Below are positions 1 through 62,005 of a stretch of 62,005 nucleotides of DNA, piece by piece. Source of the stretch: a virus (lineage: Duplodnaviria; Caudoviricetes); the IMG/VR virus record IMGVR_UViG_3300025000_000103, positions 1 through 62,005 of that record; one strand, 5' to 3'. The notes under the pieces are model-generated. The model saw only the letters and a program-made list of their open reading frames with translations. It did no database searches and was not told the origin of the DNA. Position 1 is the first letter of the stretch, and each line of letters starts with the position of its first letter. The translations under genes and the position numbers were made by a program.

Positions 1-331
1 ATCTTCAGCCACCGGGGACAGTTCGGCATCTTCAGCCACCGGGGACAGTTCGGCATCTTCAGCCACCGGGAACAGTTCGGCATCTTCAGCCACCGGGTAC
101 AGGTCGGCATCTTCAGCCACCGGGAACAGGTCGGCTGCTGTATGCACTGGATTGTATGGCAAAGCAATGGCCGGTAGATATGGGTGTATTGCATTAGCAT
201 TTTACAATGAAAATGAACAACGAATAGAAATGCGCTGCGCTGAGACAGGTTGCGGTGATGGTTTAGACGGAAAACTTAAGGCCATGGCATGGTATAAGCT
301 TGATGATGATGGTAATTTTATTGAATGCTAA
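1..331 (+). CDS. C-terminal part of a DUF7666-like repeat protein that wraps the circular junction (starts at 61517)
   Basis: Frame from nt 2 reads SSATGDSSA...SAAVCTGLYGKAMAGRYGCIALA...GKLKAMAWYKLDDDGNFIEC* (TAA 329-331), continuing the ORF open at the window end. Confidence 0.85.
   Translation, partial: SSATGDSSASSATGDSSASSATGNSSASSATGYRSASSATGNRSAAVCTGLYGKAMAGRYGCIALAFYNENEQRIEMRCAETGCGDGLDGKLKAMAWYKLDDDGNFIEC
2..136 (+). repeat. 27-bp coding tandem repeat, 5 units (SSATG[D/N/Y][S/R]SA)
   Basis: TCTTCAGCCACCGGG(G/A/T)ACAG(T/G)TCGGC(A/T) head-to-tail. Confidence 0.97.
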
Positions 332-344
332 AGCGAGGAATAAT

Positions 345-1409
345 ATGAGCGATAAAGAGATGGTTGTTGCACAAAATACCAGTTTGACAAGTTCATTGGT
401 TGAGCCTGGAGAAATTGTAAGGGCTCTGAAACATGTCCAATCTGTGATGAAAAATGCTATGACGCCGGCCATTATCCAAAACGGTAAAATGGTAAAGGAC
501 GGTGACTTCGGGTTAATTCCTGGTTGTGGCGATAAGCCAGCGTTAAGAAAAAGCGGGGCTGAAATATTGCTTATTTCATTCGGCCTTGTTGCCCACATGA
601 GAACGCCGGTGATTACAAAACTTGAAGGAGGCCACCGCGAAATCACCATTGAAACAGAGATACGCAATGCAAGCACTGGTGTTCTTCATGCTATAGGCAT
701 TGGCTCTTGTTCTACCATGGAAAGCAAATACCGCTGGCGCAATTCTGAGCGTCTTTGTCCGACATGCAGCCAGCCTGCTATAATCCCTAACAAGTTTAGC
801 GGTGGGTGGTTATGTTGGCCTAAAAAAGGTGGATGTAATGCCAAGTTTGAAAAAGGAGACCCAGCAATTGAGGGGCAGCAAGTTGGCCGTGAAGAAAACC
901 CTGACATTGCCGACATGTGGAATACCGTGTTGAAAATGGCAGCTAAGAGAAGCGCGGTTGACGGGGCAATTAAGGCAACCGCATCATCTGGAATGTTTAC
1001 CCAGGATATTGATGATATCCCTCAAGATGTATCAGGAATGGCAGATGACACCGCTAATACTGGTAATCACAATCAACCAAAAGAAGAAGCCAAGCCAAGC
1101 CAGCAGGATGTAGCTGTGAAGCGTTTCAAATGCCAAACAACCGGCAGACTTGCCCCTGCTTATTGTATGTCTTGCCAGCACAAAACAAACTGCCCTGAAA
1201 AAAATGAAGATCAGCCGGAAAACTCTGAGCATGCCGAGTTGATCGATTATACATTTTATGTCCGCCAAATAGACAAGCTTGAAAGCGCAAACGCCGTTAT
1301 CGATTGGCAGATGAGAAACGGTGAAGAGGCGCAGAAGAATCTTTCTTCTGATGATTACGACAAACTGAAAGGATACGTTAGCCAGATGGTTGACGTGTGG
1401 AATAAATGA
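345..1409 (+). CDS. Putative ssDNA-annealing/recombination protein
   Basis: GAGG RBS before ATG 345; DFGLIPGCGDKPAL and NTVLKMAAKRSAVD..MFTQD motifs seen in phage annealase-like proteins; CxxC insert. Confidence 0.55.
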   Translation: MSDKEMVVAQNTSLTSSLVEPGEIVRALKHVQSVMKNAMTPAIIQNGKMVKDGDFGLIPGCGDKPALRKSGAEILLISFGLVAHMRTPVITKLEGGHREITIETEIRNASTGVLHAIGIGSCSTMESKYRWRNSERLCPTCSQPAIIPNKFSGGWLCWPKKGGCNAKFEKGDPAIEGQQVGREENPDIADMWNTVLKMAAKRSAVDGAIKATASSGMFTQDIDDIPQDVSGMADDTANTGNHNQPKEEAKPSQQDVAVKRFKCQTTGRLAPAYCMSCQHKTNCPEKNEDQPENSEHAELIDYTFYVRQIDKLESANAVIDWQMRNGEEAQKNLSSDDYDKLKGYVSQMVDVWNK

Positions 1410-1417
1410 GGTGACAT

Positions 1418-2509
1418 ATGAATGAAATTATCGCAATCGAAAACGATCTGGTAAAAACCGAAATTAATCCTGCTGATGTATTTGTCCCTGGTGGATTGGA
1501 TATTTTAATCAATACCATATCAGCCAAAGCAGAGGAAGAAGCCGAGGGGCTTTCACCTAATACCGACAAAGGGAGAAAAGAATTTTGGAAAATTTGTCGG
1601 AAAATTTCATCTTCAAAGGTCTTTATCGAGACTGCCATGAAAAACTATGTGGCTGATCTAAAGGCAAGGATCAAGCCGGTTGATGCTGAACGTATCAGAT
1701 TTGTTACTGAGATGGATTCGTTACGCGACAAGATTGATAAACCTCGGCAAGAATGGCAAGCAAAAGAGGACGCTAAGATCGCGGCAGCAAACGCCATCAT
1801 GAAAGAATTACAGCTAGCTGCTGTTGTCTACGCGGATACCACCGCTGAAGAGCTTGCCAAACGCATAGAACAAGTAGAAGAAATGGACGTTAATTCTTTG
1901 CCGGAAGATTACCTTGATAATGCGGCACGCCTGCAAGATGAAACGCTCGCCAAACTCTATCAACAGCATGACGAAGTTGTGAAGCGTGAGGCTGAAGCGG
2001 TTGAGCTCGCAAAATTAAGGGCCGATGCAGCAGCCAGGGAAGAAGCTGACAGAAAAGCCAAAGAAGAAAAAGAACGCCTTGAGCGTGAAGAGCGGCTGAA
2101 AGCAGAAGCGGCAGCCAAGGCCACACGCGAAGCAGAAGAAAAAGCGGCAGCCGAAAAGAAATCCGCAGAGGAAGCCATTGCAAAGGCCAAAAAAGATGCA
2201 GAGGACGCAGAGGCTCGGCGAGTTGCCCAAGAAGAGGAATCAAGGTTGGCACAAATTAAAGCAGTTGAAGAAACAATCAGAAAGGCCAAGGAAGAATCAG
2301 ATCGCAAGGAACGTGAACGTTTGGCTGAGATTGAAAAGCAGCGTATTGCCGATGAGAAGCGGGCAGCCAACAAGAAGCACCGTGAGAAGATCAGAAAAGA
2401 ATCTATCCTTTCTCTTATTGATACGGCAGGGCTGAATGAAGAGCAAGCAGCGACGGTTTTTAGCGTTATCAGTTCTGGCGTTGTTGCTCATATAAAGGTT
2501 GAATGGTAA
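1418..2509 (+). CDS. Coiled-coil phage protein (Ala/Glu/Lys-rich)
   Basis: 363-aa ORF with GAGGTG RBS and a long charged helical region. Confidence 0.7.
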   Translation: MNEIIAIENDLVKTEINPADVFVPGGLDILINTISAKAEEEAEGLSPNTDKGRKEFWKICRKISSSKVFIETAMKNYVADLKARIKPVDAERIRFVTEMDSLRDKIDKPRQEWQAKEDAKIAAANAIMKELQLAAVVYADTTAEELAKRIEQVEEMDVNSLPEDYLDNAARLQDETLAKLYQQHDEVVKREAEAVELAKLRADAAAREEADRKAKEEKERLEREERLKAEAAAKATREAEEKAAAEKKSAEEAIAKAKKDAEDAEARRVAQEEESRLAQIKAVEETIRKAKEESDRKERERLAEIEKQRIADEKRAANKKHREKIRKESILSLIDTAGLNEEQAATVFSVISSGVVAHIKVEW

Positions 2510-2528
2510 TCGGTATTGGAGGCCATAG

Positions 2529-2744
2529 ATGAAAAAACGAGTTCTAAAAATTATTAAAAAAGCACTTGATGACGCAGAGGATAATCTGTGCCGTGCTAAC
2601 ATGCAGTTCGGTAAAATGACTAGCAAAGAACTGGCGCAGGAGTACGGCCAATCAGGACGCACCTGCGGCGAGATTTTAGAGGAATACCAAGTTGAAGTAT
2701 CAGAACTTAAGCGGTGCCTTGCCTGGGTTGAGAGCGCCAAATAA
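2529..2744 (+). CDS. Hypothetical protein
   Basis: GGAGG RBS, in operon. Confidence 0.7.
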   Translation: MKKRVLKIIKKALDDAEDNLCRANMQFGKMTSKELAQEYGQSGRTCGEILEEYQVEVSELKRCLAWVESAK

Positions 2745-2776
2745 CAGCCCAATAAGCGGAATAAAGGAATAACAAC

Positions 2777-3517
2777 ATGCAGATAAAAGACGTGATTGCC
2801 GCATGGAATAACCAGGCTGACGATGCCAACTCTTGGGACAATCTTGATGCCGATGAGCGTGTCGAATTTACGATACGCTTTATGATGACCAGTCTTAAAT
2901 TTCTAACCAACGTTGACGCCTACAACTTCCTAAGCCGTGAATGCCTTGCTGCGATAAATCGTGCCGAGGAAGGCGGAAAGCCTGCTATGCTTGAGTCCTA
3001 TGACCAGCATACCCAACGCGGATCATTTGAAAATGAAACCACTTACCGTAGGCAGCTTTACCCGGTAATGGTTGAAATTCAGGAGCCGCTGAATTTCACT
3101 TACCTTCCAAAGACGGTGACGGTTGGCATGATCGAGCAATACTATGCCGAAGAACTGTTGAATCCCGTCAAGGCCAAGAACCAAAAATACAATTACGGTG
3201 AACGTCTTGTCGTCCAGTTGCAGACGGTAATGGATATTTTATATAAAACGCCGTTTACGAACCAAGCAGTTATCAGCATCAGCAGGCCGGAAGATATATT
3301 TTTACCTGAGCCTCCTTGCCTGCGCGAGTTGGCCTTTTCATACTTTACCGGCAAACTTAACTTGACTTCCTACTGGCGTAGCAATGACCTGTCAGAGGCG
3401 TTTTTAACCAATCAAGGCGGCCTTGCTTTGTTGCTGCGTGATGTGGCGGAATATGCCATGCTGCCGGTTGGATCACATTTCTACATGTCGCCTGGGGCGC
3501 ATGTGTATATCAGGTGA
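2777..3517 (+). CDS. Thymidylate synthase (ThyA-fold) family protein
   Basis: YNYGERL, catalytic PPC, RSND..N and AHVY motifs align with ThyA PC/RSxD..N/HxY. Confidence 0.85.
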   Translation: MQIKDVIAAWNNQADDANSWDNLDADERVEFTIRFMMTSLKFLTNVDAYNFLSRECLAAINRAEEGGKPAMLESYDQHTQRGSFENETTYRRQLYPVMVEIQEPLNFTYLPKTVTVGMIEQYYAEELLNPVKAKNQKYNYGERLVVQLQTVMDILYKTPFTNQAVISISRPEDIFLPEPPCLRELAFSYFTGKLNLTSYWRSNDLSEAFLTNQGGLALLLRDVAEYAMLPVGSHFYMSPGAHVYIR

Positions 3518-3521
3518 TGGA

Positions 3522-3977
3522 ATGAAAGATTATCAATGCGTTTGTGAAGGGAATTGGCGCAGAATTATTCATGAGTCTGAAGGGCTGATAGGCAGGAAAT
3601 ACAAGAACAAGGATGGCGAAACGTTCATCTTCGTTGGCGTGATGCATGGAGAAGATGATTATTATTATTGCATGTGGAAAGATAACGATATGCGACTTTT
3701 GTCATGTGTTGGCAGTATAGAAGACCACGGATTTGATCTTTTTGATGAGAGAAAAATGATAGTTCCTGCTATTCCAGAGCCTAAATGCATAGAAAGCATG
3801 TGTTTGCGGTATGACCATTCTCACTTGATGAAGAAACCAAGCATAAATGACTCGCTTTTAGATGAGTGGCGAGAAGAAACAGACGAAGAATTCAACAACA
3901 GGCAAGAAGCGACTAGGCGTATCATGAGGCAGCTTTACGAAGAGGCCACAGGTCAGGGATTCTTCAGGAGGCGATAA
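3522..3977 (+). CDS. Hypothetical protein
   Basis: ATG 3522 just after the ThyA-like stop. Confidence 0.65.
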   Translation: MKDYQCVCEGNWRRIIHESEGLIGRKYKNKDGETFIFVGVMHGEDDYYYCMWKDNDMRLLSCVGSIEDHGFDLFDERKMIVPAIPEPKCIESMCLRYDHSHLMKKPSINDSLLDEWREETDEEFNNRQEATRRIMRQLYEEATGQGFFRRR

Positions 3978-3978
3978 T

Positions 3979-4221
3979 ATGATATGCCCAGAATGTATAT
4001 CAGGTGAGGAAATGAAAAAACAATCATACTGCTATGTAATTTCACAAGGGTTACACCATCAAGAATCATATGTTTTATGCGTATGCAGGACAAAGAAAAT
4101 TGCTGTAGAAAAATGCAGAAAAGATGGGTACTCATACTACAGAAAAGAATATTTGTGGGATAACGGGGAATATTACAGAGAGGTAAAAAGGGAAATATTT
4201 TACACATGGACCACAAAATAA
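3979..4221 (+). CDS. Hypothetical protein
   Basis: Tightly packed ORF with RBS. Confidence 0.55.
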   Translation: MICPECISGEEMKKQSYCYVISQGLHHQESYVLCVCRTKKIAVEKCRKDGYSYYRKEYLWDNGEYYREVKREIFYTWTTK

Positions 4222-4700
4222 CCATAGTAGAAGAGAGACACCGACAACGAGCAATTGATTTAATCGTTGATATCCCTCTTTTCCCGTTGCACGAGGTTAT
4301 AATCAAGCCAGTCAAAATAACACGTATGATGGCTCAGAATGCCCTGTATTGGGCTATGAACACGCACCTTGAAAAACATTCAGAGACAGGGAATACAAAG
4401 GATGATTGGCACGAGTATTTTAAAGAGAAATATCTGGTAAGAATTTACATAAAAAAGCCGGAGAATCATCCACTGCTTGTATCAAACATAGAAATAATCA
4501 GTGAGTTGATGGAGAAAGGGTTAAACAAACAGGCCGGGAAGCTATGGGAAAATCTTCTCAAAGCTTTGTCAACGACCGAAGCTGATGTTGAAGAGTTCTG
4601 GGAATATCTAAAATGTGTTGAACATGAAATGATTAGTATTGGATGCGTCTTGCCGGTCAAAGACGACATATACAAAAAAGCAATGGGGATGAAAAAATGA
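4206..4700 (+). CDS. NinB/YbcN-like recombination protein
   Basis: TRxxAQNALYWA motif, WHEYFK, C-terminal STT..EF..YL. Confidence 0.65.
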   Translation: MDHKITIVEERHRQRAIDLIVDIPLFPLHEVIIKPVKITRMMAQNALYWAMNTHLEKHSETGNTKDDWHEYFKEKYLVRIYIKKPENHPLLVSNIEIISELMEKGLNKQAGKLWENLLKALSTTEADVEEFWEYLKCVEHEMISIGCVLPVKDDIYKKAMGMKK

Positions 4701-5398
4701 AAACGTTAATCGTATTATTATTGTTATTGATTCCATGGATCGCAAATGCGGACACATCATTAACCGCGCTGGCCATTGGGCAGTCTAATCCTGCAGGCCG
4801 GGGAGAGATATACCCCGAAGACCTGCATAGAATTCATGGAGCGTTTCTCCTGAACGGTAATCGTTTCGTAGCGGCAAGGACTCCTTTGAACCAGTATTCC
4901 CTGATCAAGAAAGATGTGGTTCAGAAGTATTCTTTTGTTAATGAGTTGTTTGCGCTCTTAGCTGAGGATTACACTGTTTACGGAATAGTGCAGGCCAGAG
5001 GCGGATCTGATATTGCTTGCTGGTCCAGGGGCGGTTTTTGCTATGACACAACGGTTGAATTGGTTAACCGTAACAGCATAAAGATCGATATCATCTTTAT
5101 ACATCAGGGTGAATCAAACAGGAGAGATGAAGGATACCCGGTTATGCTTGCCCGGACAATTACAAATCTCCGGGAAGATTTAGGCGTCAACTGCCCCGTG
5201 ATTGTCGGTGAGATAGCGCCATGTGATTACGACGCAGTCCTGCATAATCGTAGGCTGCAAAAAATATATGACCTAGTTGAAAATGTGCGCGTGGTTGATT
5301 CAAAAGGGCTCACCACTCTCGGCCCGTATCATTTTGACAATGCTTCTTCAAAGGAGCTTGGGCGGCGGTATTATGATGCTTTCCTGGAGCTGTATTGA
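4697..5398 (+). CDS. Secreted SGNH hydrolase, sialate O-acetylesterase (SASA)-like
   Basis: Signal peptide MKTLIVLLLLLIPWIANA; GQSN, ARGGS, HQGESN and YHFD blocks. Confidence 0.85.
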   Translation: MKTLIVLLLLLIPWIANADTSLTALAIGQSNPAGRGEIYPEDLHRIHGAFLLNGNRFVAARTPLNQYSLIKKDVVQKYSFVNELFALLAEDYTVYGIVQARGGSDIACWSRGGFCYDTTVELVNRNSIKIDIIFIHQGESNRRDEGYPVMLARTITNLREDLGVNCPVIVGEIAPCDYDAVLHNRRLQKIYDLVENVRVVDSKGLTTLGPYHFDNASSKELGRRYYDAFLELY

Positions 5399-5399
5399 G

Positions 5400-6059
5400 A
5401 TGAAACCCAAAAGAATATACAAGTTCAGAGGAGAATTGTACGCGGTTTCTGAACTGATACCATATGTCACGAAATACCGTGGCAAAATGGTCACAATGAG
5501 CCAGCTACACCGCGAACTGAAGAGGTCACTGCTCCCAAAATCTGATAAGAAATACCTAACCGTTATGCAGGTACTCAAGGGAAAGGCGACCGAAAATGCC
5601 GAAACAAAATGCATTTGCGGATGCGGTCGCAAATTCGCAGATCAGAATGGTAGGAAATATTGGGACATAAAAACATGCAAGCACCGCCATTACAAAAGGA
5701 TGATTGATTATGGTTGTGTCCAGCCGAGTGAATGGCGGTTGTGCAAGTGCGGTGAATGGTTCCCTGTATTTGCATTTATATCAGGCCACACAACGAAGAA
5801 ATACTGTGACGAAAAGTGCAAAAAAAAGTTCCACGGGGAAAAATTGAAGGGAATATTGCGCCCTCGTGTGGTAATATCAGATAGGTCAAAGCATTGTTTT
5901 CGAAAGACCGCTTCTTTTGAAAGCACCCGCTGCGCCCATTATAATGATTGTGGATTCAAGACTTGCCGTGGGTACCAACCGGAAAACCGGGATATGGTTA
6001 TGCGCGGGATTGTTCAGAGCGGGTCGGGTGTTCAGGTCACTTTTGGGAGGATAATATGA
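5400..6059 (+). CDS. Cys-rich putative Zn-binding/DNA-binding protein
   Basis: CICGCGRKF, CKCGEWF, YCDEKC motifs; basic composition. Confidence 0.55.
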   Translation: MKPKRIYKFRGELYAVSELIPYVTKYRGKMVTMSQLHRELKRSLLPKSDKKYLTVMQVLKGKATENAETKCICGCGRKFADQNGRKYWDIKTCKHRHYKRMIDYGCVQPSEWRLCKCGEWFPVFAFISGHTTKKYCDEKCKKKFHGEKLKGILRPRVVISDRSKHCFRKTASFESTRCAHYNDCGFKTCRGYQPENRDMVMRGIVQSGSGVQVTFGRII

Positions 6060-6071
6060 CAAGGATGATTG

Positions 6072-6284
6072 ATGAAACTTGAAACGATGAAAGCAGATAC
6101 AAAAGAGATTTTTCTTGATGCCGGGAAAATGACGGTGACGGTAAACACATGGGCAAACCACGAAGGCGCTTCGATCATGGTGCATGGGGCAGGGCCAGAA
6201 TTGCCACTAAGGATGGCTGGCTCGTTTAGGTGGGAAGAATTAGATGCGATTCTGGTCGCATTGGCTGCGGCCCGTGCTGTATAA
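6072..6284 (+). CDS. Hypothetical protein
   Basis: ORF in operon. Confidence 0.6.
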   Translation: MKLETMKADTKEIFLDAGKMTVTVNTWANHEGASIMVHGAGPELPLRMAGSFRWEELDAILVALAAARAV

Positions 6285-6301
6285 AACTTGCGGAGTGAGG
6301 G

Positions 6302-6360
6302 AAAATGAACCGCACGGTAGATGCTGATTTGGTACAAACTAAACAAAGGAGTGTAAAATG
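6302..6360 (+). repeat. Intergenic repeat A, copy 1 (others at 7501-7557 and 8446-8501)
   Basis: AAAATGAACCGCACGGTAGATGCTGA..TGGTA.AAACTAAA..AGGAG..ATG, each ending at a gene start. Confidence 0.9.
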
Positions 6361-6675
6361 ACAAAAAAAATAATGAATGTATTGATACCAATTATAATCG
6401 TACTTGCCATAGGTATGCTGTATTTAGTAATTAATAGCGAAACAGATCCAAAAGTTGGGCAGGTATGGGTTTATGACGCATGCGGCGATAATCCTTTCGA
6501 GGAGCCGTGTCCGAATAATAATGAAGTGCTCGAAGTCAAAGATGGCTATGTAAGGTATGTAGATCAGCTCACAGGGAGAGATGGTAGTTGTTCGGTTAGA
6601 TGGTTTAAGATCGGTTCAAAACTTATGCCACAAGATAAATTAAACAAAATGAGGCAATTAGATGCAGCCAGATAA
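6358..6675 (+). CDS. Membrane-anchored hypothetical protein
   Basis: N-terminal hydrophobic helix, AGGAG RBS. Confidence 0.7.
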   Translation: MTKKIMNVLIPIIIVLAIGMLYLVINSETDPKVGQVWVYDACGDNPFEEPCPNNNEVLEVKDGYVRYVDQLTGRDGSCSVRWFKIGSKLMPQDKLNKMRQLDAAR

Positions 6676-6922
6676 AGACTATTATTTGACAGGAAGAATT
6701 TTGCAAAAGATTTACGACTCAGAGATTCATTTTTCCATCGGGTGGATGTTTGATGGTGGAATAGACTACTCAATCGGTAGAGATTTGGTTTTTCTACATG
6801 ATGGCAAAATTTCATCAACATTGACAGGAAAATTACACGAGGCCATGCCATTAATAGCCGATGAAATTTCCAAGGAATACCCAAGTTCTGAGTTTGCAAA
6901 ATGGTGGGTTAAGGTCCGCTAA
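6662..6922 (+). CDS. Hypothetical protein
   Basis: Overlapping ORF in operon. Confidence 0.6.
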   Translation: MQPDKDYYLTGRILQKIYDSEIHFSIGWMFDGGIDYSIGRDLVFLHDGKISSTLTGKLHEAMPLIADEISKEYPSSEFAKWWVKVR

Positions 6923-6931
6923 ATAAAGGTT

Positions 6932-6999
6932 GCCGGTTAGCTACCGGATGAACTGCAAAGATTACGGGGGAGTTAGAGATTGACAATAAAGCCCGTTCA
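6932..6999 (+). repeat. Intergenic repeat B, copy 1 (copy 2 at 7746-7817)
   Basis: GCCGGTTAGCT.CCGGATGAACTGCAAAGATTACGGGGGAGTT..AGAGATTGACAATAAAGCCCGTTCA. Confidence 0.92.
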
Positions 7000-7029
7000 T
7001 TTTTAAGATTGATATAAATAGGATAGATT

Positions 7030-7350
7030 ATGAAATATTTTTATATAACCGTGGTTATTTGTTTTTCTATTTTCATATTCAGAAATCAGCCCTTTGTAGA
7101 GCGGATTCTTGCCCCTGGGTACAGTACATGTCTCAGGTGTGATAGACCATGGAAATTTGTTGAGTCACATATCACTCAATATGGTGGCGGTCATGGATTA
7201 TTTCCGCTATGTGAGAAATGCTGGACTCAATTGGGTACACCAGAGGCACGGCTCCCATACTACCGTGAACTGTGGTATAAATGGGAGGCAAGCACTCCTG
7301 GGTATGCGAACTGGAATGATATAGAAAAATCTGTCAGGGAAGGGAATTAA
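7030..7350 (+). CDS. Hypothetical protein with N-terminal TM and CxxC pairs
   Basis: ORF track; CLRC and CEKC. Confidence 0.65.
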   Translation: MKYFYITVVICFSIFIFRNQPFVERILAPGYSTCLRCDRPWKFVESHITQYGGGHGLFPLCEKCWTQLGTPEARLPYYRELWYKWEASTPGYANWNDIEKSVREGN

Positions 7351-7351
7351 C

Positions 7352-7588
7352 ATGGCTGACATAACGATGTGCACACAAACGCTTTGCCCTAATGCCGGGC
7401 ACTGTTCCCGCAGCCAAGCTAAAGAAAGCGAATGGCAAAGCTGGGAGGCGTTTGAATACACGATAGCACTTGATGGCGTACAGTGTGAGCATTACATACC
7501 AATGAAACGCGCGATAGATGCTGAGTCGGTACAAACTAAACAAAGGAGTACAAAATGGAACTTAGAACAGAAAAAGAGCTTGATATGA
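7352..7588 (+). CDS. Small Cys-rich phage protein (MADITMC type)
   Basis: DITMC..CP..C.R pattern; C-terminus runs through repeat A. Confidence 0.65.
   Translation: MADITMCTQTLCPNAGHCSRSQAKESEWQSWEAFEYTIALDGVQCEHYIPMKRAIDAESVQTKQRSTKWNLEQKKSLI
7501..7557 (+). repeat. Intergenic repeat A, copy 2
   Basis: AATGAAACGCGCGATAGATGCTGAGTCGGTACAAACTAAACAAAGGAGTACAAAATG. Confidence 0.85.
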
Positions 7589-7740
7589 TCCGTGGCAAAA
7601 TGCTGGTTGCTGCTGCAACCCAAAAGGAATTACATGATTTTTTAACCTACGTTGCCACACTGGAAGGACTTCTTGAAGAAGCAGACAATGACGATTATTT
7701 TGGTACAGAAGGATGGAGGCATAGAATCGGATTACAATAA
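7555..7740 (+). CDS. Hypothetical protein
   Basis: AGGAG RBS; C-terminal DYFGTEGWRH. Confidence 0.7.
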   Translation: MELRTEKELDMIRGKMLVAAATQKELHDFLTYVATLEGLLEEADNDDYFGTEGWRHRIGLQ

Positions 7741-7745
7741 GCGTG

Positions 7746-7817
7746 GCCGGTTAGCTCCCGGATGAACTGCAAAGATTACGGGGGAGTTGCAGAGAGATTG
7801 ACAATAAAGCCCGTTCA
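7746..7817 (+). repeat. Intergenic repeat B, copy 2
   Basis: Near-identical to 6932-6999 with a 4-nt insertion. Confidence 0.92.
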
Positions 7818-7834
7818 ACTAAAAAGGAGATACT

Positions 7835-8110
7835 ATGAAGAAATACAGAACAGGCGGATATAGCAAGAACCTTATTCAAGAAGTGGAAATTGTGAGAGAA
7901 ACAGAAAAACAGGTCGTTATCCGATCCCACAATGGATCGGAGAGAAGAGAGGCGAAGCGAAGCGATTACCAAAACTATTTTGATGACTGGCAATCTGCTA
8001 AAGATTTTCTTTTGAATAATGCAGAGAAAAAAGTTGATGGTATTAAGATGCAGCTTGAACGCGCAAAAGGAGAACTTGGCAATATTAAAGGGCTTCGCCA
8101 AGAGTTATAA
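7835..8110 (+). CDS. Hypothetical protein
   Basis: AGGAG RBS. Confidence 0.7.
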   Translation: MKKYRTGGYSKNLIQEVEIVRETEKQVVIRSHNGSERREAKRSDYQNYFDDWQSAKDFLLNNAEKKVDGIKMQLERAKGELGNIKGLRQEL

Positions 8111-8137
8111 CCGCCCATAAACAACAAAGGAGAAATC

Positions 8138-8410
8138 ATGAAAAAGATTATCGTAATTGCAATGATGTTAGTTTTTACTTTGGCCTGTACTTTATCAGCC
8201 GAAGAGGATGTAAAACATCAACCAAAGAAAATGAAAACGACATTTACCATAGTTTTCAATGAAATCACAATCCAGGAAGCAGCTGATTTGGAACGTAGGA
8301 TAAACAAAGAATTTAAAGATGCCTGTTCAGTAGAGGTGGATATGGAGCCAGTATCAGTATCAGAATATATTAATCCAACTGTTATGTATGATGGTGTAAT
8401 TGTCCGTTAA
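8138..8410 (+). CDS. Small secreted hypothetical protein
   Basis: Signal peptide MKKIIVIAMMLVFTLACTLSA. Confidence 0.65.
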   Translation: MKKIIVIAMMLVFTLACTLSAEEDVKHQPKKMKTTFTIVFNEITIQEAADLERRINKEFKDACSVEVDMEPVSVSEYINPTVMYDGVIVR

Positions 8411-8445
8411 TGATGGCAGATTGCGAACTTTGGAAAGGGAGGGGT

Positions 8446-8501
8446 AAAATGAACCGCACGGTAGATGCTGAGCTGGTAAAAACTAAAAAGGAGATACTAT
8501 G
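8446..8501 (+). repeat. Intergenic repeat A, copy 3
   Basis: AAAATGAACCGCACGGTAGATGCTGAGCTGGTAAAAACTAAAAAGGAGATACTATG. Confidence 0.9.
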
Positions 8502-8792
8502 AACACGAAAGAGCACCTTTTAACCTGCTTGGCCGAAGAATGTGCCGAGATACAACAAGCTGTTTCCAAGGCACTGCGTTTCGGCCTTGACGATGGCTAC
8601 CCAGGAACGGAGACCACGAACGCACAAGACATTGCGCGGGAGTACGTGGATCTGGTTGCGGTGGTTGACCTGTGCAGAGAGCACGGGATTATCGGGCAAC
8701 CTGGAGACTCAAAGGCGATGTATGACGCCAAGCGCGAACGGGTGAAGAAATTCATGAGCTATGCGAAAGAGCGTGGGACCTTGGACGGCTAA
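8499..8792 (+). CDS. MazG-like NTP pyrophosphohydrolase
   Basis: LAEECAE...SKALRFG...REYVDL acidic ExxE/ExxD pattern. Confidence 0.65.
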   Translation: MNTKEHLLTCLAEECAEIQQAVSKALRFGLDDGYPGTETTNAQDIAREYVDLVAVVDLCREHGIIGQPGDSKAMYDAKRERVKKFMSYAKERGTLDG

Positions 8793-8813
8793 CATCAAAA
8801 TAACCGGCAACAC

Positions 8814-9314
8814 CTACAACCGCCCATAAACAACGGCACCGCGCCAGTAATCATCAATATCCTGGATATCGACGGTTATTTCGTTGCGGCCCCATTTAGG
8901 CCCACCAAACAACACGGCATGGTAGAGGATGTCAGCCACAACCTCATCCTCTCCTGCCGCCATGCAGGCATCGTAGTACATCCTGTGCACTGTATTGCAC
9001 GGCTCAGTCCTGCCCACACATTGGGGGTCATGGAATGCCGAGGCGATACGGTGCCGCCCGACAAATGGGCTCTTGCCGATCCATGACCACACGGTTTGGG
9101 GGATATTGCTGCCATTGACGATATTGCCCGGGTAAACAGGCCAGATTACCCCGTTGTTGTCCTGGAAAAGCATTATCTCCAAGACCTGAGCGTTTCTGCC
9201 GTCATCAAGCAAGAGTAACCGCAAATCTCCGGTGAACCAGCCGTATTCAGGCCGGTAAGACCATTGATCATTGTTGAACACTATCTCCATGTTGCGGTCT
9301 TTGAATTTCAGCAT
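8814..9314 (-). CDS. DUF1353-like protein
   Basis: V.PG.IVNGSNIP...W.....ASAFHD..C..LYHAV..GG pattern. Confidence 0.7.
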   Translation of the reverse strand: MLKFKDRNMEIVFNNDQWSYRPEYGWFTGDLRLLLLDDGRNAQVLEIMLFQDNNGVIWPVYPGNIVNGSNIPQTVWSWIGKSPFVGRHRIASAFHDPQCVGRTEPCNTVHRMYYDACMAAGEDEVVADILYHAVLFGGPKWGRNEITVDIQDIDDYWRGAVVYGRL

Positions 9315-9471
9315 TTTGTTCCTCTTCGGTCAGCGGCGGTAAAACAACCCACCATTGGCAAGGGCCATACCATGTTTTTCCTATGAATGTGTTTTCCGGA
9401 TGGGCACATTTTTCTGGGCCTTGTATGTAATAAAAACAAATGCTACTACAATACGGCCTGCCGCATTTCAT
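9268..9471 (-). CDS. Small Cys-rich hypothetical protein
   Basis: MKCGRPYCSSIC; in minus-strand run. Confidence 0.45.
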   Translation of the reverse strand: MKCGRPYCSSICFYYIQGPEKCAHPENTFIGKTWYGPCQWWVVLPPLTEEEQNAEIQRPQHGDSVQQ

Positions 9472-9585
9472 AATCGCCCACACATCTTTTTAAATCTGTC
9501 ACACTCCCGCCTGGAGATGAACGGACACGGCTCTTTCATCAGCCACTTGCGGCCCGGACAGTAGAACCGTTCCTTTCTTGGTTGA

Positions 9586-9846
9586 TTACATTTCGTCTGC
9601 TTCGGCTTCCACACCTTTGTTTTCATCAGGCGTCACCCATATATGGTTACACCGAACTTCTTCAACAAATTCCTGTTCTCTGGCGTACTCTTTTTGATAC
9701 AAATATAAACTTGACACCCCATCCTTGCCGAGTGCCGCCCTATCCATCAATGATCCAACAAGGTTTCTACATTTTCCTGATCGCGGGCATCCCCATCTAT
9801 CACCATTTGCGGCTTTACACTCTGGACTAAATGAGATTGTCGGCAT
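9586..9846 (-). CDS. Small Cys-containing hypothetical protein
   Basis: GGGAGG RBS. Confidence 0.55.
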   Translation of the reverse strand: MPTISFSPECKAANGDRWGCPRSGKCRNLVGSLMDRAALGKDGVSSLYLYQKEYAREQEFVEEVRCNHIWVTPDENKGVEAEADEM

Positions 9847-9995
9847 AAACCCTCCCTTTTTAATGGGTTACATGTTTCTTTTTCTTCTTCACACTGCCTG
9901 GGGAAAAACATCTCAAGCTTGGGGCACCAGAACTGCCCTTCGAACTCGTAGTTGCATTTTTCTGCAAGTCTGTTGGCTGGAACAGTGCGTGTCAT
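9747..9995 (-). CDS. Hypothetical protein
   Basis: ATGA overlap with upstream gene, but a long overlap downstream. Confidence 0.4.
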   Translation of the reverse strand: MTRTVPANRLAEKCNYEFEGQFWCPKLEMFFPRQCEEEKETCNPLKREGLCRQSHLVQSVKPQMVIDGDARDQENVETLLDH

Positions 9996-10219
9996 GGAGA
10001 CACCCCAACCCCCCTAGCAATTACAATCAAACACGTGCAGACAGCGGTTAAAGCTGCAATAATACCGCTTGCCATGGTGGCAATCATGATATTTCGTAAG
10101 CCCTTTATTTCGTCACGCAGTTTGCTTATCTCTTTCCATTGCGCCTCATCCGTTTTGTTTAGGCTTATGATGTCGCTCTTGATGCCGCTGCAATCTACAC
10201 ACAATGTTGGCTGGGCCAT
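9992..10219 (-). CDS. Coiled-coil plus C-terminal TM protein (XhlA/holin-like)
   Basis: Start coupled by TAATG overlap; QWKEISKLR followed by a hydrophobic helix. Confidence 0.5.
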   Translation of the reverse strand: MAQPTLCVDCSGIKSDIISLNKTDEAQWKEISKLRDEIKGLRNIMIATMASGIIAALTAVCTCLIVIARGVGVSP

Positions 10220-10461
10220 TACTCTTCCCCTTTCTGCTGACGTGCTTTCGACAGCAAGATAACTGTTCCACCATACGCCTTGAGAAATAAGGCGATCAAC
10301 CCAATCCATGCAGCTTGTTTCGCGTCAGACATGGTAAGACCATACGCGGCAGGAACAGCATAGATTTTGCCAAAAGCTTCGGCTGCCTGGTCGGCTGTGA
10401 TGAGGGTCAACGCCCCCGCGATCCTGCCAACCGTTAAAGATTTGATCCATGAATCTGCCAT
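10219..10461 (-). CDS. Small membrane protein, holin candidate
   Basis: AAGGAG RBS, two hydrophobic segments, charged tail. Confidence 0.5.
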   Translation of the reverse strand: MADSWIKSLTVGRIAGALTLITADQAAEAFGKIYAVPAAYGLTMSDAKQAAWIGLIALFLKAYGGTVILLSKARQQKGEE

Positions 10462-10471
10462 TATGTTCTCC

Positions 10472-12652
10472 TTATTGCACATTTACTCCTGTCGATGAAT
10501 GCTTCCATTCGCTTCCAGCCGATGAATACCCACCTGACGCATGAACAACTTCAGGAATGATGATATTTGAAATCGTCATAGTAGGGCTTGCGGTTATCGC
10601 CTCGGCACCCACAAAAATATCAGCGGGTGGTTCACAGGTGATAACTTCGTTCTCTGAGATGGTATAACCTGCCGTTGCCGGGAGTACCCACGTTGCCTGT
10701 GTTGCGCTGTCTCTGGTGCAGTCCGTATAGGCCAGAACCATCTGAGCATCCCAACCACCGGCCTCAGCCTTATTCGACGTGCAGCTCGCCATGAAAGCCG
10801 TGGTCGCTGCGTTGTCAGCACAGAGGGTGGCTATAAATTCATCGTTGCTCACGGTGAAAATAATCGTCTGCCCACCTGTAACAATTTCATCCTCTGTAAC
10901 ACCACCAGTTACAGCGGTGCCGGTCAGGGTGACTGATTTAGTGGCATTTATCGCCCCAATATCCCATACATTCTCTGCTCCAAGATAATCAGTGGTAAAT
11001 GTTGCACTTAAATCAAATCCAGCCCCAATAGCAGGGGACGTGCTTGCTGGGATATAGCTCCCGTCCAGTTCAGGGTCATCGTTCACAACATCGGTGGTCA
11101 AGAATGCTACTCCATTGCCATTGCCATAGAACAAATTATTTGACCCTGTATGGTCTGAGTAATCACCCCCAGATGGTGAAAAATAAACCAAACTATTACC
11201 GGCATAAAATATATTATTTATCCATGACACAGACGTTGGATATCCTGGAGAATAAATATCACCAGTGGTTCCTGCTATATCGTTGTTGATGAAAGTGTTG
11301 TTAAATATGTTAAAATTACCGCCATGACTGCCAGTTGAACCGTCGCCTACTTTCATTGCAGAGCTTATGCAGTTCGCAATAATATTATTATAGATCCATG
11401 CATCTTGAATAAAAGAATACGCGCTTGCTCCGTCACCACCACCAACGACAATTCCAGTTGTACCTGAATTAAAAATAAAGTTATCATGAATATATAAATT
11501 GTCTATGGTGTCTGTATTAACGTGTCCATAGACTTGTAGTGTTCCATTATTATTTGACATCTCGTTCCATCCGATATGAATGTCACTTAATGTTCCCCAT
11601 CCTGCAATATATATAGGCTCAACCTTATAGCCGTGCGGGTCAGTATCAAGGGCTTTACCAGAATGATGCATATAATTTCCATACAAATAGACATGATCCT
11701 TCGAGTTATTCATCATAACTTCCATGCCTACACCAGTTGCAGCATGTCTAGTGCGCATATCCCATCCAACAAATCTTACATAACTTTCCTGCGCAAGATT
11801 GGTATTGCTCCAATACAAAACATAGTCATAACAATCTCCCTTGAATTTTGAAAAATTCCAATACTGAAGGTAATCGATACTTCCATTGCTATGACGGAAT
11901 ATGGCTTGATGCGCTTTAGTCGGGTGCCCATCTTCATCATTGGTATCTGTTCCATCGCCAAGTTGAGCCACTTCTCCAGGGTAGGACGCAAACGTTATAC
12001 TGTTATTCTCAGTTCCGTTATTATGGTTTGAGGTTGTCGTAGTAGTTCTTAAAGTGATAACTGCATCATCCCAGTTATGGTTTGGGCCTTCATCATAAAG
12101 GGAATCTATCGCTGTATAAACACCTTCCCGGCCATAAACCATATCACCGGCCACGGCAACATTGTGGGCCTTCTCCCACGTCAGCCATGGGGTTGCCGTT
12201 GAAAGACCATCATTGTCGTCAGAGCCCTCAAGATCGACGAAATAAATATTACCCGTTGTGCGGGTATAAAATGGAATCGTCTCGCTGGTTCCATTTGCTG
12301 TAGTGACACTAATTGTCTGTGCGCCTGCAGACATTGAGGAATTGAGATAAAATGTTATCCTCTGCAATCCTCTGGCTGTTGTTGGATTGGTTGTCGCTGC
12401 CCATTCGGCAATACCGCTCTCATCGGCATAAAGAACTTGTCCAGCACAGGTGACGTAGGAGGTATGAACAGCACTGCCAAAATCAAGACCCCATATTGAT
12501 ACAGCAGCTCCCTTTGTTCCCGACCCTTCCCATCCATCGGTAGGGCCGTCTGTCATGTCTGAGAAAAACAGTTTCGGGACAGCGCCAAAACAGACAGATG
12601 GAATGAAGAAAAATAAGAAAAATAAGAAAAATAATATTTTAACGTTGTGCAT
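10472..12652 (-). CDS. Secreted right-handed beta-helix (pectate-lyase-like) protein
   Basis: Signal peptide MHNVKILFFLFFLFFFIPSVCFG; YFVD..GSD.NDG..PW, IYNNII/NNTF repeats, DIGA. Confidence 0.8.
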   Translation of the reverse strand: MHNVKILFFLFFLFFFIPSVCFGAVPKLFFSDMTDGPTDGWEGSGTKGAAVSIWGLDFGSAVHTSYVTCAGQVLYADESGIAEWAATTNPTTARGLQRITFYLNSSMSAGAQTISVTTANGTSETIPFYTRTTGNIYFVDLEGSDDNDGLSTATPWLTWEKAHNVAVAGDMVYGREGVYTAIDSLYDEGPNHNWDDAVITLRTTTTTSNHNNGTENNSITFASYPGEVAQLGDGTDTNDEDGHPTKAHQAIFRHSNGSIDYLQYWNFSKFKGDCYDYVLYWSNTNLAQESYVRFVGWDMRTRHAATGVGMEVMMNNSKDHVYLYGNYMHHSGKALDTDPHGYKVEPIYIAGWGTLSDIHIGWNEMSNNNGTLQVYGHVNTDTIDNLYIHDNFIFNSGTTGIVVGGGDGASAYSFIQDAWIYNNIIANCISSAMKVGDGSTGSHGGNFNIFNNTFINNDIAGTTGDIYSPGYPTSVSWINNIFYAGNSLVYFSPSGGDYSDHTGSNNLFYGNGNGVAFLTTDVVNDDPELDGSYIPASTSPAIGAGFDLSATFTTDYLGAENVWDIGAINATKSVTLTGTAVTGGVTEDEIVTGGQTIIFTVSNDEFIATLCADNAATTAFMASCTSNKAEAGGWDAQMVLAYTDCTRDSATQATWVLPATAGYTISENEVITCEPPADIFVGAEAITASPTMTISNIIIPEVVHASGGYSSAGSEWKHSSTGVNVQ

Positions 12653-13214
12653 ATTCCACCTGCGCCGCCAAATTGTGATTATAAGCTGTCCAGGATACCG
12701 GGTCGGGGAGATAATTTGACCCAATATTCCACTGATTCCCTGAATTATCGGTTCTCCCGATGGTATAAGTACTGGTGGCATCAACGCTTATACCGAAATA
12801 CAAAACATCATCTGTTGAAAAATCAAGAGAATACCCCGCTTCAGCAACCAGTTCAGATGACCATACCCACGATGACGCTGATCTGACAATATCACCTGTA
12901 GCTATCAGATTATTACTCGCATCATAGACAACCACTTTTTGCGCGGCCACAGCCCATGTATTAGTAAAATAAATGGCTATTCTATGCAGCGTCCCATTTT
13001 CTGTTGCCGTAAATGATCTGGCAAAAGATGCATCAGCCCCGCCGCTGTATGCTCCGGGTGGAGTGCTTGATAAAGTGCATGTCGCTCCCTCGTACCCGAG
13101 ACAAACATATGTAGCTGCTGTATCAGAAATAGCCAACCCACCCAAAATAGCGGGTGACAAAGCCAAACCCTGTGAATAGACAAGCAGAAACAAAAGTGTG
13201 AAATATTTTATCAT
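12639..13214 (-). CDS. Secreted beta-sandwich hypothetical protein
   Basis: Signal peptide MIKYFTLLFLLVYSQGLA; beta-rich composition. Confidence 0.7.
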   Translation of the reverse strand: MIKYFTLLFLLVYSQGLALSPAILGGLAISDTAATYVCLGYEGATCTLSSTPPGAYSGGADASFARSFTATENGTLHRIAIYFTNTWAVAAQKVVVYDASNNLIATGDIVRSASSWVWSSELVAEAGYSLDFSTDDVLYFGISVDATSTYTIGRTDNSGNQWNIGSNYLPDPVSWTAYNHNLAAQVEYAQR

Positions 13215-14224
13215 GGTGTAGCCTCAGCAAAATTTGCATACTTACTCTCACAGTGTAATTCACAAACACCGTCAGAGGCCTCTACTGCAAAGCAGCTCAT
13301 TGACTCACCTTCAGTAGCACCTGCGTTGATAATGTGCTCTCCGGCTGCTGCTTGCGTACTGTTGAGCCATATCTGTTCAGTTCCGTCCGGCTCAAGATCC
13401 ATCTGATATGCAGCACCTACCATCATGATAAAATTTGCACCACATGGATTTGCAGGCATGGTGTAAACTCTAGCCTCTGTTGCCCCGTAATTTGTTATCA
13501 CACTGCCTTTAACCTCGGCAGCAAGCAGCACATGAGGAGTTGCTGTGTCGTTGTAGGCCGCGTCTGCGTTGGCAAAATGAGCATAGGCCGGAACGGCGAT
13601 TCCTTTGATATAGACCGAATCACTCTGGTTCGATGTCACACGCCAGCGATCAGAGTCATAGATAATTGTGACGCTCCCACCTTGCGACATTGACAGGGTG
13701 TTACCGCTCACCCCGCCAGTGTATTCAAAAGCGGCGGCGGAATACGCGATATCAAGAGCATAGGCGCTTTGATTAATGATCTCTGCCCTGTCCCCATTTG
13801 TGGCCGATCCTTCTGCGATTGTTGCGGTACAGCCATCAGCATCAGCCACCGTGATAGCTACCTTGTTCAGCGTGTAAAGTGTCGTTGGGGTAATCGTCAC
13901 TGTTCCGGGATTTCCGTCGCCGGAATCAGTACAGGTCACGGATTGAGTGGTATATTTCGCCCGAGCGTTAAACAGTGCGTCAAGCTCTGCCGAGGTGTCA
14001 TAAGCAGATCCAACCGCAGTTGACCAGATTGAATCGGTTTCGGCGGTTAGATACCCCTCAAGAGAATGATCACCCCACCCATAAAGCTCAGTGAAATTGT
14101 CATTTATCAGATCCCACTGCACCCCCCATGTTTGCGTGCCTGCGCCTGTTAAAAGCTGTTGTGCTGCTTTGGCTTGACCACACATGGCGATCATTATTGC
14201 CAGCAAAATAAAAATCTTTTTCAT
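13211..14224 (-). CDS. Secreted fibre/spike-like protein
   Basis: Signal peptide MKKIFILLAIMIAMCGQAKA; INDNFTELY and YGWGDHSLEGYLTAETD motifs seen in phage fibres. Confidence 0.7.
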   Translation of the reverse strand: MKKIFILLAIMIAMCGQAKAAQQLLTGAGTQTWGVQWDLINDNFTELYGWGDHSLEGYLTAETDSIWSTAVGSAYDTSAELDALFNARAKYTTQSVTCTDSGDGNPGTVTITPTTLYTLNKVAITVADADGCTATIAEGSATNGDRAEIINQSAYALDIAYSAAAFEYTGGVSGNTLSMSQGGSVTIIYDSDRWRVTSNQSDSVYIKGIAVPAYAHFANADAAYNDTATPHVLLAAEVKGSVITNYGATEARVYTMPANPCGANFIMMVGAAYQMDLEPDGTEQIWLNSTQAAAGEHIINAGATEGESMSCFAVEASDGVCELHCESKYANFAEATP

Positions 14225-15885
14225 TACTCCGTACCTCCCATGAGGGTTAAATCGGCGATTATGTAATCATCAGCAATTATATCAGCATCATAAATATGAA
14301 GAGAAGCATGAACCACCCCTCCGCCCAGCGAATAACTATCCGGCGTACTCAGAAACCACAAAGGCGGCGGCATTGATGCGCCCTTGCACAACTCATAGGC
14401 CCCGATGGGGTTTGCATCGCCGCAGTAGGTCGTGTCCACTGCGTATCCGGCATCGTACAGCGATTTGAGCCGTGGTCGACCTTTGCTGTCAAGAAGTGGG
14501 TCTGTGGTAATATCCGTTGCATCATAAGTCAACCCGCTGGCAGGTGAAGAGAAAGCATTATAACTTTCAGATGGGGCAGTCGAATTATTTACAACCAACA
14601 CGCCGTAAAGCGATTCAGCACCAATATTATTTATCAAAGACACTTCAGGGTTTCCAATATTTGCAGCGTCTGAAATCTTATAGGCTGCCCCGGCTGCATG
14701 ACCCCAGGAGGTGTTGTTATAAGCTAAGTTCCCCGATCCTTCTGACCAGGCAAATTTAAACCCGGATTCTGACGTGTCTCCCTCTGGTGTTGTTGCTGTA
14801 GGTTTTCCATTCGCAAGATTAAACTCAAACCTGGAGTTTTTAAGCCGGTATGCAGAAAAACCGGAACCTGAGTAATCATAAGCTTTGTTGTAGCGTATGC
14901 GAAGATTTTGGGAATAAAGGGTAGGATCATCATTTGTCTGGTCAAATATCATGAAATTACCATCCCCTGTATCGCCGTTATAGGTATGGTATCCTGTATT
15001 GTACTCAATGTAGATATATCCATCTGCATCCCCAAGATGATGTCCTTGATAACAGTTATTTGTTGTGTAATCAGTACTTCCACAGAAATTTGTAGTGTTG
15101 TATCCGATATAGCTTGTTGATGTACCGCCATTTGTCCCAATCCCAGAGCCAGGAGAAAAGAAACTTGCCATGATATTGTCAGCAGTATTTCTTTCAAACC
15201 GTATCCCATAAGCTACAAGATCTGCAGCCCATACTGCCGCATCAGGCAGATCAAAGAAAAAATGTTTTGCATTCACGGTATGGTTATCATGGATATTCCA
15301 ATCATGATATGTCTTACCGTTAGCACCGGCATGGGTAACTCTGATTGCTTCCGTTGTGTCCCCAAGATCAAAGCGGTTATATCCGATTTCGACATCAGCG
15401 GCGTCTATAGTACTAACATAAGCCTGGATAGCAAAATAGGCGTCAGTATTAAACCGGCATCGAAGAACCTTAAACCCGGTCTGGCTGTTAAATCGCAAAG
15501 GTGTTGAATTGGCACCAACACCACCAGAGAAAGTAAGGGTGTTGAGCCCATCAATAATGAAAAATCCCTGGTTGGGAGTACCGGAATGCATTCCATACTG
15601 ACCAGTTGGGCCGATTTCTGGGGTGTCACCTGGAGCTGGATAGATGTAATACGTTTCTCCAGCGTTGCCATTCAAGGTAATGACATCGGTTAGAATTCCG
15701 CCATCATCGCATACCCAAACTATCCCACCATCTCCAAGCGTCCCGAGATTTACTCCCGCTTCTGCAACTGGGCTTTCACAGGATGAACCATCACCAGTAC
15801 CACCATGTGAAACATAGACACTTGCTGCCCCCGCCACAGAAGGCAGGCAGAGGAACAAGGCGAGTATAAAGAGTTTCTTTTTCAT
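14224..15885 (-). CDS. Secreted right-handed beta-helix (depolymerase-like) protein
   Basis: Signal peptide MKKKLFILALFLCLPSVAGA; VYVS..GTGDGSSC, IEYN/IRYN/YNNT repeats, IGAYE. Confidence 0.8.
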   Translation of the reverse strand: MKKKLFILALFLCLPSVAGAASVYVSHGGTGDGSSCESPVAEAGVNLGTLGDGGIVWVCDDGGILTDVITLNGNAGETYYIYPAPGDTPEIGPTGQYGMHSGTPNQGFFIIDGLNTLTFSGGVGANSTPLRFNSQTGFKVLRCRFNTDAYFAIQAYVSTIDAADVEIGYNRFDLGDTTEAIRVTHAGANGKTYHDWNIHDNHTVNAKHFFFDLPDAAVWAADLVAYGIRFERNTADNIMASFFSPGSGIGTNGGTSTSYIGYNTTNFCGSTDYTTNNCYQGHHLGDADGYIYIEYNTGYHTYNGDTGDGNFMIFDQTNDDPTLYSQNLRIRYNKAYDYSGSGFSAYRLKNSRFEFNLANGKPTATTPEGDTSESGFKFAWSEGSGNLAYNNTSWGHAAGAAYKISDAANIGNPEVSLINNIGAESLYGVLVVNNSTAPSESYNAFSSPASGLTYDATDITTDPLLDSKGRPRLKSLYDAGYAVDTTYCGDANPIGAYELCKGASMPPPLWFLSTPDSYSLGGGVVHASLHIYDADIIADDYIIADLTLMGGTE

Positions 15886-15939
15886 GGCATGTATACCATT
15901 GAAAAATGTTTATGGAATTGCTTGAATATTTTCATTGAA

Positions 15940-18900
15940 TCACCGTGTCGATTTATTATAACTACGGTTAAAATTATCATACACTTTATCCATATATTTA
16001 TCAACTTTATCATTTTTTCCAGACGACTTTTTGAGTTTGCGTAACTCTCTAAGTCTCTTTTCACTTTTGTCTGTAACAAATATAAGAAGTAAAGTGTTTT
16101 TATATTTATTTTTTATTTCTTCTCTCATTTCAGGTTTTTCTTTGAACATTTTCTTATCGAGCAATATCTCTTTTACTCTTTCGTGATATAGACTCTGATC
16201 TATTGCTTCACTTTTTGAACCGATAATCTTCCTTGCGAATGGTATTTCTTTAATTTCTACTTCTTGACCAGTTGCAATTTTATAAGGAACCCCGACGCTA
16301 TCAGCAACAAACCTGCCAAGAGAACCAGTAACTGTATCATACATGTTATCTATCCACTCAGGAGACCAATTGACAAAGCCTGGTTTAATCTCGTTGCCGC
16401 CTGTCAAATCATTAAGTGCTTTTGCTATATACTTGCTGGTTGGACGTGCGCTTCTCCAATACATTTGGTATTCAGGTTTTGGCACCTTATCAAATGGCGA
16501 GTTCTCAGGTTTAAGCGGAGTTCCTGACCATGATTTATTTTCAATAATCTGAACAAACGGATCGGCAATAGTAGGTGCTAATGTTTGCGCAAATGTAGCG
16601 GCCTGAATAGGGTTAAAGGCGTTTATTGCTGTAATGGCTATTCTGGCAGCCGATTCAGTCGGTTTGAATTTCTCCTCCGTGAATGAACGGCCTAATTCAG
16701 CGCCAATGTTCCAAAACAGGTTATACCCCCATGGCAACGGGATTTTTATATAACCACCGTTGCTTTTCATGATAACGATATTTCTTTCTTTGATATACTG
16801 CGGGACTTTGTCATAAAATGCCTGACCGTCATCATCATCACCGCCCATTGCCCGGCTGAAAACATCCATTGCCATACCTGCAAAAATAGTTGAGCCGACC
16901 ATTATTCTTACTTTCTTGCTGCGTTTAATAGCGCGGATTATTCTGGTTGAGCCCTGAACGCCAGCATTTGCAAACATGTACAGCGCGTTTATTGTTTGCC
17001 CTGCTGATCCTTTTGTTTCAAAGTTCGTTGTAAGTTCTTTAGCGGCAAGAGCAGCACGTTCACGGGTCATCAATCTTGATTCAACAGCGTTTTTGTAAAA
17101 TGATAGCCTTACAGCATTTTCAATCGAATTGTTCGCTTTGCTGACAAGTTCCCCTAATCCTTTGAGTTTCTGACGTGCCATGAAGTTTACATCAGTCCCG
17201 GATTTTATTTCTGCTGCAATATTTTTTGCTGTTTTTTCAACTGATGCATAATCAGACAACCAGGACACTTGCCCGCCATGCTTCTGAAAATCCTTAAACC
17301 ATTTTGACCATTCAGAAGTTGTGTCACCACCTATTGCTTTCCATATGCCAGGCATCGATTTTCTGACATCAATAATTATTTGTTTTTTTAATTTATCAGC
17401 ATCGGTATCAGAGATATTGTAAGCTGCTGTTTGAATATCTCTAGCAAAGTTAGAAATGGGAAACTCAGGAGACCACGAAGTATTTACCTGCGCCAATAAC
17501 CTTGTCACAATAGAAAGAGCGTTAACGATAGGCCCGTGCTGGTGCATATCGTTTTTTAATGCTTGTGCGATCCTTATTCCAGGGACGCTATCTTCTTGGA
17601 ACCGGATGACGTATCTCTCGCCGTTTATTCTGGCTTGAATTATATTGTCACCATCTTCTTGTGTGGTATACATCCTGATGTTTCCATGCGAGTCATACCC
17701 AGGAGATTTTTTACTTTTCTCCACTGCCCAGAAATCAGGATTCGGATAAGCCTTTATCAATGACACAAGCGCTCTCATAGTCTCAGCCTTTTTGTCACGG
17801 ATAATCGATTGTTCAGCGGCAGCTATTGAGTTTGCAATAATATTTTCAGCGCGTCTCGTTGAGCCCATCCGCACTTTGCTTCCCTTGCTTAAATCAGATA
17901 TTCCTCTGCCAACAGGTAAACGTTTTTCCGGGAACCCTTCTCTTTTGAGCGGGACATAATGCTTATATGCGCCACGCCATGCTTTCGCTTCTTCTGCCGA
18001 GATTATCCCAGCATTAAGCAGAGTGTTAACCCTGAACTCATTAATAGCGCTTATGCGTTCAGAAATGCGTTCTAAATCAGGAGTTTTGCCAGCATAAATC
18101 TCTGAGGCCTCTTTGTTTGTCATGCCTGATGGTTTTTCAGAAAAAGATTTCCATCTTGATTGAAGCCTCTCTTCTCCTTCTTTGCTTTCATCGAAACTGT
18201 TTTCAAGCAAAGAGACATATGCTTTCTTTCTATCAGGTGAATCGAAATCATACTCAAACTCAAGATCTTCTATTTTTTGTTTCAGCTTTCTTGCTTCGCG
18301 TCCCTCTTTAAGGTTAACCAGATCATTCAGGTATCTTTTCGCATTTATCTGTGAAAGTCGTTCATTTACCTTGTCAAGGTGGACATGTTTTGCATAAACG
18401 TAATTTTCAACATCTTCAAGTTTAAGCCCTGATTTCTTGATATCTTTAAGCAATGGATCAACATGCAATTGCTCAAAATCGTCAATAGCAGCCTTTGATT
18501 TGGCAATTTGCAATTTCGCTTTCAGAAGAGCGTCCATTTCTTCCGGCACTGGCCCTATTTTTTCTTGTACACGCTTTAATGGATCAAGTTTATCTTGCAG
18601 ATACCATTGAAGCGATTCCCATTTTGTTGACTTATCCGGCACTTCCCACAGATCGTTTGTTTGCTCTTCCATTTGTTGGTTAATATCAACTCTTGAAAAC
18701 AGCGGATAGCTTGATGGTGTGGTGGTTTCCTGGATTTGTTTCTGGCTGTAACGGATGTCATCAGTTTGGCCGAATTGGCCGGTATTTGAAATCGCTGATT
18801 TTATTTGTTTGGGTGAGAAAACCATATATTCTTTTGGGAACCCTTTATCTCCCAAAACAATGCCATCATTATGTTTATTTTTTATTTTTTCTATGAATGG

Positions 18901-21900
18901 GTCTACCTTTTCAGAAACCATTACCCCATTTTTATCAGACAGATTCATCCCGTCTTTCCACATATTAAAGCTGAAAGGTTTGTTCAATTTCAAAAAAACA
19001 GGTATTACACTACCATTATTTTCTGCATAAAATGAAGCGTATTCTGCGCTTGGTGCGAAAAAAATACCGTGTTTAGCTATTGGGTTTCCTGTAATCGGCC
19101 CTGTTCCAGCTACTTTAAGCGAGAATGATTTTATATTATTTGAAGGAGTCCCATGATAAACCACCAAAGGATCGCCGTTCTCATCGATTACTTTACTGGA
19201 GTTTTTAGGATCGTTCTCCCAATCACCAAACCACTCCTTAAACGCAGGTGTCCGCGTTTGCACCCACTGCCGCTCGTTCAATTTAGTCGGCTCGCCGTTC
19301 GGTGCTTTCATCCATTCCGCTGTGCCCTTGTACTTCTTTACCACTGCATCATATTGCCGCTTGGCTTCTTCAACGGTTATGCCGTACTCTTTGGCAATCT
19401 GGCTGTAAACAGGAGCCACCGCGCCAACTTGTAAGGATTCCTTAACAGTTCCAACCTTCAGCCCAGACAACGCAACTTCCCGCAGAAACGCAGGAGTGAG
19501 GTTCTTAGGCATGACCCCAAAGGTATTGAATAAGGTGTACTTGACTTTGGCAATTAGCTTCTCTACCCACTTCTTGATGGTGTTCGGCGCGGATTCATAC
19601 CATTGAACCGCATAAGCTCCTATCTCATCGATGTAGCTATTTGAATCCTTGTCAACCTGCGCTGCTTCACGGGCCTTGGTAAACCACTCGGCAATCGCAC
19701 TTTTTGCACCGGCCATTTTCTCAAGGCCGCCAAGTTCATCAAGAATGGGCTTGACTTCGCCTTTTTCTACGGCTCTGTGGAAGGATTCATGGTAGGCCGT
19801 TGGGAGTTCTTCCCCTTTGGCGATTGATTCCGCGACAAGGTACATTGTGTCTGTGTTTGGATAATAGGCACCGGCGATCTGTCTGTTTTGTTTTGAGTAT
19901 CTTGCCTTTATTGAAACATCTTCGTCACTAAATATTACGTAGTTGTATGCGCCTTCGCCTTTTGCGCGGCTTGTACCATCCAGGTATTTAATGCCACGGA
20001 TTCCTAGAGAGTGAAGAATATTGCTTGTTTCTTCAGGAGTGTATTTATTCGACAAAAATCTATAAAATTCACCTCCAGTCATATAAGACTTACTGTCCAA
20101 TACTTTTTTAAAAAAATCAGTCCTCGCTAACTCTGTTTCTCCATTTTCAAATATGATTTTGTTTCCTGAATTAACTCTTTTATAAATGTTGCTTTGCTCA
20201 TCTTTTATTTTTGCTTTAGTTCTATCAAGCAAAACGCTCTGCTCAGAAAGCGGCTTATCCCAAAGCAAAAATTCATCTTCTGCTGGAGCTAGTTCTACTT
20301 CGTAGAGTGCGCCTGATTTATCAGGGTATTCAAAAGAAATATCACCATTTTTTAAAAGCCTATATATTTCTTTTTCAACTTTCTTTTCCGAAAAATTCCA
20401 ATAATCAGTATCAAAACTATGGTCTCCAGTCTTAATACTTGAAATAGCGTCGCTAATTGATTCAAAATTGCTTACAAAAAACAAGGCTAAGTCCGTTAAT
20501 TCATTATCTGTGACAGACTGTCCTTCGTAATCATCAAAAAATAATTCTTCCCCTTTATATTTAAAAACAACATCTTGCGCCTGTAAATTTTCTTTATACC
20601 ACTCGGCAATTTCTTTTTTGCTGGCGAAATACAACCCATACCCGTAAGCCTGCGCCCCTTCTCCACTGCCTATATTTTCGGTGCTGAACTTATCGAACTT
20701 GTGCGGGCTACCATGCCATGCCGTCATATAAAGCGGCTTGCTACCACGAGGAAGCTCCTCAACGCTTTCCACAATCTTCAGCTTGCCAGCCTCAATCATC
20801 CGCCGTGCGTTGGCGTTCTTGGAGACTGCGGCTTTTACTGCGTCTACTGTTTGGCCGGTGGTGGTTGAGCGGGAGTAAAGAGCCGTTCCTTTGTCTGTCT
20901 CTTTTGTTTTTATGGTGGAAAATAAATTATCAAACGCTTCACTTACAGGGGCTATTTCATCAACCAGCAAATATGGATAACGTTTTTGATCCATTGCCCA
21001 TGCTTCAATAGGAACAACGTTGGCTAAAAAATCATTATGGTATCCATCTAATTGCATTTTTGTGATAACATAATTTTCAAATGAACGCGCAGCTCTTTCT
21101 ATTACCCTTCCCCAATAGTTATCAGATTTTCCTTTACCGATAAGATCGGCACGCTTTTTCATTGGAGATTCATCAAGCGCTTTAACCAAATCAGAGAATG
21201 CTTCCTCAACTTCTGGCCTTATGCCCGTGACAATATCCCAATCGTTAATATTTATTCTGCCATTTTTTTGTATTTCTTTAGTGCGTTGCGCTGAAAGAGT
21301 GTGCCCAGTTACTTTGTGCCTATACCGTGTCTCTGGTTGATATGTGACATAGGATGTTTCTCGTTTAACGCCAGTTGGCCCCCTTTCGCGTTGAAAATAA
21401 TTATCAAGAGCATGAAACCATTCATGGGCTAAACTGCCAGCTCCAGACGGTTTTGTTAAATTTATCACTAACGTCCCTGGCTCGTAATGTGCTGCTGCTG
21501 CCCCATGGCCGCGAGATCCAAGCCCAAGCCCAAGAGAACCGTTTAGTGAAATAGCTTTTGTAGGTATGTTAATGATGTTTGCAAGATCGTATAATGCATC
21601 ATACGCCAAATTCAACATTCCTTGCCTATCTTTGCTGCCCTTCCCTTGCTTTAGCCATAGGCCAAATTCCACACCGCGAAATCCGAATGTATCTTGAAAC
21701 ATCTCCGCCGTCACATCTTTCCCCATGCGGTGGTCGTTCCCCTTCCTTGGCCTGTTTTCTTTCCCGCGCACATCAGATTTTTTAATGTTCTGCGTAGCTT
21801 TTATATTTTCCCATTCAGCCACAAGATCATTGTAATTATCCCTGCGGTAATTATATGCTTCTTCCTTGGTGTCGAACTCTTTTAATTTTCTTTTAAGAGG

Positions 21901-24900
21901 ATCGCCCTCTTTGTTAAAAAAGAACTTACCAGTAGATATATTTTTTCTGAGTTCAAATTTTATATTTTTTGTTTCTCGTTCTCCTTGCAGTCTCTCCTTT
22001 GCTTTTGCGATTGCGTCATCAAGGCTAATTCCTCTGGCATACGACCCATCTACTTTAACCAACGCTGAAGGTGCACTTTTCTTTTGATTATTTTCGTCAT
22101 AAATGAATGCGTTTGGATAATCAAAAACTTCGCCGATTCTGCCCCATTCCTTGCGGTCTATTTCTGTAAGAACTTTAATTTTATTAACTATATTTTTAAG
22201 TGACTGCTTGCTCCCCATCTTGTCTATTAGTGCATCATTGCCTATGCGGTCATAGTGACGCATAATACCGCGCAATGATTTGACAGTATCTACCCATCTT
22301 TGTACTTTATATTTTTGGCGCGGTTTATTGGGTATTTCCTCACGAATAGCAAAAGCGACAGCAGCTTTATTTACATCTTCTATTTCTTCTATTTCTTCTT
22401 TAGGCCATATTTTGCTTAAAGGAAGAGAGGAAATATCATCATCGGATAATTCTCTGTTAAAAGACTTCGCAAGATCTTTACGAGCGCCACCAAGTTTTTC
22501 TCCGAAATCATCTATCTTTTCTTTATCATTAGTTAGTGGCTCTTGCTTTCCCTTAACCTCTGCGCTTTCTTTCTTAACTCTTTGAGTTTTTTCTTCAACC
22601 GCCTGCGCTGTCTTTGCTTCTCTAGCGGTATCCACTCTATCTTTATTGCGTTGAATAGTATCATCTTTGCCCTCAGATGTTTTAGAAGCTTGCCGCACGG
22701 CAGGGGCGATCAACTCCCCGCCGCTTTCCTGGGTGGCCTTGCTTGCAGAGGGCTGGGCGGCTTTGTTTTGTTGTTTTATTTTTTGCAAATTTATTGGGTG
22801 TATTCCCCTATTTTTTGCAATAGCATTATAAATTTTTTCAGTCTTTCTTAATGCTTCTTTGTTCCATGCTACCGTTTTTAGATCATCGTTAAATGCTCTG
22901 CCTTCAAGTATAGGGTTTGATCCTGAACCTCCCCATCTAAATTCGGCAAATTCTAATGGACTTCCAGAAGAATCCTTTTTAGCAAAATGAGAATACAAAT
23001 CTGCCAAATGATACGGAATTTGTTTTCCAATGTCCTTAAGTGTTTCAGAAGTTAAAGATACGCTTAAATCAGTGTCCTTATGAATACCTATTTTTTTAAG
23101 GGCGCTAATTGCTTCAGTTTTATCAATACCTGTATCTTTTACGATTGTGTCAAAAAAATAAGTTAAATCTTTTTTGTCAATTTTATCTCTAACCGCATAT
23201 AGCTCTTCTAATTTATTGATATCGCTATCTGTTACTGGTGTTTTGACCTTGAGATTATCAGGAAGATTTTTATTTGTTTGCGCGTTAATCACTTCTTCGA
23301 AAGTAAATTTTTTCAATAATCTGTCCATTTCATCGTCAATATCTTTTTGAGCAGATTCTGATGTTTTTACTTTTTCTTTCTGCAAAGGCACAGCCTTGGC
23401 CCTCTCCAGTTCATCCATGACGGCCTGCTCTGTTACCTGACCGTCTGCATCAACAAGTTTCTGCGCGTTGTCAAAGGCTTCCTGTTTCAGCTTGGCGGCC
23501 ACGTCTGGCTTACCTTTGTTCTCGAACGCTTTGGCAACGTCAAGCTTCTGGCCTACAGAATCAGTGACCACCTGTTTTATTTTTTGCTCTTCGGTAAGCT
23601 CTCGGCCTGATACTGTGGATATCGACCATGGCTTGCCTACTGCGGCAGCTAGTTTCTTGGATGTGGACGGCGGCGCTGGCTCGTATCCGGCTATCTCATT
23701 ATCAATCTTAGCATTGGTTGCTTTTGAATTGATTGCCTGCGGTGATTCATACGCCCATCCAAGATTGGGCTGATTACGTTTGCTTGTGTATTCTTGGGCG
23801 GCCTGTTGCTGCTGGCTCCATTCCGGTTCCATGCGCCGTGCTGCCGTGCGTTCTGCATCTTGCTGCTGTACATCTTGCTGAGTGCCGATAATATCAGCCA
23901 TGAGGTCAGGAGGCGGTTGCCTGCGTGCCTCTTGCTCGAACTGTGCTGCTTCTTCGTCTGAGATTACAGGAGAAGGCGTTACGGCTTCTTGAGGCTGGTC
24001 ACGGTAAATTTGTACAGGTTCGACATTATGGGATACAATGAGGTCTTGCCCTATCTCGCCAAGTTTCTTGTAAACCTTTGGTTCTGTTCCCCTCATTAAT
24101 CCAAGAGCCGAAGCACCACCACCCATGCCTGCTTGCATTGCCACGACTTGAGGGGCAACTTCTTTGTATGAAGTTCCCCAATCTTCCAAGCTTGTCATTG
24201 ACCGCGGCGCTTCATTACGCAAACCCATTTCAACCTCTGCGGGCTGCTGGATTTGTGTTGTGGTTGTTTCGCCAGCCAGTTCAACGCCAAGCGACTTAAT
24301 ACCTTCAAATGCCTTGCTTGCGATGGTCTTGAGTAATCCTTGCCCGGCAGGTGTTTTCCCGATCATCTTTGATAAGAAGCCAATCTCAAAAGCGTTCCCT
24401 ATCGCTTCAGGCAAAACCTCACCGGCAACATGACGTTTTATGCTTGAATCAAAATCAGCAAGAAGAGCAGCTGCTTCCTCTTCGGTAAGCCTTGCCCCTT
24501 TCTGTTGTTCAAATGCGTCAATTAATTGACGTTCTATGGTGTTTTTTGCGACTGGGGTTAATGCAAGTGAGCTACCGGCAATTGCACCGGCAGCAGCTCC
24601 ACCGGGCACAGGAGTTGCCAAGCCTGCGGCGCGTCCGGCTAAACCGCCTATCAATCCTACCCCTGAAAATGGGGCGCTCTTTGTGGCCTCTATCACATCT
24701 TGTTGGGTCATCCCTTCAGGGAGAATAAAAGGGACAGGCGGAAACGCCGTTCTACGGTCTTCCCCCGTTTGATCGGCAGTTTCGGCGTAGTGTTGTTTTT
24801 CCCGCTCAATTAACCAGTCAGCGAGATTTTCTTTTGAGCGCGGGTTTTCGTCAAAGGTTTCTTCATATGCTCTGGCAGCCATGGCAGGGAGCCCATATAC

Positions 24901-25137
24901 TGCCGCATTCTTAATCCCTTTACCGATAGTTTTTACAGTGGTAGGTATGTTTCTGGTTGCTTCTTTGGCCTGCTCAGTCCACGACTTTGCTGCCGGAACC
25001 ATGGCGTCAAGCTGTTGATCAAGCAAAGAATTAACATCAGGATCTGATAAGTCAAACCCGTTCTCTTTGGCAAAAACGTTTTTATATGCCTGCCTTACAT
25101 CAGGATCAGAAAAATCAAACTGTGATTGAATTGCCAT
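15940..25137 (-). CDS. Giant polyvalent (likely injected) protein: LPD-type, zincin-like and two ART-like domains
   Basis: 3065 aa; IDDFGEKLGGARKD, FRGVEFG..AAHYEP..SLAHEWFHALD, AWHGSPHKFDKF..GLYFA, AYHESFH, VYHGT..GIFFA, C-terminal KIPLPWGY. Confidence 0.85.
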   Translation of the reverse strand: MAIQSQFDFSDPDVRQAYKNVFAKENGFDLSDPDVNSLLDQQLDAMVPAAKSWTEQAKEATRNIPTTVKTIGKGIKNAAVYGLPAMAARAYEETFDENPRSKENLADWLIEREKQHYAETADQTGEDRRTAFPPVPFILPEGMTQQDVIEATKSAPFSGVGLIGGLAGRAAGLATPVPGGAAAGAIAGSSLALTPVAKNTIERQLIDAFEQQKGARLTEEEAAALLADFDSSIKRHVAGEVLPEAIGNAFEIGFLSKMIGKTPAGQGLLKTIASKAFEGIKSLGVELAGETTTTQIQQPAEVEMGLRNEAPRSMTSLEDWGTSYKEVAPQVVAMQAGMGGGASALGLMRGTEPKVYKKLGEIGQDLIVSHNVEPVQIYRDQPQEAVTPSPVISDEEAAQFEQEARRQPPPDLMADIIGTQQDVQQQDAERTAARRMEPEWSQQQQAAQEYTSKRNQPNLGWAYESPQAINSKATNAKIDNEIAGYEPAPPSTSKKLAAAVGKPWSISTVSGRELTEEQKIKQVVTDSVGQKLDVAKAFENKGKPDVAAKLKQEAFDNAQKLVDADGQVTEQAVMDELERAKAVPLQKEKVKTSESAQKDIDDEMDRLLKKFTFEEVINAQTNKNLPDNLKVKTPVTDSDINKLEELYAVRDKIDKKDLTYFFDTIVKDTGIDKTEAISALKKIGIHKDTDLSVSLTSETLKDIGKQIPYHLADLYSHFAKKDSSGSPLEFAEFRWGGSGSNPILEGRAFNDDLKTVAWNKEALRKTEKIYNAIAKNRGIHPINLQKIKQQNKAAQPSASKATQESGGELIAPAVRQASKTSEGKDDTIQRNKDRVDTAREAKTAQAVEEKTQRVKKESAEVKGKQEPLTNDKEKIDDFGEKLGGARKDLAKSFNRELSDDDISSLPLSKIWPKEEIEEIEDVNKAAVAFAIREEIPNKPRQKYKVQRWVDTVKSLRGIMRHYDRIGNDALIDKMGSKQSLKNIVNKIKVLTEIDRKEWGRIGEVFDYPNAFIYDENNQKKSAPSALVKVDGSYARGISLDDAIAKAKERLQGERETKNIKFELRKNISTGKFFFNKEGDPLKRKLKEFDTKEEAYNYRRDNYNDLVAEWENIKATQNIKKSDVRGKENRPRKGNDHRMGKDVTAEMFQDTFGFRGVEFGLWLKQGKGSKDRQGMLNLAYDALYDLANIINIPTKAISLNGSLGLGLGSRGHGAAAAHYEPGTLVINLTKPSGAGSLAHEWFHALDNYFQRERGPTGVKRETSYVTYQPETRYRHKVTGHTLSAQRTKEIQKNGRININDWDIVTGIRPEVEEAFSDLVKALDESPMKKRADLIGKGKSDNYWGRVIERAARSFENYVITKMQLDGYHNDFLANVVPIEAWAMDQKRYPYLLVDEIAPVSEAFDNLFSTIKTKETDKGTALYSRSTTTGQTVDAVKAAVSKNANARRMIEAGKLKIVESVEELPRGSKPLYMTAWHGSPHKFDKFSTENIGSGEGAQAYGYGLYFASKKEIAEWYKENLQAQDVVFKYKGEELFFDDYEGQSVTDNELTDLALFFVSNFESISDAISSIKTGDHSFDTDYWNFSEKKVEKEIYRLLKNGDISFEYPDKSGALYEVELAPAEDEFLLWDKPLSEQSVLLDRTKAKIKDEQSNIYKRVNSGNKIIFENGETELARTDFFKKVLDSKSYMTGGEFYRFLSNKYTPEETSNILHSLGIRGIKYLDGTSRAKGEGAYNYVIFSDEDVSIKARYSKQNRQIAGAYYPNTDTMYLVAESIAKGEELPTAYHESFHRAVEKGEVKPILDELGGLEKMAGAKSAIAEWFTKAREAAQVDKDSNSYIDEIGAYAVQWYESAPNTIKKWVEKLIAKVKYTLFNTFGVMPKNLTPAFLREVALSGLKVGTVKESLQVGAVAPVYSQIAKEYGITVEEAKRQYDAVVKKYKGTAEWMKAPNGEPTKLNERQWVQTRTPAFKEWFGDWENDPKNSSKVIDENGDPLVVYHGTPSNNIKSFSLKVAGTGPITGNPIAKHGIFFAPSAEYASFYAENNGSVIPVFLKLNKPFSFNMWKDGMNLSDKNGVMVSEKVDPFIEKIKNKHNDGIVLGDKGFPKEYMVFSPKQIKSAISNTGQFGQTDDIRYSQKQIQETTTPSSYPLFSRVDINQQMEEQTNDLWEVPDKSTKWESLQWYLQDKLDPLKRVQEKIGPVPEEMDALLKAKLQIAKSKAAIDDFEQLHVDPLLKDIKKSGLKLEDVENYVYAKHVHLDKVNERLSQINAKRYLNDLVNLKEGREARKLKQKIEDLEFEYDFDSPDRKKAYVSLLENSFDESKEGEERLQSRWKSFSEKPSGMTNKEASEIYAGKTPDLERISERISAINEFRVNTLLNAGIISAEEAKAWRGAYKHYVPLKREGFPEKRLPVGRGISDLSKGSKVRMGSTRRAENIIANSIAAAEQSIIRDKKAETMRALVSLIKAYPNPDFWAVEKSKKSPGYDSHGNIRMYTTQEDGDNIIQARINGERYVIRFQEDSVPGIRIAQALKNDMHQHGPIVNALSIVTRLLAQVNTSWSPEFPISNFARDIQTAAYNISDTDADKLKKQIIIDVRKSMPGIWKAIGGDTTSEWSKWFKDFQKHGGQVSWLSDYASVEKTAKNIAAEIKSGTDVNFMARQKLKGLGELVSKANNSIENAVRLSFYKNAVESRLMTRERAALAAKELTTNFETKGSAGQTINALYMFANAGVQGSTRIIRAIKRSKKVRIMVGSTIFAGMAMDVFSRAMGGDDDDGQAFYDKVPQYIKERNIVIMKSNGGYIKIPLPWGYNLFWNIGAELGRSFTEEKFKPTESAARIAITAINAFNPIQAATFAQTLAPTIADPFVQIIENKSWSGTPLKPENSPFDKVPKPEYQMYWRSARPTSKYIAKALNDLTGGNEIKPGFVNWSPEWIDNMYDTVTGSLGRFVADSVGVPYKIATGQEVEIKEIPFARKIIGSKSEAIDQSLYHERVKEILLDKKMFKEKPEMREEIKNKYKNTLLLIFVTDKSEKRLRELRKLKKSSGKNDKVDKYMDKVYDNFNRSYNKSTR

Positions 25138-25147
25138 TCCTTGTTTC

Positions 25148-25348
25148 CTATGCTTGCTGGCGCTTTTTTATCGGTATATAATTATTTTCGTATTCTTCTA
25201 GTTGTCTTTTTGCTATTATAGCAGTCTTTTTTTCTTCTTTTGTGCTAAAAAATATATGGTATTTACTTTTTAACACATATTCCTTTAGTGATAAAAATAT
25301 CAGAATAGAAAAACACGCAGCATAAAGAATGATCACAACTTTTTCCAT
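25148..25348 (-). CDS. Small AT-rich single-TM protein (moron-like)
   Basis: AGGAG RBS, N-terminal TM, own promoter-like sequence. Confidence 0.65.
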   Translation of the reverse strand: MEKVVIILYAACFSILIFLSLKEYVLKSKYHIFFSTKEEKKTAIIAKRQLEEYENNYIPIKKRQQA

Positions 25349-25386
25349 AATGGCTCTCCTGTTATTTTATATGTCTTTCCCCCAAC

Positions 25387-25415
25387 ATATTACCATTATA
25401 GCTTAGTATTGGCAA
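25387..25415 (-). promoter_or_regulatory. Sigma70-like promoter for the 25148-25348 gene
   Basis: Minus strand TTGCCA-N17-TAATAT. Confidence 0.55.
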
Positions 25416-25422
25416 GGTGCGT

Positions 25423-27141
25423 TTACTGGCTCCCTTCTTGATATCCGGCCTTTATTTCCCTTATTGCGTCAGCAAGTTGTTTGACTGTCCACCGCTGAGT
25501 AGTCATCCCTCTTATCAAATTCTGTTTAACTGTGTTTGGCAAGTCTTTTATCCCTTCAACCATTGCCGGTGTTGCAAGTTCAGCCCCAGCTGATAACCCT
25601 TGCGCTACAGATCTAAGGCCCATAGAATCAGATTGAGGCCCACCAGGCCCCGCGAGAGTTCTCCCCAAAGATCGCATTACACCGCCTGCTTGTTGCGGTG
25701 CTGCTTGAGTTCCTGTTGACACTTCAGAACTTACTTTTGGTACTCCAGAATTTCCTCTCGCTGCTTTTACCCTGGCTAATTCTTCAGCAAATTTTTTAGG
25801 ATCGATCCCCATTCCTGGATCATTAACCTGAGTATGCGCGGTGGCGGTGTCCATGCTTTGCTTTGGCTCTTTTGGGAAAACTCCCATCTCTTCGCCTATG
25901 TTAAGCCATAACTTTGCCATAGCCCTCTCTTTGGCTGTTGCTTTAGGATCAGCCGCAACCTCTTCAGCTGCGGCAACTATACTTTTTTTCGCTTCGCTCG
26001 GGAGGCTATCGAGATCATCACCAGAACTGGCAAGCAAGCTCAACAAGTCATCGCTTGAACTGGCTTTCGGCAAGAAAATATTAGGCAATTCTTTGAACAT
26101 TTTCTCAGCATCTTTCTTTTTAAAGACCTGCCCGGAGTCAGTTGTGATGTATCCTTTATTGCTTGCTGACAGCCCTTCAGTAGGAGAAAACTTCATTGTT
26201 CTTTTATCAAAAACTCCGGTGACATTACCGTCTGAATCTTTGATAACTTCGACATGCTTGCCTTGTTCCTGGATGCCAAGTTTTTTTAATTCAAATTTCT
26301 GTTTGGCTTCTTCGTCTGATTTTTTCTCCGATCTATCCCGTAGATGATCGTATTCTTTCTCCGACCTGTCACGCAGATGCTCATATTCTTTCACCAGCGA
26401 TTCACGTTTTGCTTTGTCTTTTTCCATAATAAACTGCAATGCGAATTGTGCGCCTGCCGTACCGCCTTTTTCAGCAATCAAAGATAATGCCGCAAGATTA
26501 CCTTCAGCAGCACCTTGGCCATAGCTGAGAAGCTTATCTATTGGGTATGATTCTACCGGGTCTTGTTCGCTACCGGGAGCACCAGAAACAGTCTTCCCCT
26601 TAGTCAGTGGTGCGACATATTCTTTTCCGTCAGGCCCGGTAAGTGTTGCTTCAAAAAACAACCCTTGCTTGTCTGGTGTTGGATAAACCGCTGACAAAGC
26701 ACCTGAAAGTTTATTCGCCGCAAACCTACGAGAAAGATCCCTTCCAGCAACATTGGGATTATTTAGGAAATCAAGCGCAAGTTTGCCATCAGGCAGTTTC
26801 CCGCTGTCAAGGTTTTCTTTCACCTGATGCCATTGGTTAACCGCTTTTGCTGCTGCCAATGGATCTTCGGCAAGTGTCACCATTTTCTCGGTCGCGGCAG
26901 GATTAGCGGCAACCTGCTGCCAAGACGGATCTTTAGCAGCCATAGATTTTATCAGCGCAAAAATTCCTTCTCTTAAGCCTGACTCTTCACTCTTCTTTTT
27001 TTCGTATTCTTCATCAGAGCGTTTATCGACAAGTTTTTGCCTTTCGTATAATTCGTCAAGCCTTTTATTCTGCCTATCCTGCTGCTGTATGCTATTGACA
27101 AAACCATATCCGCGCATCAAAGCGCCTGCCATGTCAGCCAT
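25423..27141 (-). CDS. Putative ejection (internal virion) protein
   Basis: Position just upstream of the giant protein; helical, with an Ala/Gly-rich N-terminus. Confidence 0.6.
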   Translation of the reverse strand: MADMAGALMRGYGFVNSIQQQDRQNKRLDELYERQKLVDKRSDEEYEKKKSEESGLREGIFALIKSMAAKDPSWQQVAANPAATEKMVTLAEDPLAAAKAVNQWHQVKENLDSGKLPDGKLALDFLNNPNVAGRDLSRRFAANKLSGALSAVYPTPDKQGLFFEATLTGPDGKEYVAPLTKGKTVSGAPGSEQDPVESYPIDKLLSYGQGAAEGNLAALSLIAEKGGTAGAQFALQFIMEKDKAKRESLVKEYEHLRDRSEKEYDHLRDRSEKKSDEEAKQKFELKKLGIQEQGKHVEVIKDSDGNVTGVFDKRTMKFSPTEGLSASNKGYITTDSGQVFKKKDAEKMFKELPNIFLPKASSSDDLLSLLASSGDDLDSLPSEAKKSIVAAAEEVAADPKATAKERAMAKLWLNIGEEMGVFPKEPKQSMDTATAHTQVNDPGMGIDPKKFAEELARVKAARGNSGVPKVSSEVSTGTQAAPQQAGGVMRSLGRTLAGPGGPQSDSMGLRSVAQGLSAGAELATPAMVEGIKDLPNTVKQNLIRGMTTQRWTVKQLADAIREIKAGYQEGSQ

Positions 27142-27152
27142 TATATTACTCC

Positions 27153-27422
27153 TTAAAAAAGACTACCGGCAAGAAAACCAACTGCAGCACCGATAACCAT
27201 CCCGTATGGACCGCCTACTGACCCTGCTTTCGCGCCTAAAGAAGCTCCAGCCATTGCTCCCATAGTCGCCCCGGTTATCTGGTTATTTCTTCTGTCAGCC
27301 TTATCTTGCATATCAAGTGCTTCTTCAGTTTGTTCTCTTTTTTGCTCAAGTTCGCTAAGTCTTCTCATGCCAGACAAAGCGTCTGTCTTCATACTGTTTC
27401 CCAGCCCGATTAACCCGCCCAT
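27153..27422 (-). CDS. Glycine-zipper small virion/ejection protein
   Basis: GATMGAMAGASLG..GGPYGMVIGAAVG. Confidence 0.6.
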   Translation of the reverse strand: MGGLIGLGNSMKTDALSGMRRLSELEQKREQTEEALDMQDKADRRNNQITGATMGAMAGASLGAKAGSVGGPYGMVIGAAVGFLAGSLF

Positions 27423-27433
27423 ATCATTACCCC

Positions 27434-27946
27434 TTATAGATCCTGTAGCCCGTCATTTGGCGCACCACCAACCAAAATCTGCCTGTTCCTATCCAAGGTA
27501 TCACTGCGGACATAATCTCTTGCGCTGGCAATATTAGCGGTGGTGGCAAGATTATTCAGTCTTCTATTTGTGACTTTCTGCGCCGCTGTTTCACCAAGTC
27601 CATATCCTGACAACCTTCTTCTTGTTTCAGATGCAGCAACTTTCCCTGATACTTTCGCAAGCCCTGAAGCAGCAGCAATATTTCTATTAAGTAGTTGTTC
27701 ATTGTTAACCATGCCAACCAATTCATTTTCTATGGGATAACCAAATTTCTTGTAATTATCCCATTGTTCACGGCTTACAGCAGCGTATCTTCCAGCGGCA
27801 GTAGCTGTGTTAAAAGCTGTAGAATATGACGGGTTTTTAACCTTATCGAATATGGCTTGTTTTGTTGATACCTCCGCTGTTGGTGTAGTGACAGGTTGCA
27901 CCGCTTCGTTTGTGCCGGGAAGAATATCATAAATAGCTGATACCAT
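27434..27946 (-). CDS. Putative internal virion protein
   Basis: GAGG RBS before MVSAIYD; REQWDNY..RRLSGYG motifs. Confidence 0.6.
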   Translation of the reverse strand: MVSAIYDILPGTNEAVQPVTTPTAEVSTKQAIFDKVKNPSYSTAFNTATAAGRYAAVSREQWDNYKKFGYPIENELVGMVNNEQLLNRNIAAASGLAKVSGKVAASETRRRLSGYGLGETAAQKVTNRRLNNLATTANIASARDYVRSDTLDRNRQILVGGAPNDGLQDL

Positions 27947-27947
27947 A

Positions 27948-28526
27948 TTAGTAGCCCTCTTTTTTCTTGTACCAGTCGGCACCTGCCGCTAATCCCATAC
28001 CGGCAGCAGTGCCTGCTGTTTCCAACGTTTCGTTTCTGTCTTGCTGGTCATATATTGCTTTGCTTGTGGCGTCTTGCACCTGTTCACCAGCTATATCGCT
28101 TATCCCGCGCATTGCCTCGCCAGCGTCGCCACGGGCCATATTCACGAGGTTCTGTAATCCGGCTACTTTCGTGTTGTCAACCTCGCCTTGACCTTTCACC
28201 ATCCCACCAGTGACAACCCCTGCTCTCTCTCTGCTTATGTCGCCTATTGCCAAACTGCTTGGCCCAACTCCCCGCAACGAGAGATTCTTTGCAGCCGCCT
28301 CTTGTCTATCACCGTACTGCTTAGTAAGCCCTGAACTTACAAGCCCGGCAACTGTGTTTTTTTCAGCTTGCCCTATCCCAGTAATGTCTCCAGCAAGATC
28401 ATTGAACAACGGCTGATGCACTTTCTTGAATCTGTTCCATTGCTCGTTTGTTATTTTAGAAAGCTCAATCTCATAAGCTGTCTCTTGCACTTTGTTACTG
28501 TCGCTTTTGTCGCTGCCGCATCCCAT
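27948..28526 (-). CDS. Putative ejection protein with MGCGS N-terminus
   Basis: MGCGSDK..VQET; Gly/Ala-rich C-terminus. Confidence 0.6.
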   Translation of the reverse strand: MGCGSDKSDSNKVQETAYEIELSKITNEQWNRFKKVHQPLFNDLAGDITGIGQAEKNTVAGLVSSGLTKQYGDRQEAAAKNLSLRGVGPSSLAIGDISRERAGVVTGGMVKGQGEVDNTKVAGLQNLVNMARGDAGEAMRGISDIAGEQVQDATSKAIYDQQDRNETLETAGTAAGMGLAAGADWYKKKEGY

Positions 28527-28527
28527 G

Positions 28528-28998
28528 TCATTTATCTCCTCTATCAGAGATTTCTTTCAGTAACGCCTGTTTATATCCTTCAATCCCTTCATCATGTGCG
28601 AACGCTCTTGCCGCTTCACCTATTTCCTGGGAGAACTCAGTGCCACCAAGAATATAGGCCGTCATGGTGATAAGATCAGCATAAGATGACCTGATGATAA
28701 AAGAGATATTGAATTTATCTTCATCATTATTTCTTTCTATTTTGTTGGCTATGTACCAATTCTGTATTGAAGAAATAACAATTGGGTTAAGCTCGTTAAA
28801 ATGCGCCATATAAAATTTGTTTCTCGGCAAATGAACAAGTGAAAGTTCAAACGCCGCGTTAACTTTTGAATCATCAATAGTCTTGTCTTTGTCGATAAGG
28901 TCATCCCAGACAGAAGAAATAGTTAATATCTGATCAATGAATAACCCGGCATCACGGTTATACTCAGCAAGCCTTCTTGTTATTTCGTTAAAGTCCAT
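28528..28998 (-). CDS. All-helical protein with a DDxxD motif (isoprenoid synthase/prenyltransferase-like)
   Basis: VWDDLIDKD; LP.N.FY; function inferred only. Confidence 0.5.
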   Translation of the reverse strand: MDFNEITRRLAEYNRDAGLFIDQILTISSVWDDLIDKDKTIDDSKVNAAFELSLVHLPRNKFYMAHFNELNPIVISSIQNWYIANKIERNNDEDKFNISFIIRSSYADLITMTAYILGGTEFSQEIGEAARAFAHDEGIEGYKQALLKEISDRGDK

Positions 28999-29197
28999 TC
29001 GCGTCCCTTGCCAGTTTGCATAAAGTAAATGCCATCATTTTTATAAGATTTTCTGTATCATCGCTTTTTTCTAAACACGCAATCGCATACACCCTAAATT
29101 CTTCTGGGGTCATCTTCAGTATTAAATTATAATCAACATCGTACTTTTCTTTTATCTTCAGTGATTCTAAAGTTGTATGTGTGATATCTACTTTCAT
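28988..29197 (-). CDS. Hypothetical protein
   Basis: Overlap-coupled ORF. Confidence 0.6.
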   Translation of the reverse strand: MKVDITHTTLESLKIKEKYDVDYNLILKMTPEEFRVYAIACLEKSDDTENLIKMMAFTLCKLARDANGL

Positions 29198-29589
29198 TTT
29201 AACACTGCATCTATTGCGGTTACGGTAAAAACCTTGTCAAGATATGGCACTGACTTAATGGTAATTTCATATACCCTTGCAAGATCAATAGTAAACTCAA
29301 AAACACCATCAGTCACAACCCATGATTGGCCGTTATCAACAATTACCGTTGATGGGTTATGGATATTTGATATTATAGCAGTGTCTGTAGAATCTGCTAA
29401 GATAGTTGTTTCATTTATAACGGCGTTGCTTTCAAGTCTCTCAACAGGCTTTCCGTCAGAGATATATGTTGTATTTCCGTCATATTCTCCTATTACATAT
29501 GGATCTGGTACTTCTCCTATAGAGTCGCCTGACTTACTCCATATGTATTTTATTTGGCCTGTTACTTCATCGTATGCGGTTATAACCAT
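29194..29589 (-). CDS. Tail-associated hypothetical protein
   Basis: Coupled to the tail gene; YDEVTGQI start seen in tail accessory proteins. Confidence 0.55.
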   Translation of the reverse strand: MVITAYDEVTGQIKYIWSKSGDSIGEVPDPYVIGEYDGNTTYISDGKPVERLESNAVINETTILADSTDTAIISNIHNPSTVIVDNGQSWVVTDGVFEFTIDLARVYEITIKSVPYLDKVFTVTAIDAVLK

Positions 29590-31967
29590 TACACTTTACC
29601 TGTAAATGCACATAAAACAGCATATGAAAACGTTCCTGTATTACCAGTTGGTATAGTTATCCATAATTTATACCATATATCACTTGTAGAGACTTCATCA
29701 TATTCAGTTATATCTATTTCGGCTGAACTTGTAAATGACCATGTTTTTAACAGTGTAGTCCCTCTGTAAAGCTTTATTTGCCCTGTGCTTGTAGACGAAG
29801 CTACGACATTTCCTAAAATTACAATAGTTCGTCCTGTCACAACAGATATAGTAGGGGTCATGCATATAGCTGTCGTACCTTGCCCGACGATTGTTGTGGT
29901 AGTCACCTTTACACTTGTAAACTCTGTTACGTTATTCGCTATAATATTACCTGTGGCTATAATACTTCCGCCAACAGATACGTCTGAGCCGTCCCATTTC
30001 AAATATTTTGATCCAGTACCGATGCTGAATTTATAGCCATCGGTATCATACCCCATATAAAATCCGGCAGTCGTATCCGCAAAAGAATCCTTACCGGAAG
30101 AATGGATACTCCCATAAGCACCGCAAGTTATATCTCCTGAAACAGTAAGAGCGCCTGTAGAAGTAGAAAGTGCTTCAAGAGAACTGACGCTTATTTTATC
30201 AGATGTTAATGACCCGTTCTCTATCCTCGCAACGGCGAGATATCCACTTGTTATTTTATCGGCTGCCAGACTGCCGATCTTGGCGCTTGTGATTGTGGCG
30301 TCTTTTATCATGGCAACATCCATGTAAACCACACCACTCTGAACTATGAACGGTATCTTAGCCGTTGTCTCGCTTACAACAATATTTGTGTATCCATCTG
30401 CTATCGTAGCAGGAGTAGCAGGGGTAATAGGCACTTGAAAGGTAAAAGTGTCTGGCCCTGTTACAGTAATCAATTTCACCCCGTTATATTCACCCTGCTC
30501 GGCCCCTGTGATAGCATGATACTCGCCGGTAAGAAAACTGTGCTCACTGCATGTTGCCGTGGCGGTTGTATCTACTCTGGTTATGCTTGAAATAATTTTC
30601 GGGGTAACAGGTGGATTGATAACGGCAACCCTGTCAGCCATTATATAGAACTCAGAGAAAGCAGTGGCGTTTCTCAGTTCAGAAGCAAGCCCAAACCCAG
30701 ACATAAAACCGTTATTATCTATTTTTACGGTGTATTGCGCCTCAACCCCATCAATTGAAGTGGCGTTTGCCTCGATAGCAGTTGTGTGGTCGCCTACGGT
30801 CGTTTGTATTGTGCTGATATCTGATGCCAGCGCCGCGTCCGCCGCAGTTCTTGCTGTTTCTTCGTCAGATACCGCCGCCGAGACATCGCCAATAGAAGCG
30901 GTCAATGTGACAATATCCTCAGCTAATGCCTCATCTTCAGATATCCTTGTGCTTATTTCCTCTGAAAGCGCAGCCGAAGAAGCGCCTGGAGAAGGGCGAC
31001 CAATTGCCACCCAATCTATCTCAAAATAATCCGTGGCGCTTTGATCGTCAGAAAGGTCAATTCTTATTTGGTCAACTTCCCCATCCCAGCCGGTATTGAA
31101 TGTCAAAACAGCTACATCGTTTGCGTCGTATGACGGTTCAGTTTCTGAGGAAGATCTTCCTGCATCCCACGTGGAATCTCCGGTATATTTCCACCATATT
31201 GTGCCATCCCATACAGGAGTCCCGGTTTTCCTTATTCTTAATTTAACTTGGCTGTAAGAGCTGCCGTCAATTGCTAGACTTCCAGGGGAAATAACATACG
31301 GATCGGTTGCATGGTCTGCCGGGATCAACCAGCCTCCTGATTCAGTCGGACTCCCGTTCCCTGTAAAGCTGTCCACGCCATCATCAAAATACCAGATGTT
31401 CACATAATCGAACTGTTCCCCGCCTGTTGAAATCAAATTTATTCTTTCATTCAACGATGCGGATAACTCGCTTTCTGTTATCTGGTTATACAGAACCTCA
31501 AGAATATAAGTCGGGTCAGTTGCCGTACTTGCTGATGTACCGGCAGAATCATTATAAGGCCCGGCGATAGAGTCGGTTGATACTGCCCTCACCCAATAAT
31601 AATAAGTGACCGCGCTTGATGTATTTGTTGGGATATCACAGTAAATCTTAGCTGTTGTCCAGCCAACCTTAACAGCGTTTCCGAGATCATCTGATGTGTA
31701 TCGCCATATCTCAAAACCTGCTATGCCTTCAGTGTCACCATGGTTCCATGTAAGGATAATGTAATTGAATGCCCCCGTAGCCACCAAAGTATCGGGGGCG
31801 CTTGGGGTTATTGTCTCTGAATTTCCCGAGGTAGTTGTGCCGGACGCAGTAGCATACCCAACAGGGATAGCCCCGCTGGAAACCCCATCAAGCCATAACG
31901 AGATGACGTTAATCGCCCTTTTAACATCCGGGTCGACTTTGCTTGATAATGCAGGTACTGAAGTCAT
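29589..31967 (-). CDS. Tail tip/host-specificity (J-like) protein
   Basis: FN3-like TYYYWVRAVS, coiled coil, YTVKIDNNG..GFGL..ADR, VYMD.AMIKDATITSAKIG. Confidence 0.75.
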   Translation of the reverse strand: MTSVPALSSKVDPDVKRAINVISLWLDGVSSGAIPVGYATASGTTTSGNSETITPSAPDTLVATGAFNYIILTWNHGDTEGIAGFEIWRYTSDDLGNAVKVGWTTAKIYCDIPTNTSSAVTYYYWVRAVSTDSIAGPYNDSAGTSASTATDPTYILEVLYNQITESELSASLNERINLISTGGEQFDYVNIWYFDDGVDSFTGNGSPTESGGWLIPADHATDPYVISPGSLAIDGSSYSQVKLRIRKTGTPVWDGTIWWKYTGDSTWDAGRSSSETEPSYDANDVAVLTFNTGWDGEVDQIRIDLSDDQSATDYFEIDWVAIGRPSPGASSAALSEEISTRISEDEALAEDIVTLTASIGDVSAAVSDEETARTAADAALASDISTIQTTVGDHTTAIEANATSIDGVEAQYTVKIDNNGFMSGFGLASELRNATAFSEFYIMADRVAVINPPVTPKIISSITRVDTTATATCSEHSFLTGEYHAITGAEQGEYNGVKLITVTGPDTFTFQVPITPATPATIADGYTNIVVSETTAKIPFIVQSGVVYMDVAMIKDATITSAKIGSLAADKITSGYLAVARIENGSLTSDKISVSSLEALSTSTGALTVSGDITCGAYGSIHSSGKDSFADTTAGFYMGYDTDGYKFSIGTGSKYLKWDGSDVSVGGSIIATGNIIANNVTEFTSVKVTTTTIVGQGTTAICMTPTISVVTGRTIVILGNVVASSTSTGQIKLYRGTTLLKTWSFTSSAEIDITEYDEVSTSDIWYKLWITIPTGNTGTFSYAVLCAFTGKV

Positions 31968-33544
31968 TACACTTCACTCCTTGAGTTCCCTATTGTGACA
32001 GATTTTACAATCTGACTTGAGATAATTTTATAATACCATGTGTCAGCCAGAAACCCGCTTGGCAACTTAAAAGCGTTCTTATCAGTAACTGTCTGAGTAT
32101 GTTTTAATACCCCATCAGCATAAATGTATAAGGTCAAATTGTATGCGGCGGCATTAACCCTGGCCCACCCGAAATTTATTTCTTTGTCAAGGATGAAGTC
32201 TTTCGACTCCCATGTCATTTCTTTATCGGTTCCTGCGTCAAACTTTTTTATCACCCCATCAATCACTAAATAAAGATAACCTGTGCCGTTATCTGTGTAG
32301 GTTGCGGTTGCGTAAATATCCATGGTGGATAGATCGCCGGTCTTTGTGTTGAATATCGACCCAGAACTTACAGCGCCAACCGTATTAAAATAGATATAGT
32401 TGTGTCCGTATTTAGCCCCGATAAATGTTGTTGGTGCCGCATATGCCACCCAATCACGCGGATCAATAACATTTTCTGTGATAAGCCCTGCCATCCCTGT
32501 GCCTACAGCTATCAACCCTGTTGATGCCGGGTATACAACAAAATTACCCATATCAACCGTACCGCGCTTACTCATGCAAGCTTGCCCCACTTCTGCCTGT
32601 TCTTTAAACATGGCACCAGGGTCATCACCTGTCAGAACATAGGGTTTTTCATTGCTTGTGGTGACTAATATTGAGTTCCCAAAAGCGCCGATGGATTCTA
32701 TATCACCGAAAAACGGTATCCTGTATCTTGCAGGCCAAGCATGCGGAAGATACGGAACTGAAATACATACTTCATTGCCTGTAAATCCTGCCAGACTTCC
32801 ATTAGCAAGAGTTATCAACCCTTTCAATGTTGAAGGTGGCGGATCGTATTCTGTTGAGGTTATCTCATCGCCAAGTGCCGAGTTGAGTTTCGTATCAACA
32901 TAGGTTGTGGTGGCTACTGCGATAGAAGCCACAAACTGATAAACCCCACTGTTTAGTCTATAAAGGTATTTATGGGTTATATTGTAGGCTCCAGTAGGCC
33001 CGGTGCTTGGAAGCCCAACCGTTACGGAATCACCGTCTGTTATATCGTGTAGTGCAGAGGCATCTGTTGGAGGCCCTTCTTCCCCGTATGCGCTTACATA
33101 GGTGTAGATATAGGCTCTTGACTGGATATTGTTTGCGCTGCCTGGTGCTCCATGGGTTATTGTTGGCGCAGCCGCAGGAGCAGGAACACCCAACTTGTAA
33201 TAGTTCATCGGGTAATCTGTCCCGCCAGACGTAGCGATGGAGCTTGTCGTCATGCGTGGCTCATCTTCGCCAGTCCAATAAGCTCTGTCGTAAGGATCAC
33301 TTGCCAGGGGAGAAGATACGCAATTGACATCATCAACCCAATGAAACCAATACGTCTCAAGATACAGCCATATTGTTTTTATCGTTCCGACTTTGGTCGG
33401 AGTCCAGACAGATGACGGAGTTTTCAAAGGACGCAATTCGCCGGAGGTCATTATGCAGTTCTTGGCCGTCTTTGCTGCCATTTCCGGCAACAAATGAGTG
33501 GCGTACTTTGGCGCTATTCCTGAAAATGGTCCACCGCGTATCAT
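31967..33544 (-). CDS. Tail nozzle/stabilisation protein
   Basis: FSGIAPK..LLP..A.NC, RAYIYTYVS.YGEEGPP, PYLPHAWP. Confidence 0.75.
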   Translation of the reverse strand: MIRGGPFSGIAPKYATHLLPEMAAKTAKNCIMTSGELRPLKTPSSVWTPTKVGTIKTIWLYLETYWFHWVDDVNCVSSPLASDPYDRAYWTGEDEPRMTTSSIATSGGTDYPMNYYKLGVPAPAAAPTITHGAPGSANNIQSRAYIYTYVSAYGEEGPPTDASALHDITDGDSVTVGLPSTGPTGAYNITHKYLYRLNSGVYQFVASIAVATTTYVDTKLNSALGDEITSTEYDPPPSTLKGLITLANGSLAGFTGNEVCISVPYLPHAWPARYRIPFFGDIESIGAFGNSILVTTSNEKPYVLTGDDPGAMFKEQAEVGQACMSKRGTVDMGNFVVYPASTGLIAVGTGMAGLITENVIDPRDWVAYAAPTTFIGAKYGHNYIYFNTVGAVSSGSIFNTKTGDLSTMDIYATATYTDNGTGYLYLVIDGVIKKFDAGTDKEMTWESKDFILDKEINFGWARVNAAAYNLTLYIYADGVLKHTQTVTDKNAFKLPSGFLADTWYYKIISSQIVKSVTIGNSRSEV

Positions 33545-34227
33545 TTCTCAGCTCCCATCAATGCGGTGAAAGCGCTAAAATGCATCGCTGCAAGACGGCT
33601 TTGATCGGGCGAATCAGTTTCTTTACTGAGCGCCCTGAACATAACAAATTCATAAATCGGGTTTGCATAAATATCATCCATGCTTATCACGTCGGTATTT
33701 GCCACGTCAGTCGGGTCTAATTTACCAACGGCAAGAGCGTGTTGTGATGGTACGGCTGAGTATAAAATCTCAACAACAGCCGCAGCGACTACAGGTGGCC
33801 CAGCAGCAGCGGTAGGGGCAGACGGGTACACATCGAAATATGTTTCTGTTCTGGCGTCCGGCATCCAGTATTTTATATTAACTGACGCCGTTGTTGATCG
33901 CCATTCAGGCAACAGGCTGTCAAGAGTTTTGCCGCTTATTGGTTTTATTGCGCCAAGATCGGATGTTGCGGCAACGTTTCGTTTAACGTCAAGAAGAGCT
34001 ATAGCAGATGGGAGGTTGATTGACCCTGCATCATGCAGGTTCTGCCGTACTCCAGCGGCAAGGGTGGCATTAGCGAATAAAGCATTCGCTGATGGTTTCA
34101 TTGCTACGATTTGCCGGTATGCGTCGTTTATCCAGTTCTGCAACTCAAGGCGCGGATACCTGACATTTACGCTCTGGAGGGTGTCTTCTGCCCTCTTTAC
34201 TATATCAACTACCTTGATTGTTGCCAT
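33541..34227 (-). CDS. Head-tail adaptor (DUF6682-like)
   Basis: ELQNWINDA, LDSLLPEW, FDVYP, FRALSK motifs; position. Confidence 0.7.
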   Translation of the reverse strand: MATIKVVDIVKRAEDTLQSVNVRYPRLELQNWINDAYRQIVAMKPSANALFANATLAAGVRQNLHDAGSINLPSAIALLDVKRNVAATSDLGAIKPISGKTLDSLLPEWRSTTASVNIKYWMPDARTETYFDVYPSAPTAAAGPPVVAAAVVEILYSAVPSQHALAVGKLDPTDVANTDVISMDDIYANPIYEFVMFRALSKETDSPDQSRLAAMHFSAFTALMGAEK

Positions 34228-34230
34228 TTT

Positions 34231-34860
34231 TTACAACCACAATTTATTGTTTCTCGGATGGTAAGTTCTATTTGAAATTACCCTTTCACATATATCTCCT
34301 ATGCTTTCTCTAACATTCGTGCCAACTGCTTCAACCCCTCCAATACTTACTATCAAAACAACCGCATCGGCGATCCTTGAATCAAACAACCCTTCCCACG
34401 GCAAGTCGTCATCAAGGTCTGAAAGAGTATCCGGCATTGAATAATAAAACCCTTTGAGGTTATAATCTTCTTCTGCAGCCGGGATGACCTGGAGATTGAA
34501 CGGACCGGCAAGTCGCCAATACAGCGGATAAGAGTCTTCAAGCGTCTCTTGCCCGTATTCCATCTCTGTGAGGTCGTAAATAACATCGTCACTGTCGATA
34601 AGTCTTACAGGACCGGCAAAACCCCTGAAATCGCTTGGAAGAGTATTGAATTCCCCATCGATTACAACGCCGTCTTCGGCAGGCGGGGTGTTCTCAACAT
34701 CATCAAAGTTGGCTCTTATGATATCTGACTTGCGCCTATGCAGCCGGTCAAAAAATATTTCAATTGACCTGTTTATGGCGTCAAGAATAGACACCCCCGA
34801 TGTATCAGGGAATTTTGCCAGCCTTGGCAAAACTATATCAAGCAGTTCGTTACCTGTCAT
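34231..34860 (-). CDS. Putative head-tail connector protein
   Basis: Position; adaptor-like pattern. Confidence 0.55.
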   Translation of the reverse strand: MTGNELLDIVLPRLAKFPDTSGVSILDAINRSIEIFFDRLHRRKSDIIRANFDDVENTPPAEDGVVIDGEFNTLPSDFRGFAGPVRLIDSDDVIYDLTEMEYGQETLEDSYPLYWRLAGPFNLQVIPAAEEDYNLKGFYYSMPDTLSDLDDDLPWEGLFDSRIADAVVLIVSIGGVEAVGTNVRESIGDICERVISNRTYHPRNNKLWL

Positions 34861-35258
34861 TGTGGCATACCAAACCTGTCAATCAGTTCAACAGCTCTTT
34901 CCTTCGCTGTTTCAATCTTCTTTATCGTGTGTGGCAGTTCCTGGTTGAAGTTTCTTTTGATGAAGTCTTTTATGGAGCCGAGTTCATTCATGTTTTCTAC
35001 ATGATCTCTTGCGTCCTGGTCTCTGATAATTTCCTCAGAGTTGTCTTCAACCTTCACTTCAATATCGCCTACCACTGGGGCATCAGACACAAGGGCATAA
35101 ACGTCTATATGAAGTTTAGCCATTTTCTGTGCCAGAGCAACCGGAACATTCTTTACCTGCCCTTTCAACCACAAGCCGGTATTGTAGATACAGTCTTTAA
35201 TCTCTGGCCGCCTGCCGATATATTCAACAGGTAGTTTTTCTATTTTATCGTCGTCCAT
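34857..35258 (-). CDS. Hypothetical head-module protein
   Basis: GAGG RBS; VEYIGRR..D.IYNTGLW. Confidence 0.6.
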   Translation of the reverse strand: MDDDKIEKLPVEYIGRRPEIKDCIYNTGLWLKGQVKNVPVALAQKMAKLHIDVYALVSDAPVVGDIEVKVEDNSEEIIRDQDARDHVENMNELGSIKDFIKRNFNQELPHTIKKIETAKERAVELIDRFGMPQ

Positions 35259-35313
35259 GTTGTCCTCTGAAATTCCGCGACATGAAACCATGCCGCGGAA
35301 TCATTGGTTATGA

Positions 35314-35799
35314 TTACAGTGCGCCTTTTGCGATTCCTTCCACCAGAAAATCAACGATACCGACTTCAGCCTGGGTATGCGCTGAGTGGGTCAGAACCAG
35401 ATAGGCATCTTTCGGCAGACGAAGCGGACGAACTGCCGTGTTGTTTGCCCTGGTGCGTCCTGCGGCATCAAGTGCCAATGCGGCGTAGAAATAATCCGCG
35501 TCCTGTGGAACTGTCGAGTCATCTTCACCATCGACATATGCAAAGCCAAGCGCACAGGTCGAGCTTGCGGTGAAGGCGTTGGACACAATACCTAAACAGT
35601 CCATAAGCTCAAAACCGCCAGGGAGAATGCCGAGTTTAACAGTATCGCCACTACCAAGGGCAGCGGTTGCGTCGCTGTTGGAAACGATACCGGCAGAGGT
35701 AGTCTGCATGGTAAACTCAAGGACGGTTTTATTGCCATAAGGCGCACCACCGTACATGAGGCTTTTTGCATCAATGCTTGTTTTTTTGTAGTCAGCCAT
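35314..35799 (-). CDS. Capsid decoration/cement protein candidate
   Basis: Immediately after the MCP; GDTVKLGILP.G jelly-roll-like pattern. Confidence 0.6.
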   Translation of the reverse strand: MADYKKTSIDAKSLMYGGAPYGNKTVLEFTMQTTSAGIVSNSDATAALGSGDTVKLGILPGGFELMDCLGIVSNAFTASSTCALGFAYVDGEDDSTVPQDADYFYAALALDAAGRTRANNTAVRPLRLPKDAYLVLTHSAHTQAEVGIVDFLVEGIAKGAL

Positions 35800-35820
35800 T
35801 TGTATTACTCCTTGAAATAA

Positions 35821-35838
35821 AGGGGCCTTGCGACCCCT
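35821..35838 (-). terminator. Hairpin after the major capsid gene
   Basis: Minus strand AGGGGTCGCAAGGCCCCT followed by TTATTT. Confidence 0.6.
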
Positions 35839-35844
35839 GGATTA

Positions 35845-37134
35845 TTAGACACCAGCCAGCCGAACAGCGGTATCAATTGCCATAACACCAAAGTCAGTCG
35901 GCAGATTACCGTCATCACCGTAATCGATGGTGAAGCGGATTTTACTCATACCGTGAATCATACCGATAAGCACTTCCAACTTGTCGCCGTGGTCAAGTTC
36001 CTTCTCTGACCAGAAATAAGGCACAGCAGATTGACGGGCCTTGCCAAATGCTTCAGCAAGCGCCTGGCCGCCAAGCAGCAGCGCTCTGTCAACAGCGTGT
36101 GTAGTCGAAAACGCAGCCGGGACCAGATCGGTGGTTGTCTCAGTTGTGCTGGTTGAAGTGGCACACCAATTGATCGCGTCACCTGCGTAGAACCTGATTG
36201 CTTTCGGCATCTTTACAATAAGAATACCATTCCACAAACCTGCCTCACCGAGGAACAGCGGGTTATCTTTTGCCATCCGTCCACGGGCCATAGCGTTTGA
36301 CTGCCATGTTCTGAACTGACCGTTTGAACTTTGCAGGATAGAAGTATACTGCTCAGAAGAAACAAGCAATACCCTCATAGGTGAATCCTGTGCCATCTGG
36401 TCTCCTTCAAATACAACAGGAGGCGGCGGCATATCCATGGAATCAAGTTTTGTGCGAAGCCCGTCAATGACATCGGAGTTCATTACATCTGAAGTCTGAA
36501 TCGTGATTTCGTTACCACTTGCCGCAACAGCCTCAATACCAGATCCGGTTGAAATGAAATGCCGGTTATTGGTAGGGGCCTTGACGGTGTTGACGCAGAT
36601 TGAAGAAAAGTCAGAGTCACTCGCCAACGGCACAACCCATTCTTTACCGCTCTGGAAACCACGAGCGCCGGCAAGGTGCACAAGGGCCAGCTGGTCAGAC
36701 AGCCTGGTCATGTAATTCTGCGCCTGTGCCCTTGCAAGAGACCGCATTTGATGCGGGGTACGCTGTTGGGTCATGCGCCCACCGGCAGAAATAGGTTTTC
36801 TTGTTTGGTTGATTCTGAGCGAATCCTGGCTAAAGCTCATGGTATCGCCCATGCCTTCAGCGTAGCTTTCACCCATAATCGGCTTTCCGCCAACCGGGTT
36901 AATGAGATCAAAGGTAATCTCATCGCCTGCTGTTTTGGTCAGATCCATACATCTGACAATCGGCATTTCGTTTTTAGACTGGAACCGCATGCGGTCTTCA
37001 GCCTGGGATTGTTTTGGGAGTGTCCCGGTAAGCCGGTTCAGCACCGTAGGCCGCTGCATACATACAGCAAACAGCCCGATTGATTGAAGTTTGACAGCCT
37101 GATCGCTGCCATATGCAATGGTTGTGAGTCCCAT
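35845..37134 (-). CDS. Major capsid protein (N4-gp56/DUF4043 type)
   Basis: DLTKTAGDEITFDL, HLAGARG, NPLF.GEAGLWNGIL, TDFGVMAIDTAV. Confidence 0.9.
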   Translation of the reverse strand: MGLTTIAYGSDQAVKLQSIGLFAVCMQRPTVLNRLTGTLPKQSQAEDRMRFQSKNEMPIVRCMDLTKTAGDEITFDLINPVGGKPIMGESYAEGMGDTMSFSQDSLRINQTRKPISAGGRMTQQRTPHQMRSLARAQAQNYMTRLSDQLALVHLAGARGFQSGKEWVVPLASDSDFSSICVNTVKAPTNNRHFISTGSGIEAVAASGNEITIQTSDVMNSDVIDGLRTKLDSMDMPPPPVVFEGDQMAQDSPMRVLLVSSEQYTSILQSSNGQFRTWQSNAMARGRMAKDNPLFLGEAGLWNGILIVKMPKAIRFYAGDAINWCATSTSTTETTTDLVPAAFSTTHAVDRALLLGGQALAEAFGKARQSAVPYFWSEKELDHGDKLEVLIGMIHGMSKIRFTIDYGDDGNLPTDFGVMAIDTAVRLAGV

Positions 37135-37143
37135 ATTATTCTC

Positions 37144-38139
37144 CTATACAAGTCTACTGAGCATTTCCTCTATTTTGTCAGGGTTAAGGCTCAGAAATTT
37201 ATCCATTGTTGCTGTAGTTGACATATTTGCCAACGCATCTGCTTCGTCGTGATGTGCTGCTGCACTGCCAGGCACGTCTGATAGAGAAAATGGCGGCGTT
37301 TCTTTGGTCTTTGAGATTACATCTTCAGCCTTTTTCTTGATGTCTTCAGCGCTTTCCTTTTTGACATCTTCAACAACAGGCTTCTTACCAAGAGCGCCTT
37401 GCATCGTTTCGATTGCTGCCGTAACCATTTCTTTCGCTTTTGTGAGAATATCACTATGCGCGAGACTTTGGTTATCCCTTGCAACAATCTTAACCGCACC
37501 GTCCAAATAATCGTAAAGTGCCGGTGTTTCTTTAAAGACTTGGTTTTCAGGGGCCTTAAAGAAATCGTCCTGCGCCTTTATCCATGAGTTCCTGTCTGCT
37601 TCGATAGCCTGTTGTTCGCTTTGCGCGACTTTTTGCTTGACCGGCTCTATCTCTTTGACAATCTCTTCCTTGAAAGACTTGATACCAACAGCAACTCCCT
37701 GTTTTATCATGCTTTCAAGGTACGGCTTGATATCCTGCATAAATTCCGGGAATTCTCCGGCGTACTCTTCAAGAACTTTTTCCTGTTCTTTCGTGTCCCC
37801 GGTTCCGGCGTCAGCAGCCTTCGCCGCTTTCAGGTCAGCAATAAGCTGATCCTTACTTTTAAGTGATTCCTCAAGCTCCTTGGCCCTTAAGTCAGCAGCT
37901 CTTTCCCGCTCTCTTGCCCTCTCAAGCTCAGAATACGGAATAGTGTTTTTACTGTCTTTTGCCAGGATAACAGGCTCTTCTTTTTCTTCAGGCTCCGGTT
38001 CCTTGCCGCTGAGGTCTGGCGAATCCTCAGTTTTCTTATCGCCATCAGGATAGTCGATCCCATGCAGGAATACTCTGGCCTGTTCTTCGTCACTCAGGCT
38101 CAACATTTCTTCGGTGCTCATTTCTTCTATCGTTTTCAT
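37144..38139 (-). CDS. Capsid scaffolding protein
   Basis: Acidic coiled coil before the MCP; TIPYSEL, PFSLSDVPG. Confidence 0.75.
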   Translation of the reverse strand: MKTIEEMSTEEMLSLSDEEQARVFLHGIDYPDGDKKTEDSPDLSGKEPEPEEKEEPVILAKDSKNTIPYSELERARERERAADLRAKELEESLKSKDQLIADLKAAKAADAGTGDTKEQEKVLEEYAGEFPEFMQDIKPYLESMIKQGVAVGIKSFKEEIVKEIEPVKQKVAQSEQQAIEADRNSWIKAQDDFFKAPENQVFKETPALYDYLDGAVKIVARDNQSLAHSDILTKAKEMVTAAIETMQGALGKKPVVEDVKKESAEDIKKKAEDVISKTKETPPFSLSDVPGSAAAHHDEADALANMSTTATMDKFLSLNPDKIEEMLSRLV

Positions 38140-38183
38140 ACTGCCTTTCTCCTTGCCCTTGTCGCCGGGCCGCGTATAGGAGG

Positions 38184-38639
38184 TTAAGCCGGATTACCCG
38201 GTTTAATTCTTCGTGCGGGGACACCCGCCCATATTTCGTTTTCTGGAACAGATTTTGTTACAACCGCGCCTGCCCCGATTATTGCCTTATTACCAATTGT
38301 CACACCGGGCATGATGATTGCACCTGTGCCTATCATTGCATCCTTGCCAACATAAATTGGTGCCCAATCGCCACGTTCTCTTGGCGGGAATTCATGCGTG
38401 AAATGTACGTTTGGCCCTATTCTTGCCCTATGGTCTATTGTCACTCCCTGGGGAATAAACGAATATGCGCCTATAGAGACTTGATGGCCTATTGATGCTC
38501 CTGATATTTCAACATATGACCCTATGTTGCAATCGTGCCCGATATGAGTTTCATTGTAAATGTTGCAAAAATGGTGAATCACAGTACCTGACATGATCAC
38601 ACAATCATCGCTTATCAATGAAGTCTTACAGGCTTTCAT
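38184..38639 (-). CDS. Hexapeptide-repeat (left-handed beta-helix) acetyltransferase
   Basis: IGHDCNIGSY, IGAYSFIPQGVTI, IGAGAVVTKSVP..WAGVPAR. Confidence 0.9.
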   Translation of the reverse strand: MKACKTSLISDDCVIMSGTVIHHFCNIYNETHIGHDCNIGSYVEISGASIGHQVSIGAYSFIPQGVTIDHRARIGPNVHFTHEFPPRERGDWAPIYVGKDAMIGTGAIIMPGVTIGNKAIIGAGAVVTKSVPENEIWAGVPARRIKPGNPA

Positions 38640-39588
38640 ACAATGCCACCATAGCCTTGACCGTTTCAGAGATATCGTTTGCAGGCAAGCATTTCCTCGG
38701 CTCGACTTCGCCTTTCAGGATTGCAACCAGTTCCTTTGCCATTTCTCTCTGATCGCCTTCGGTTATCCAATAATCAGCATACTCATTCCCGCGGTAGGAT
38801 ATCAGTTTAGCCCCACAAGCCTTCGCTTCCATCGCCAGCCGGTCAAAGTCACCGTAGCGCACCAAGCCAATATAAAAATCAGTCGAGCAGAAAGCGTTTA
38901 TCAAATCTTCCTGAGCAAGCGGTGTACCGCTCAGATACGATTTGTATGCCGTCCCGTTACTGTAGACCAGCGGCATAAACCAACGATGCTGATCTCTCGG
39001 CAGATAATGGGCATGCAGCACAGCGTCCGGGATTTCCTTAACCACCCACGGCCACAACATAAACAGATCCAAAGGCCATTTGATATAATGGCAGTTCTCA
39101 GCCGTGAAAACAGAAGGATTACCGGCATACTTCCCGCGTGTTGGCATTGGCTTAAATGTCGATGTATCAACACCCATCGGCACAAGTTCAACCCGTGTGT
39201 TTTTGTTTGCCATGCTCTTGAGTATCGCCTGATGCCTTGGCCACCATGTGACGGTTGCGTCAGCAATCCTCAAATAATTCATGAGCATCATCCACGCATC
39301 GCCAGCACCGTACCCATGGTTTAACCCGGCTTCCACTGCCGACTGAAAACAATGTTCCGGCGTTCCATGCGCGACATACACAACCTTCTTCGCTTTCCCT
39401 GTTAACAAAATTTTGTCTGGGATGTGAGAATGTAAAACATGGACATCAGCGTCCACGTCTTGCAGTTGTTCCGTCTGTGTACTTACCAGGAAAGAATCGT
39501 GCCCGGCCTTGCACTCACCAGCTGAGATATCCCGCGCCATATGGTGCAGGCCGGACCCATTTGTTAATGTCCAATGACAAATTTTCAT
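38626..39588 (-). CDS. GT-B (GT4-like) glycosyltransferase
   Basis: SG..H, VHVLHSH, VAHGT, VPMGVD...F.P, AMEAKACG. Confidence 0.85.
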   Translation of the reverse strand: MKICHWTLTNGSGLHHMARDISAGECKAGHDSFLVSTQTEQLQDVDADVHVLHSHIPDKILLTGKAKKVVYVAHGTPEHCFQSAVEAGLNHGYGAGDAWMMLMNYLRIADATVTWWPRHQAILKSMANKNTRVELVPMGVDTSTFKPMPTRGKYAGNPSVFTAENCHYIKWPLDLFMLWPWVVKEIPDAVLHAHYLPRDQHRWFMPLVYSNGTAYKSYLSGTPLAQEDLINAFCSTDFYIGLVRYGDFDRLAMEAKACGAKLISYRGNEYADYWITEGDQREMAKELVAILKGEVEPRKCLPANDISETVKAMVALYESL

Positions 39589-40343
39589 TAAGCGTGGTAA
39601 CTCGCTACAGTTGAGTCTGTGGTTGAAATAATAACGCTCAAGCTTGCCGCCTTACTGTCTCCTGTTGCCAAGTTCGAAGATGCAATTACACTGTTCGAAG
39701 TCGCCCGGCTTGTCGAAGCTGACAGGTTTGTCGAAGCAATGGTAGACAAAGACGTTGCCTTTGAATCGCCAGTCGAAAGATTGGTCGAAGCGATTACACT
39801 ATTTGACGTTGCCCGGCTGGTTGATGCGGACAAGTTCGTCGAGGCAATAACGCTATTGCTGGTTGCCCTGCTGGTATTGCCGGAAATCAACACGCTGTTA
39901 CTCGCAGCTTTTGAGTCCGAAGTGACAAGGTTGGAACTGATAACAACACTGTTGCTGGTCGCTTTGGAGTCGGAGGCAGATGCTTCATAAGGTGATACGC
40001 TAAACCCGCGACCGTCATAAACCAGGGAATACCCAGAGGCAAGAACGGCTTTGATAATCGGAATTTCAGTGCCGTCAACATCACGCTGTAATGTCACGGT
40101 GCTGCTGGTATCGTCGGCGTTGTAGATAACCAAACTCTTCACCCGGCGTGATACAAAGTCAGCTTCAGGCGCGGCAAGGATTGTTTTATCTGTTGCGCCG
40201 GTTATCGACCCTGCGGTGCTGCCGGGAATCTTTTTGCCGCTGTTGTAATACTCATCCTCATACGAGATATGGTATGTCGGCTCCGTTGCATTCGCTGACC
40301 CTGCCGCGAAAACTTCCAAACTGTTTAAGGCTGTTAATTCCAT
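39588..40343 (-). CDS. Ser/Thr-rich repeat protein
   Basis: AGGAG RBS before MELTAL; C-terminal ~18-aa repeats (TSRATSNSVIASTNLSAS / DSKATS..). Confidence 0.8.
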   Translation of the reverse strand: MELTALNSLEVFAAGSANATEPTYHISYEDEYYNSGKKIPGSTAGSITGATDKTILAAPEADFVSRRVKSLVIYNADDTSSTVTLQRDVDGTEIPIIKAVLASGYSLVYDGRGFSVSPYEASASDSKATSNSVVISSNLVTSDSKAASNSVLISGNTSRATSNSVIASTNLSASTSRATSNSVIASTNLSTGDSKATSLSTIASTNLSASTSRATSNSVIASSNLATGDSKAASLSVIISTTDSTVASYHA

Positions 40344-40362
40344 TTCGTTTTCTCCTGTCTTT

Positions 40363-40845
40363 TTATTGTATTGCCTCAATATACATGAGGAAAGATGAGT
40401 TATTTACTGCGTTATTAGTTACTGTTACTGTCCATTGATACGGTGCATGCGGGTGGAGATATGCTACATTCCCTGCCTCGCCCTCGCCCATTATATTAAA
40501 AGTGCTTGCCGTGTTGTCGATTACGTTCAACCCGCTGCCGGATGCGGAGATGATTGTAAGCCCACGGCTATCAACAATTTGCAGGTCGCTGTTGTCTGTC
40601 GGGCCTGTTGCTCCCGGCACGATGTCAATCCAACAGAACTTGTTATCAAGCCGCGCCATAACACCAGTTGGGATAGTGGCAACCGCTGTGCCGGGGGTAG
40701 TGTCAAACGTGCATGTCACTACCTGCAACGTGTTACCTGTCCCAGATCTCTCCGGGGTTATTTGCCCGGAATCAACACACGTCATTGCCCCGATAGCTTG
40801 GCTTGCATAGAGGGTGAAAAGAGCTGCTAAAAAAATACGTTTCAT
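40363..40845 (-). CDS. Secreted beta-sandwich hypothetical protein
   Basis: Signal peptide MKRIFLAALFTLYASQAIG; coupled to the portal stop. Confidence 0.7.
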   Translation of the reverse strand: MKRIFLAALFTLYASQAIGAMTCVDSGQITPERSGTGNTLQVVTCTFDTTPGTAVATIPTGVMARLDNKFCWIDIVPGATGPTDNSDLQIVDSRGLTIISASGSGLNVIDNTASTFNIMGEGEAGNVAYLHPHAPYQWTVTVTNNAVNNSSFLMYIEAIQ

Positions 40846-42950
40846 TGGTTTATTTCTCCCTGCATTTCTTGGCCCGGCATTTCCTGCTCTGGCTGGTATG
40901 CTTCCGGTTGTGGTGCCGGAGGTGTCTGGATATTTTGAATTTGTGTTTCATCGACAATTCCTTTGGCAACATCTACAACTGCGTCACCAATATCGCCTAT
41001 TGCCGGGTTTTGCTGGAGGTACCCGGCTGCTTCCATCGCTGACAGCAGAGCTTCAATCCCTTTCTTTATCTGGTCGACATCTGACTGTTTCTCTTTGATA
41101 TCAAGCTCACGGTCTTTCTGAGCTGTCATGATTTCGAGCTTGACTTGTTTCTTGGCGTCCTCAACCATCTGCTTGACTTGTTCCGGGGTTATCTGTTGAT
41201 CAGCATCTTTAATAGCGGCAAGGAACTCTTCTCGGTTAGGAATATCCATCAGTGTCAGCAGGAACGGGAACCCTACAACTTGATAATGAGGAGGCATTGT
41301 TTCAAGCACAGCGCCAAGTGTCTGAAGCTGCTGTGCCCTGAATGTCGGGGTGCTCGGGACGTCTGAGAGCTCTACCCTCAACAACACCCGCTGAATGTCA
41401 TTGTCAAGATACTGAATACCATTTTCTTCAACCGGCACATTTATTTGTACTGGTCTTTCCGGCTTGGAAACAGAAGCCGGGATAATAATCTCTTGTTGCT
41501 CGCTGCCCATGTCCTCAATAATTAATTCAAGCAACAAATTGCCAACCGCTGTTCTCCCTTGCTTAAAATTCGAGTTAATTGCAGCCAACCCTTGGGATGA
41601 CTGCTCAACCAATGTATCAAGCGCTACCCCGGACTTTGCCTCACCACCTTGTCCCATGTAGGCGTCATGGATATTCGAGACACGCTTGATTGATTCCCGG
41701 CAGTCAACAAGACGCTGGTATTGCTGCTGATTAAGTTCAAAGTCGCGGTCAACCTTGAATACCCCACCATCGCGCATTTTCTGCGCATCAAGAACAATAT
41801 CAGCGTCGGGTCTGCCGACCTCATATTGCAAATCTGCATCAGATCCTGCGTATGCACCCTCTGTCCTGATAGTCCTTGTTGCGGCCAGCATCCACTGCAT
41901 ACGGGATATGCGAACGTTGATTTCGTCCTGCAGATACATCATGCCACGGATAAGCCCGTATGGTGCGCCGGTGCGGTCTTCTCTTTTTCCCCAAAACGGC
42001 ACATATGGAAATTTGTTGTGTTTGTAAGGAGTCGGCCCGTCCCAAAGAAGATGAGGCCCAAGCCACCATGAGAGCCTCATCCTGCTGACCAGCGCCATGA
42101 CTGGTTTGAGTTTCGCTGTTGCGATAGCCATCATGTGGGCCGGTTTTTTTGGGTCGTACTCGACCACTCGTCCATCAGGTGTTTTGATAACGAGAGCTTT
42201 TTCCCACACGCGATACCAGCACTCAAACAGGCACACCCTGTTGTTGGCTACGTCTCGCCACTCCATTTCTTCGATTGACCAGCCGCGTTCGTATTCCTGG
42301 CTCATCGCAAGAGTAGTTGAAGTCCCGCCATCAAGAGAGAGTGACGTCAAGTCTATTGCCTGCCATCCTGTCCCTGCGCCACGGATTAAATCTTCTTTGC
42401 CAGAGAACATCAAAGCAGCTTGGTCTACGTCCATCCATTTACGTCTGACAAGATAGCGAGAAGATTCGAGCATTGGCTCTTTGTCAAGCCAATCCCACCA
42501 TATTTCGTTGCGATGGACTCCCCGGCAACGGTATTTGTATTCAAAGGGATTGGGATTGCGGGAGACTTCGACCCAACCGAGGCCGACTTTTATTTGTGAT
42601 GCGTATGCGTCAGTACATGCGAGGTCGGCTTTGCTCTTGCGCTCTGCCTCATTAAGCCTGACGTTGATCGCTTCTGCAAGTTCGTCAGATCCGGTTTCTG
42701 CCTTGACACGCCAGTCAAGGCGCATCTTGGCTTCCATTCCAAGGACTGAATCTATTGTTGAGCCGATGATTGGTTCTATTGCTGGCGGGATTCCGAGTGC
42801 GGCTTGTGCCTGAAGGACTTCGGAGTCAAGCTGATTACCGTCATAGTAATCACTTTCCTTATCGGCTCTGGATCTCCAGGCAGGCTGCCAGAGGATTTCT
42901 TCGAGAAATTTGGTGTATTTGGATAGGTCGAGTTTATATGTTTTTTTCAT
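40842..42950 (-). CDS. Portal protein
   Basis: WR..ADKESDYYDGNQL, GLGWVEV, FPYVPFWG, SGVAL; ~700 aa P22/933W-type. Confidence 0.9.
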   Translation of the reverse strand: MKKTYKLDLSKYTKFLEEILWQPAWRSRADKESDYYDGNQLDSEVLQAQAALGIPPAIEPIIGSTIDSVLGMEAKMRLDWRVKAETGSDELAEAINVRLNEAERKSKADLACTDAYASQIKVGLGWVEVSRNPNPFEYKYRCRGVHRNEIWWDWLDKEPMLESSRYLVRRKWMDVDQAALMFSGKEDLIRGAGTGWQAIDLTSLSLDGGTSTTLAMSQEYERGWSIEEMEWRDVANNRVCLFECWYRVWEKALVIKTPDGRVVEYDPKKPAHMMAIATAKLKPVMALVSRMRLSWWLGPHLLWDGPTPYKHNKFPYVPFWGKREDRTGAPYGLIRGMMYLQDEINVRISRMQWMLAATRTIRTEGAYAGSDADLQYEVGRPDADIVLDAQKMRDGGVFKVDRDFELNQQQYQRLVDCRESIKRVSNIHDAYMGQGGEAKSGVALDTLVEQSSQGLAAINSNFKQGRTAVGNLLLELIIEDMGSEQQEIIIPASVSKPERPVQINVPVEENGIQYLDNDIQRVLLRVELSDVPSTPTFRAQQLQTLGAVLETMPPHYQVVGFPFLLTLMDIPNREEFLAAIKDADQQITPEQVKQMVEDAKKQVKLEIMTAQKDRELDIKEKQSDVDQIKKGIEALLSAMEAAGYLQQNPAIGDIGDAVVDVAKGIVDETQIQNIQTPPAPQPEAYQPEQEMPGQEMQGEINQ

Positions 42951-42955
42951 CGCAC

Positions 42956-43004
42956 AATAAAAAAGCCCGCATGGACACACCGAAGTGCATCACATGCGGG
43001 CTTT
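42956..43004 (-). terminator. Terminator-like hairpin immediately upstream of the portal gene
   Basis: AAAGCCCGCATG...CATGCGGGCTTT followed by a T-run on the minus strand. Confidence 0.7.
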
Positions 43005-43149
43005 AGCTAATCCTCCGTGAGGGAGCTATCCGTAACCGCTAATTTAAAATAGTACTGATTATCTGTTTATATACATATTCCTGCAAAAAATGCAAGTATT
43101 ATTTTTTAACGTCTTACCATCCTCAGAAGCATACAGCCAAAATTGTTTA

Positions 43150-43452
43150 TTATAAAACTTTTTCTATCTTCGCAATCCATTTCTCAATCACTCCTGGCCC
43201 AGGCATCTTATCAAAACACGCTGACGCCTGCCCGATGATCTCAGGCACATCGCTATCACCCAACTTACCGATTGACAGCAGATACTGGTATTCGCCGGTG
43301 CCCTCAACAAATAGTTGATAGCTGACTGATAATATCACATAGTCATCAGGGATACAAGCAGCAGCGCGGCGATAGACATCAATCAGTATTCTATCAACCG
43401 TGTTCTCCTGCTTCGGCGTCATGTGGTCAAATCTGTCTTTCCAGTTTGTCAT
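43150..43452 (-). CDS. Hypothetical protein
   Basis: GAGG RBS; between TerL and portal. Confidence 0.6.
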   Translation of the reverse strand: MTNWKDRFDHMTPKQENTVDRILIDVYRRAAACIPDDYVILSVSYQLFVEGTGEYQYLLSIGKLGDSDVPEIIGQASACFDKMPGPGVIEKWIAKIEKVL

Positions 43453-43572
43453 TTTGCATCCTCTTGCCTAACACTTTTTTCTTTAAGTATCCACCGTGGG
43501 GCTAGTTGGCATTTATGCCATGACACGGCTTAATTTAATAAAAAACTTAAATTCTCTTTTTTGCTCCTTTTT

Positions 43573-45117
43573 TTACCGACCTACTCGCCAGTCTGGATGT
43601 GGTCGCCGTCCTTGTGTCTGTTTCCGAGGTTGCCGCGCGTTATCTGCCATTACGCCAGGGCCAATATTTAAAATACCACGGGCCAGCGTTTCATATCCGT
43701 CATATCCATGCGAAGCCCAATCGTGCAAAGGGCTGTCCTTGAAGGTAGACTTGTCTTCGTCCCATTCCCTGCGGAAAAAATCTAAACACTTTATCCCACG
43801 TTCGCATCGCTCAATATCAAAATAACAGGTTGCCAAAAACTTCCGGCTCTCGTTTATAGCAACGATCTTTGTTGGCGTCCTGGGGATGATATGGAGGTTG
43901 CGTAAGCCTAGGTCATAAAGTTGTTGTTCAGCCGTCTTCGGGTTTTCTGATGTGGTCATTACCCTTTTCCCGCCATCATGAGGAAGAAAATGGTTCCCGT
44001 AAATATACTCTTTCTCCTGTAATATCTTGACATAATGACCCCAACCGAGGCCAGAATTGGAATAATAGTCTATGATCTTATCTTCGAATCCATCCCGTTG
44101 ATGAAACCATATTGTCGTCTCATCATTAACCCCGATATCCCAGCCAGTATTAACTGGTATTGTTATGTCTACAGGGATCTTGCAGAATTGTTTATTTTTC
44201 CTGGCGTTAGCCATTTGCACGGCAAGATATGAACCTTCAACGCTTGTTTTAAATGCTTCTTCTGGCGTTGAAGGGTGTTCTTGGAATACTTTTTCTCCTA
44301 ATTTCCGGTGTTTCTCAGCCCACCATGCCATCTGTTCTTTGTCTAAATTGATACCAGCCTTGGCAAGCTCTGCAAAATATTGTTTGTCATCCTCAGAAAT
44401 AACAACCCATTTTGGTGATAACCTGTTCTTTGGATCTTCAAACCATGCAAAAAAATGCAGCTTATATTGCATCCTATTGAGTGGCGTGCCTGCTTGCTGC
44501 CGGTGTAAGGCTTCCATGCAATAGTCATAAAAATACCCGCCGTTCCCTTCAGCGGTTGACTCTATAAAAACAACACCGCCTTCATGAACTGCCTCTAGCG
44601 TCCCTGTAATGACCTCCAGCGCACGAGAAGGGAATCTTGCGCACAGCTTACCAAACTCAGAGATATGGACAAACTGGTACGTGCCGGAACGCAGGGACAG
44701 ACCGACTTCAATCGTGCTGCCGTTGCTGAATTTCAGCATTTTTGCTGTGTTGGTATCTGCCTGTCTGGCTTGCTTCAATCCTTCTGGCAAATTGTCATAG
44801 GGGAATTTTACTTTTTTCGAGAAGATTTTCTCGACTTCGTCGCGCCCGTGGGCGGTAAATCCAACAGAGTGGTTATCTTCGAAAAGGGCTGTGTCAAGCC
44901 CAAGGATTGCAATCTCTGTGGTGAATCCATGTTGGCGGCTCTTGAGGATTAGATTCCACCACCACATATCCGTGATTAGTTTATTTTGAGCGTAATTTAG
45001 TCTAAAAGGAACTCTTCTCCCCCGCTCATCAACACAGTAATATAGATTGTTAAGCCTCCATAACGGGTTCTCAAAATGCTCAATTACCTGTATTCGCTTA
45101 TCAATCGTCTTCTTCAT
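43573..45117 (-). CDS. terL: Terminase large subunit
   Basis: ILKSRQHGFTT (Walker A), VHISE (Walker B), ESTAEG, GWDIG..D, HDWASHGYD. Confidence 0.95.
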   Translation of the reverse strand: MKKTIDKRIQVIEHFENPLWRLNNLYYCVDERGRRVPFRLNYAQNKLITDMWWWNLILKSRQHGFTTEIAILGLDTALFEDNHSVGFTAHGRDEVEKIFSKKVKFPYDNLPEGLKQARQADTNTAKMLKFSNGSTIEVGLSLRSGTYQFVHISEFGKLCARFPSRALEVITGTLEAVHEGGVVFIESTAEGNGGYFYDYCMEALHRQQAGTPLNRMQYKLHFFAWFEDPKNRLSPKWVVISEDDKQYFAELAKAGINLDKEQMAWWAEKHRKLGEKVFQEHPSTPEEAFKTSVEGSYLAVQMANARKNKQFCKIPVDITIPVNTGWDIGVNDETTIWFHQRDGFEDKIIDYYSNSGLGWGHYVKILQEKEYIYGNHFLPHDGGKRVMTTSENPKTAEQQLYDLGLRNLHIIPRTPTKIVAINESRKFLATCYFDIERCERGIKCLDFFRREWDEDKSTFKDSPLHDWASHGYDGYETLARGILNIGPGVMADNARQPRKQTQGRRPHPDWRVGR

Positions 45118-45574
45118 CAGGGATTAGCTTGAAAATTCCGGGGCTGCGTTTGGCTACTTCTGCGAGGACTTCTGACAATGGGTCTGATTTCTGTTTGTTA
45201 TCTTTCTCCCAAGCGCCAACATGCTTACCAAGGAGATCCAGGGCTTTATTTGCCCCGGCAGAATCGAAACGATATTCTCCGACCTCTTTAATTTCTCCAT
45301 CGACCTTAACCGTAACTGGTTCTGCCTGCATGCAACGTTCTGCGACTGTCTTGAGCGATTGTATGACATAATCCACGCTTACGTCGTTTCTAGCTGCTAT
45401 TTCCTCTTGTTTCCTCGCTATTTCTGCTTGAATGTTAATTTTTGTCAACAGTTTGCTGCCAATTTGTCTGGCTGTACTTTCTGAATAACCGGCCCGGATA
45501 GCAGCCTGTGAAGCGTTAAAATCCTTCACATATTCTTCAACAAACATTTGTTGTTTATCTGTCACCTTTGCCAT
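45101..45574 (-). CDS. terS: Terminase small subunit
   Basis: FVEEYVKDFNASQAAIRAGYS, ANKALDLLGKH. Confidence 0.93.
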   Translation of the reverse strand: MAKVTDKQQMFVEEYVKDFNASQAAIRAGYSESTARQIGSKLLTKINIQAEIARKQEEIAARNDVSVDYVIQSLKTVAERCMQAEPVTVKVDGEIKEVGEYRFDSAGANKALDLLGKHVGAWEKDNKQKSDPLSEVLAEVAKRSPGIFKLIPDEEDD

Positions 45575-45605
45575 ACCAAAACCTCATGCAAACTGCAACC
45601 TTCTC

Positions 45606-45782
45606 CTAAAACCCCTCACGGAATGAACCAGTTGTTTCAATCACCTTAGAACTTATCCCGCCATTACGAGTGTTTACTTCGATAGTGACAGTGTAGCGGA
45701 ACGTGCCTGTTTTTTTGCCTATACAAATCGCTATCAGTTCAGCGCGAATGCGGGATAATATGTCTTCAATCTTGTCTAGCAT
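45606..45782 (-). CDS. Small hypothetical protein (58 aa, not in ORF track)
   Basis: AGGAG RBS; MLDKIEDILSRIRAEL... Confidence 0.5.
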   Translation of the reverse strand: MLDKIEDILSRIRAELIAICIGKKTGTFRYTVTIEVNTRNGGISSKVIETTGSFREGF

Positions 45783-45962
45783 TCACTCCTCGAAATCCAG
45801 TTCCTTTTCCCGGCCCAGATCATCCAAGGGACAATCATCAGGCACCACAAATCCATCAATATCAACCTCTGGATGCCCACCAATCCTGCAACGTGACACC
45901 AATTTAGCCAAAAAATATGGGCACATGTCACACAGGTTAATTATGATTATCTTTGTTGACAT
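45783..45962 (-). CDS. Small Cys-rich protein (59 aa, not in ORF track)
   Basis: MSTKIIIINLCDMCPY...VPDDCPL. Confidence 0.55.
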   Translation of the reverse strand: MSTKIIIINLCDMCPYFLAKLVSRCRIGGHPEVDIDGFVVPDDCPLDDLGREKELDFEE

Positions 45963-45969
45963 ATTTTGT

Positions 45970-46055
45970 TGGAGGAGGGCAGACGAATCGAACGCCCATG
46001 TTTTACCATGCCCAGGGGTTCAAGCCCTGTTGCCAACCATTTAGCGGTGCCCTCC
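45970..46055 (-). tRNA. tRNA-Ser(UGA), non-canonical 8/4 (allo-tRNA-like) fold
   Basis: GGAGGGCA/TGCCCTCC acceptor, CAGGG-CTTGAAC-CCCTG anticodon arm, long V arm, GGCG-TTCGATT-CGTC, encoded TCCA. Confidence 0.85.
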
Positions 46056-46143
46056 TGGCGGTAGGTATATGATTCGAACATATGCTAGTTTTAACCAGTC
46101 CTCTGATTAGCAATCAGGAGCATTACCACTCTGCCAACCTACC
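46056..46143 (-). tRNA. tRNA-Ser(GCU)
   Basis: GGTAGGT/ACCTACC acceptor, TTGCTAA loop, long V arm, ATATG-TTCGAAT-CATAT, GCCA. Confidence 0.93.
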
Positions 46144-46452
46144 TATTGCCTCCAAAATAAAAAAGGGCCACACCGTATGCGCTCGGTGCAGCCCCATGCC
46201 GGGAGGAGATGGAGGACCGGCAGACATTTATACCTATTAATCTATATGCACCGTCACAAAATTGCAAATAAAAATATCATTACCACAAAAAAACATCTAC
46301 CATCAAAGACGCATTTAGCGCCCACAAAATCAAACATGCGCCGGGGACATGGCTCATTCTGCGGTTTCAGTGTCAAACTTTATTTTATCAATCATGTTTG
46401 ATTTATGCATAACTACACGTTTTTATTGATGATAATATTTTATCAATTGTAC

Positions 46453-46481
46453 TTGACTTGTGGCATGGGAGGTGCTATATT
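46453..46481 (+). promoter_or_regulatory. Sigma70-like early promoter
   Basis: TTGACT-N17-TATATT. Confidence 0.7.
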
Positions 46482-46856
46482 ATTAATCAAAGGGCAGGGC
46501 AATTAAACAAAAAAAGGAGACAACCATGAAAAGTAAGTTCGAGAGAAGGGCAACCAGGGTGGAGATGGGACAAACGTCCCCTAATTTTTCAAAAGGATTC
46601 CCCTGGGACAGGCCGACTGTGCCGCCTGGCTTTTACCGGGCCGCTTACGGCCTGGTATATGCAAAGGGGTATGGACCGGTACGTCATTACCCGGTCAACC
46701 ACGAGACTGGTATACTCCCGATTGGCGGGGAGTAGGTCAGGTCGGTCTGGGGACGGATGCTACATTGGCAGCAATGACGGTGGGTCGTAATCCCTTCGTA
46801 AATCAGGTCAGGTCGGTCGGGAGGTGCTATATTATTAATCAAAGGGCAGGGCAATT
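46467..46856 (+). repeat. 38-bp perfect direct repeat (46467-46504 and 46819-46856)
   Basis: GGGAGGTGCTATATTATTAATCAAAGGGCAGGGCAATT twice. Confidence 0.95.
46526..46735 (+). CDS. Early hypothetical protein
   Basis: AAGGAG RBS. Confidence 0.6.
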   Translation: MKSKFERRATRVEMGQTSPNFSKGFPWDRPTVPPGFYRAAYGLVYAKGYGPVRHYPVNHETGILPIGGE

Positions 46857-46884
46857 CAGCCAAAAAAAAGAGAGGGGATGGACC

Positions 46885-47064
46885 ATGAAAGATATCCAGG
46901 CAAGGCGAGAAGAAATCCAAAAAACGGAGGAAGAACTCCGCAAATACCAAAACATGATGACCTGCCGTGTGGTAAGACATCATATCGACAATCTCTTGCA
47001 ACGACTGGTTGAGCTTACCGGCTTCGATATCAACACGATTACTGGTATATATCGTTCGAAATAA
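46885..47064 (+). CDS. Early hypothetical protein
   Basis: GAGGGG RBS, MKDIQARR. Confidence 0.55.
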   Translation: MKDIQARREEIQKTEEELRKYQNMMTCRVVRHHIDNLLQRLVELTGFDINTITGIYRSK

Positions 47065-47105
47065 CCCGGTTGATGCCTACAAAAAATCTACAGAGAGGAA
47101 AAATC

Positions 47106-47483
47106 ATGCATAATCAAGAAATTATAACAATCCTGGACGCATTGCAGACAAAGAAGTCATGGCTCAGAACTCAGTACAACAACTTTTGTACTGATTGGGC
47201 GGCACTGACCGCAGACGTTGAGCCAGCAGAAAAGGTGTATCTGTTTGATGAGGACGAATACAGTTTTTTCTTGCTCACCGGAGATGACAGGCTTGATTAC
47301 GATTACGAAAGCGGATATGGTGGCACTTGCTCTTCCAGAGAATACCCGCAAGAGACCATCAGCCGCATTCGCAAGGTTGCGCGAGCTAGCGGCAAAATCG
47401 CCAATTGGGTGAAGGACAAACAGCTGGAAATTGACCGGCTGAATACCGATGGAGAAATTTTTAGAAACCTTATTACCCGTTAA
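47106..47483 (+). CDS. Early hypothetical protein
   Basis: GAGG RBS, MHNQEII. Confidence 0.6.
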   Translation: MHNQEIITILDALQTKKSWLRTQYNNFCTDWAALTADVEPAEKVYLFDEDEYSFFLLTGDDRLDYDYESGYGGTCSSREYPQETISRIRKVARASGKIANWVKDKQLEIDRLNTDGEIFRNLITR

Positions 47484-47594
47484 CCATTCCCCCGGCACTG
47501 GAACTTAACACGTTCCAGAGCCGTGAGCGGTTAAACTGACCCGGCAGAATCCGGGATCAAACCAAAGCCCGTGAAGGGCAAAGGAAGGATTATT

Positions 47595-47966
47595 ATGAAG
47601 ACTTTAAAAATTGGTGATGTTAAAACTTGCCGCCCGAAACCTGAAAACCCGAGGGATTGGCCAGATTGTCCGGCCGATCTCGAAGTATGGGCCAGCTACG
47701 AAGGGTGGGAGGAGGGCGATATTGCGTTTTTTGCACCTAAAGGGTGCCAATGGGTGCCCTTCCCCGGTGGAGGTTGGCAGTTGGTGCTGACCGCCACATC
47801 GGCCAGGAATGAACTGGCATTTGTTTGGCCTGGCCTGGGGAAGGATAAGGTCACAAAACTTCGCCGCAGGGTTGAAGATTGCCTGCGGAAAAACCCGTCA
47901 GCCCTGCTCGACGTTGCATCAGATTTAGCAGCAAAAGGGCAGATCAGAATTGATGACTTGATTTGA
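47595..47966 (+). CDS. Early hypothetical protein
   Basis: AAGGA RBS; LRRRVEDCLRK. Confidence 0.6.
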   Translation: MKTLKIGDVKTCRPKPENPRDWPDCPADLEVWASYEGWEEGDIAFFAPKGCQWVPFPGGGWQLVLTATSARNELAFVWPGLGKDKVTKLRRRVEDCLRKNPSALLDVASDLAAKGQIRIDDLI

Positions 47967-48032
47967 CCACAACATACCCCGTGCTATCGGTTGAGCACGG
48001 GTAGGCAACGCACCGGGGATAATCCCCAACGC

Positions 48033-48073
48033 AAGGCCGGATAGCTCAAAAATGGGTTGTCCGGCCTTTTTTT
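48033..48073 (+). terminator. Rho-independent terminator
   Basis: AAGGCCGGA...TCCGGCCTT followed by a T-run. Confidence 0.8.
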
Positions 48074-48293
48074 ATGGAGAATAATTATGAAAGATTGGAA
48101 CTGGCCTGCGATAATCGTCTGGCTGATAATCCCGGCTATATTTGTGTTGGCCGGAATCGTTGAATTTTACCTTTAGGCAAGCCACTGGCACAGTAAGCGT
48201 AGATGCTTCGGCGGAGCTAAAAGGGCAGGCGTGGAGCGAAAAGCTGAGAAGCGGCCTGCCTTGCCTAATAAATTTTACTTGCGAGGTGATGAA

Positions 48294-48608
48294 ATGGCAA
48301 AACAATTGAGAACATCAAGAAACGGGGAATGGACGGTATTGCATATTGAGGGAAATCCTGAAAAACCTGAAGCAGCACACGCAGGTATGATAAAATTTCC
48401 CGGCGGCAATGTCAATGTTACCAGGACTACAGAGGGTAAATATTGGGTGCATATTTGCGTCAATCTCCCTGAAACTGGCTTTTTTATCCAAGGCGATACG
48501 ATACCAGGGAAATTCGTTGGCGGCAGAATGGACGTTGTAGGTAAAGGCGTAGTTGATATCCATCCAGATGCCGATCATTTGGCTTTTTTAATTGAGGTGA
48601 CAAAATGA
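48294..48608 (+). CDS. Hypothetical protein
   Basis: GAGGTG RBS; IKFPGG.V.V.RT..G.YW.H. Confidence 0.65.
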   Translation: MAKQLRTSRNGEWTVLHIEGNPEKPEAAHAGMIKFPGGNVNVTRTTEGKYWVHICVNLPETGFFIQGDTIPGKFVGGRMDVVGKGVVDIHPDADHLAFLIEVTK

Positions 48609-49051
48609 CCACAAAAAAACAAGGTGGGCAGCCAAAGCCAGCCTATTTGAAAACGTCCCACCGCACCGTCAACCTCCCGCAGCACCTTTGGGACGAGGTT
48701 GATGTTATCCCCGGCACGCTGGCCGGGAAAATGCGGTTAATCGTTGTTGCGGGGCTTGACGCCATGGGCAGATCAGGCATAAATGTTGGTCGAATGCTGG
48801 CCGAGTACTACCACAATATCGCGTGCGAACTGTGGAATGAAAAATATGGGTACGTGGAAAAAGAAACAGGGCAAACACCGCAGATAAAAGTGATTGATTT
48901 TGCCACGCGAATAACACCGTCTGCCCTCGGGAGTAAGGGGGAATGCCTCGTGATTGTCGCACAGGCAGAAATAGGCGGATTGCGTTCTACTTTTTCTTTC
49001 CGCCTTGATGGGACGTGGTTCGGCTACGAAGATGAGGAGGAAATAAAATGA
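48605..49051 (+). CDS. Hypothetical protein, N-terminal ribbon-helix-helix-like
   Basis: GGQPKP...RTVNLPQHLWD. Confidence 0.5.
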   Translation: MTTKKQGGQPKPAYLKTSHRTVNLPQHLWDEVDVIPGTLAGKMRLIVVAGLDAMGRSGINVGRMLAEYYHNIACELWNEKYGYVEKETGQTPQIKVIDFATRITPSALGSKGECLVIVAQAEIGGLRSTFSFRLDGTWFGYEDEEEIK

Positions 49052-49263
49052 AAAGTGAAATCAAAGCCCACGGAGTCGTGCCGCTGTCCGCCGGCGGGCA
49101 CGCAACCATCATCATTTTCTCGTCTGGTCGCCCATGCCGGCGAGTATTCACCGGGCCGGATAGCTTGCGCCAGGCCACGGAAAACCTCGCGCAGGTTATG
49201 GGTGTCCTGGACGAAACTCTGCCGCGCATCCGGGCAGCGGCAAAAGAGGGGTTTACGATATGA
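49048..49263 (+). CDS. Hypothetical protein
   Basis: ATGA-coupled. Confidence 0.55.
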   Translation: MKSEIKAHGVVPLSAGGHATIIIFSSGRPCRRVFTGPDSLRQATENLAQVMGVLDETLPRIRAAAKEGFTI

Positions 49264-49499
49264 ATAAATACCCAGCATGCCAGGAATGCAAGCACGCGGA
49301 TCTCGATACATGCGCTAGTTGCGAACCATCAGAGCGCAAACCGTCTGACCGCATCATGAAAACGATCCGCGAAGAGGTCCAGGAGGCACTTGCTGCCGCA
49401 AAACTCGCCGGATACCTGCAGGCACAGCGTGAAGAACTATCTCATCTTGATAGTATTATCGAGCGCATAAGACACATCCGCAAGGAGCTTGAATTATGA
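49260..49499 (+). CDS. Hypothetical CxxC protein
   Basis: ATGA-coupled; CQEC and CASC. Confidence 0.55.
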   Translation: MNKYPACQECKHADLDTCASCEPSERKPSDRIMKTIREEVQEALAAAKLAGYLQAQREELSHLDSIIERIRHIRKELEL

Positions 49500-49567
49500 A
49501 AAAATTAATCATCGCCGCCGCACTGCTAATGGCAAGCGGGTGCTCAACAATCGATAACAATTTGTAA
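49496..49567 (+). CDS. 23-aa mini-lipoprotein (not in ORF track)
   Basis: MKKLIIAAALLMASGCSTIDNNL*, AAGGAG RBS, ATGA overlap, lipobox ASGC. Confidence 0.6.
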   Translation: MKKLIIAAALLMASGCSTIDNNL

Positions 49568-49570
49568 AAA

Positions 49571-49598
49571 ACGGGCAACCATTTCGGTGGTTGCCCGT
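49571..49598. terminator. Hairpin between convergent operons
   Basis: ACGGGCAACC-N8-GGTTGCCCGT preceded by an A-run. Confidence 0.7.
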
Positions 49599-49764
49599 AG
49601 CTATTCATCCCTTGTTCCAGCCGAGGAGGAACCCAGCCGAGGCGTGCTAGCCGAGCACACGTTCTATCCCAAGGAAACCCAGGCCCTATTTATGCGCCGG
49701 GCCTGACCGCGTTATGCAGGGATGAAGACTTGCGGTATGACCGGCGCTGTCAGATTTTACCTAA

Positions 49765-50010
49765 TCAAAAAAATTCATCATGCCATTTACCCCACGCTTC
49801 CCAAACAGGATTTTTTTCTGACGGCTGCCTTACTCTTGGTTCACCGGATTTCGTCACAAAAGTTACGCCATATTGAGGATTAAATTGGAAAAGGTGTTTC
49901 TTGCCAATCACTTCAACCTCACCAAACCACACAGCATGTGAGCAATCCCTGCAATGCTTGTTTGGTGGTATACATCCATTTAAACTAGTGCAAAAATCCG
50001 GTTTTAGCAT
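49765..50010 (-). CDS. Hypothetical protein
   Basis: AGGTG RBS. Confidence 0.55.
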   Translation of the reverse strand: MLKPDFCTSLNGCIPPNKHCRDCSHAVWFGEVEVIGKKHLFQFNPQYGVTFVTKSGEPRVRQPSEKNPVWEAWGKWHDEFF

Positions 50011-50028
50011 CTTATCACCTATTTTTTT

Positions 50029-50229
50029 TTAGTGGCACAAACACAATCCGCCGTTACTTGCATATGGTCCGTTACGCCCAGCAGGATCTTCCTGGTTGTA
50101 ATGTTCTCCTGACACACCATACCATACATCTCCATCCCCACAGCAATGGCACACCGCCACATAATGGTTGTCGTGATTAGCAATCCATTTTAAAATTGCA
50201 TCCCCATCTGTCATGTCTGGCACATCCAT
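50029..50229 (-). CDS. Hypothetical Cys-rich protein
   Basis: ORF track; start uncertain. Confidence 0.45.
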   Translation of the reverse strand: MDVPDMTDGDAILKWIANHDNHYVAVCHCCGDGDVWYGVSGEHYNQEDPAGRNGPYASNGGLCLCH

Positions 50230-50480
50230 TCCGTAAACCTCAGAATCAATTTGCTCAAGATTAACAAACCCTGTCCCATCGCAAACATTACACTTTATAG
50301 CTATTTCAAAAACCTCTCAAAAACATTACCAGCCGCCGACATAACCTGCATTTCCACGGTGTTTCGTTTATCCGCCGATCATACCAAACCATCGCCTCCT
50401 CATCGGCCCACTTTAAAGCAACTATCGGTTCGTAATCAGGAATAGCGGTTCGGTTGCTGCGTGAATAGAAATTTTCCATC

Positions 50481-51395
50481 TCATTCCCCTTTTGTTCTCT
50501 GTCTGTTTAACTCATCCAACCAATCATCACCGCGCCGCTCAGGTATTAACACGGTCGCTTGGATCTTGTGTTGCAATATTAATCTATTAGCCAATGTATA
50601 TGCTGCTTTCTGCCCAACGAAATTTGCGTCATTGTCACCGAATACAAAAACTTCCTTGATCCCTTGAGGCGGCATAAAACCCTCTAAAATTGTCGAGCTT
50701 ACTGCAGCCCATGTTGGCACATGAAATAACTCAGCGCAGGCGATAGCTGTTTCAATTCCTTCTGTTATCCCAATCTTTCCGTCTGCTTGGTCAAAAAGTC
50801 TTATTGCGCTGCCTGTTGATTTTTTAAGACACGGCATCAGCTTTTTTACTTCAGAAACACTTGCCTTGTTCCCTTCCATGGTCAAGTACGTCCGGTGCAT
50901 GGTTACACCTTCATTTTCAGGCGACATTACAACCGCAAGCATTGCCGGTATTTCTTTGTGCAGCTCTGAGTTCCAGCATTTGTTTATCGCACGCAAAGCA
51001 GGAGGAAAAGTATTAAGCCCCCTGCCTCGCAGATACGCAGAAACAAAGTCTGTCCCGTCAATCGGTTTTGAATCAAGAAACATTTTCCGTAACGTTTCAG
51101 GATCAATTTTCTTTTCAGGAAGAACAGTTCCTTTTTCAACATTGCCAACAATTTTTCCAACTTCAGCGATGGCCTCTTTAAAATCAATTCCAAGGACTTT
51201 TTGCACTAAACTCCAGCCGTCACCGGCCCCGCAGGTGCATATCCAACTTCCACTACCTTCCTTGTCATCCATGCGAAAATGTAGTTTTTCAGTCTTACAT
51301 ACAGGGCATTTCGTATGCCTGCCGTCACCAACATCTATGCCAAGGCTTGCCAGAATACCAGGCCATTTGCCGATTACCTCCTGTTTTATATCCAT
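50481..51395 (-). CDS. Primase (Zn finger plus Toprim domain)
   Basis: H..CPVC..FR.DD..G.GSWIC.CGAGDG; EGIETA; FGDND; DW.D. Confidence 0.9.
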   Translation of the reverse strand: MDIKQEVIGKWPGILASLGIDVGDGRHTKCPVCKTEKLHFRMDDKEGSGSWICTCGAGDGWSLVQKVLGIDFKEAIAEVGKIVGNVEKGTVLPEKKIDPETLRKMFLDSKPIDGTDFVSAYLRGRGLNTFPPALRAINKCWNSELHKEIPAMLAVVMSPENEGVTMHRTYLTMEGNKASVSEVKKLMPCLKKSTGSAIRLFDQADGKIGITEGIETAIACAELFHVPTWAAVSSTILEGFMPPQGIKEVFVFGDNDANFVGQKAAYTLANRLILQHKIQATVLIPERRGDDWLDELNRQRTKGE

Positions 51396-52897
51396 TGCGA
51401 TTTCTCCGAAGCTGCTCTTTTCTTCTGAGCCGCATATTTTATTTGCTCATGAATCATCAAGTTTAAAAAAGCCTGATCAGGAACAATAGGAGAAACATCT
51501 TCGATGGAATGATGGGGCCAGCACCCATACCTTGAGCGGTATTTAGCTTTAATCATCTTTGGATTATAATTTTTTGACCTTACCCAGTGTTTCAACATAC
51601 CAAGATATAACCTCTTTTCTGCAACTGTGGCCTTTTTACCCTTGACCTCCTTTAATTCTGCGTCAACTGTTTCAACATCCTTACCGAATGATTTCAATTC
51701 AGATCCGCAATCAGGGCACTTGCTGCCACCTTCAAAAATTTTATGGCAAACAGCGCATTTAACCGGCTTCTTTTCTTTTTTTGCCTTTTTCGGTTTCTTC
51801 CAGGCCAGATCTTTTCCGTCAAGCGACCATTCAATTTCGTCATCCACAAAACCGTGCCTATCAACAACGCCTCCATGATCAAAAAAAATCAAATCACCGC
51901 CGTTTGATTTTGGCCTCATTCCGCGCCCAGCTCCTTGCCGATATAGAACAAGACTTTTCGTAGGTCTTGCAAAAGATACGCACCCTATTTCCGGGCAGTC
52001 CATGCCCTCGACGTACAAAAGGACGTTTATCAATACGGTTATATCGCCATTCTCCATTGCCTCAAAAACGGCATTCCTTTCTTCCTCAGGCGATTTTGCA
52101 TCGAGTCTGGCACATGGTATGCCTTTTTTTGTAAACGCCTCAAGAAGGTGCCTAGAATGCTTCACATTCACTGCGAAAACAATTGTCTTTCTGCCTTGCC
52201 CATACTTAAGCCAGTTTTCGACAACATCGCCTACCAATTTAGGTTTTGACATTTTGTTGCCAAGATCTGCAATTTGATAATCGCCGCACTGACTTTTTAC
52301 TTTATCAAGATTTATTCCAAGAGGTGGACAATAATACGTCACTTCTGCAAGGTGCCCTTGTTCTGTCAATTCTTTAACGCCAACCACGTCAACAATGGCG
52401 TCAAAAATTTCTCCAAGACCTTTTCCATCGCTTCTTGCAGGAGTTCCGGTAAACCCAATAATTACTTTATCGGCATACAATCCGAGGACATCGACATATT
52501 GTTTACTGCAACATCTATGCGCTTCATCAACCACAACCAAATCAGCCTGAAAGAAAAACCTATTGCTATCCAACGAATCTAACTGCAACCTTCTGGCAAA
52601 TGTCTGGATTGTGGAAACCTGAACATCGCAAGTCAAATCACTTTCGACCCCGGCCATGATCACGCCAACACGCAGGCCGAATTTTTCCATTGTCTCTTTG
52701 ATTTGTGTTACAAGATTGCGTCTGTGAACCATAAACAGGCATTTTTTACCTTTTTCATTTGCCAGCCTGAATATCTCAGAAATTATAACAGATTTGCCGC
52801 TACCAGTCGGACTGACCACAAGAACCTTTTTCTTGCCAAGTGAAATGACCTTCCTTGTTTCGTCAACCGCTCGTTGTTGGTAATCTCTTAATCTCAT
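51386..52897 (-). CDS. Superfamily 2 DEAH helicase with C-terminal Zn finger
   Basis: LRDYQ, SPTGSGKS, DEAH, TGTP, EGMD, Q..GRGMR, CAVC/CPDC. Confidence 0.93.
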   Translation of the reverse strand: MRLRDYQQRAVDETRKVISLGKKKVLVVSPTGSGKSVIISEIFRLANEKGKKCLFMVHRRNLVTQIKETMEKFGLRVGVIMAGVESDLTCDVQVSTIQTFARRLQLDSLDSNRFFFQADLVVVDEAHRCCSKQYVDVLGLYADKVIIGFTGTPARSDGKGLGEIFDAIVDVVGVKELTEQGHLAEVTYYCPPLGINLDKVKSQCGDYQIADLGNKMSKPKLVGDVVENWLKYGQGRKTIVFAVNVKHSRHLLEAFTKKGIPCARLDAKSPEEERNAVFEAMENGDITVLINVLLYVEGMDCPEIGCVSFARPTKSLVLYRQGAGRGMRPKSNGGDLIFFDHGGVVDRHGFVDDEIEWSLDGKDLAWKKPKKAKKEKKPVKCAVCHKIFEGGSKCPDCGSELKSFGKDVETVDAELKEVKGKKATVAEKRLYLGMLKHWVRSKNYNPKMIKAKYRSRYGCWPHHSIEDVSPIVPDQAFLNLMIHEQIKYAAQKKRAASEKSQWI

Positions 52898-52988
52898 ACT
52901 GTTTTACCTACTAGGTATTAATTAATAATATATATATATCTTGGAGAGGAAAGAAAACAGAAAACAGACGCGCGTGTGAACTTGCAAG

Positions 52989-53345
52989 TTAAAACGGATT
53001 GTCATTGCAACCAACTTGCTTGTCTTTTGAATAATTATCTCGTAATTCTATCATCTTATGAATTTCTATTTCCAAAACCATTCCATGATCAATCAATTTG
53101 ATTTTCTGTTTGTTTTCGATTTGTTTCAGGAACGAAGTCAGTTTGTTTCTCTTTTGTTTCAGGAATGAACTCCACTCGGTCCATGGATGGCTTGCCGAAA
53201 AATTACCTTTTTTCGGGTCCATTTGCTCTGCCACAACTTCTAAAATTGTCCACCATCTCCCTACTCCTTCCATGCCATATTCACCACGCAACCATGTTAT
53301 AAATTCATCATGTCTTGCATTAGAGTAATGCTTAAACCATTTCAT
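52989..53345 (-). CDS. Replication initiator-like N-terminal domain protein
   Basis: MKWFKH..A..D...L...YG.EG.G.WW..LE pattern; upstream of the helicase. Confidence 0.6.
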   Translation of the reverse strand: MKWFKHYSNARHDEFITWLRGEYGMEGVGRWWTILEVVAEQMDPKKGNFSASHPWTEWSSFLKQKRNKLTSFLKQIENKQKIKLIDHGMVLEIEIHKMIELRDNYSKDKQVGCNDNPF

Positions 53346-53361
53346 ATTAGCAAACGCACAA

Positions 53362-53436
53362 AAGCCTGTAGAAGCTGCCACATCGGAAAGGGAACAGTGA
53401 CCCTAAATGTGTTTGGCACGCAGCTTCTACAGGCTT
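53362..53436. promoter_or_regulatory. 17-bp perfect inverted repeat upstream of the initiator-like gene
   Basis: AAGCCTGTAGAAGCTGC ... GCAGCTTCTACAGGCTT. Confidence 0.8.
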
Positions 53437-53561
53437 CTCTGAATTTATAATATGTTCCACTATTTTTATCCTTTGTACTCGTTTTGCCAATACCCGGCTG
53501 CCAACCGGATCAACTCAGCATTTTCAGGATATATGTTTTCTACCCACATTTCAAACAATTT

Positions 53562-53783
53562 TCATTCTTCAACCACCATATCAACAATAGGTTTCCCCGC
53601 GCAATACCGTGCATGCGATTTCATGTGCACGACGGTTTTTCCGCATACCGTGCAGGTGTATTCGTGGCCTACACGGGTAAACCAGGTATGGCGATCCTCT
53701 TTCTTCTCATCGACATGTGCCGAATGAAATCCGACTGTCACGGTTTTTCCTTGGTGCATTTCTGTGTTGCAGCAGATAATCAT
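53562..53783 (-). CDS. Hypothetical CxxC protein
   Basis: AAGGAG RBS. Confidence 0.55.
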   Translation of the reverse strand: MIICCNTEMHQGKTVTVGFHSAHVDEKKEDRHTWFTRVGHEYTCTVCGKTVVHMKSHARYCAGKPIVDMVVEE

Positions 53784-53900
53784 GGTTTGTCTCCTTATTC
53801 TGACGTGCCAAGTAAGTTTATAGACATAGTTTCACATATTTGTGTATCATATCTGATATTGGTTCTAGGTTAAAATAGTTTCAATTGCACCGCGCCAGCA

Positions 53901-54092
53901 TCACTTTTCAGCTTGCTCTTGCGGTATTTCTTCGACCACCAAGAAATATAAATCAAAATGGTCCTTGTCAACCGTCATCGTAATTCCATCCCCGCTCAAC
54001 AAAACATGATCATCGCCAATTTCGTCAATTATCCAATCCGCACCTTTGAATGTGGTGTCTTTTACCTTGTCGCCTATTTTCATTACACGCAC
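53901..54092 (-). CDS. Hypothetical protein
   Basis: In operon. Confidence 0.55.
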   Translation of the reverse strand: MRVMKIGDKVKDTTFKGADWIIDEIGDDHVLLSGDGITMTVDKDHFDLYFLVVEEIPQEQAEK

Positions 54093-54094
54093 CT

Positions 54095-54436
54095 CTAATT
54101 TAACAGCAATTCATTTGATAGCCACCATCCACCCTTAACCTCCGTGCTGCAATGGTAGCATCCATGGGCAAATCCAGCATGAGCATGTTCTGGAACATTT
54201 CCGTCACGCTTCAGCCATCCAGCTTTTTTGCAGTCAACGCAAAACATCGCTATCCACTCTGAAAATATATCCATGATCTCAGCACGGCATGTCTGGCAGA
54301 CTCTCCATTCCATGATAAATTTATTACCGTGGTTATCAACAAACCTTACCGTGTATATATCAGCAGACTCATTATCGCATAGGCAGCATTCCCCTATGGC
54401 TGCAACCATCATCCCCAATTTGTCTATTTTGTTCAT
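54095..54436 (-). CDS. Cys-rich hypothetical protein
   Basis: GAGG RBS; four CxxC pairs. Confidence 0.6.
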   Translation of the reverse strand: MNKIDKLGMMVAAIGECCLCDNESADIYTVRFVDNHGNKFIMEWRVCQTCRAEIMDIFSEWIAMFCVDCKKAGWLKRDGNVPEHAHAGFAHGCYHCSTEVKGGWWLSNELLLN

Positions 54437-54440
54437 GGTT

Positions 54441-54725
54441 TTATTCCTCTATTTCGTCGTATTCGTTGTAGTCGGCTATGATGCCAGTATCAGCACCAAT
54501 AATATCTATCCCTTTAAGCAATATAGTTTCATCGTACTTGTTAGGATAGATAGAGACATTGCCATGTATTTCAGGGCTTTCCCCGGCCAGCTCAACCATA
54601 TCAAAATACGAGTAGCCAAGGCCGGCAACAAACCCCATCATCATGCCAAAGCAAATCAGGGCGATTATGGCCCATAATTCAGCTATGGGGGCAACAACGT
54701 CAACGTATTCTTCGTTATCTTTCAT
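54441..54725 (-). CDS. Single-TM hypothetical protein
   Basis: Hydrophobic helix. Confidence 0.55.
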   Translation of the reverse strand: MKDNEEYVDVVAPIAELWAIIALICFGMMMGFVAGLGYSYFDMVELAGESPEIHGNVSIYPNKYDETILLKGIDIIGADTGIIADYNEYDEIEE

Positions 54726-54728
54726 TTT

Positions 54729-55010
54729 TCACCTTCTCCCTGTAGATTTTAATCTTCGGCAAGTCTCAAGATGCAACGCTTCATCATCGCCATATAGTTC
54801 AGCAAATTCTTTTGCCCCTTGCCCATGCCTTGAAATAGGCCCGTATTGATGACAATATTCGCACAGCGGCGCAACATGATCATTGTTTTTTTGCCCCATG
54901 CCAAGCCCGTGTTTGCAATGATGAATAAGCGCAGGCCTGCCACAAACAAGGCATCCAAGAGACACGACCAAATTCCATCTTCTCCGTTGTGCCGCAGTAG
55001 GGCGCTTCAT
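54729..55010 (-). CDS. Ref/DUF968-like HNH nuclease
   Basis: LGCLVCG..A.IHH...G.G.K......PLC..CH. Confidence 0.8.
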   Translation of the reverse strand: MKRPTAAQRRRWNLVVSLGCLVCGRPALIHHCKHGLGMGQKNNDHVAPLCEYCHQYGPISRHGQGAKEFAELYGDDEALHLETCRRLKSTGRR

Positions 55011-55402
55011 CGCAAACTCTCTATGTCCAATTCTGCCCGAGGATTTTCTTTATCTACTCCACCATATCGATAGACAACCTCACTTACAATTTTCATATTG
55101 TCATCCTTGATAACCCCGAGTTCAATTAAGGCGTCGTCTGTAAATTTCTGGACAATCGAACCAACGTTCCCTAGATCAAATTTCCTGCCTGTTGCCGGGA
55201 AAATGGTGTAACAAAATCTGTAAGGTGGTTCTGATATTTTTTCTGGTAGTAAAGCTTGCCTTACGTGCTCAAGCATTTCCTTTTTGGCGGCGTTTAGTGT
55301 AAAATGATGGGCATTGCGATAGATATTAAGGTTCAATATCACCTTTTTATCTTCCTTTGTTTTTCTGGGGATCATTACTTCAAGCGGTAGGATTAATTTC
55401 AT
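55007..55402 (-). CDS. RusA-like Holliday junction resolvase
   Basis: DLGN....KF..DAL...GVI.DDN; VDKENPRAE. Confidence 0.75.
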   Translation of the reverse strand: MKLILPLEVMIPRKTKEDKKVILNLNIYRNAHHFTLNAAKKEMLEHVRQALLPEKISEPPYRFCYTIFPATGRKFDLGNVGSIVQKFTDDALIELGVIKDDNMKIVSEVVYRYGGVDKENPRAELDIESLR

Positions 55403-55417
55403 TTTTTCATCACCATT

Positions 55418-55615
55418 TTATTTCAGCTGCTTGGCTGATGGTAATAATTCTAATACCTTCTGGTATGCCGCCTCTTTCTCGGCAAAATATTCATAATCTC
55501 GTGGTAGATTCTCTCTTACAAAATCAATAAACTCATCAGAAACGGTCATTCTCTCCCGTAAATAATTATCCGTTCCTGCCAGACGCCTAGCAATCTCTCC
55601 TACTGTCTCGCCCAT
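55418..55615 (-). CDS. Hypothetical protein
   Basis: AAGGAG RBS. Confidence 0.55.
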   Translation of the reverse strand: MGETVGEIARRLAGTDNYLRERMTVSDEFIDFVRENLPRDYEYFAEKEAAYQKVLELLPSAKQLK

Positions 55616-55627
55616 AATCTGTTCTCC

Positions 55628-55914
55628 TTTTCACTTATTGCGCTGTTATGACGCACTCCAGCTTGCCAATGCCCCATTTTCAAATTCGAAAAATTTGTGC
55701 CTGACAAGCAGTGCGTCGAGGTTTGTCTCTCCAAAGTTATCATCCATGCCAGTAATGCATTGGGCATCTTCAGGGGAACCAATAAATAGATATTCATATT
55801 CTCCTAATTCCCGGACAACAGATGGAATACCAATATCTTTGAGTGCTTTTCTTAGTTTTTCTATATCTGTCATAACCAATCTCTCCATGCATTTTCACTT
55901 ATTGCGCTGTTATG
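55628..55914 (-). repeat. 23-bp direct repeat at successive gene ends (55628-55650 and 55892-55914)
   Basis: Minus strand CATAACAGCGCAATAAGTGAAAA, containing the TAA stops. Confidence 0.92.
55646..55888 (-). CDS. Hypothetical protein
   Basis: Between the two 23-bp repeats. Confidence 0.6.
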   Translation of the reverse strand: MERLVMTDIEKLRKALKDIGIPSVVRELGEYEYLFIGSPEDAQCITGMDDNFGETNLDALLVRHKFFEFENGALASWSAS

Positions 55915-56179
55915 CGAAATATCCCTCAATTTCAGAGTGCGTCCAATAGTTGGTCAAATGTCCTCTGAAATAAGTGCATAATTTATTATCTTCAACGTCA
56001 TACATTGGTTCTGTCGGGTACTCCACCACAAATGGTTCCCCGTCCACGTATAAGCAACCATTTCGCACCTCTAACTTACTTCCTTCTGGCGGGTGTATAT
56101 TAAGTGGGTCACGCATAACAGTATTTTCAACCTGACCGCAAGAACTCCTGCGCCCCACGCGGTCTTTGTAAGGCGGCAA
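55910..56179 (-). CDS. Hypothetical protein (start uncertain)
   Basis: ORF track. Confidence 0.5.
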   Translation of the reverse strand: MPPYKDRVGRRSSCGQVENTVMRDPLNIHPPEGSKLEVRNGCLYVDGEPFVVEYPTEPMYDVEDNKLCTYFRGHLTNYWTHSEIEGYFA

Positions 56180-56251
56180 GTTAAATGATCTTTTTTTACC
56201 ACAAGGATTAATCTTATTTTCAGGATCTTTCCTTTTGCGCTGTTATTGTGT

Positions 56252-56443
56252 CTAATACCAAGGGTAATCACAGGCACTAACGCAGTCATCGCACCACGGA
56301 ACACCATTTTTTGGCACTTTTGCCAATTCTTTTTTGCTGACAAAACGTCCGCATACGTGGCACCGTTCACGATTTTTCACACTAACCACACAGTCAAACT
56401 GATGCTGCGATGCTTGTAGTTTTTTATTATTAGTTTTATCCAT
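56252..56443 (-). CDS. Small CxxC protein
   Basis: RCHVCGRFVS, CDDC. Confidence 0.55.
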   Translation of the reverse strand: MDKTNNKKLQASQHQFDCVVSVKNRERCHVCGRFVSKKELAKVPKNGVPWCDDCVSACDYPWY

Positions 56444-56463
56444 GGTGCTGATCCCCTTTGCTG

Positions 56464-56685
56464 TTATATTTGCTCAGTTACTTCAGCGTGACCTTTCTTC
56501 TTGTTCCCGCAATGGCAACAGAATGTCTTACGCCATCTAATTTTTCCTCCACGTGAACCGCGCATATCTTGGTCTACGCTGTAGTCATATTCTGAATAAA
56601 ACTTGTGCCGTTTAGGGTTGCTATAGATAGTATCAATTCTTTTGCTAATCTCTTTGTCTATTCTTTCATATTCAAATGCGTCCAT
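56464..56685 (-). CDS. Hypothetical protein, first gene of the leftward operon
   Basis: Downstream of the leftward promoter. Confidence 0.55.
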   Translation of the reverse strand: MDAFEYERIDKEISKRIDTIYSNPKRHKFYSEYDYSVDQDMRGSRGGKIRWRKTFCCHCGNKKKGHAEVTEQI

Positions 56686-56718
56686 ATTTTCACCACAAGA
56701 AAAATTAATCTTATTTTC

Positions 56719-56803
56719 AGGATAGCGCAGAAATTATTTTTGTGCAAGAAAAATTATGCACATAGTAAAAAAGCGCTTGACACTCGGTAAACAATGGTAT
56801 AAT
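56719..56803. promoter_or_regulatory. Divergent promoter pair
   Basis: Minus strand TTGCAC-N17-TATCCT; plus strand TTGACA-N15-TATAAT with extended -10 TG. Confidence 0.65.
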
Positions 56804-56811
56804 TTAGAATC

Positions 56812-57027
56812 ATGATTACACCAAACCAAATAAAATTACTGAGGCTGAAGAAGTTCCCCGAGAACAAATTCCAAGGGCCGAAAAAACTCCAAAGCAGAAC
56901 AAAGTTTGCTGAGCTTTTCGGGGTTACTTGGCGCACTGTTCAGTCATGGGAATATGGTACACGGACACCGCACCCAACCGTGATGATAAAGCTTAAAAGG
57001 ATGATCGATTCATGGAATGGAAAATAA
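56812..57027 (+). CDS. XRE-family HTH regulator
   Basis: SRTKFAELFGVTWRTVQSWEYGTRTP. Confidence 0.85.
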   Translation: MITPNQIKLLRLKKFPENKFQGPKKLQSRTKFAELFGVTWRTVQSWEYGTRTPHPTVMIKLKRMIDSWNGK

Positions 57028-57542
57028 AAGCTCCATGTGTATATGAGATATTAAACAAAGTTAATGGATATAGATATATAGGCGCAACAAATAATTATAA
57101 AGAAAGAAAAAAATCGCATATTAAATGCTTGGTAGACAGAACGCATTATAATAAAAGATTACAAAAAGATTTTGATAAATACGGATTAGAAAATTTTGCG
57201 TTTTCTATTTTAGCATATGCAGAGAAAGGGTTACATACCGGCATAGAGGCACGGGCAATATTGTCTTTCACCAATCTTTATAATGTGATTGTCCCCCATA
57301 TTGCCCCAACAGAGATGATGGTAAAGATAAGAGCGGCCAGGCTTATCCTTGACCCTGAAGACCGCAGGCTTAAAAATCCTGTGACGGATAGCCGCCGCAG
57401 ATTTGGTCATCGGATCATGGCAACGGCTGGGACTGTTGCGAGGTTCGAGAATGATTTTTCCTGTTCCATTGGAAAGCCGATGGAATTAAGGATATTAGCC
57501 CAGATAAAAAAGGCTATGAAAAAGATAGGGGAGACTTTGTAA
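57012..57542 (+). CDS. GIY-YIG nuclease domain protein
   Basis: CVYEILNKVNGYRYIG..R...H..H.N..LQ.D..KYG..E....YN. Confidence 0.8.
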   Translation: MEWKIKAPCVYEILNKVNGYRYIGATNNYKERKKSHIKCLVDRTHYNKRLQKDFDKYGLENFAFSILAYAEKGLHTGIEARAILSFTNLYNVIVPHIAPTEMMVKIRAARLILDPEDRRLKNPVTDSRRRFGHRIMATAGTVARFENDFSCSIGKPMELRILAQIKKAMKKIGETL

Positions 57543-57543
57543 T

Positions 57544-57753
57544 ATGTTAAACCAGCCAATGACAAAAGAAGAGGCAATGAAAAGAAGAGGGTATGACATC
57601 AAAAGATGCGCCTATGAAGTGTCAGGGGACTGGTATTATAGCCAATGTTCTTTCAAAAACGGCCATGGTCCAGACGGTCTATATTGCAAGAGGCATGCAA
57701 AGATGGTTTTGCGCTATAAGACTTATGGCGCAGATCAGGAGGAAATAAAATGA
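57544..57753 (+). CDS. Hypothetical protein
   Basis: QC...GHGPDGLYC..H. Confidence 0.65.
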   Translation: MLNQPMTKEEAMKRRGYDIKRCAYEVSGDWYYSQCSFKNGHGPDGLYCKRHAKMVLRYKTYGADQEEIK

Positions 57754-58007
57754 ACGAGGAATTTACTGTGCTTGATTTCGCCTATGACATTATTGCTATG
57801 CAAAATGAAATTAAATATTTGCGGGGCAAATTGGATCATTATAAAAAATTGTATGACACGCATTGCGAAAGGCTTAATAGTAGCGAGCGTTATACCAAGG
57901 AAATAACTGGTTTAATTTTAAATGCCATTATTGACCCAGAATCTTCAATTAATAAGGGAAATGCAGCAATTATCAGAGAACAGCTTAATAATAAATCTGC
58001 TGAATAG
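57750..58007 (+). CDS. Hypothetical protein
   Basis: ATGA-coupled, AGGAGG RBS. Confidence 0.6.
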   Translation: MNEEFTVLDFAYDIIAMQNEIKYLRGKLDHYKKLYDTHCERLNSSERYTKEITGLILNAIIDPESSINKGNAAIIREQLNNKSAE

Positions 58008-58015
58008 GGGTAACC

Positions 58016-58201
58016 ATGAACTATCTAATCGCTTTTGCTATTACCATTATGGGAACAATCCTTGCGGCTTTGGGCGACTCCCAGAGTATACGGTGGCTCA
58101 TCATTTCAGATGGAAATGTTGCATTGGCTTTGTTCTTCGCTTGGTATTTTGATAAGGGTAAGTTGTCGAGGCCAATCAATATTGTGGTTAATATGAATTA
58201 A
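58016..58201 (+). CDS. Small 2-TM membrane protein
   Basis: Two hydrophobic segments. Confidence 0.5.
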   Translation: MNYLIAFAITIMGTILAALGDSQSIRWLIISDGNVALALFFAWYFDKGKLSRPINIVVNMN

Positions 58202-58299
58202 AGAAATTAGTCAATTACATATCAATACTGAGCGTGACAGCTGATGACATCAGAGAAGCGATGCGGCTGTTGAAAATAAAAAAATAACGGGAGAATGTC

Positions 58300-58479
58300 A
58301 TGGCAAAGAAAAAGAAAGCCAAGTGGGAAATGAAAGCTTTTGACGATCATGACAAATGGATTACGATTTACGCTGGCGATATAATGATAAAGATTGATCA
58401 TGATGATTGCGATCTTGATGAATCTGAGAAAATAGCAAAATTCATTATGTCTGTCGAGGACCAGTACAACAACAAATAG
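58300..58479 (+). CDS. Small hypothetical protein (59 aa, not in ORF track)
   Basis: GGGAG RBS; MAKKKKAKW...IDHDD. Confidence 0.5.
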   Translation: MAKKKKAKWEMKAFDDHDKWITIYAGDIMIKIDHDDCDLDESEKIAKFIMSVEDQYNNK

Positions 58480-58510
58480 TTACCACATCATCAGCCACCC
58501 ACAAAATCAA

Positions 58511-58722
58511 GCCGCCTCTGCGAAAGCACGCGGCTTAAGGCAGTGAAAGCCGGAGAAATACCGGCACTACGCCGCCCCCGTGAGTGGGCAATATAAAAGC
58601 AGTTGATCCTTGGAGGGCACGGCCATGTAACAGACGAGCAGGGGGTGAAAGTCCCGCGCTACGGTTGGAGCGTAGCAAGTTGTTAAAACCCCGCTCCGTT
58701 GAAATACACGGACGCGGGGTTT
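58511..58722 (+). ncRNA. Candidate structured non-coding RNA
   Basis: Serial hairpins with GAAA-containing loops, ending in the AAAACCCCGC..GCGGGGTTTT terminator. Confidence 0.4.
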
Positions 58723-58778
58723 TCGGGTGAAAGCTAAAAAACCATTGCATATTATTCACATTAGGGTACAATGTCCCT

Positions 58779-59039
58779 ATGATTAAGAGAAAAATGAAGG
58801 CGTTCACCGCCGAAGAAATTAGAAAATTGCGGTCGTTTTTCTGCCTGACCCGTACAAAATTTGCAGATTATCTCGGCGTTACTGAACACGCGGTAAAGAG
58901 CTGGGAAGCAGGGCGGCGAAATCCTTCTGCCCCTGTTTCGTATTTGCTACAGGAAATAGAGCAAGAGATGGACGACAAGATAAAAGCGGCCCGTGAAGAT
59001 CATTTTAAGGGCAGGGCGGTTATGACGAATGGAGGATAA
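58779..59039 (+). CDS. XRE-family HTH regulator
   Basis: IRKLR...LTRTKFADYLGVT..AVKSWEAGRRNP; TTGCAT-N16-TACAAT upstream. Confidence 0.88.
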   Translation: MIKRKMKAFTAEEIRKLRSFFCLTRTKFADYLGVTEHAVKSWEAGRRNPSAPVSYLLQEIEQEMDDKIKAAREDHFKGRAVMTNGG

Positions 59040-59319
59040 CAACATGAAAGAATTTAGATCGACAATGAAATGTCCCAAATGCCTTAGATTAAGGTTTATG
59101 GGCGAGATGGATGCATTCAAGTTACGGTATTGCAGCGAGGAAGACCCTTCATGCCCACAAGATTTCATTCAGGTGACATGCCCACAGTGCGGGTTTATGT
59201 TCCTCGAACAATGCGCCGATTCCGGCAGCATTGAAGATCTTCATCGGGAAATTATGCAGGAGTTTAAATCTTCAAATTTTAAACCGATAACACCATTGGT
59301 GGATTGGGAAATTGAATAA
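59029..59319 (+). CDS. Zn-ribbon hypothetical protein
   Basis: CPKC...CPQCG. Confidence 0.6.
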   Translation: MEDNNMKEFRSTMKCPKCLRLRFMGEMDAFKLRYCSEEDPSCPQDFIQVTCPQCGFMFLEQCADSGSIEDLHREIMQEFKSSNFKPITPLVDWEIE

Positions 59320-59551
59320 TAAAATGGAGGTAAAAATAATCTATACCAACGTTGAGATGACATGCGTTGGCCGATACCATCCAGGACTTCCAGCGCAATA
59401 TCCTGTTTTCGCGGAAACTGATCCTGAGTTCGAGGTGCAGGAAATCAAATACATTCCCCGCGAATGGTCAGATTTTGTCATCGAGCTTCACGGGGAAGAA
59501 ATTGGCAAAATGTGCGTTGAGAAGATTTTGAATGAACATGCCGAATATTGA
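59312..59551 (+). CDS. Hypothetical protein
   Basis: In operon; start uncertain. Confidence 0.55.
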   Translation: MNNKMEVKIIYTNVEMTCVGRYHPGLPAQYPVFAETDPEFEVQEIKYIPREWSDFVIELHGEEIGKMCVEKILNEHAEY

Positions 59552-59561
59552 ATAAAAACAC

Positions 59562-59589
59562 TTGACAAAATGTTATAATTTTGTATTAA
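59562..59589 (+). promoter_or_regulatory. Promoter-like sequence with an overlapping palindrome (operator candidate)
   Basis: TTGACA; ACAAAAT-N6-ATTTTGT; TATTAAT. Confidence 0.5.
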
Positions 59590-59615
59590 TGGAGGGAAGC
59601 ATGAAAATGCTAATT

Positions 59616-59980
59616 GAGCCGGGAATCTCAAGAACTTTACAAATTTTGCCCCAGTGTGGCGCGTTCACCTCCTTTGCTTCCCGGCTCAGATTGGCGCGTC
59701 ATGCTGGGGCTTTTTCGTTTCGCATTGTCCTAACCAACATTGACGCCTCGATAAGCCCATTAACGGTCCTGAGTAGAAAGGGTAAACCGCTGAACGGCAG
59801 GACCGTGATTGCCGCAAGAATGACGCATGGCGGAACGGCGGGTCGAATTGCTAGAACCGAGCGTGGGGAGTTTATCTCAAAGTCTGGCATAGCCGAAAGC
59901 GAAGGCTGGCTCCGAAAGGCAGAAATCGCAAAGGCGGACGTTTCCATGGGATAGGTCTGCCTTCAGCTCAGGACTTCACC
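59616..59980 (+). ncRNA. Candidate structured leader/ncRNA
   Basis: Multiple long, partly alternative inverted repeats (see findings). Confidence 0.45.
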
Positions 59981-60657
59981 ATAGGCAGTTAAGATTAAAA
60001 TAGAATATTTACTAGGAGGAATATAATGGGGACAAGAAACCTTACCGCTGTTTTTGCAGATGGAGAATACAAGATCGCACAGTATGGTCAATGGGACGGA
60101 TACCCAGAAGGACAAGGGAAAACCATACTTAAATTCTTGGAAGAAGATGGCAACATCGAAAAGCTTAAATTTGCCATTGCAAGATGCCGATACATGGAGC
60201 CTGAAGGACGCGACAAGGAGTTTTTGGCGGAGTATGAAAAAAACACTCCAGAATGGTCTAACCAACCAGACAACAGAACTGCCGAACAAAAACGATGGTT
60301 TAATACATATATAAGCCGTGATATAGGCGGTGAAATACTTGAAAATATAGCGAACTCGGAAGACAAAGAAATCCTTTTGCGGAACAAAATCAACTTTGCT
60401 GCTGATTCTCTTTTTTGCGAGTGGTGCTATGTTATTGATTTTGACAACAACACATTTGAGGTATTCATTGGGTTCAACCATGATCCTTTGGCAGAAGGAG
60501 ATAGGTTTTATAGTGCCAAGCAAGACGAAGGGAAGAACAAAGAATATTTCCCTGTCAAGTTGATTGCAAAATATTTTCTTAGCGATCTCCCAACACTTGA
60601 AAAATTTTATGAAGATTGCAAAGAAGACGAAGAAGACGAATAGGCAGTTAAGATTAA
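59981..60657 (+). repeat. 18-bp direct repeat flanking gene 60026-60643 (59981-59998 and 60640-60657)
   Basis: ATAGGCAGTTAAGATTAA twice. Confidence 0.9.
60026..60643 (+). CDS. Phage protein of the MGTR..QWDGYP type
   Basis: AGGAGG RBS; MGTRNL, QWDGYPEG, EWCYVIDFD. Confidence 0.8.
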   Translation: MGTRNLTAVFADGEYKIAQYGQWDGYPEGQGKTILKFLEEDGNIEKLKFAIARCRYMEPEGRDKEFLAEYEKNTPEWSNQPDNRTAEQKRWFNTYISRDIGGEILENIANSEDKEILLRNKINFAADSLFCEWCYVIDFDNNTFEVFIGFNHDPLAEGDRFYSAKQDEGKNKEYFPVKLIAKYFLSDLPTLEKFYEDCKEDEEDE

Positions 60658-60658
60658 G

Positions 60659-60877
60659 ATGTTTCCTTGGATAGGAAAGAATATGAAAGAGAAGATTTTG
60701 GCATCAGAAGAAAACGGCAACAGAAAGGTAAAAATAATTGAAAAAAATGGAGGTATCTACCTCTTCACAACCAGAAATGGATACCAATGGTCAACCGCAC
60801 AGGTTGACGACGAAATAATGCGGATGATCAAGAGGGTAATATTTATATATCTGACGGATAGATATTTAACTGATTGA
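60659..60877 (+). CDS. Hypothetical protein
   Basis: ORF track; start may be downstream. Confidence 0.55.
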   Translation: MFPWIGKNMKEKILASEENGNRKVKIIEKNGGIYLFTTRNGYQWSTAQVDDEIMRMIKRVIFIYLTDRYLTD

Positions 60878-60934
60878 TCCCGGTCTTCCCTACATTAAAA
60901 GCCTCTGTTGAGGCGTAACTCTAAGGAGTGGAAA

Positions 60935-61273
60935 ATGAAATCTTACACAGTTGAGCAGTACATCAAAGCTGGTTGCCCGGAAATGGAACACCAGAACATG
61001 ATGGCAGTTCATGGGCTCACTGGAGGCAAAGTATGTGACACCGGCTGCCATGCCTTTGATTCTGGAAAGTGCCCGGCGTATAAGAAGCTCGTGGCTGTAA
61101 AGCTGCAAGTCAAAGCTCCAAAATACAAAAACACCAACAGAGACTTTGCCTCTTCGAATGTCCACTTCATCGCCGCATGCGAGAAGGCCAGTATAAACCC
61201 CACTCAGCGTCAAGCCAGCAAATACCGCAACGGTAAAGGCGCAGCTTTCAAGGCTGAGAGGAAGCAGTCATGA
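60935..61273 (+). CDS. Hypothetical protein
   Basis: AAGGAG RBS; F..ACE.A.I.PT.RQASKYR..KG.A. Confidence 0.65.
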   Translation: MKSYTVEQYIKAGCPEMEHQNMMAVHGLTGGKVCDTGCHAFDSGKCPAYKKLVAVKLQVKAPKYKNTNRDFASSNVHFIAACEKASINPTQRQASKYRNGKGAAFKAERKQS

Positions 61274-61515
61274 GCGAAAAAGACCGAGATACGGAATGCC
61301 TAACATGCTGGGAAGAGCTTGCAGAGTGCAAATGTGGCAACGCAACAGGCTATAGCGATAAAGCTATTTACTGCCCGTATTGCGGCCATGCTAATAATAC
61401 AGGGGACTTTGACATTGACGATGATGACGTATTCACGTGCTTTAGATGCGAAAAAGATTTCATCGTGAGTGTTCATGTATTTTATAAGTGGGAAACCAGG
61501 AGGATGGAGGAATAA
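61270..61515 (+). CDS. Zn-ribbon hypothetical protein
   Basis: CPYCG, CFRC. Confidence 0.65.
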   Translation: MSEKDRDTECLTCWEELAECKCGNATGYSDKAIYCPYCGHANNTGDFDIDDDDVFTCFRCEKDFIVSVHVFYKWETRRMEE

Positions 61516-61516
61516 T

Positions 61517-62005
61517 ATGAGCGATAAAGTTGAAGGGTACAAAGGATTTAATAAACATCTTTCTTGCCGTGGCTATCAATTTGAGGAAGGAAAAACATTT
61601 AAGCACGATGGAGATATATCAATTTGTAATAGTGGTTTTCATTTTTGCGAAAATCCTATTGATATTTTTTCATATTATTCCCCAGATGATAGCGTATTCC
61701 ATATTGTTAGCGGACATGGGAAAACGTTAAAGCACGACGAAGACAGTAAGATCGTGTGTTCAGAAATAACTATCGGCGCATCGATTAGCCTGCATGATTT
61801 TATAGCAGATGGAATTAAATTTTTTTTCAATAGAAAATATAGTAGCAACAACACTAGACATTCCACCGGGGACAGTTCGGCATCTTCAGCCACCGGGTAC
61901 AGTTCGGCATCTTCAGCCACCGGGGACAGTTCGGCATCTTCAGCCACCGGGTACAGGTCGGCATCTTCAGCCACCGGGGACAGGTCGGCATCTTCAGCCA
62001 CCGGG
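61517..62005 (+). CDS. DUF7666-like protein, N-terminal part (continues at position 1)
   Basis: GGAGG RBS; MSDKVEGYKGFNKHLSCRGYQFEEGK..C..GFHFCENP...YY; open to the window end. Confidence 0.85.
   Translation, partial: MSDKVEGYKGFNKHLSCRGYQFEEGKTFKHDGDISICNSGFHFCENPIDIFSYYSPDDSVFHIVSGHGKTLKHDEDSKIVCSEITIGASISLHDFIADGIKFFFNRKYSSNNTRHSTGDSSASSATGYSSASSATGDSSASSATGYRSASSATGDRSASSATG
61862..62005 (+). repeat. 27-bp coding tandem repeat (~5 units) joining the window start
   Basis: Same unit as 2-136; the last 16 nt equal the first 16 nt. Confidence 0.95.

What the first reader, a model, noticed from the sequence alone, without database searches (positions are those of the whole stretch)
38184..40845. 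Candidate virion glycosylation cassette inserted between portal and scaffold
Seen: four tightly coupled genes interrupt the usual portal-to-scaffold adjacency. They encode a signal-peptide protein, a protein whose C-terminal half is ~18-aa Ser/Thr repeats, a GT4-like glycosyltransferase and a hexapeptide-repeat acetyltransferase. The repeats are conserved as protein but diverged in codons, which implies selection on the peptide. Known: GT4 enzymes such as GtfA O-glycosylate serine-rich repeat adhesins, LbH enzymes acetylate sugars, and some actinobacteriophages glycosylate their virions. Inference: the phage encodes its own glycosylation substrate, transferase and acetyl-tailoring enzyme, co-expressed with head genes, to give the capsid a glycan coat. 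The GT shows G rather than E at the first position of the E-x7-E motif (YGDFDRLAME).
Basis: partly seen in the sequence, partly recalled or inferred. Interest (0 to 1): 0.85.

Follow-up and report, generated by a model that had tools for sequence, protein, structure and literature searches.

The report
Portable phage fibre-glycosylation gene cassette
An uncultivated phage carries a serine-rich virion fibre gene followed by a sugar-transferase and an acetyl-transferase gene, a trio that recurs next to head genes in many unrelated uncultivated phages and probably makes a sugar-coated fibre, though no chemistry has been tested.

Summary
Between the portal and scaffold genes, on the minus strand, lie four tightly packed genes: a 160-aa protein with a signal-like N-terminus, a 251-aa protein with seven ~18-aa Ser/Thr repeats, a GT-B glycosyltransferase and a hexapeptide acetyltransferase.

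The conserved unit is a trio, not four genes. In 73 viral contigs holding the glycosyltransferase, the acetyltransferase follows within 700 nt in 62 of 68 testable loci. The gene just upstream is unusually Ser/Thr-rich in 50 of 69. A scan with the repeat alone found 20 loci, and the glycosyltransferase was the next gene in 19. The trio sits in at least six unrelated head-gene contexts.

The fibre's N-terminal anchor changes with the phage (head-decoration families, a tail fibre, the window's own domain). The repeats and enzymes travel together. None of 41 close capsid relatives has the enzymes, and the signal-like protein occurs in none of the 73 loci.

Best reading (0.6): the enzymes O-glycosylate and acetylate the fibre repeats in the cytoplasm before assembly. 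Glycosylation, the sugar and the fibre's place on the virion are untested. No GenBank phage record holds this glycosyltransferase, and my five literature searches found no paper on it.

The parts
39588..40343 (-). Virion fibre gene (251 aa from ATG 40343; the ORF lister's TTG at 40379 is less likely). It is a chimera of an N-terminal anchor domain, Ser/Thr repeats and a short C-terminal tail.
   Evidence: RBS and ATG; homolog P0121 on record is 251 aa; clusters with the Ser-rich proteins upstream of the GT in 53 loci.
39990..40343 (-). Fibre N-terminal domain (residues 1-118). Predicted beta-sandwich, specific to this phage lineage, presumed to anchor the fibre to the virion.
   Evidence: Model pLDDT 70-80. 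Homologous at 36-37% (q1-109) to proteins on L103, L118 and L084 that carry other C-terminal parts and have no GT or LbH nearby. No Pfam, PHROG or Foldseek match.
39606..39971 (-). Seven ~18-aa Ser/Thr-rich repeats (residues 125-246), the proposed acceptor region.
   Evidence: units; 61% aa against 49% nt identity. (beta-strand solenoid, pLDDT about 58). (Z 10-11.7 to adhesin beta-helices). (the only match to the repeat HMM in the window).
39591..39614 (-). C-terminal tail S-T-V-A-S-Y-H-A, a recurrent fibre ending of the form [ST]x[LIVMA]xS..[HYWF]..
   Evidence: 24 of 53 unique tails upstream of the GT match, against 2 of 629 background C-termini. The motif was defined after seeing the data.
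38626..39588 (-). GT-B glycosyltransferase of a distinct GT4-like family (320 aa).
38184..38639 (-). Left-handed beta-helix (hexapeptide) acetyltransferase, 151 aa.
   Evidence: Hexapep 1.1e-23; NeuD/PglB/VioB 1.3e-27, below the cut-off; PDB 7s43 7.6e-20, FdtD, WlbB, QdtC.
40363..40845 (-). 160-aa protein with a signal-peptide-like N-terminus. It is a neighbour and not part of the conserved trio. Function unknown.
   Evidence: no family. (only viral hypothetical-protein clusters). (homologs only on L103 and L118; none in the 73 GT loci).
40842..42980 (-). Portal gene, upstream flank of the cargo slot.
   Evidence: PF16510 1.4e-97; phrog_156.
37144..38139 (-). Scaffold-like gene, downstream flank of the cargo slot.
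   Evidence: phrog_479 1.9e-18; conserved directly before the MCP gene in relatives.

Best explanation
The finding is one copy of a portable three-part cassette. Part one is a virion fibre whose C-terminal half consists of Ser/Thr-rich 9/18-residue repeats ending in a short conserved tail. Part two is a soluble GT-B (GT4-like) glycosyltransferase. Part three is a small hexapeptide acetyltransferase. The three are translationally coupled and expressed with the head genes.

Proposed mechanism (inferred, not shown). In the infected cell's cytoplasm the transferase moves a sugar from a host nucleotide-sugar onto Ser/Thr hydroxyls of the fibre repeats. The repeats probably fold as a beta-solenoid that presents ladders of hydroxyls. 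The acetyltransferase either N-acetylates an amino-sugar donor before transfer or acetylates the attached sugar. The fibre's N-terminal domain then docks it on the virion. This domain differs from phage to phage: a head-decoration protein in some, a tail-fibre module in others, and a lineage-specific beta-sandwich here. The result would be a glycan-bearing surface fibre.

Shown here: the genes, their folds and families, the coupling, the two-way co-occurrence, the chimeric fibre architecture, and the absence of the enzymes from close capsid relatives. Inferred: catalysis on the fibre, the sugar's identity, the acetyltransferase's step, and where the fibre sits on the virion.
For: 1. Forward co-occurrence. 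73 viral loci hold the GT. Among the 68 with at least 500 nt downstream, the LbH lies within 700 nt in 62, further off in 2, and is absent in 4. The ORF ending within 300 nt upstream has S+T content in its last 100 aa above the background 95th percentile (0.25) in 50 of 69 loci. Several of the other 19 carry the repeats inside a longer fibre.

2. Reverse co-occurrence. A scan with the repeat pattern alone gave 20 loci. The GT is the next gene downstream in 19. The twentieth is a second repeat protein on a contig that also holds the GT.

3. Unrelated contexts. The trio sits beside T7-like, lambda-like and other portal and MCP families. On the GT tree the context labels need 19 changes, where 7 is the minimum (quick tree).

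4. The repeats follow the enzymes, not the anchor. None of 41 MCP relatives (55-77% identity) has GT or LbH. Three of them (L103, L118, L084) keep the window's N-domain with other C-terminal parts. Elsewhere the anchor is phrog_122 'head decoration', phrog_1731 'virion structural protein', or a tail fibre.

5. The GT is a confident GT-B model with GT4 neighbours. It keeps the Gly loop, K170 and E254. Its distant relatives are fused to methyltransferase and other GT domains.

6. The genes overlap by 1 nt and 14 nt.

7. Four closely related fibres differ in length and in the number of repeats.
Against: There is no direct evidence of glycosylation. The first Glu of E-x7-E is Gly in every family member aligned. 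The position that aligns by eye with the GT4 phosphate-binding Arg is E164/N165; that comparison with GT4 is recalled and was not tested. Donor use may therefore be unusual.

The GT's nearest solved folds act on lipids, small molecules or lipid-linked sugars. The protein O-GlcNAc transferase GtfA is only rank 36 with TMq 0.54.

The fibre-repeat model has low confidence (pLDDT about 58), so its beta-solenoid shape and its likeness to TibA are only leads.

Four of 68 loci lack the LbH, and about 9 of 69 show no Ser-rich gene directly upstream.

The LbH's best solved relatives act on nucleotide-linked 3-amino sugars. The ORFs I scanned in the window hold no enzyme that makes such sugars (not every ORF was scanned). 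Hosts are unknown.
Confidence: 0.6

Rival explanations
1. The enzymes act on another target, such as the major capsid protein, another virion protein, or a host envelope glycan (receptor masking or seroconversion). On this view the Ser-rich fibre is simply inherited with them as part of a surface-display module.
For: The GT's closest solved folds (PimB', MshA, BshA, SenB, PglA) act on lipids, small molecules and lipid-linked sugars. In mycobacteriophages the glycans are reported on major capsid proteins (passages of PMC11256854). The window also encodes a SASA-family sugar acetylesterase, so the phage handles acetylated glycans in some way.
Against: The repeat-only scan recovers the GT as the next gene in 19 of 20 loci. 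The repeats travel with the enzymes even when the host protein is a tail fibre and the capsid genes are unrelated. The Pfam and NCBIfam scans matched only soluble glycosyltransferase and hexapeptide-transferase families and no membrane-protein family; no membrane-segment predictor was run. From recall, known seroconversion modules use membrane enzymes and sit near integrases.
Confidence: 0.17
2. The GT-B protein is a non-catalytic or moonlighting assembly factor (a chaperone) for the repeat fibre, and the LbH is a second assembly or structural partner. No sugar is transferred.
For: The first Glu of E-x7-E is lost. The family is isolated from mainstream GT4: only 234 of 1.84 billion representatives match at E 0.001 or better, and Pfam scores below threshold. 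From recall, the GtfB partner of GtfA is a GT-B-like chaperone.
Against: Residues typical of an active nucleotide-sugar site are invariant or nearly so: N10, S12, G13, H53, H55, K170, E254 and E277-R281. Distant relatives are fused to sugar-tailoring domains. An acetyl-CoA-type LbH has no obvious role in folding.
Confidence: 0.08
3. The GT and LbH hypermodify phage DNA by glycosylating a hydroxymethyl-pyrimidine and acetylating the sugar. Their place among the head genes would then be incidental.
For: The window has a thymidylate-synthase-like gene at 2777-3517 (PF00303 4.1e-8). Phage DNA glycosyltransferases share the GT-B fold, and one appears at rank 31 in the viral fold search.
Against: None of 5 other GT-bearing virus records (4 of them at least 94% complete) has a thymidylate-synthase-family gene. 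The GT is always beside a Ser-rich structural gene and never among replication genes. The DNA alpha-GT match is weak (TM 0.51).
Confidence: 0.03

Closest known systems
Actinobacteriophage virion glycosylation (Che8, Rita; Freeman et al. 2023, seen here only through passages of citing papers PMC11256854, PMC13313380 and PMC12582341)
   Same: Phage-encoded glycosyltransferases are proposed or shown to put glycans on virion proteins, forming a glycan coat.
   Different: In those phages the glycans are reported on major capsid proteins, and the GT genes lie near the 3' end of the genome. Here there is a dedicated Ser/Thr-repeat fibre as the presumed substrate. It is encoded directly before the GT, an LbH acetyltransferase follows, and all three sit inside the head-gene cluster. 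The cassette moves between unrelated phages. No GenBank phage record holds this GT.
TibC/TibA and Aah/AIDA-I: adjacent glycosyltransferase and beta-helical repeat adhesin (PDB 4q1q, TibC-glycosylated TibA)
   Same: A dedicated transferase is encoded next to a protein of ~18-19-residue repeats. From recall, it is hyper-glycosylated on Ser in the cytoplasm before export. The fibre-repeat model aligns to 4q1q at Z 10.0, rmsd 3.2 over 132 residues, and to Ag43 at Z 10.1.
   Different: The fibre model is of low confidence (pLDDT about 58). The GT here is a GT4-like GT-B of 320 aa. Kinship with the heptosyltransferases was not tested. There is no autotransporter, and an LbH partner is present.
Serine-rich repeat glycoprotein systems of Gram-positive bacteria (GtfA/GtfB with O-acetylation)
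   Same: A Ser-rich repeat substrate, a GT4-type transferase acting in the cytoplasm, and (from recall) later O-acetylation of the sugar. GtfA (4pqg) is among the fold matches.
   Different: GtfA is only rank 36 with TMq 0.54. The NCBIfam serine-rich model scores 15.9 bits against a cut-off of 650. There is no GtfB and no accessory Sec system. The acetyltransferase here is an LbH.
GT4 plus LbH pairs of bacterial glycan pathways (PglA/PglD; QdtC, WlbB and FdtD N-acetyltransferases)
   Same: The same two enzyme classes. PglA matches at TM 0.70-0.72. The LbH's best solved relatives are 7s43, FdtD, WlbB and QdtC at 1e-20 to 1e-13.
   Different: From recall, those pathways build lipid- or nucleotide-linked glycans with many further enzymes. 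Here only two enzymes travel with a protein substrate, and the ORFs scanned in the window hold no sugar-nucleotide pathway enzyme.
Phage head-decoration and cement proteins (phrog_122, phrog_1731, Pfam PF22758)
   Same: In other lineages the fibre's N-terminal domain covers these profiles end to end: L006 at 5.6e-12, L020 at 9.1e-19. It also occupies the decoration-gene position between the protease and the MCP.
   Different: Those profiles are 109-135 positions long. The proteins here carry an added Ser/Thr-repeat extension of 100 to 250 aa. The window's own N-domain matches none of these families.

Membership tests
GT-B glycosyltransferases, GT4-like (Pfam clan of Glyco_transf_4 / Glycos_transf_1) | Two Rossmann-like domains (GT-B fold) | tested here: met
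   Model pLDDT 86.4, pTM 0.84. Foldseek E 1.7e-12 to 1e-9 to PimB', MshA, BshA, SenB and PglA, with TM 0.65-0.73.
GT-B glycosyltransferases, GT4-like (Pfam clan of Glyco_transf_4 / Glycos_transf_1) | Sequence match to the Pfam family above its gathering score | tested here: not met
   PF13439 scores 22.4 bits against a cut-off of 28.5. There is no NCBIfam or PHROG match. The best PDB profile match has E 0.07. Distant relatives do reach PF13692.
GT-B glycosyltransferases, GT4-like (Pfam clan of Glyco_transf_4 / Glycos_transf_1) | E-x7-E motif in the C-terminal domain | tested here: not met
   The first position is G246, invariant in 20 of 20 sequences. The second Glu, E254, is kept in at least 90%.
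GT-B glycosyltransferases, GT4-like (Pfam clan of Glyco_transf_4 / Glycos_transf_1) | Glycosyl transfer from a nucleotide sugar | not testable with these tools
   Needs an enzyme assay.
Hexapeptide (LbH) acyltransferases | Hexapeptide repeats above the Pfam threshold | tested here: met
   PF00132 scores 82.3 bits against a cut-off of 27; PF14602 scores 54.3 bits.
NeuD/PglB/VioB sugar acetyltransferases (TIGR03570) | Full-length match above the curated cut-off (N-terminal domain plus LbH) | tested here: not met
   96.7 bits against a cut-off of 160.8. Only profile positions 110-202 are matched, and the protein is 151 aa.
Nucleotide-3-amino-sugar N-acetyltransferases (QdtC / WlbB / FdtD type) | Closest solved relatives over most of the length | tested here: met
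   7s43 at 7.6e-20 (residues 15-132), 4mzu at 8e-19, 3mqg at 9e-15, 3fs8 at 2e-13. O-acetyltransferases (MAT, GAT) match at about 1e-13 over residues 66-147 only. Substrate specificity was not tested.
Serine-rich repeat glycoproteins (NCBIfam NF033849; GtfA/GtfB systems) | Family-level sequence match, and a GtfA-type transferase as the nearest fold | tested here: not met
   15.9 bits against a cut-off of 650. GtfA 4pqg is rank 36 with TMq 0.54.
Glycosylated beta-helical repeat adhesins (TibA, AIDA-I, Ag43) | Beta-helix built of ~19-residue repeats | tested here: inconclusive
   Z 10.0-10.1 to 4q1q and 7kob over about 131 residues, but the model region has pLDDT about 58, and repeats commonly give mid-range Z scores.
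Phage head-decoration / cement proteins | N-terminal domain matches a decoration family | tested here: inconclusive
   The window's N-domain has no Pfam, PHROG or Foldseek match, and it was not folded alone. Fibres of other lineages match phrog_122 and phrog_1731 and, weakly, PF22758.
Conserved fibre-GT-LbH cassette (defined here) | Ser/Thr-rich fibre directly upstream of the GT and LbH directly downstream, same strand | tested here: met
   Window junctions overlap by 1 nt and 14 nt. Across loci: LbH in 62 of 68 and a Ser/Thr-rich upstream ORF in 50 of 69. Reverse scan: 19 of 20.

The most novel reading that the evidence does not exclude
A self-contained, portable virion O-glycosylation system that is widespread in uncultivated phages. 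A Ser/Thr-repeat 'glyco-tail' ending in a short C-terminal recognition tag can be grafted onto any surface protein (head-decoration protein, tail fibre or lineage-specific anchor). It brings its own transferase, of a previously unnamed GT-B family, and its own acetyltransferase. Unrelated phages could thus acquire a glycan-coated fibre in a single recombination event. The short C-terminal tail would be the docking signal for the enzymes.
Probability: 0.4. Interest if true: 0.85.

Novelty: new variant of a known kind. Interest (0 to 1): 0.72.

Why it matters
In the passages I read, virion glycosylation by phage-encoded enzymes is reported only for actinobacteriophages. There it changes antibody recognition.

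If this cassette works as proposed, glycan-bearing virion fibres are common among uncultivated phages of several unrelated morphogenetic types. They would be made by a three-gene unit that carries its own substrate. That would offer a compact, transplantable way to glycosylate a phage surface. It could help explain surface hairs or fibres on environmental phages. It would also name a glycosyltransferase family that no library annotates: 739 homologs at E 0.001 or better, and none in 50,697 GenBank phage records.

The cassette also gives a clean natural experiment, because the same capsid lineage exists with and without it.

Tried and rejected
1. Complex prediction of the GT (A1) with the fibre repeats and tail (A3) gave no verdict: ipSAE 0.00 in both runs and no controls run. 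This says nothing either way.

2. GT-LbH fusion as a Rosetta stone. Three long ORFs looked like fusions. blastp showed that the 468-aa and 434-aa ORFs are only upstream extensions of the LbH frame across the GT gene. The 626-aa one is a GT with extensions. A search for longer homologs (561-2000 aa) found none, which is weak evidence.

3. Foldseek of the fibre model against the PDB found nothing at E 0.001 or better, so the N-domain's fold family is unassigned.

4. PDB sequence search with the fibre: 0 matches.

5. Megablast of 10.6 kb of the head region and tblastn of two GTs against GenBank phages: no match, even at E up to 1.

6. The genome-contig scan returned only 5 contigs from metagenome-assembled genomes of mixed phyla, so it gives no host assignment.

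7. An HMM of the window-type repeat finds the adjacent fibre in only 35 of 68 loci, because the repeat types have diverged. A strict cut of S+T at least 0.40 in a 60-aa window finds 36 of 68. I therefore report the background-percentile measure.

8. tRNA-Ser link. The fibre uses all six Ser codons about evenly: AGY 16 of 40 against 150 of 474 in other genes. There is no clear match to the two phage tRNAs.

9. Literature: five searches found no paper on this cassette. Freeman et al. 2023 is not held, and supplements are closed, so a prior mention there cannot be excluded.

Full report
WHAT IS IN THE WINDOW

The window is a whole IMG/VR virus record of 62,005 bases, estimated 96% complete. Its late genes run on the minus strand in this order:
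- small terminase, 45574-45101, and large terminase, 45117-43573
- a 100-aa gene
- portal, 42980-40842 (PF16510 at 1.4e-97; phrog_156)
- the four genes of the finding
- a scaffold-like gene, 38139-37144 (phrog_479)
- major capsid protein, 37134-35845 (PF13252 at 9.3e-143)
- a virion protein, 35799-35314 (phrog_8260)
- tail and internal-virion genes, including a 3065-aa protein

The four genes are tightly packed. The 160-aa gene overlaps the portal stop by 4 nt. The fibre gene most likely starts at ATG 40343 behind a GGAG site; the homolog on record is also 251 aa. The fibre stop overlaps the GT start by 1 nt (TAATG). The GT overlaps the LbH by 14 nt. A 44-nt spacer with a ribosome-binding site precedes the scaffold gene. 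G+C of the four genes is 0.447-0.497, within the range of the flanking head genes.

THE FOUR PROTEINS

1. The 160-aa protein. It has a basic N-terminus, a hydrophobic stretch of about 14 residues and an AIG-A site. By eye this looks like a Sec signal, and no predictor was available. It has no Pfam, PHROG or NCBIfam family. The protein atlas places it only among viral hypothetical-protein clusters.

2. The fibre.
- Residues 1-118 are predicted as a beta-sandwich (pLDDT 70-80).
- Residues 125-246 are seven repeats of about 18 aa, with Ser 30% and Thr 14%.
- The last eight residues are S-T-V-A-S-Y-H-A.
- The repeat units are 61% identical in amino acids but 49% in nucleotides. At positions with the same residue, 73% use different codons. 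TRF sees almost no DNA repeat.
- The repeat region is modelled as a beta-solenoid with low confidence (pLDDT about 58). That model aligns to adhesin beta-helices at Z 10-11.7, including TibC-glycosylated TibA (4q1q, Z 10.0) and Ag43. I treat this as a lead only.

3. The GT.
- Pfam gives only a sub-threshold Glyco_transf_4 match.
- With an alignment of 20 homologs the model is confident (pLDDT 86.4).
- Its best solved neighbours are GT4-type retaining GT-B enzymes: PimB', MshA, BshA, SenB and PglA, at E 1e-12 to 1e-10 and TM 0.65-0.73. GtfA is at rank 36.
- Viral neighbours are GT1/RfaG-type enzymes. A DNA alpha-glucosyltransferase appears only at rank 31 with TM 0.51.
- G246 occupies the first Glu position of E-x7-E and E254 the second. 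G246 is invariant. E254, K170 and the N-terminal N-x-S-G loop are conserved.

4. The LbH.
- Hexapep matches at 1.1e-23.
- The best NCBIfam match is NeuD/PglB/VioB, below its cut-off because only the LbH part is present.
- The best solved relatives are N-acetyltransferases of nucleotide-linked 3-amino sugars: 7s43, FdtD, WlbB and QdtC. They align over nearly the whole protein. O-acetyltransferases align only over the C-terminal half.

THE CONSERVED UNIT IS A TRIO

The GT family has 739 homologs at E 0.001 or better in the 90% clusters. Almost all are about 320 aa and unnamed.

A scan of viral contigs returned 73 loci.
- Downstream gene. tblastn finds the LbH in 66 of the 73 loci. Counting only the 68 loci with at least 500 nt downstream, it lies within 700 nt in 62, further away in 2, and is absent in 4.
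- Upstream gene, by clustering. Clustering all ORFs puts the window's fibre in a family of 54 proteins from 53 loci, and these lie directly upstream of the GT.
- Upstream gene, by composition. The ORF ending within 300 nt upstream of the GT has S+T content in its last 100 residues above the 95th percentile of 755 background genes (0.25) in 50 of 69 loci.
- The remaining 19. Eight carry the repeats inside longer fibres with another C-terminal domain. One example combines Mtd_N, repeats and Gly_rich_2, and PHROGs annotates it as a tail fibre.

The reverse test used a scan with the repeat pattern only. It found 20 loci. The GT is the next gene downstream in 19. The twentieth is a second repeat protein on a contig that also holds the GT. 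Five of the 20 were contigs the GT scan had missed because the GT is cut off by the contig end.

The 160-aa signal-like protein has no homolog in any of the 73 loci (jackhmmer).

THE FIBRE IS A CHIMERA AND THE CASSETTE IS MOBILE

The flanking head genes of the 73 loci are unrelated to the window's: no tblastn hit for portal, scaffold or MCP. They also belong to several different types:
- T7-like: portal, scaffold, fibre, GT, LbH, MCP.
- Lambda-like: portal, protease, fibre, GT, LbH, MCP. Here the fibre occupies the decoration-gene position.
- At least three further arrangements.

The fibre N-domains differ accordingly:
- phrog_122 'head decoration' (L006, 5.6e-12, covering profile positions 17-106 of 109)
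- phrog_1731 'virion structural protein' (L020 and L052, about 1e-18, positions 2-130 of 135)
- phrog_673 (L051)
- a tail fibre (L023)

What these proteins share is the repeats and, often, the tail. After seeing the data I wrote the tail pattern [ST]x[LIVMA]xS, then 0-2 residues, then His or an aromatic residue within the last four. It fits 24 of 53 unique tails against 2 of 629 background C-termini. This is descriptive and not a test.

I then looked at 41 relatives that share the window's MCP at 55-77% identity. None has the GT or LbH. In the 24 with both portal and scaffold in view, the interval between them ranges from 55 to 3605 nt. It is 204 nt or less in 5, and otherwise holds varied cargo, including large fibre-like or tailspike-like ORFs.

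L103 and L118 carry a homolog of the 160-aa protein (48% identity). They also carry a protein with the window's fibre N-domain (36%, residues 1-109) and a different, non-Ser-rich C-terminal part. L084 has the N-domain with yet another C-terminal part.

So the window's phage has a lineage-specific anchor onto which the Ser-repeat tail, with its two enzymes, has been grafted. Four close homologs of the fibre (70-93% identity) keep this architecture but differ in length, repeat number and tail.

On a quick maximum-likelihood tree of 62 GTs the context labels need 19 changes. The minimum possible is 7 and the shuffled mean is 36. The window's nearest GT is 58% identical and sits in a T7-like context (the careful search did not finish). 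The module has therefore moved between head-module types several times, but not freely.

HOW IT MOST LIKELY WORKS

The two-way linkage, the translational coupling and the fact that the repeats follow the enzymes and not the anchor together point to an enzyme-substrate relation.

I propose that the GT O-glycosylates Ser/Thr of the repeats in the cytoplasm during late expression. The LbH either N-acetylates an amino-sugar donor, as its nearest solved relatives do, or acetylates the product. The anchor domain then mounts the fibre on the virion.

The closest functional analogies are TibC/TibA and Aah/AIDA-I, the serine-rich repeat glycoproteins with GtfA, and actinobacteriophage virion glycosylation. 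For the last, I saw only passages of citing papers. In that system the glycans are on capsid proteins, and the GT genes lie at the far end of the genome.

None of the chemistry is shown here. My confidence is 0.6.

RIVALS
- Another target, with the fibre merely co-inherited (0.17).
- A non-catalytic chaperone role for the GT-B protein (0.08). The lost first Glu and the family's isolation fit this: 234 of 1.84 billion representatives match at E 0.001 or better, 30 at 1e-30 or better. The conserved site residues argue against it, as do the distant relatives fused to methyltransferase, GT11-like and GT1 domains.
- DNA hypermodification (0.03). The window has a thymidylate-synthase-like gene, but none of 5 other GT-bearing virus records has one.

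NOVELTY

No GenBank phage record among 50,697 holds a GT homolog, even at E up to 1. Only 5 contigs from metagenome-assembled genomes appear among 185,579 species genomes. No PHROG, Pfam (at threshold) or NCBIfam model names the GT. Five literature searches found no description of the cassette. Freeman et al. 2023 and all supplements could not be read, so an earlier mention there cannot be excluded.

I rate the finding a new variant of a known kind: phage or bacterial protein glycosylation with a dedicated substrate. Hosts are unknown.

LIMITS
- The fibre's location on the virion of this phage is inferred from other lineages.
- The N-domain was not folded alone.
- The repeat model is weak.
- The complex-prediction job gave no verdict.

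Noticed in passing
window 45970-46143 (-): Two adjacent tRNA-Ser genes (anticodons UGA and GCU) lie just upstream of the terminase genes, in a phage whose fibre repeats are 30% Ser. The fibre uses all six Ser codons about evenly, so no clear codon match was seen.
   Followed up: partly
window 4643-5398 (+): A SASA-family carbohydrate (sialate-type) O-acetylesterase, PF03629 at 1.6e-28. The phage therefore encodes both an acetyltransferase and a sugar acetylesterase.
   Followed up: no
window 2777-3517 (+): A thymidylate-synthase-like protein (PF00303 at 4.1e-8, C-terminal half only), possibly a pyrimidine hydroxymethylase. The family is absent from 5 other GT-bearing virus records.
   Followed up: partly
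window 61469-62005 (+) and 2-331 (+): An ORF runs off the 3' end of the record and another runs in at the 5' end. Both carry the same 8-aa tandem repeat (SSASSATG-like), so they look like one gene, and the assembly probably broke inside the repeat of a circularly permuted genome. This is a second Ser-rich repeat protein of a different type. It does not match the fibre-repeat HMM.
   Followed up: partly
window 15940-25137 (-): A 3065-aa virion-associated giant protein (phrog_616 at 1.6e-179, with a DarB-like antirestriction region at residues 1758-1892).
   Followed up: no
L080-L119, portal-to-scaffold interval: In relatives sharing the capsid gene, the portal-scaffold junction is a hypervariable cargo slot of 55-3605 nt. 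It holds unrelated genes, including ORFs of 690-773 aa that look like fibres or tailspikes (L081, L082, L115), and in L098 a 285-aa Cys- and Arg-rich protein.
   Followed up: partly
L138 2516-2977 and L010 (same contig): One viral contig carries two Ser-repeat proteins: one directly before the GT and a second about 12 kb away. The enzymes may therefore serve more than one substrate.
   Followed up: no
L019 6769-7980: In one locus the gene directly upstream of the GT is a GT2 and methyltransferase fusion instead of a fibre. This suggests that some versions of the cassette build a more elaborate glycan.
   Followed up: no
P0176, P0188, P0205, P0212, P0216, P0223: Distant relatives of the GT (E 1e-17 to 1e-10) are fused to SAM-methyltransferase, GT11-like and GT1 domains, or are interrupted by inteins with LAGLIDADG endonucleases.
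   Followed up: partly
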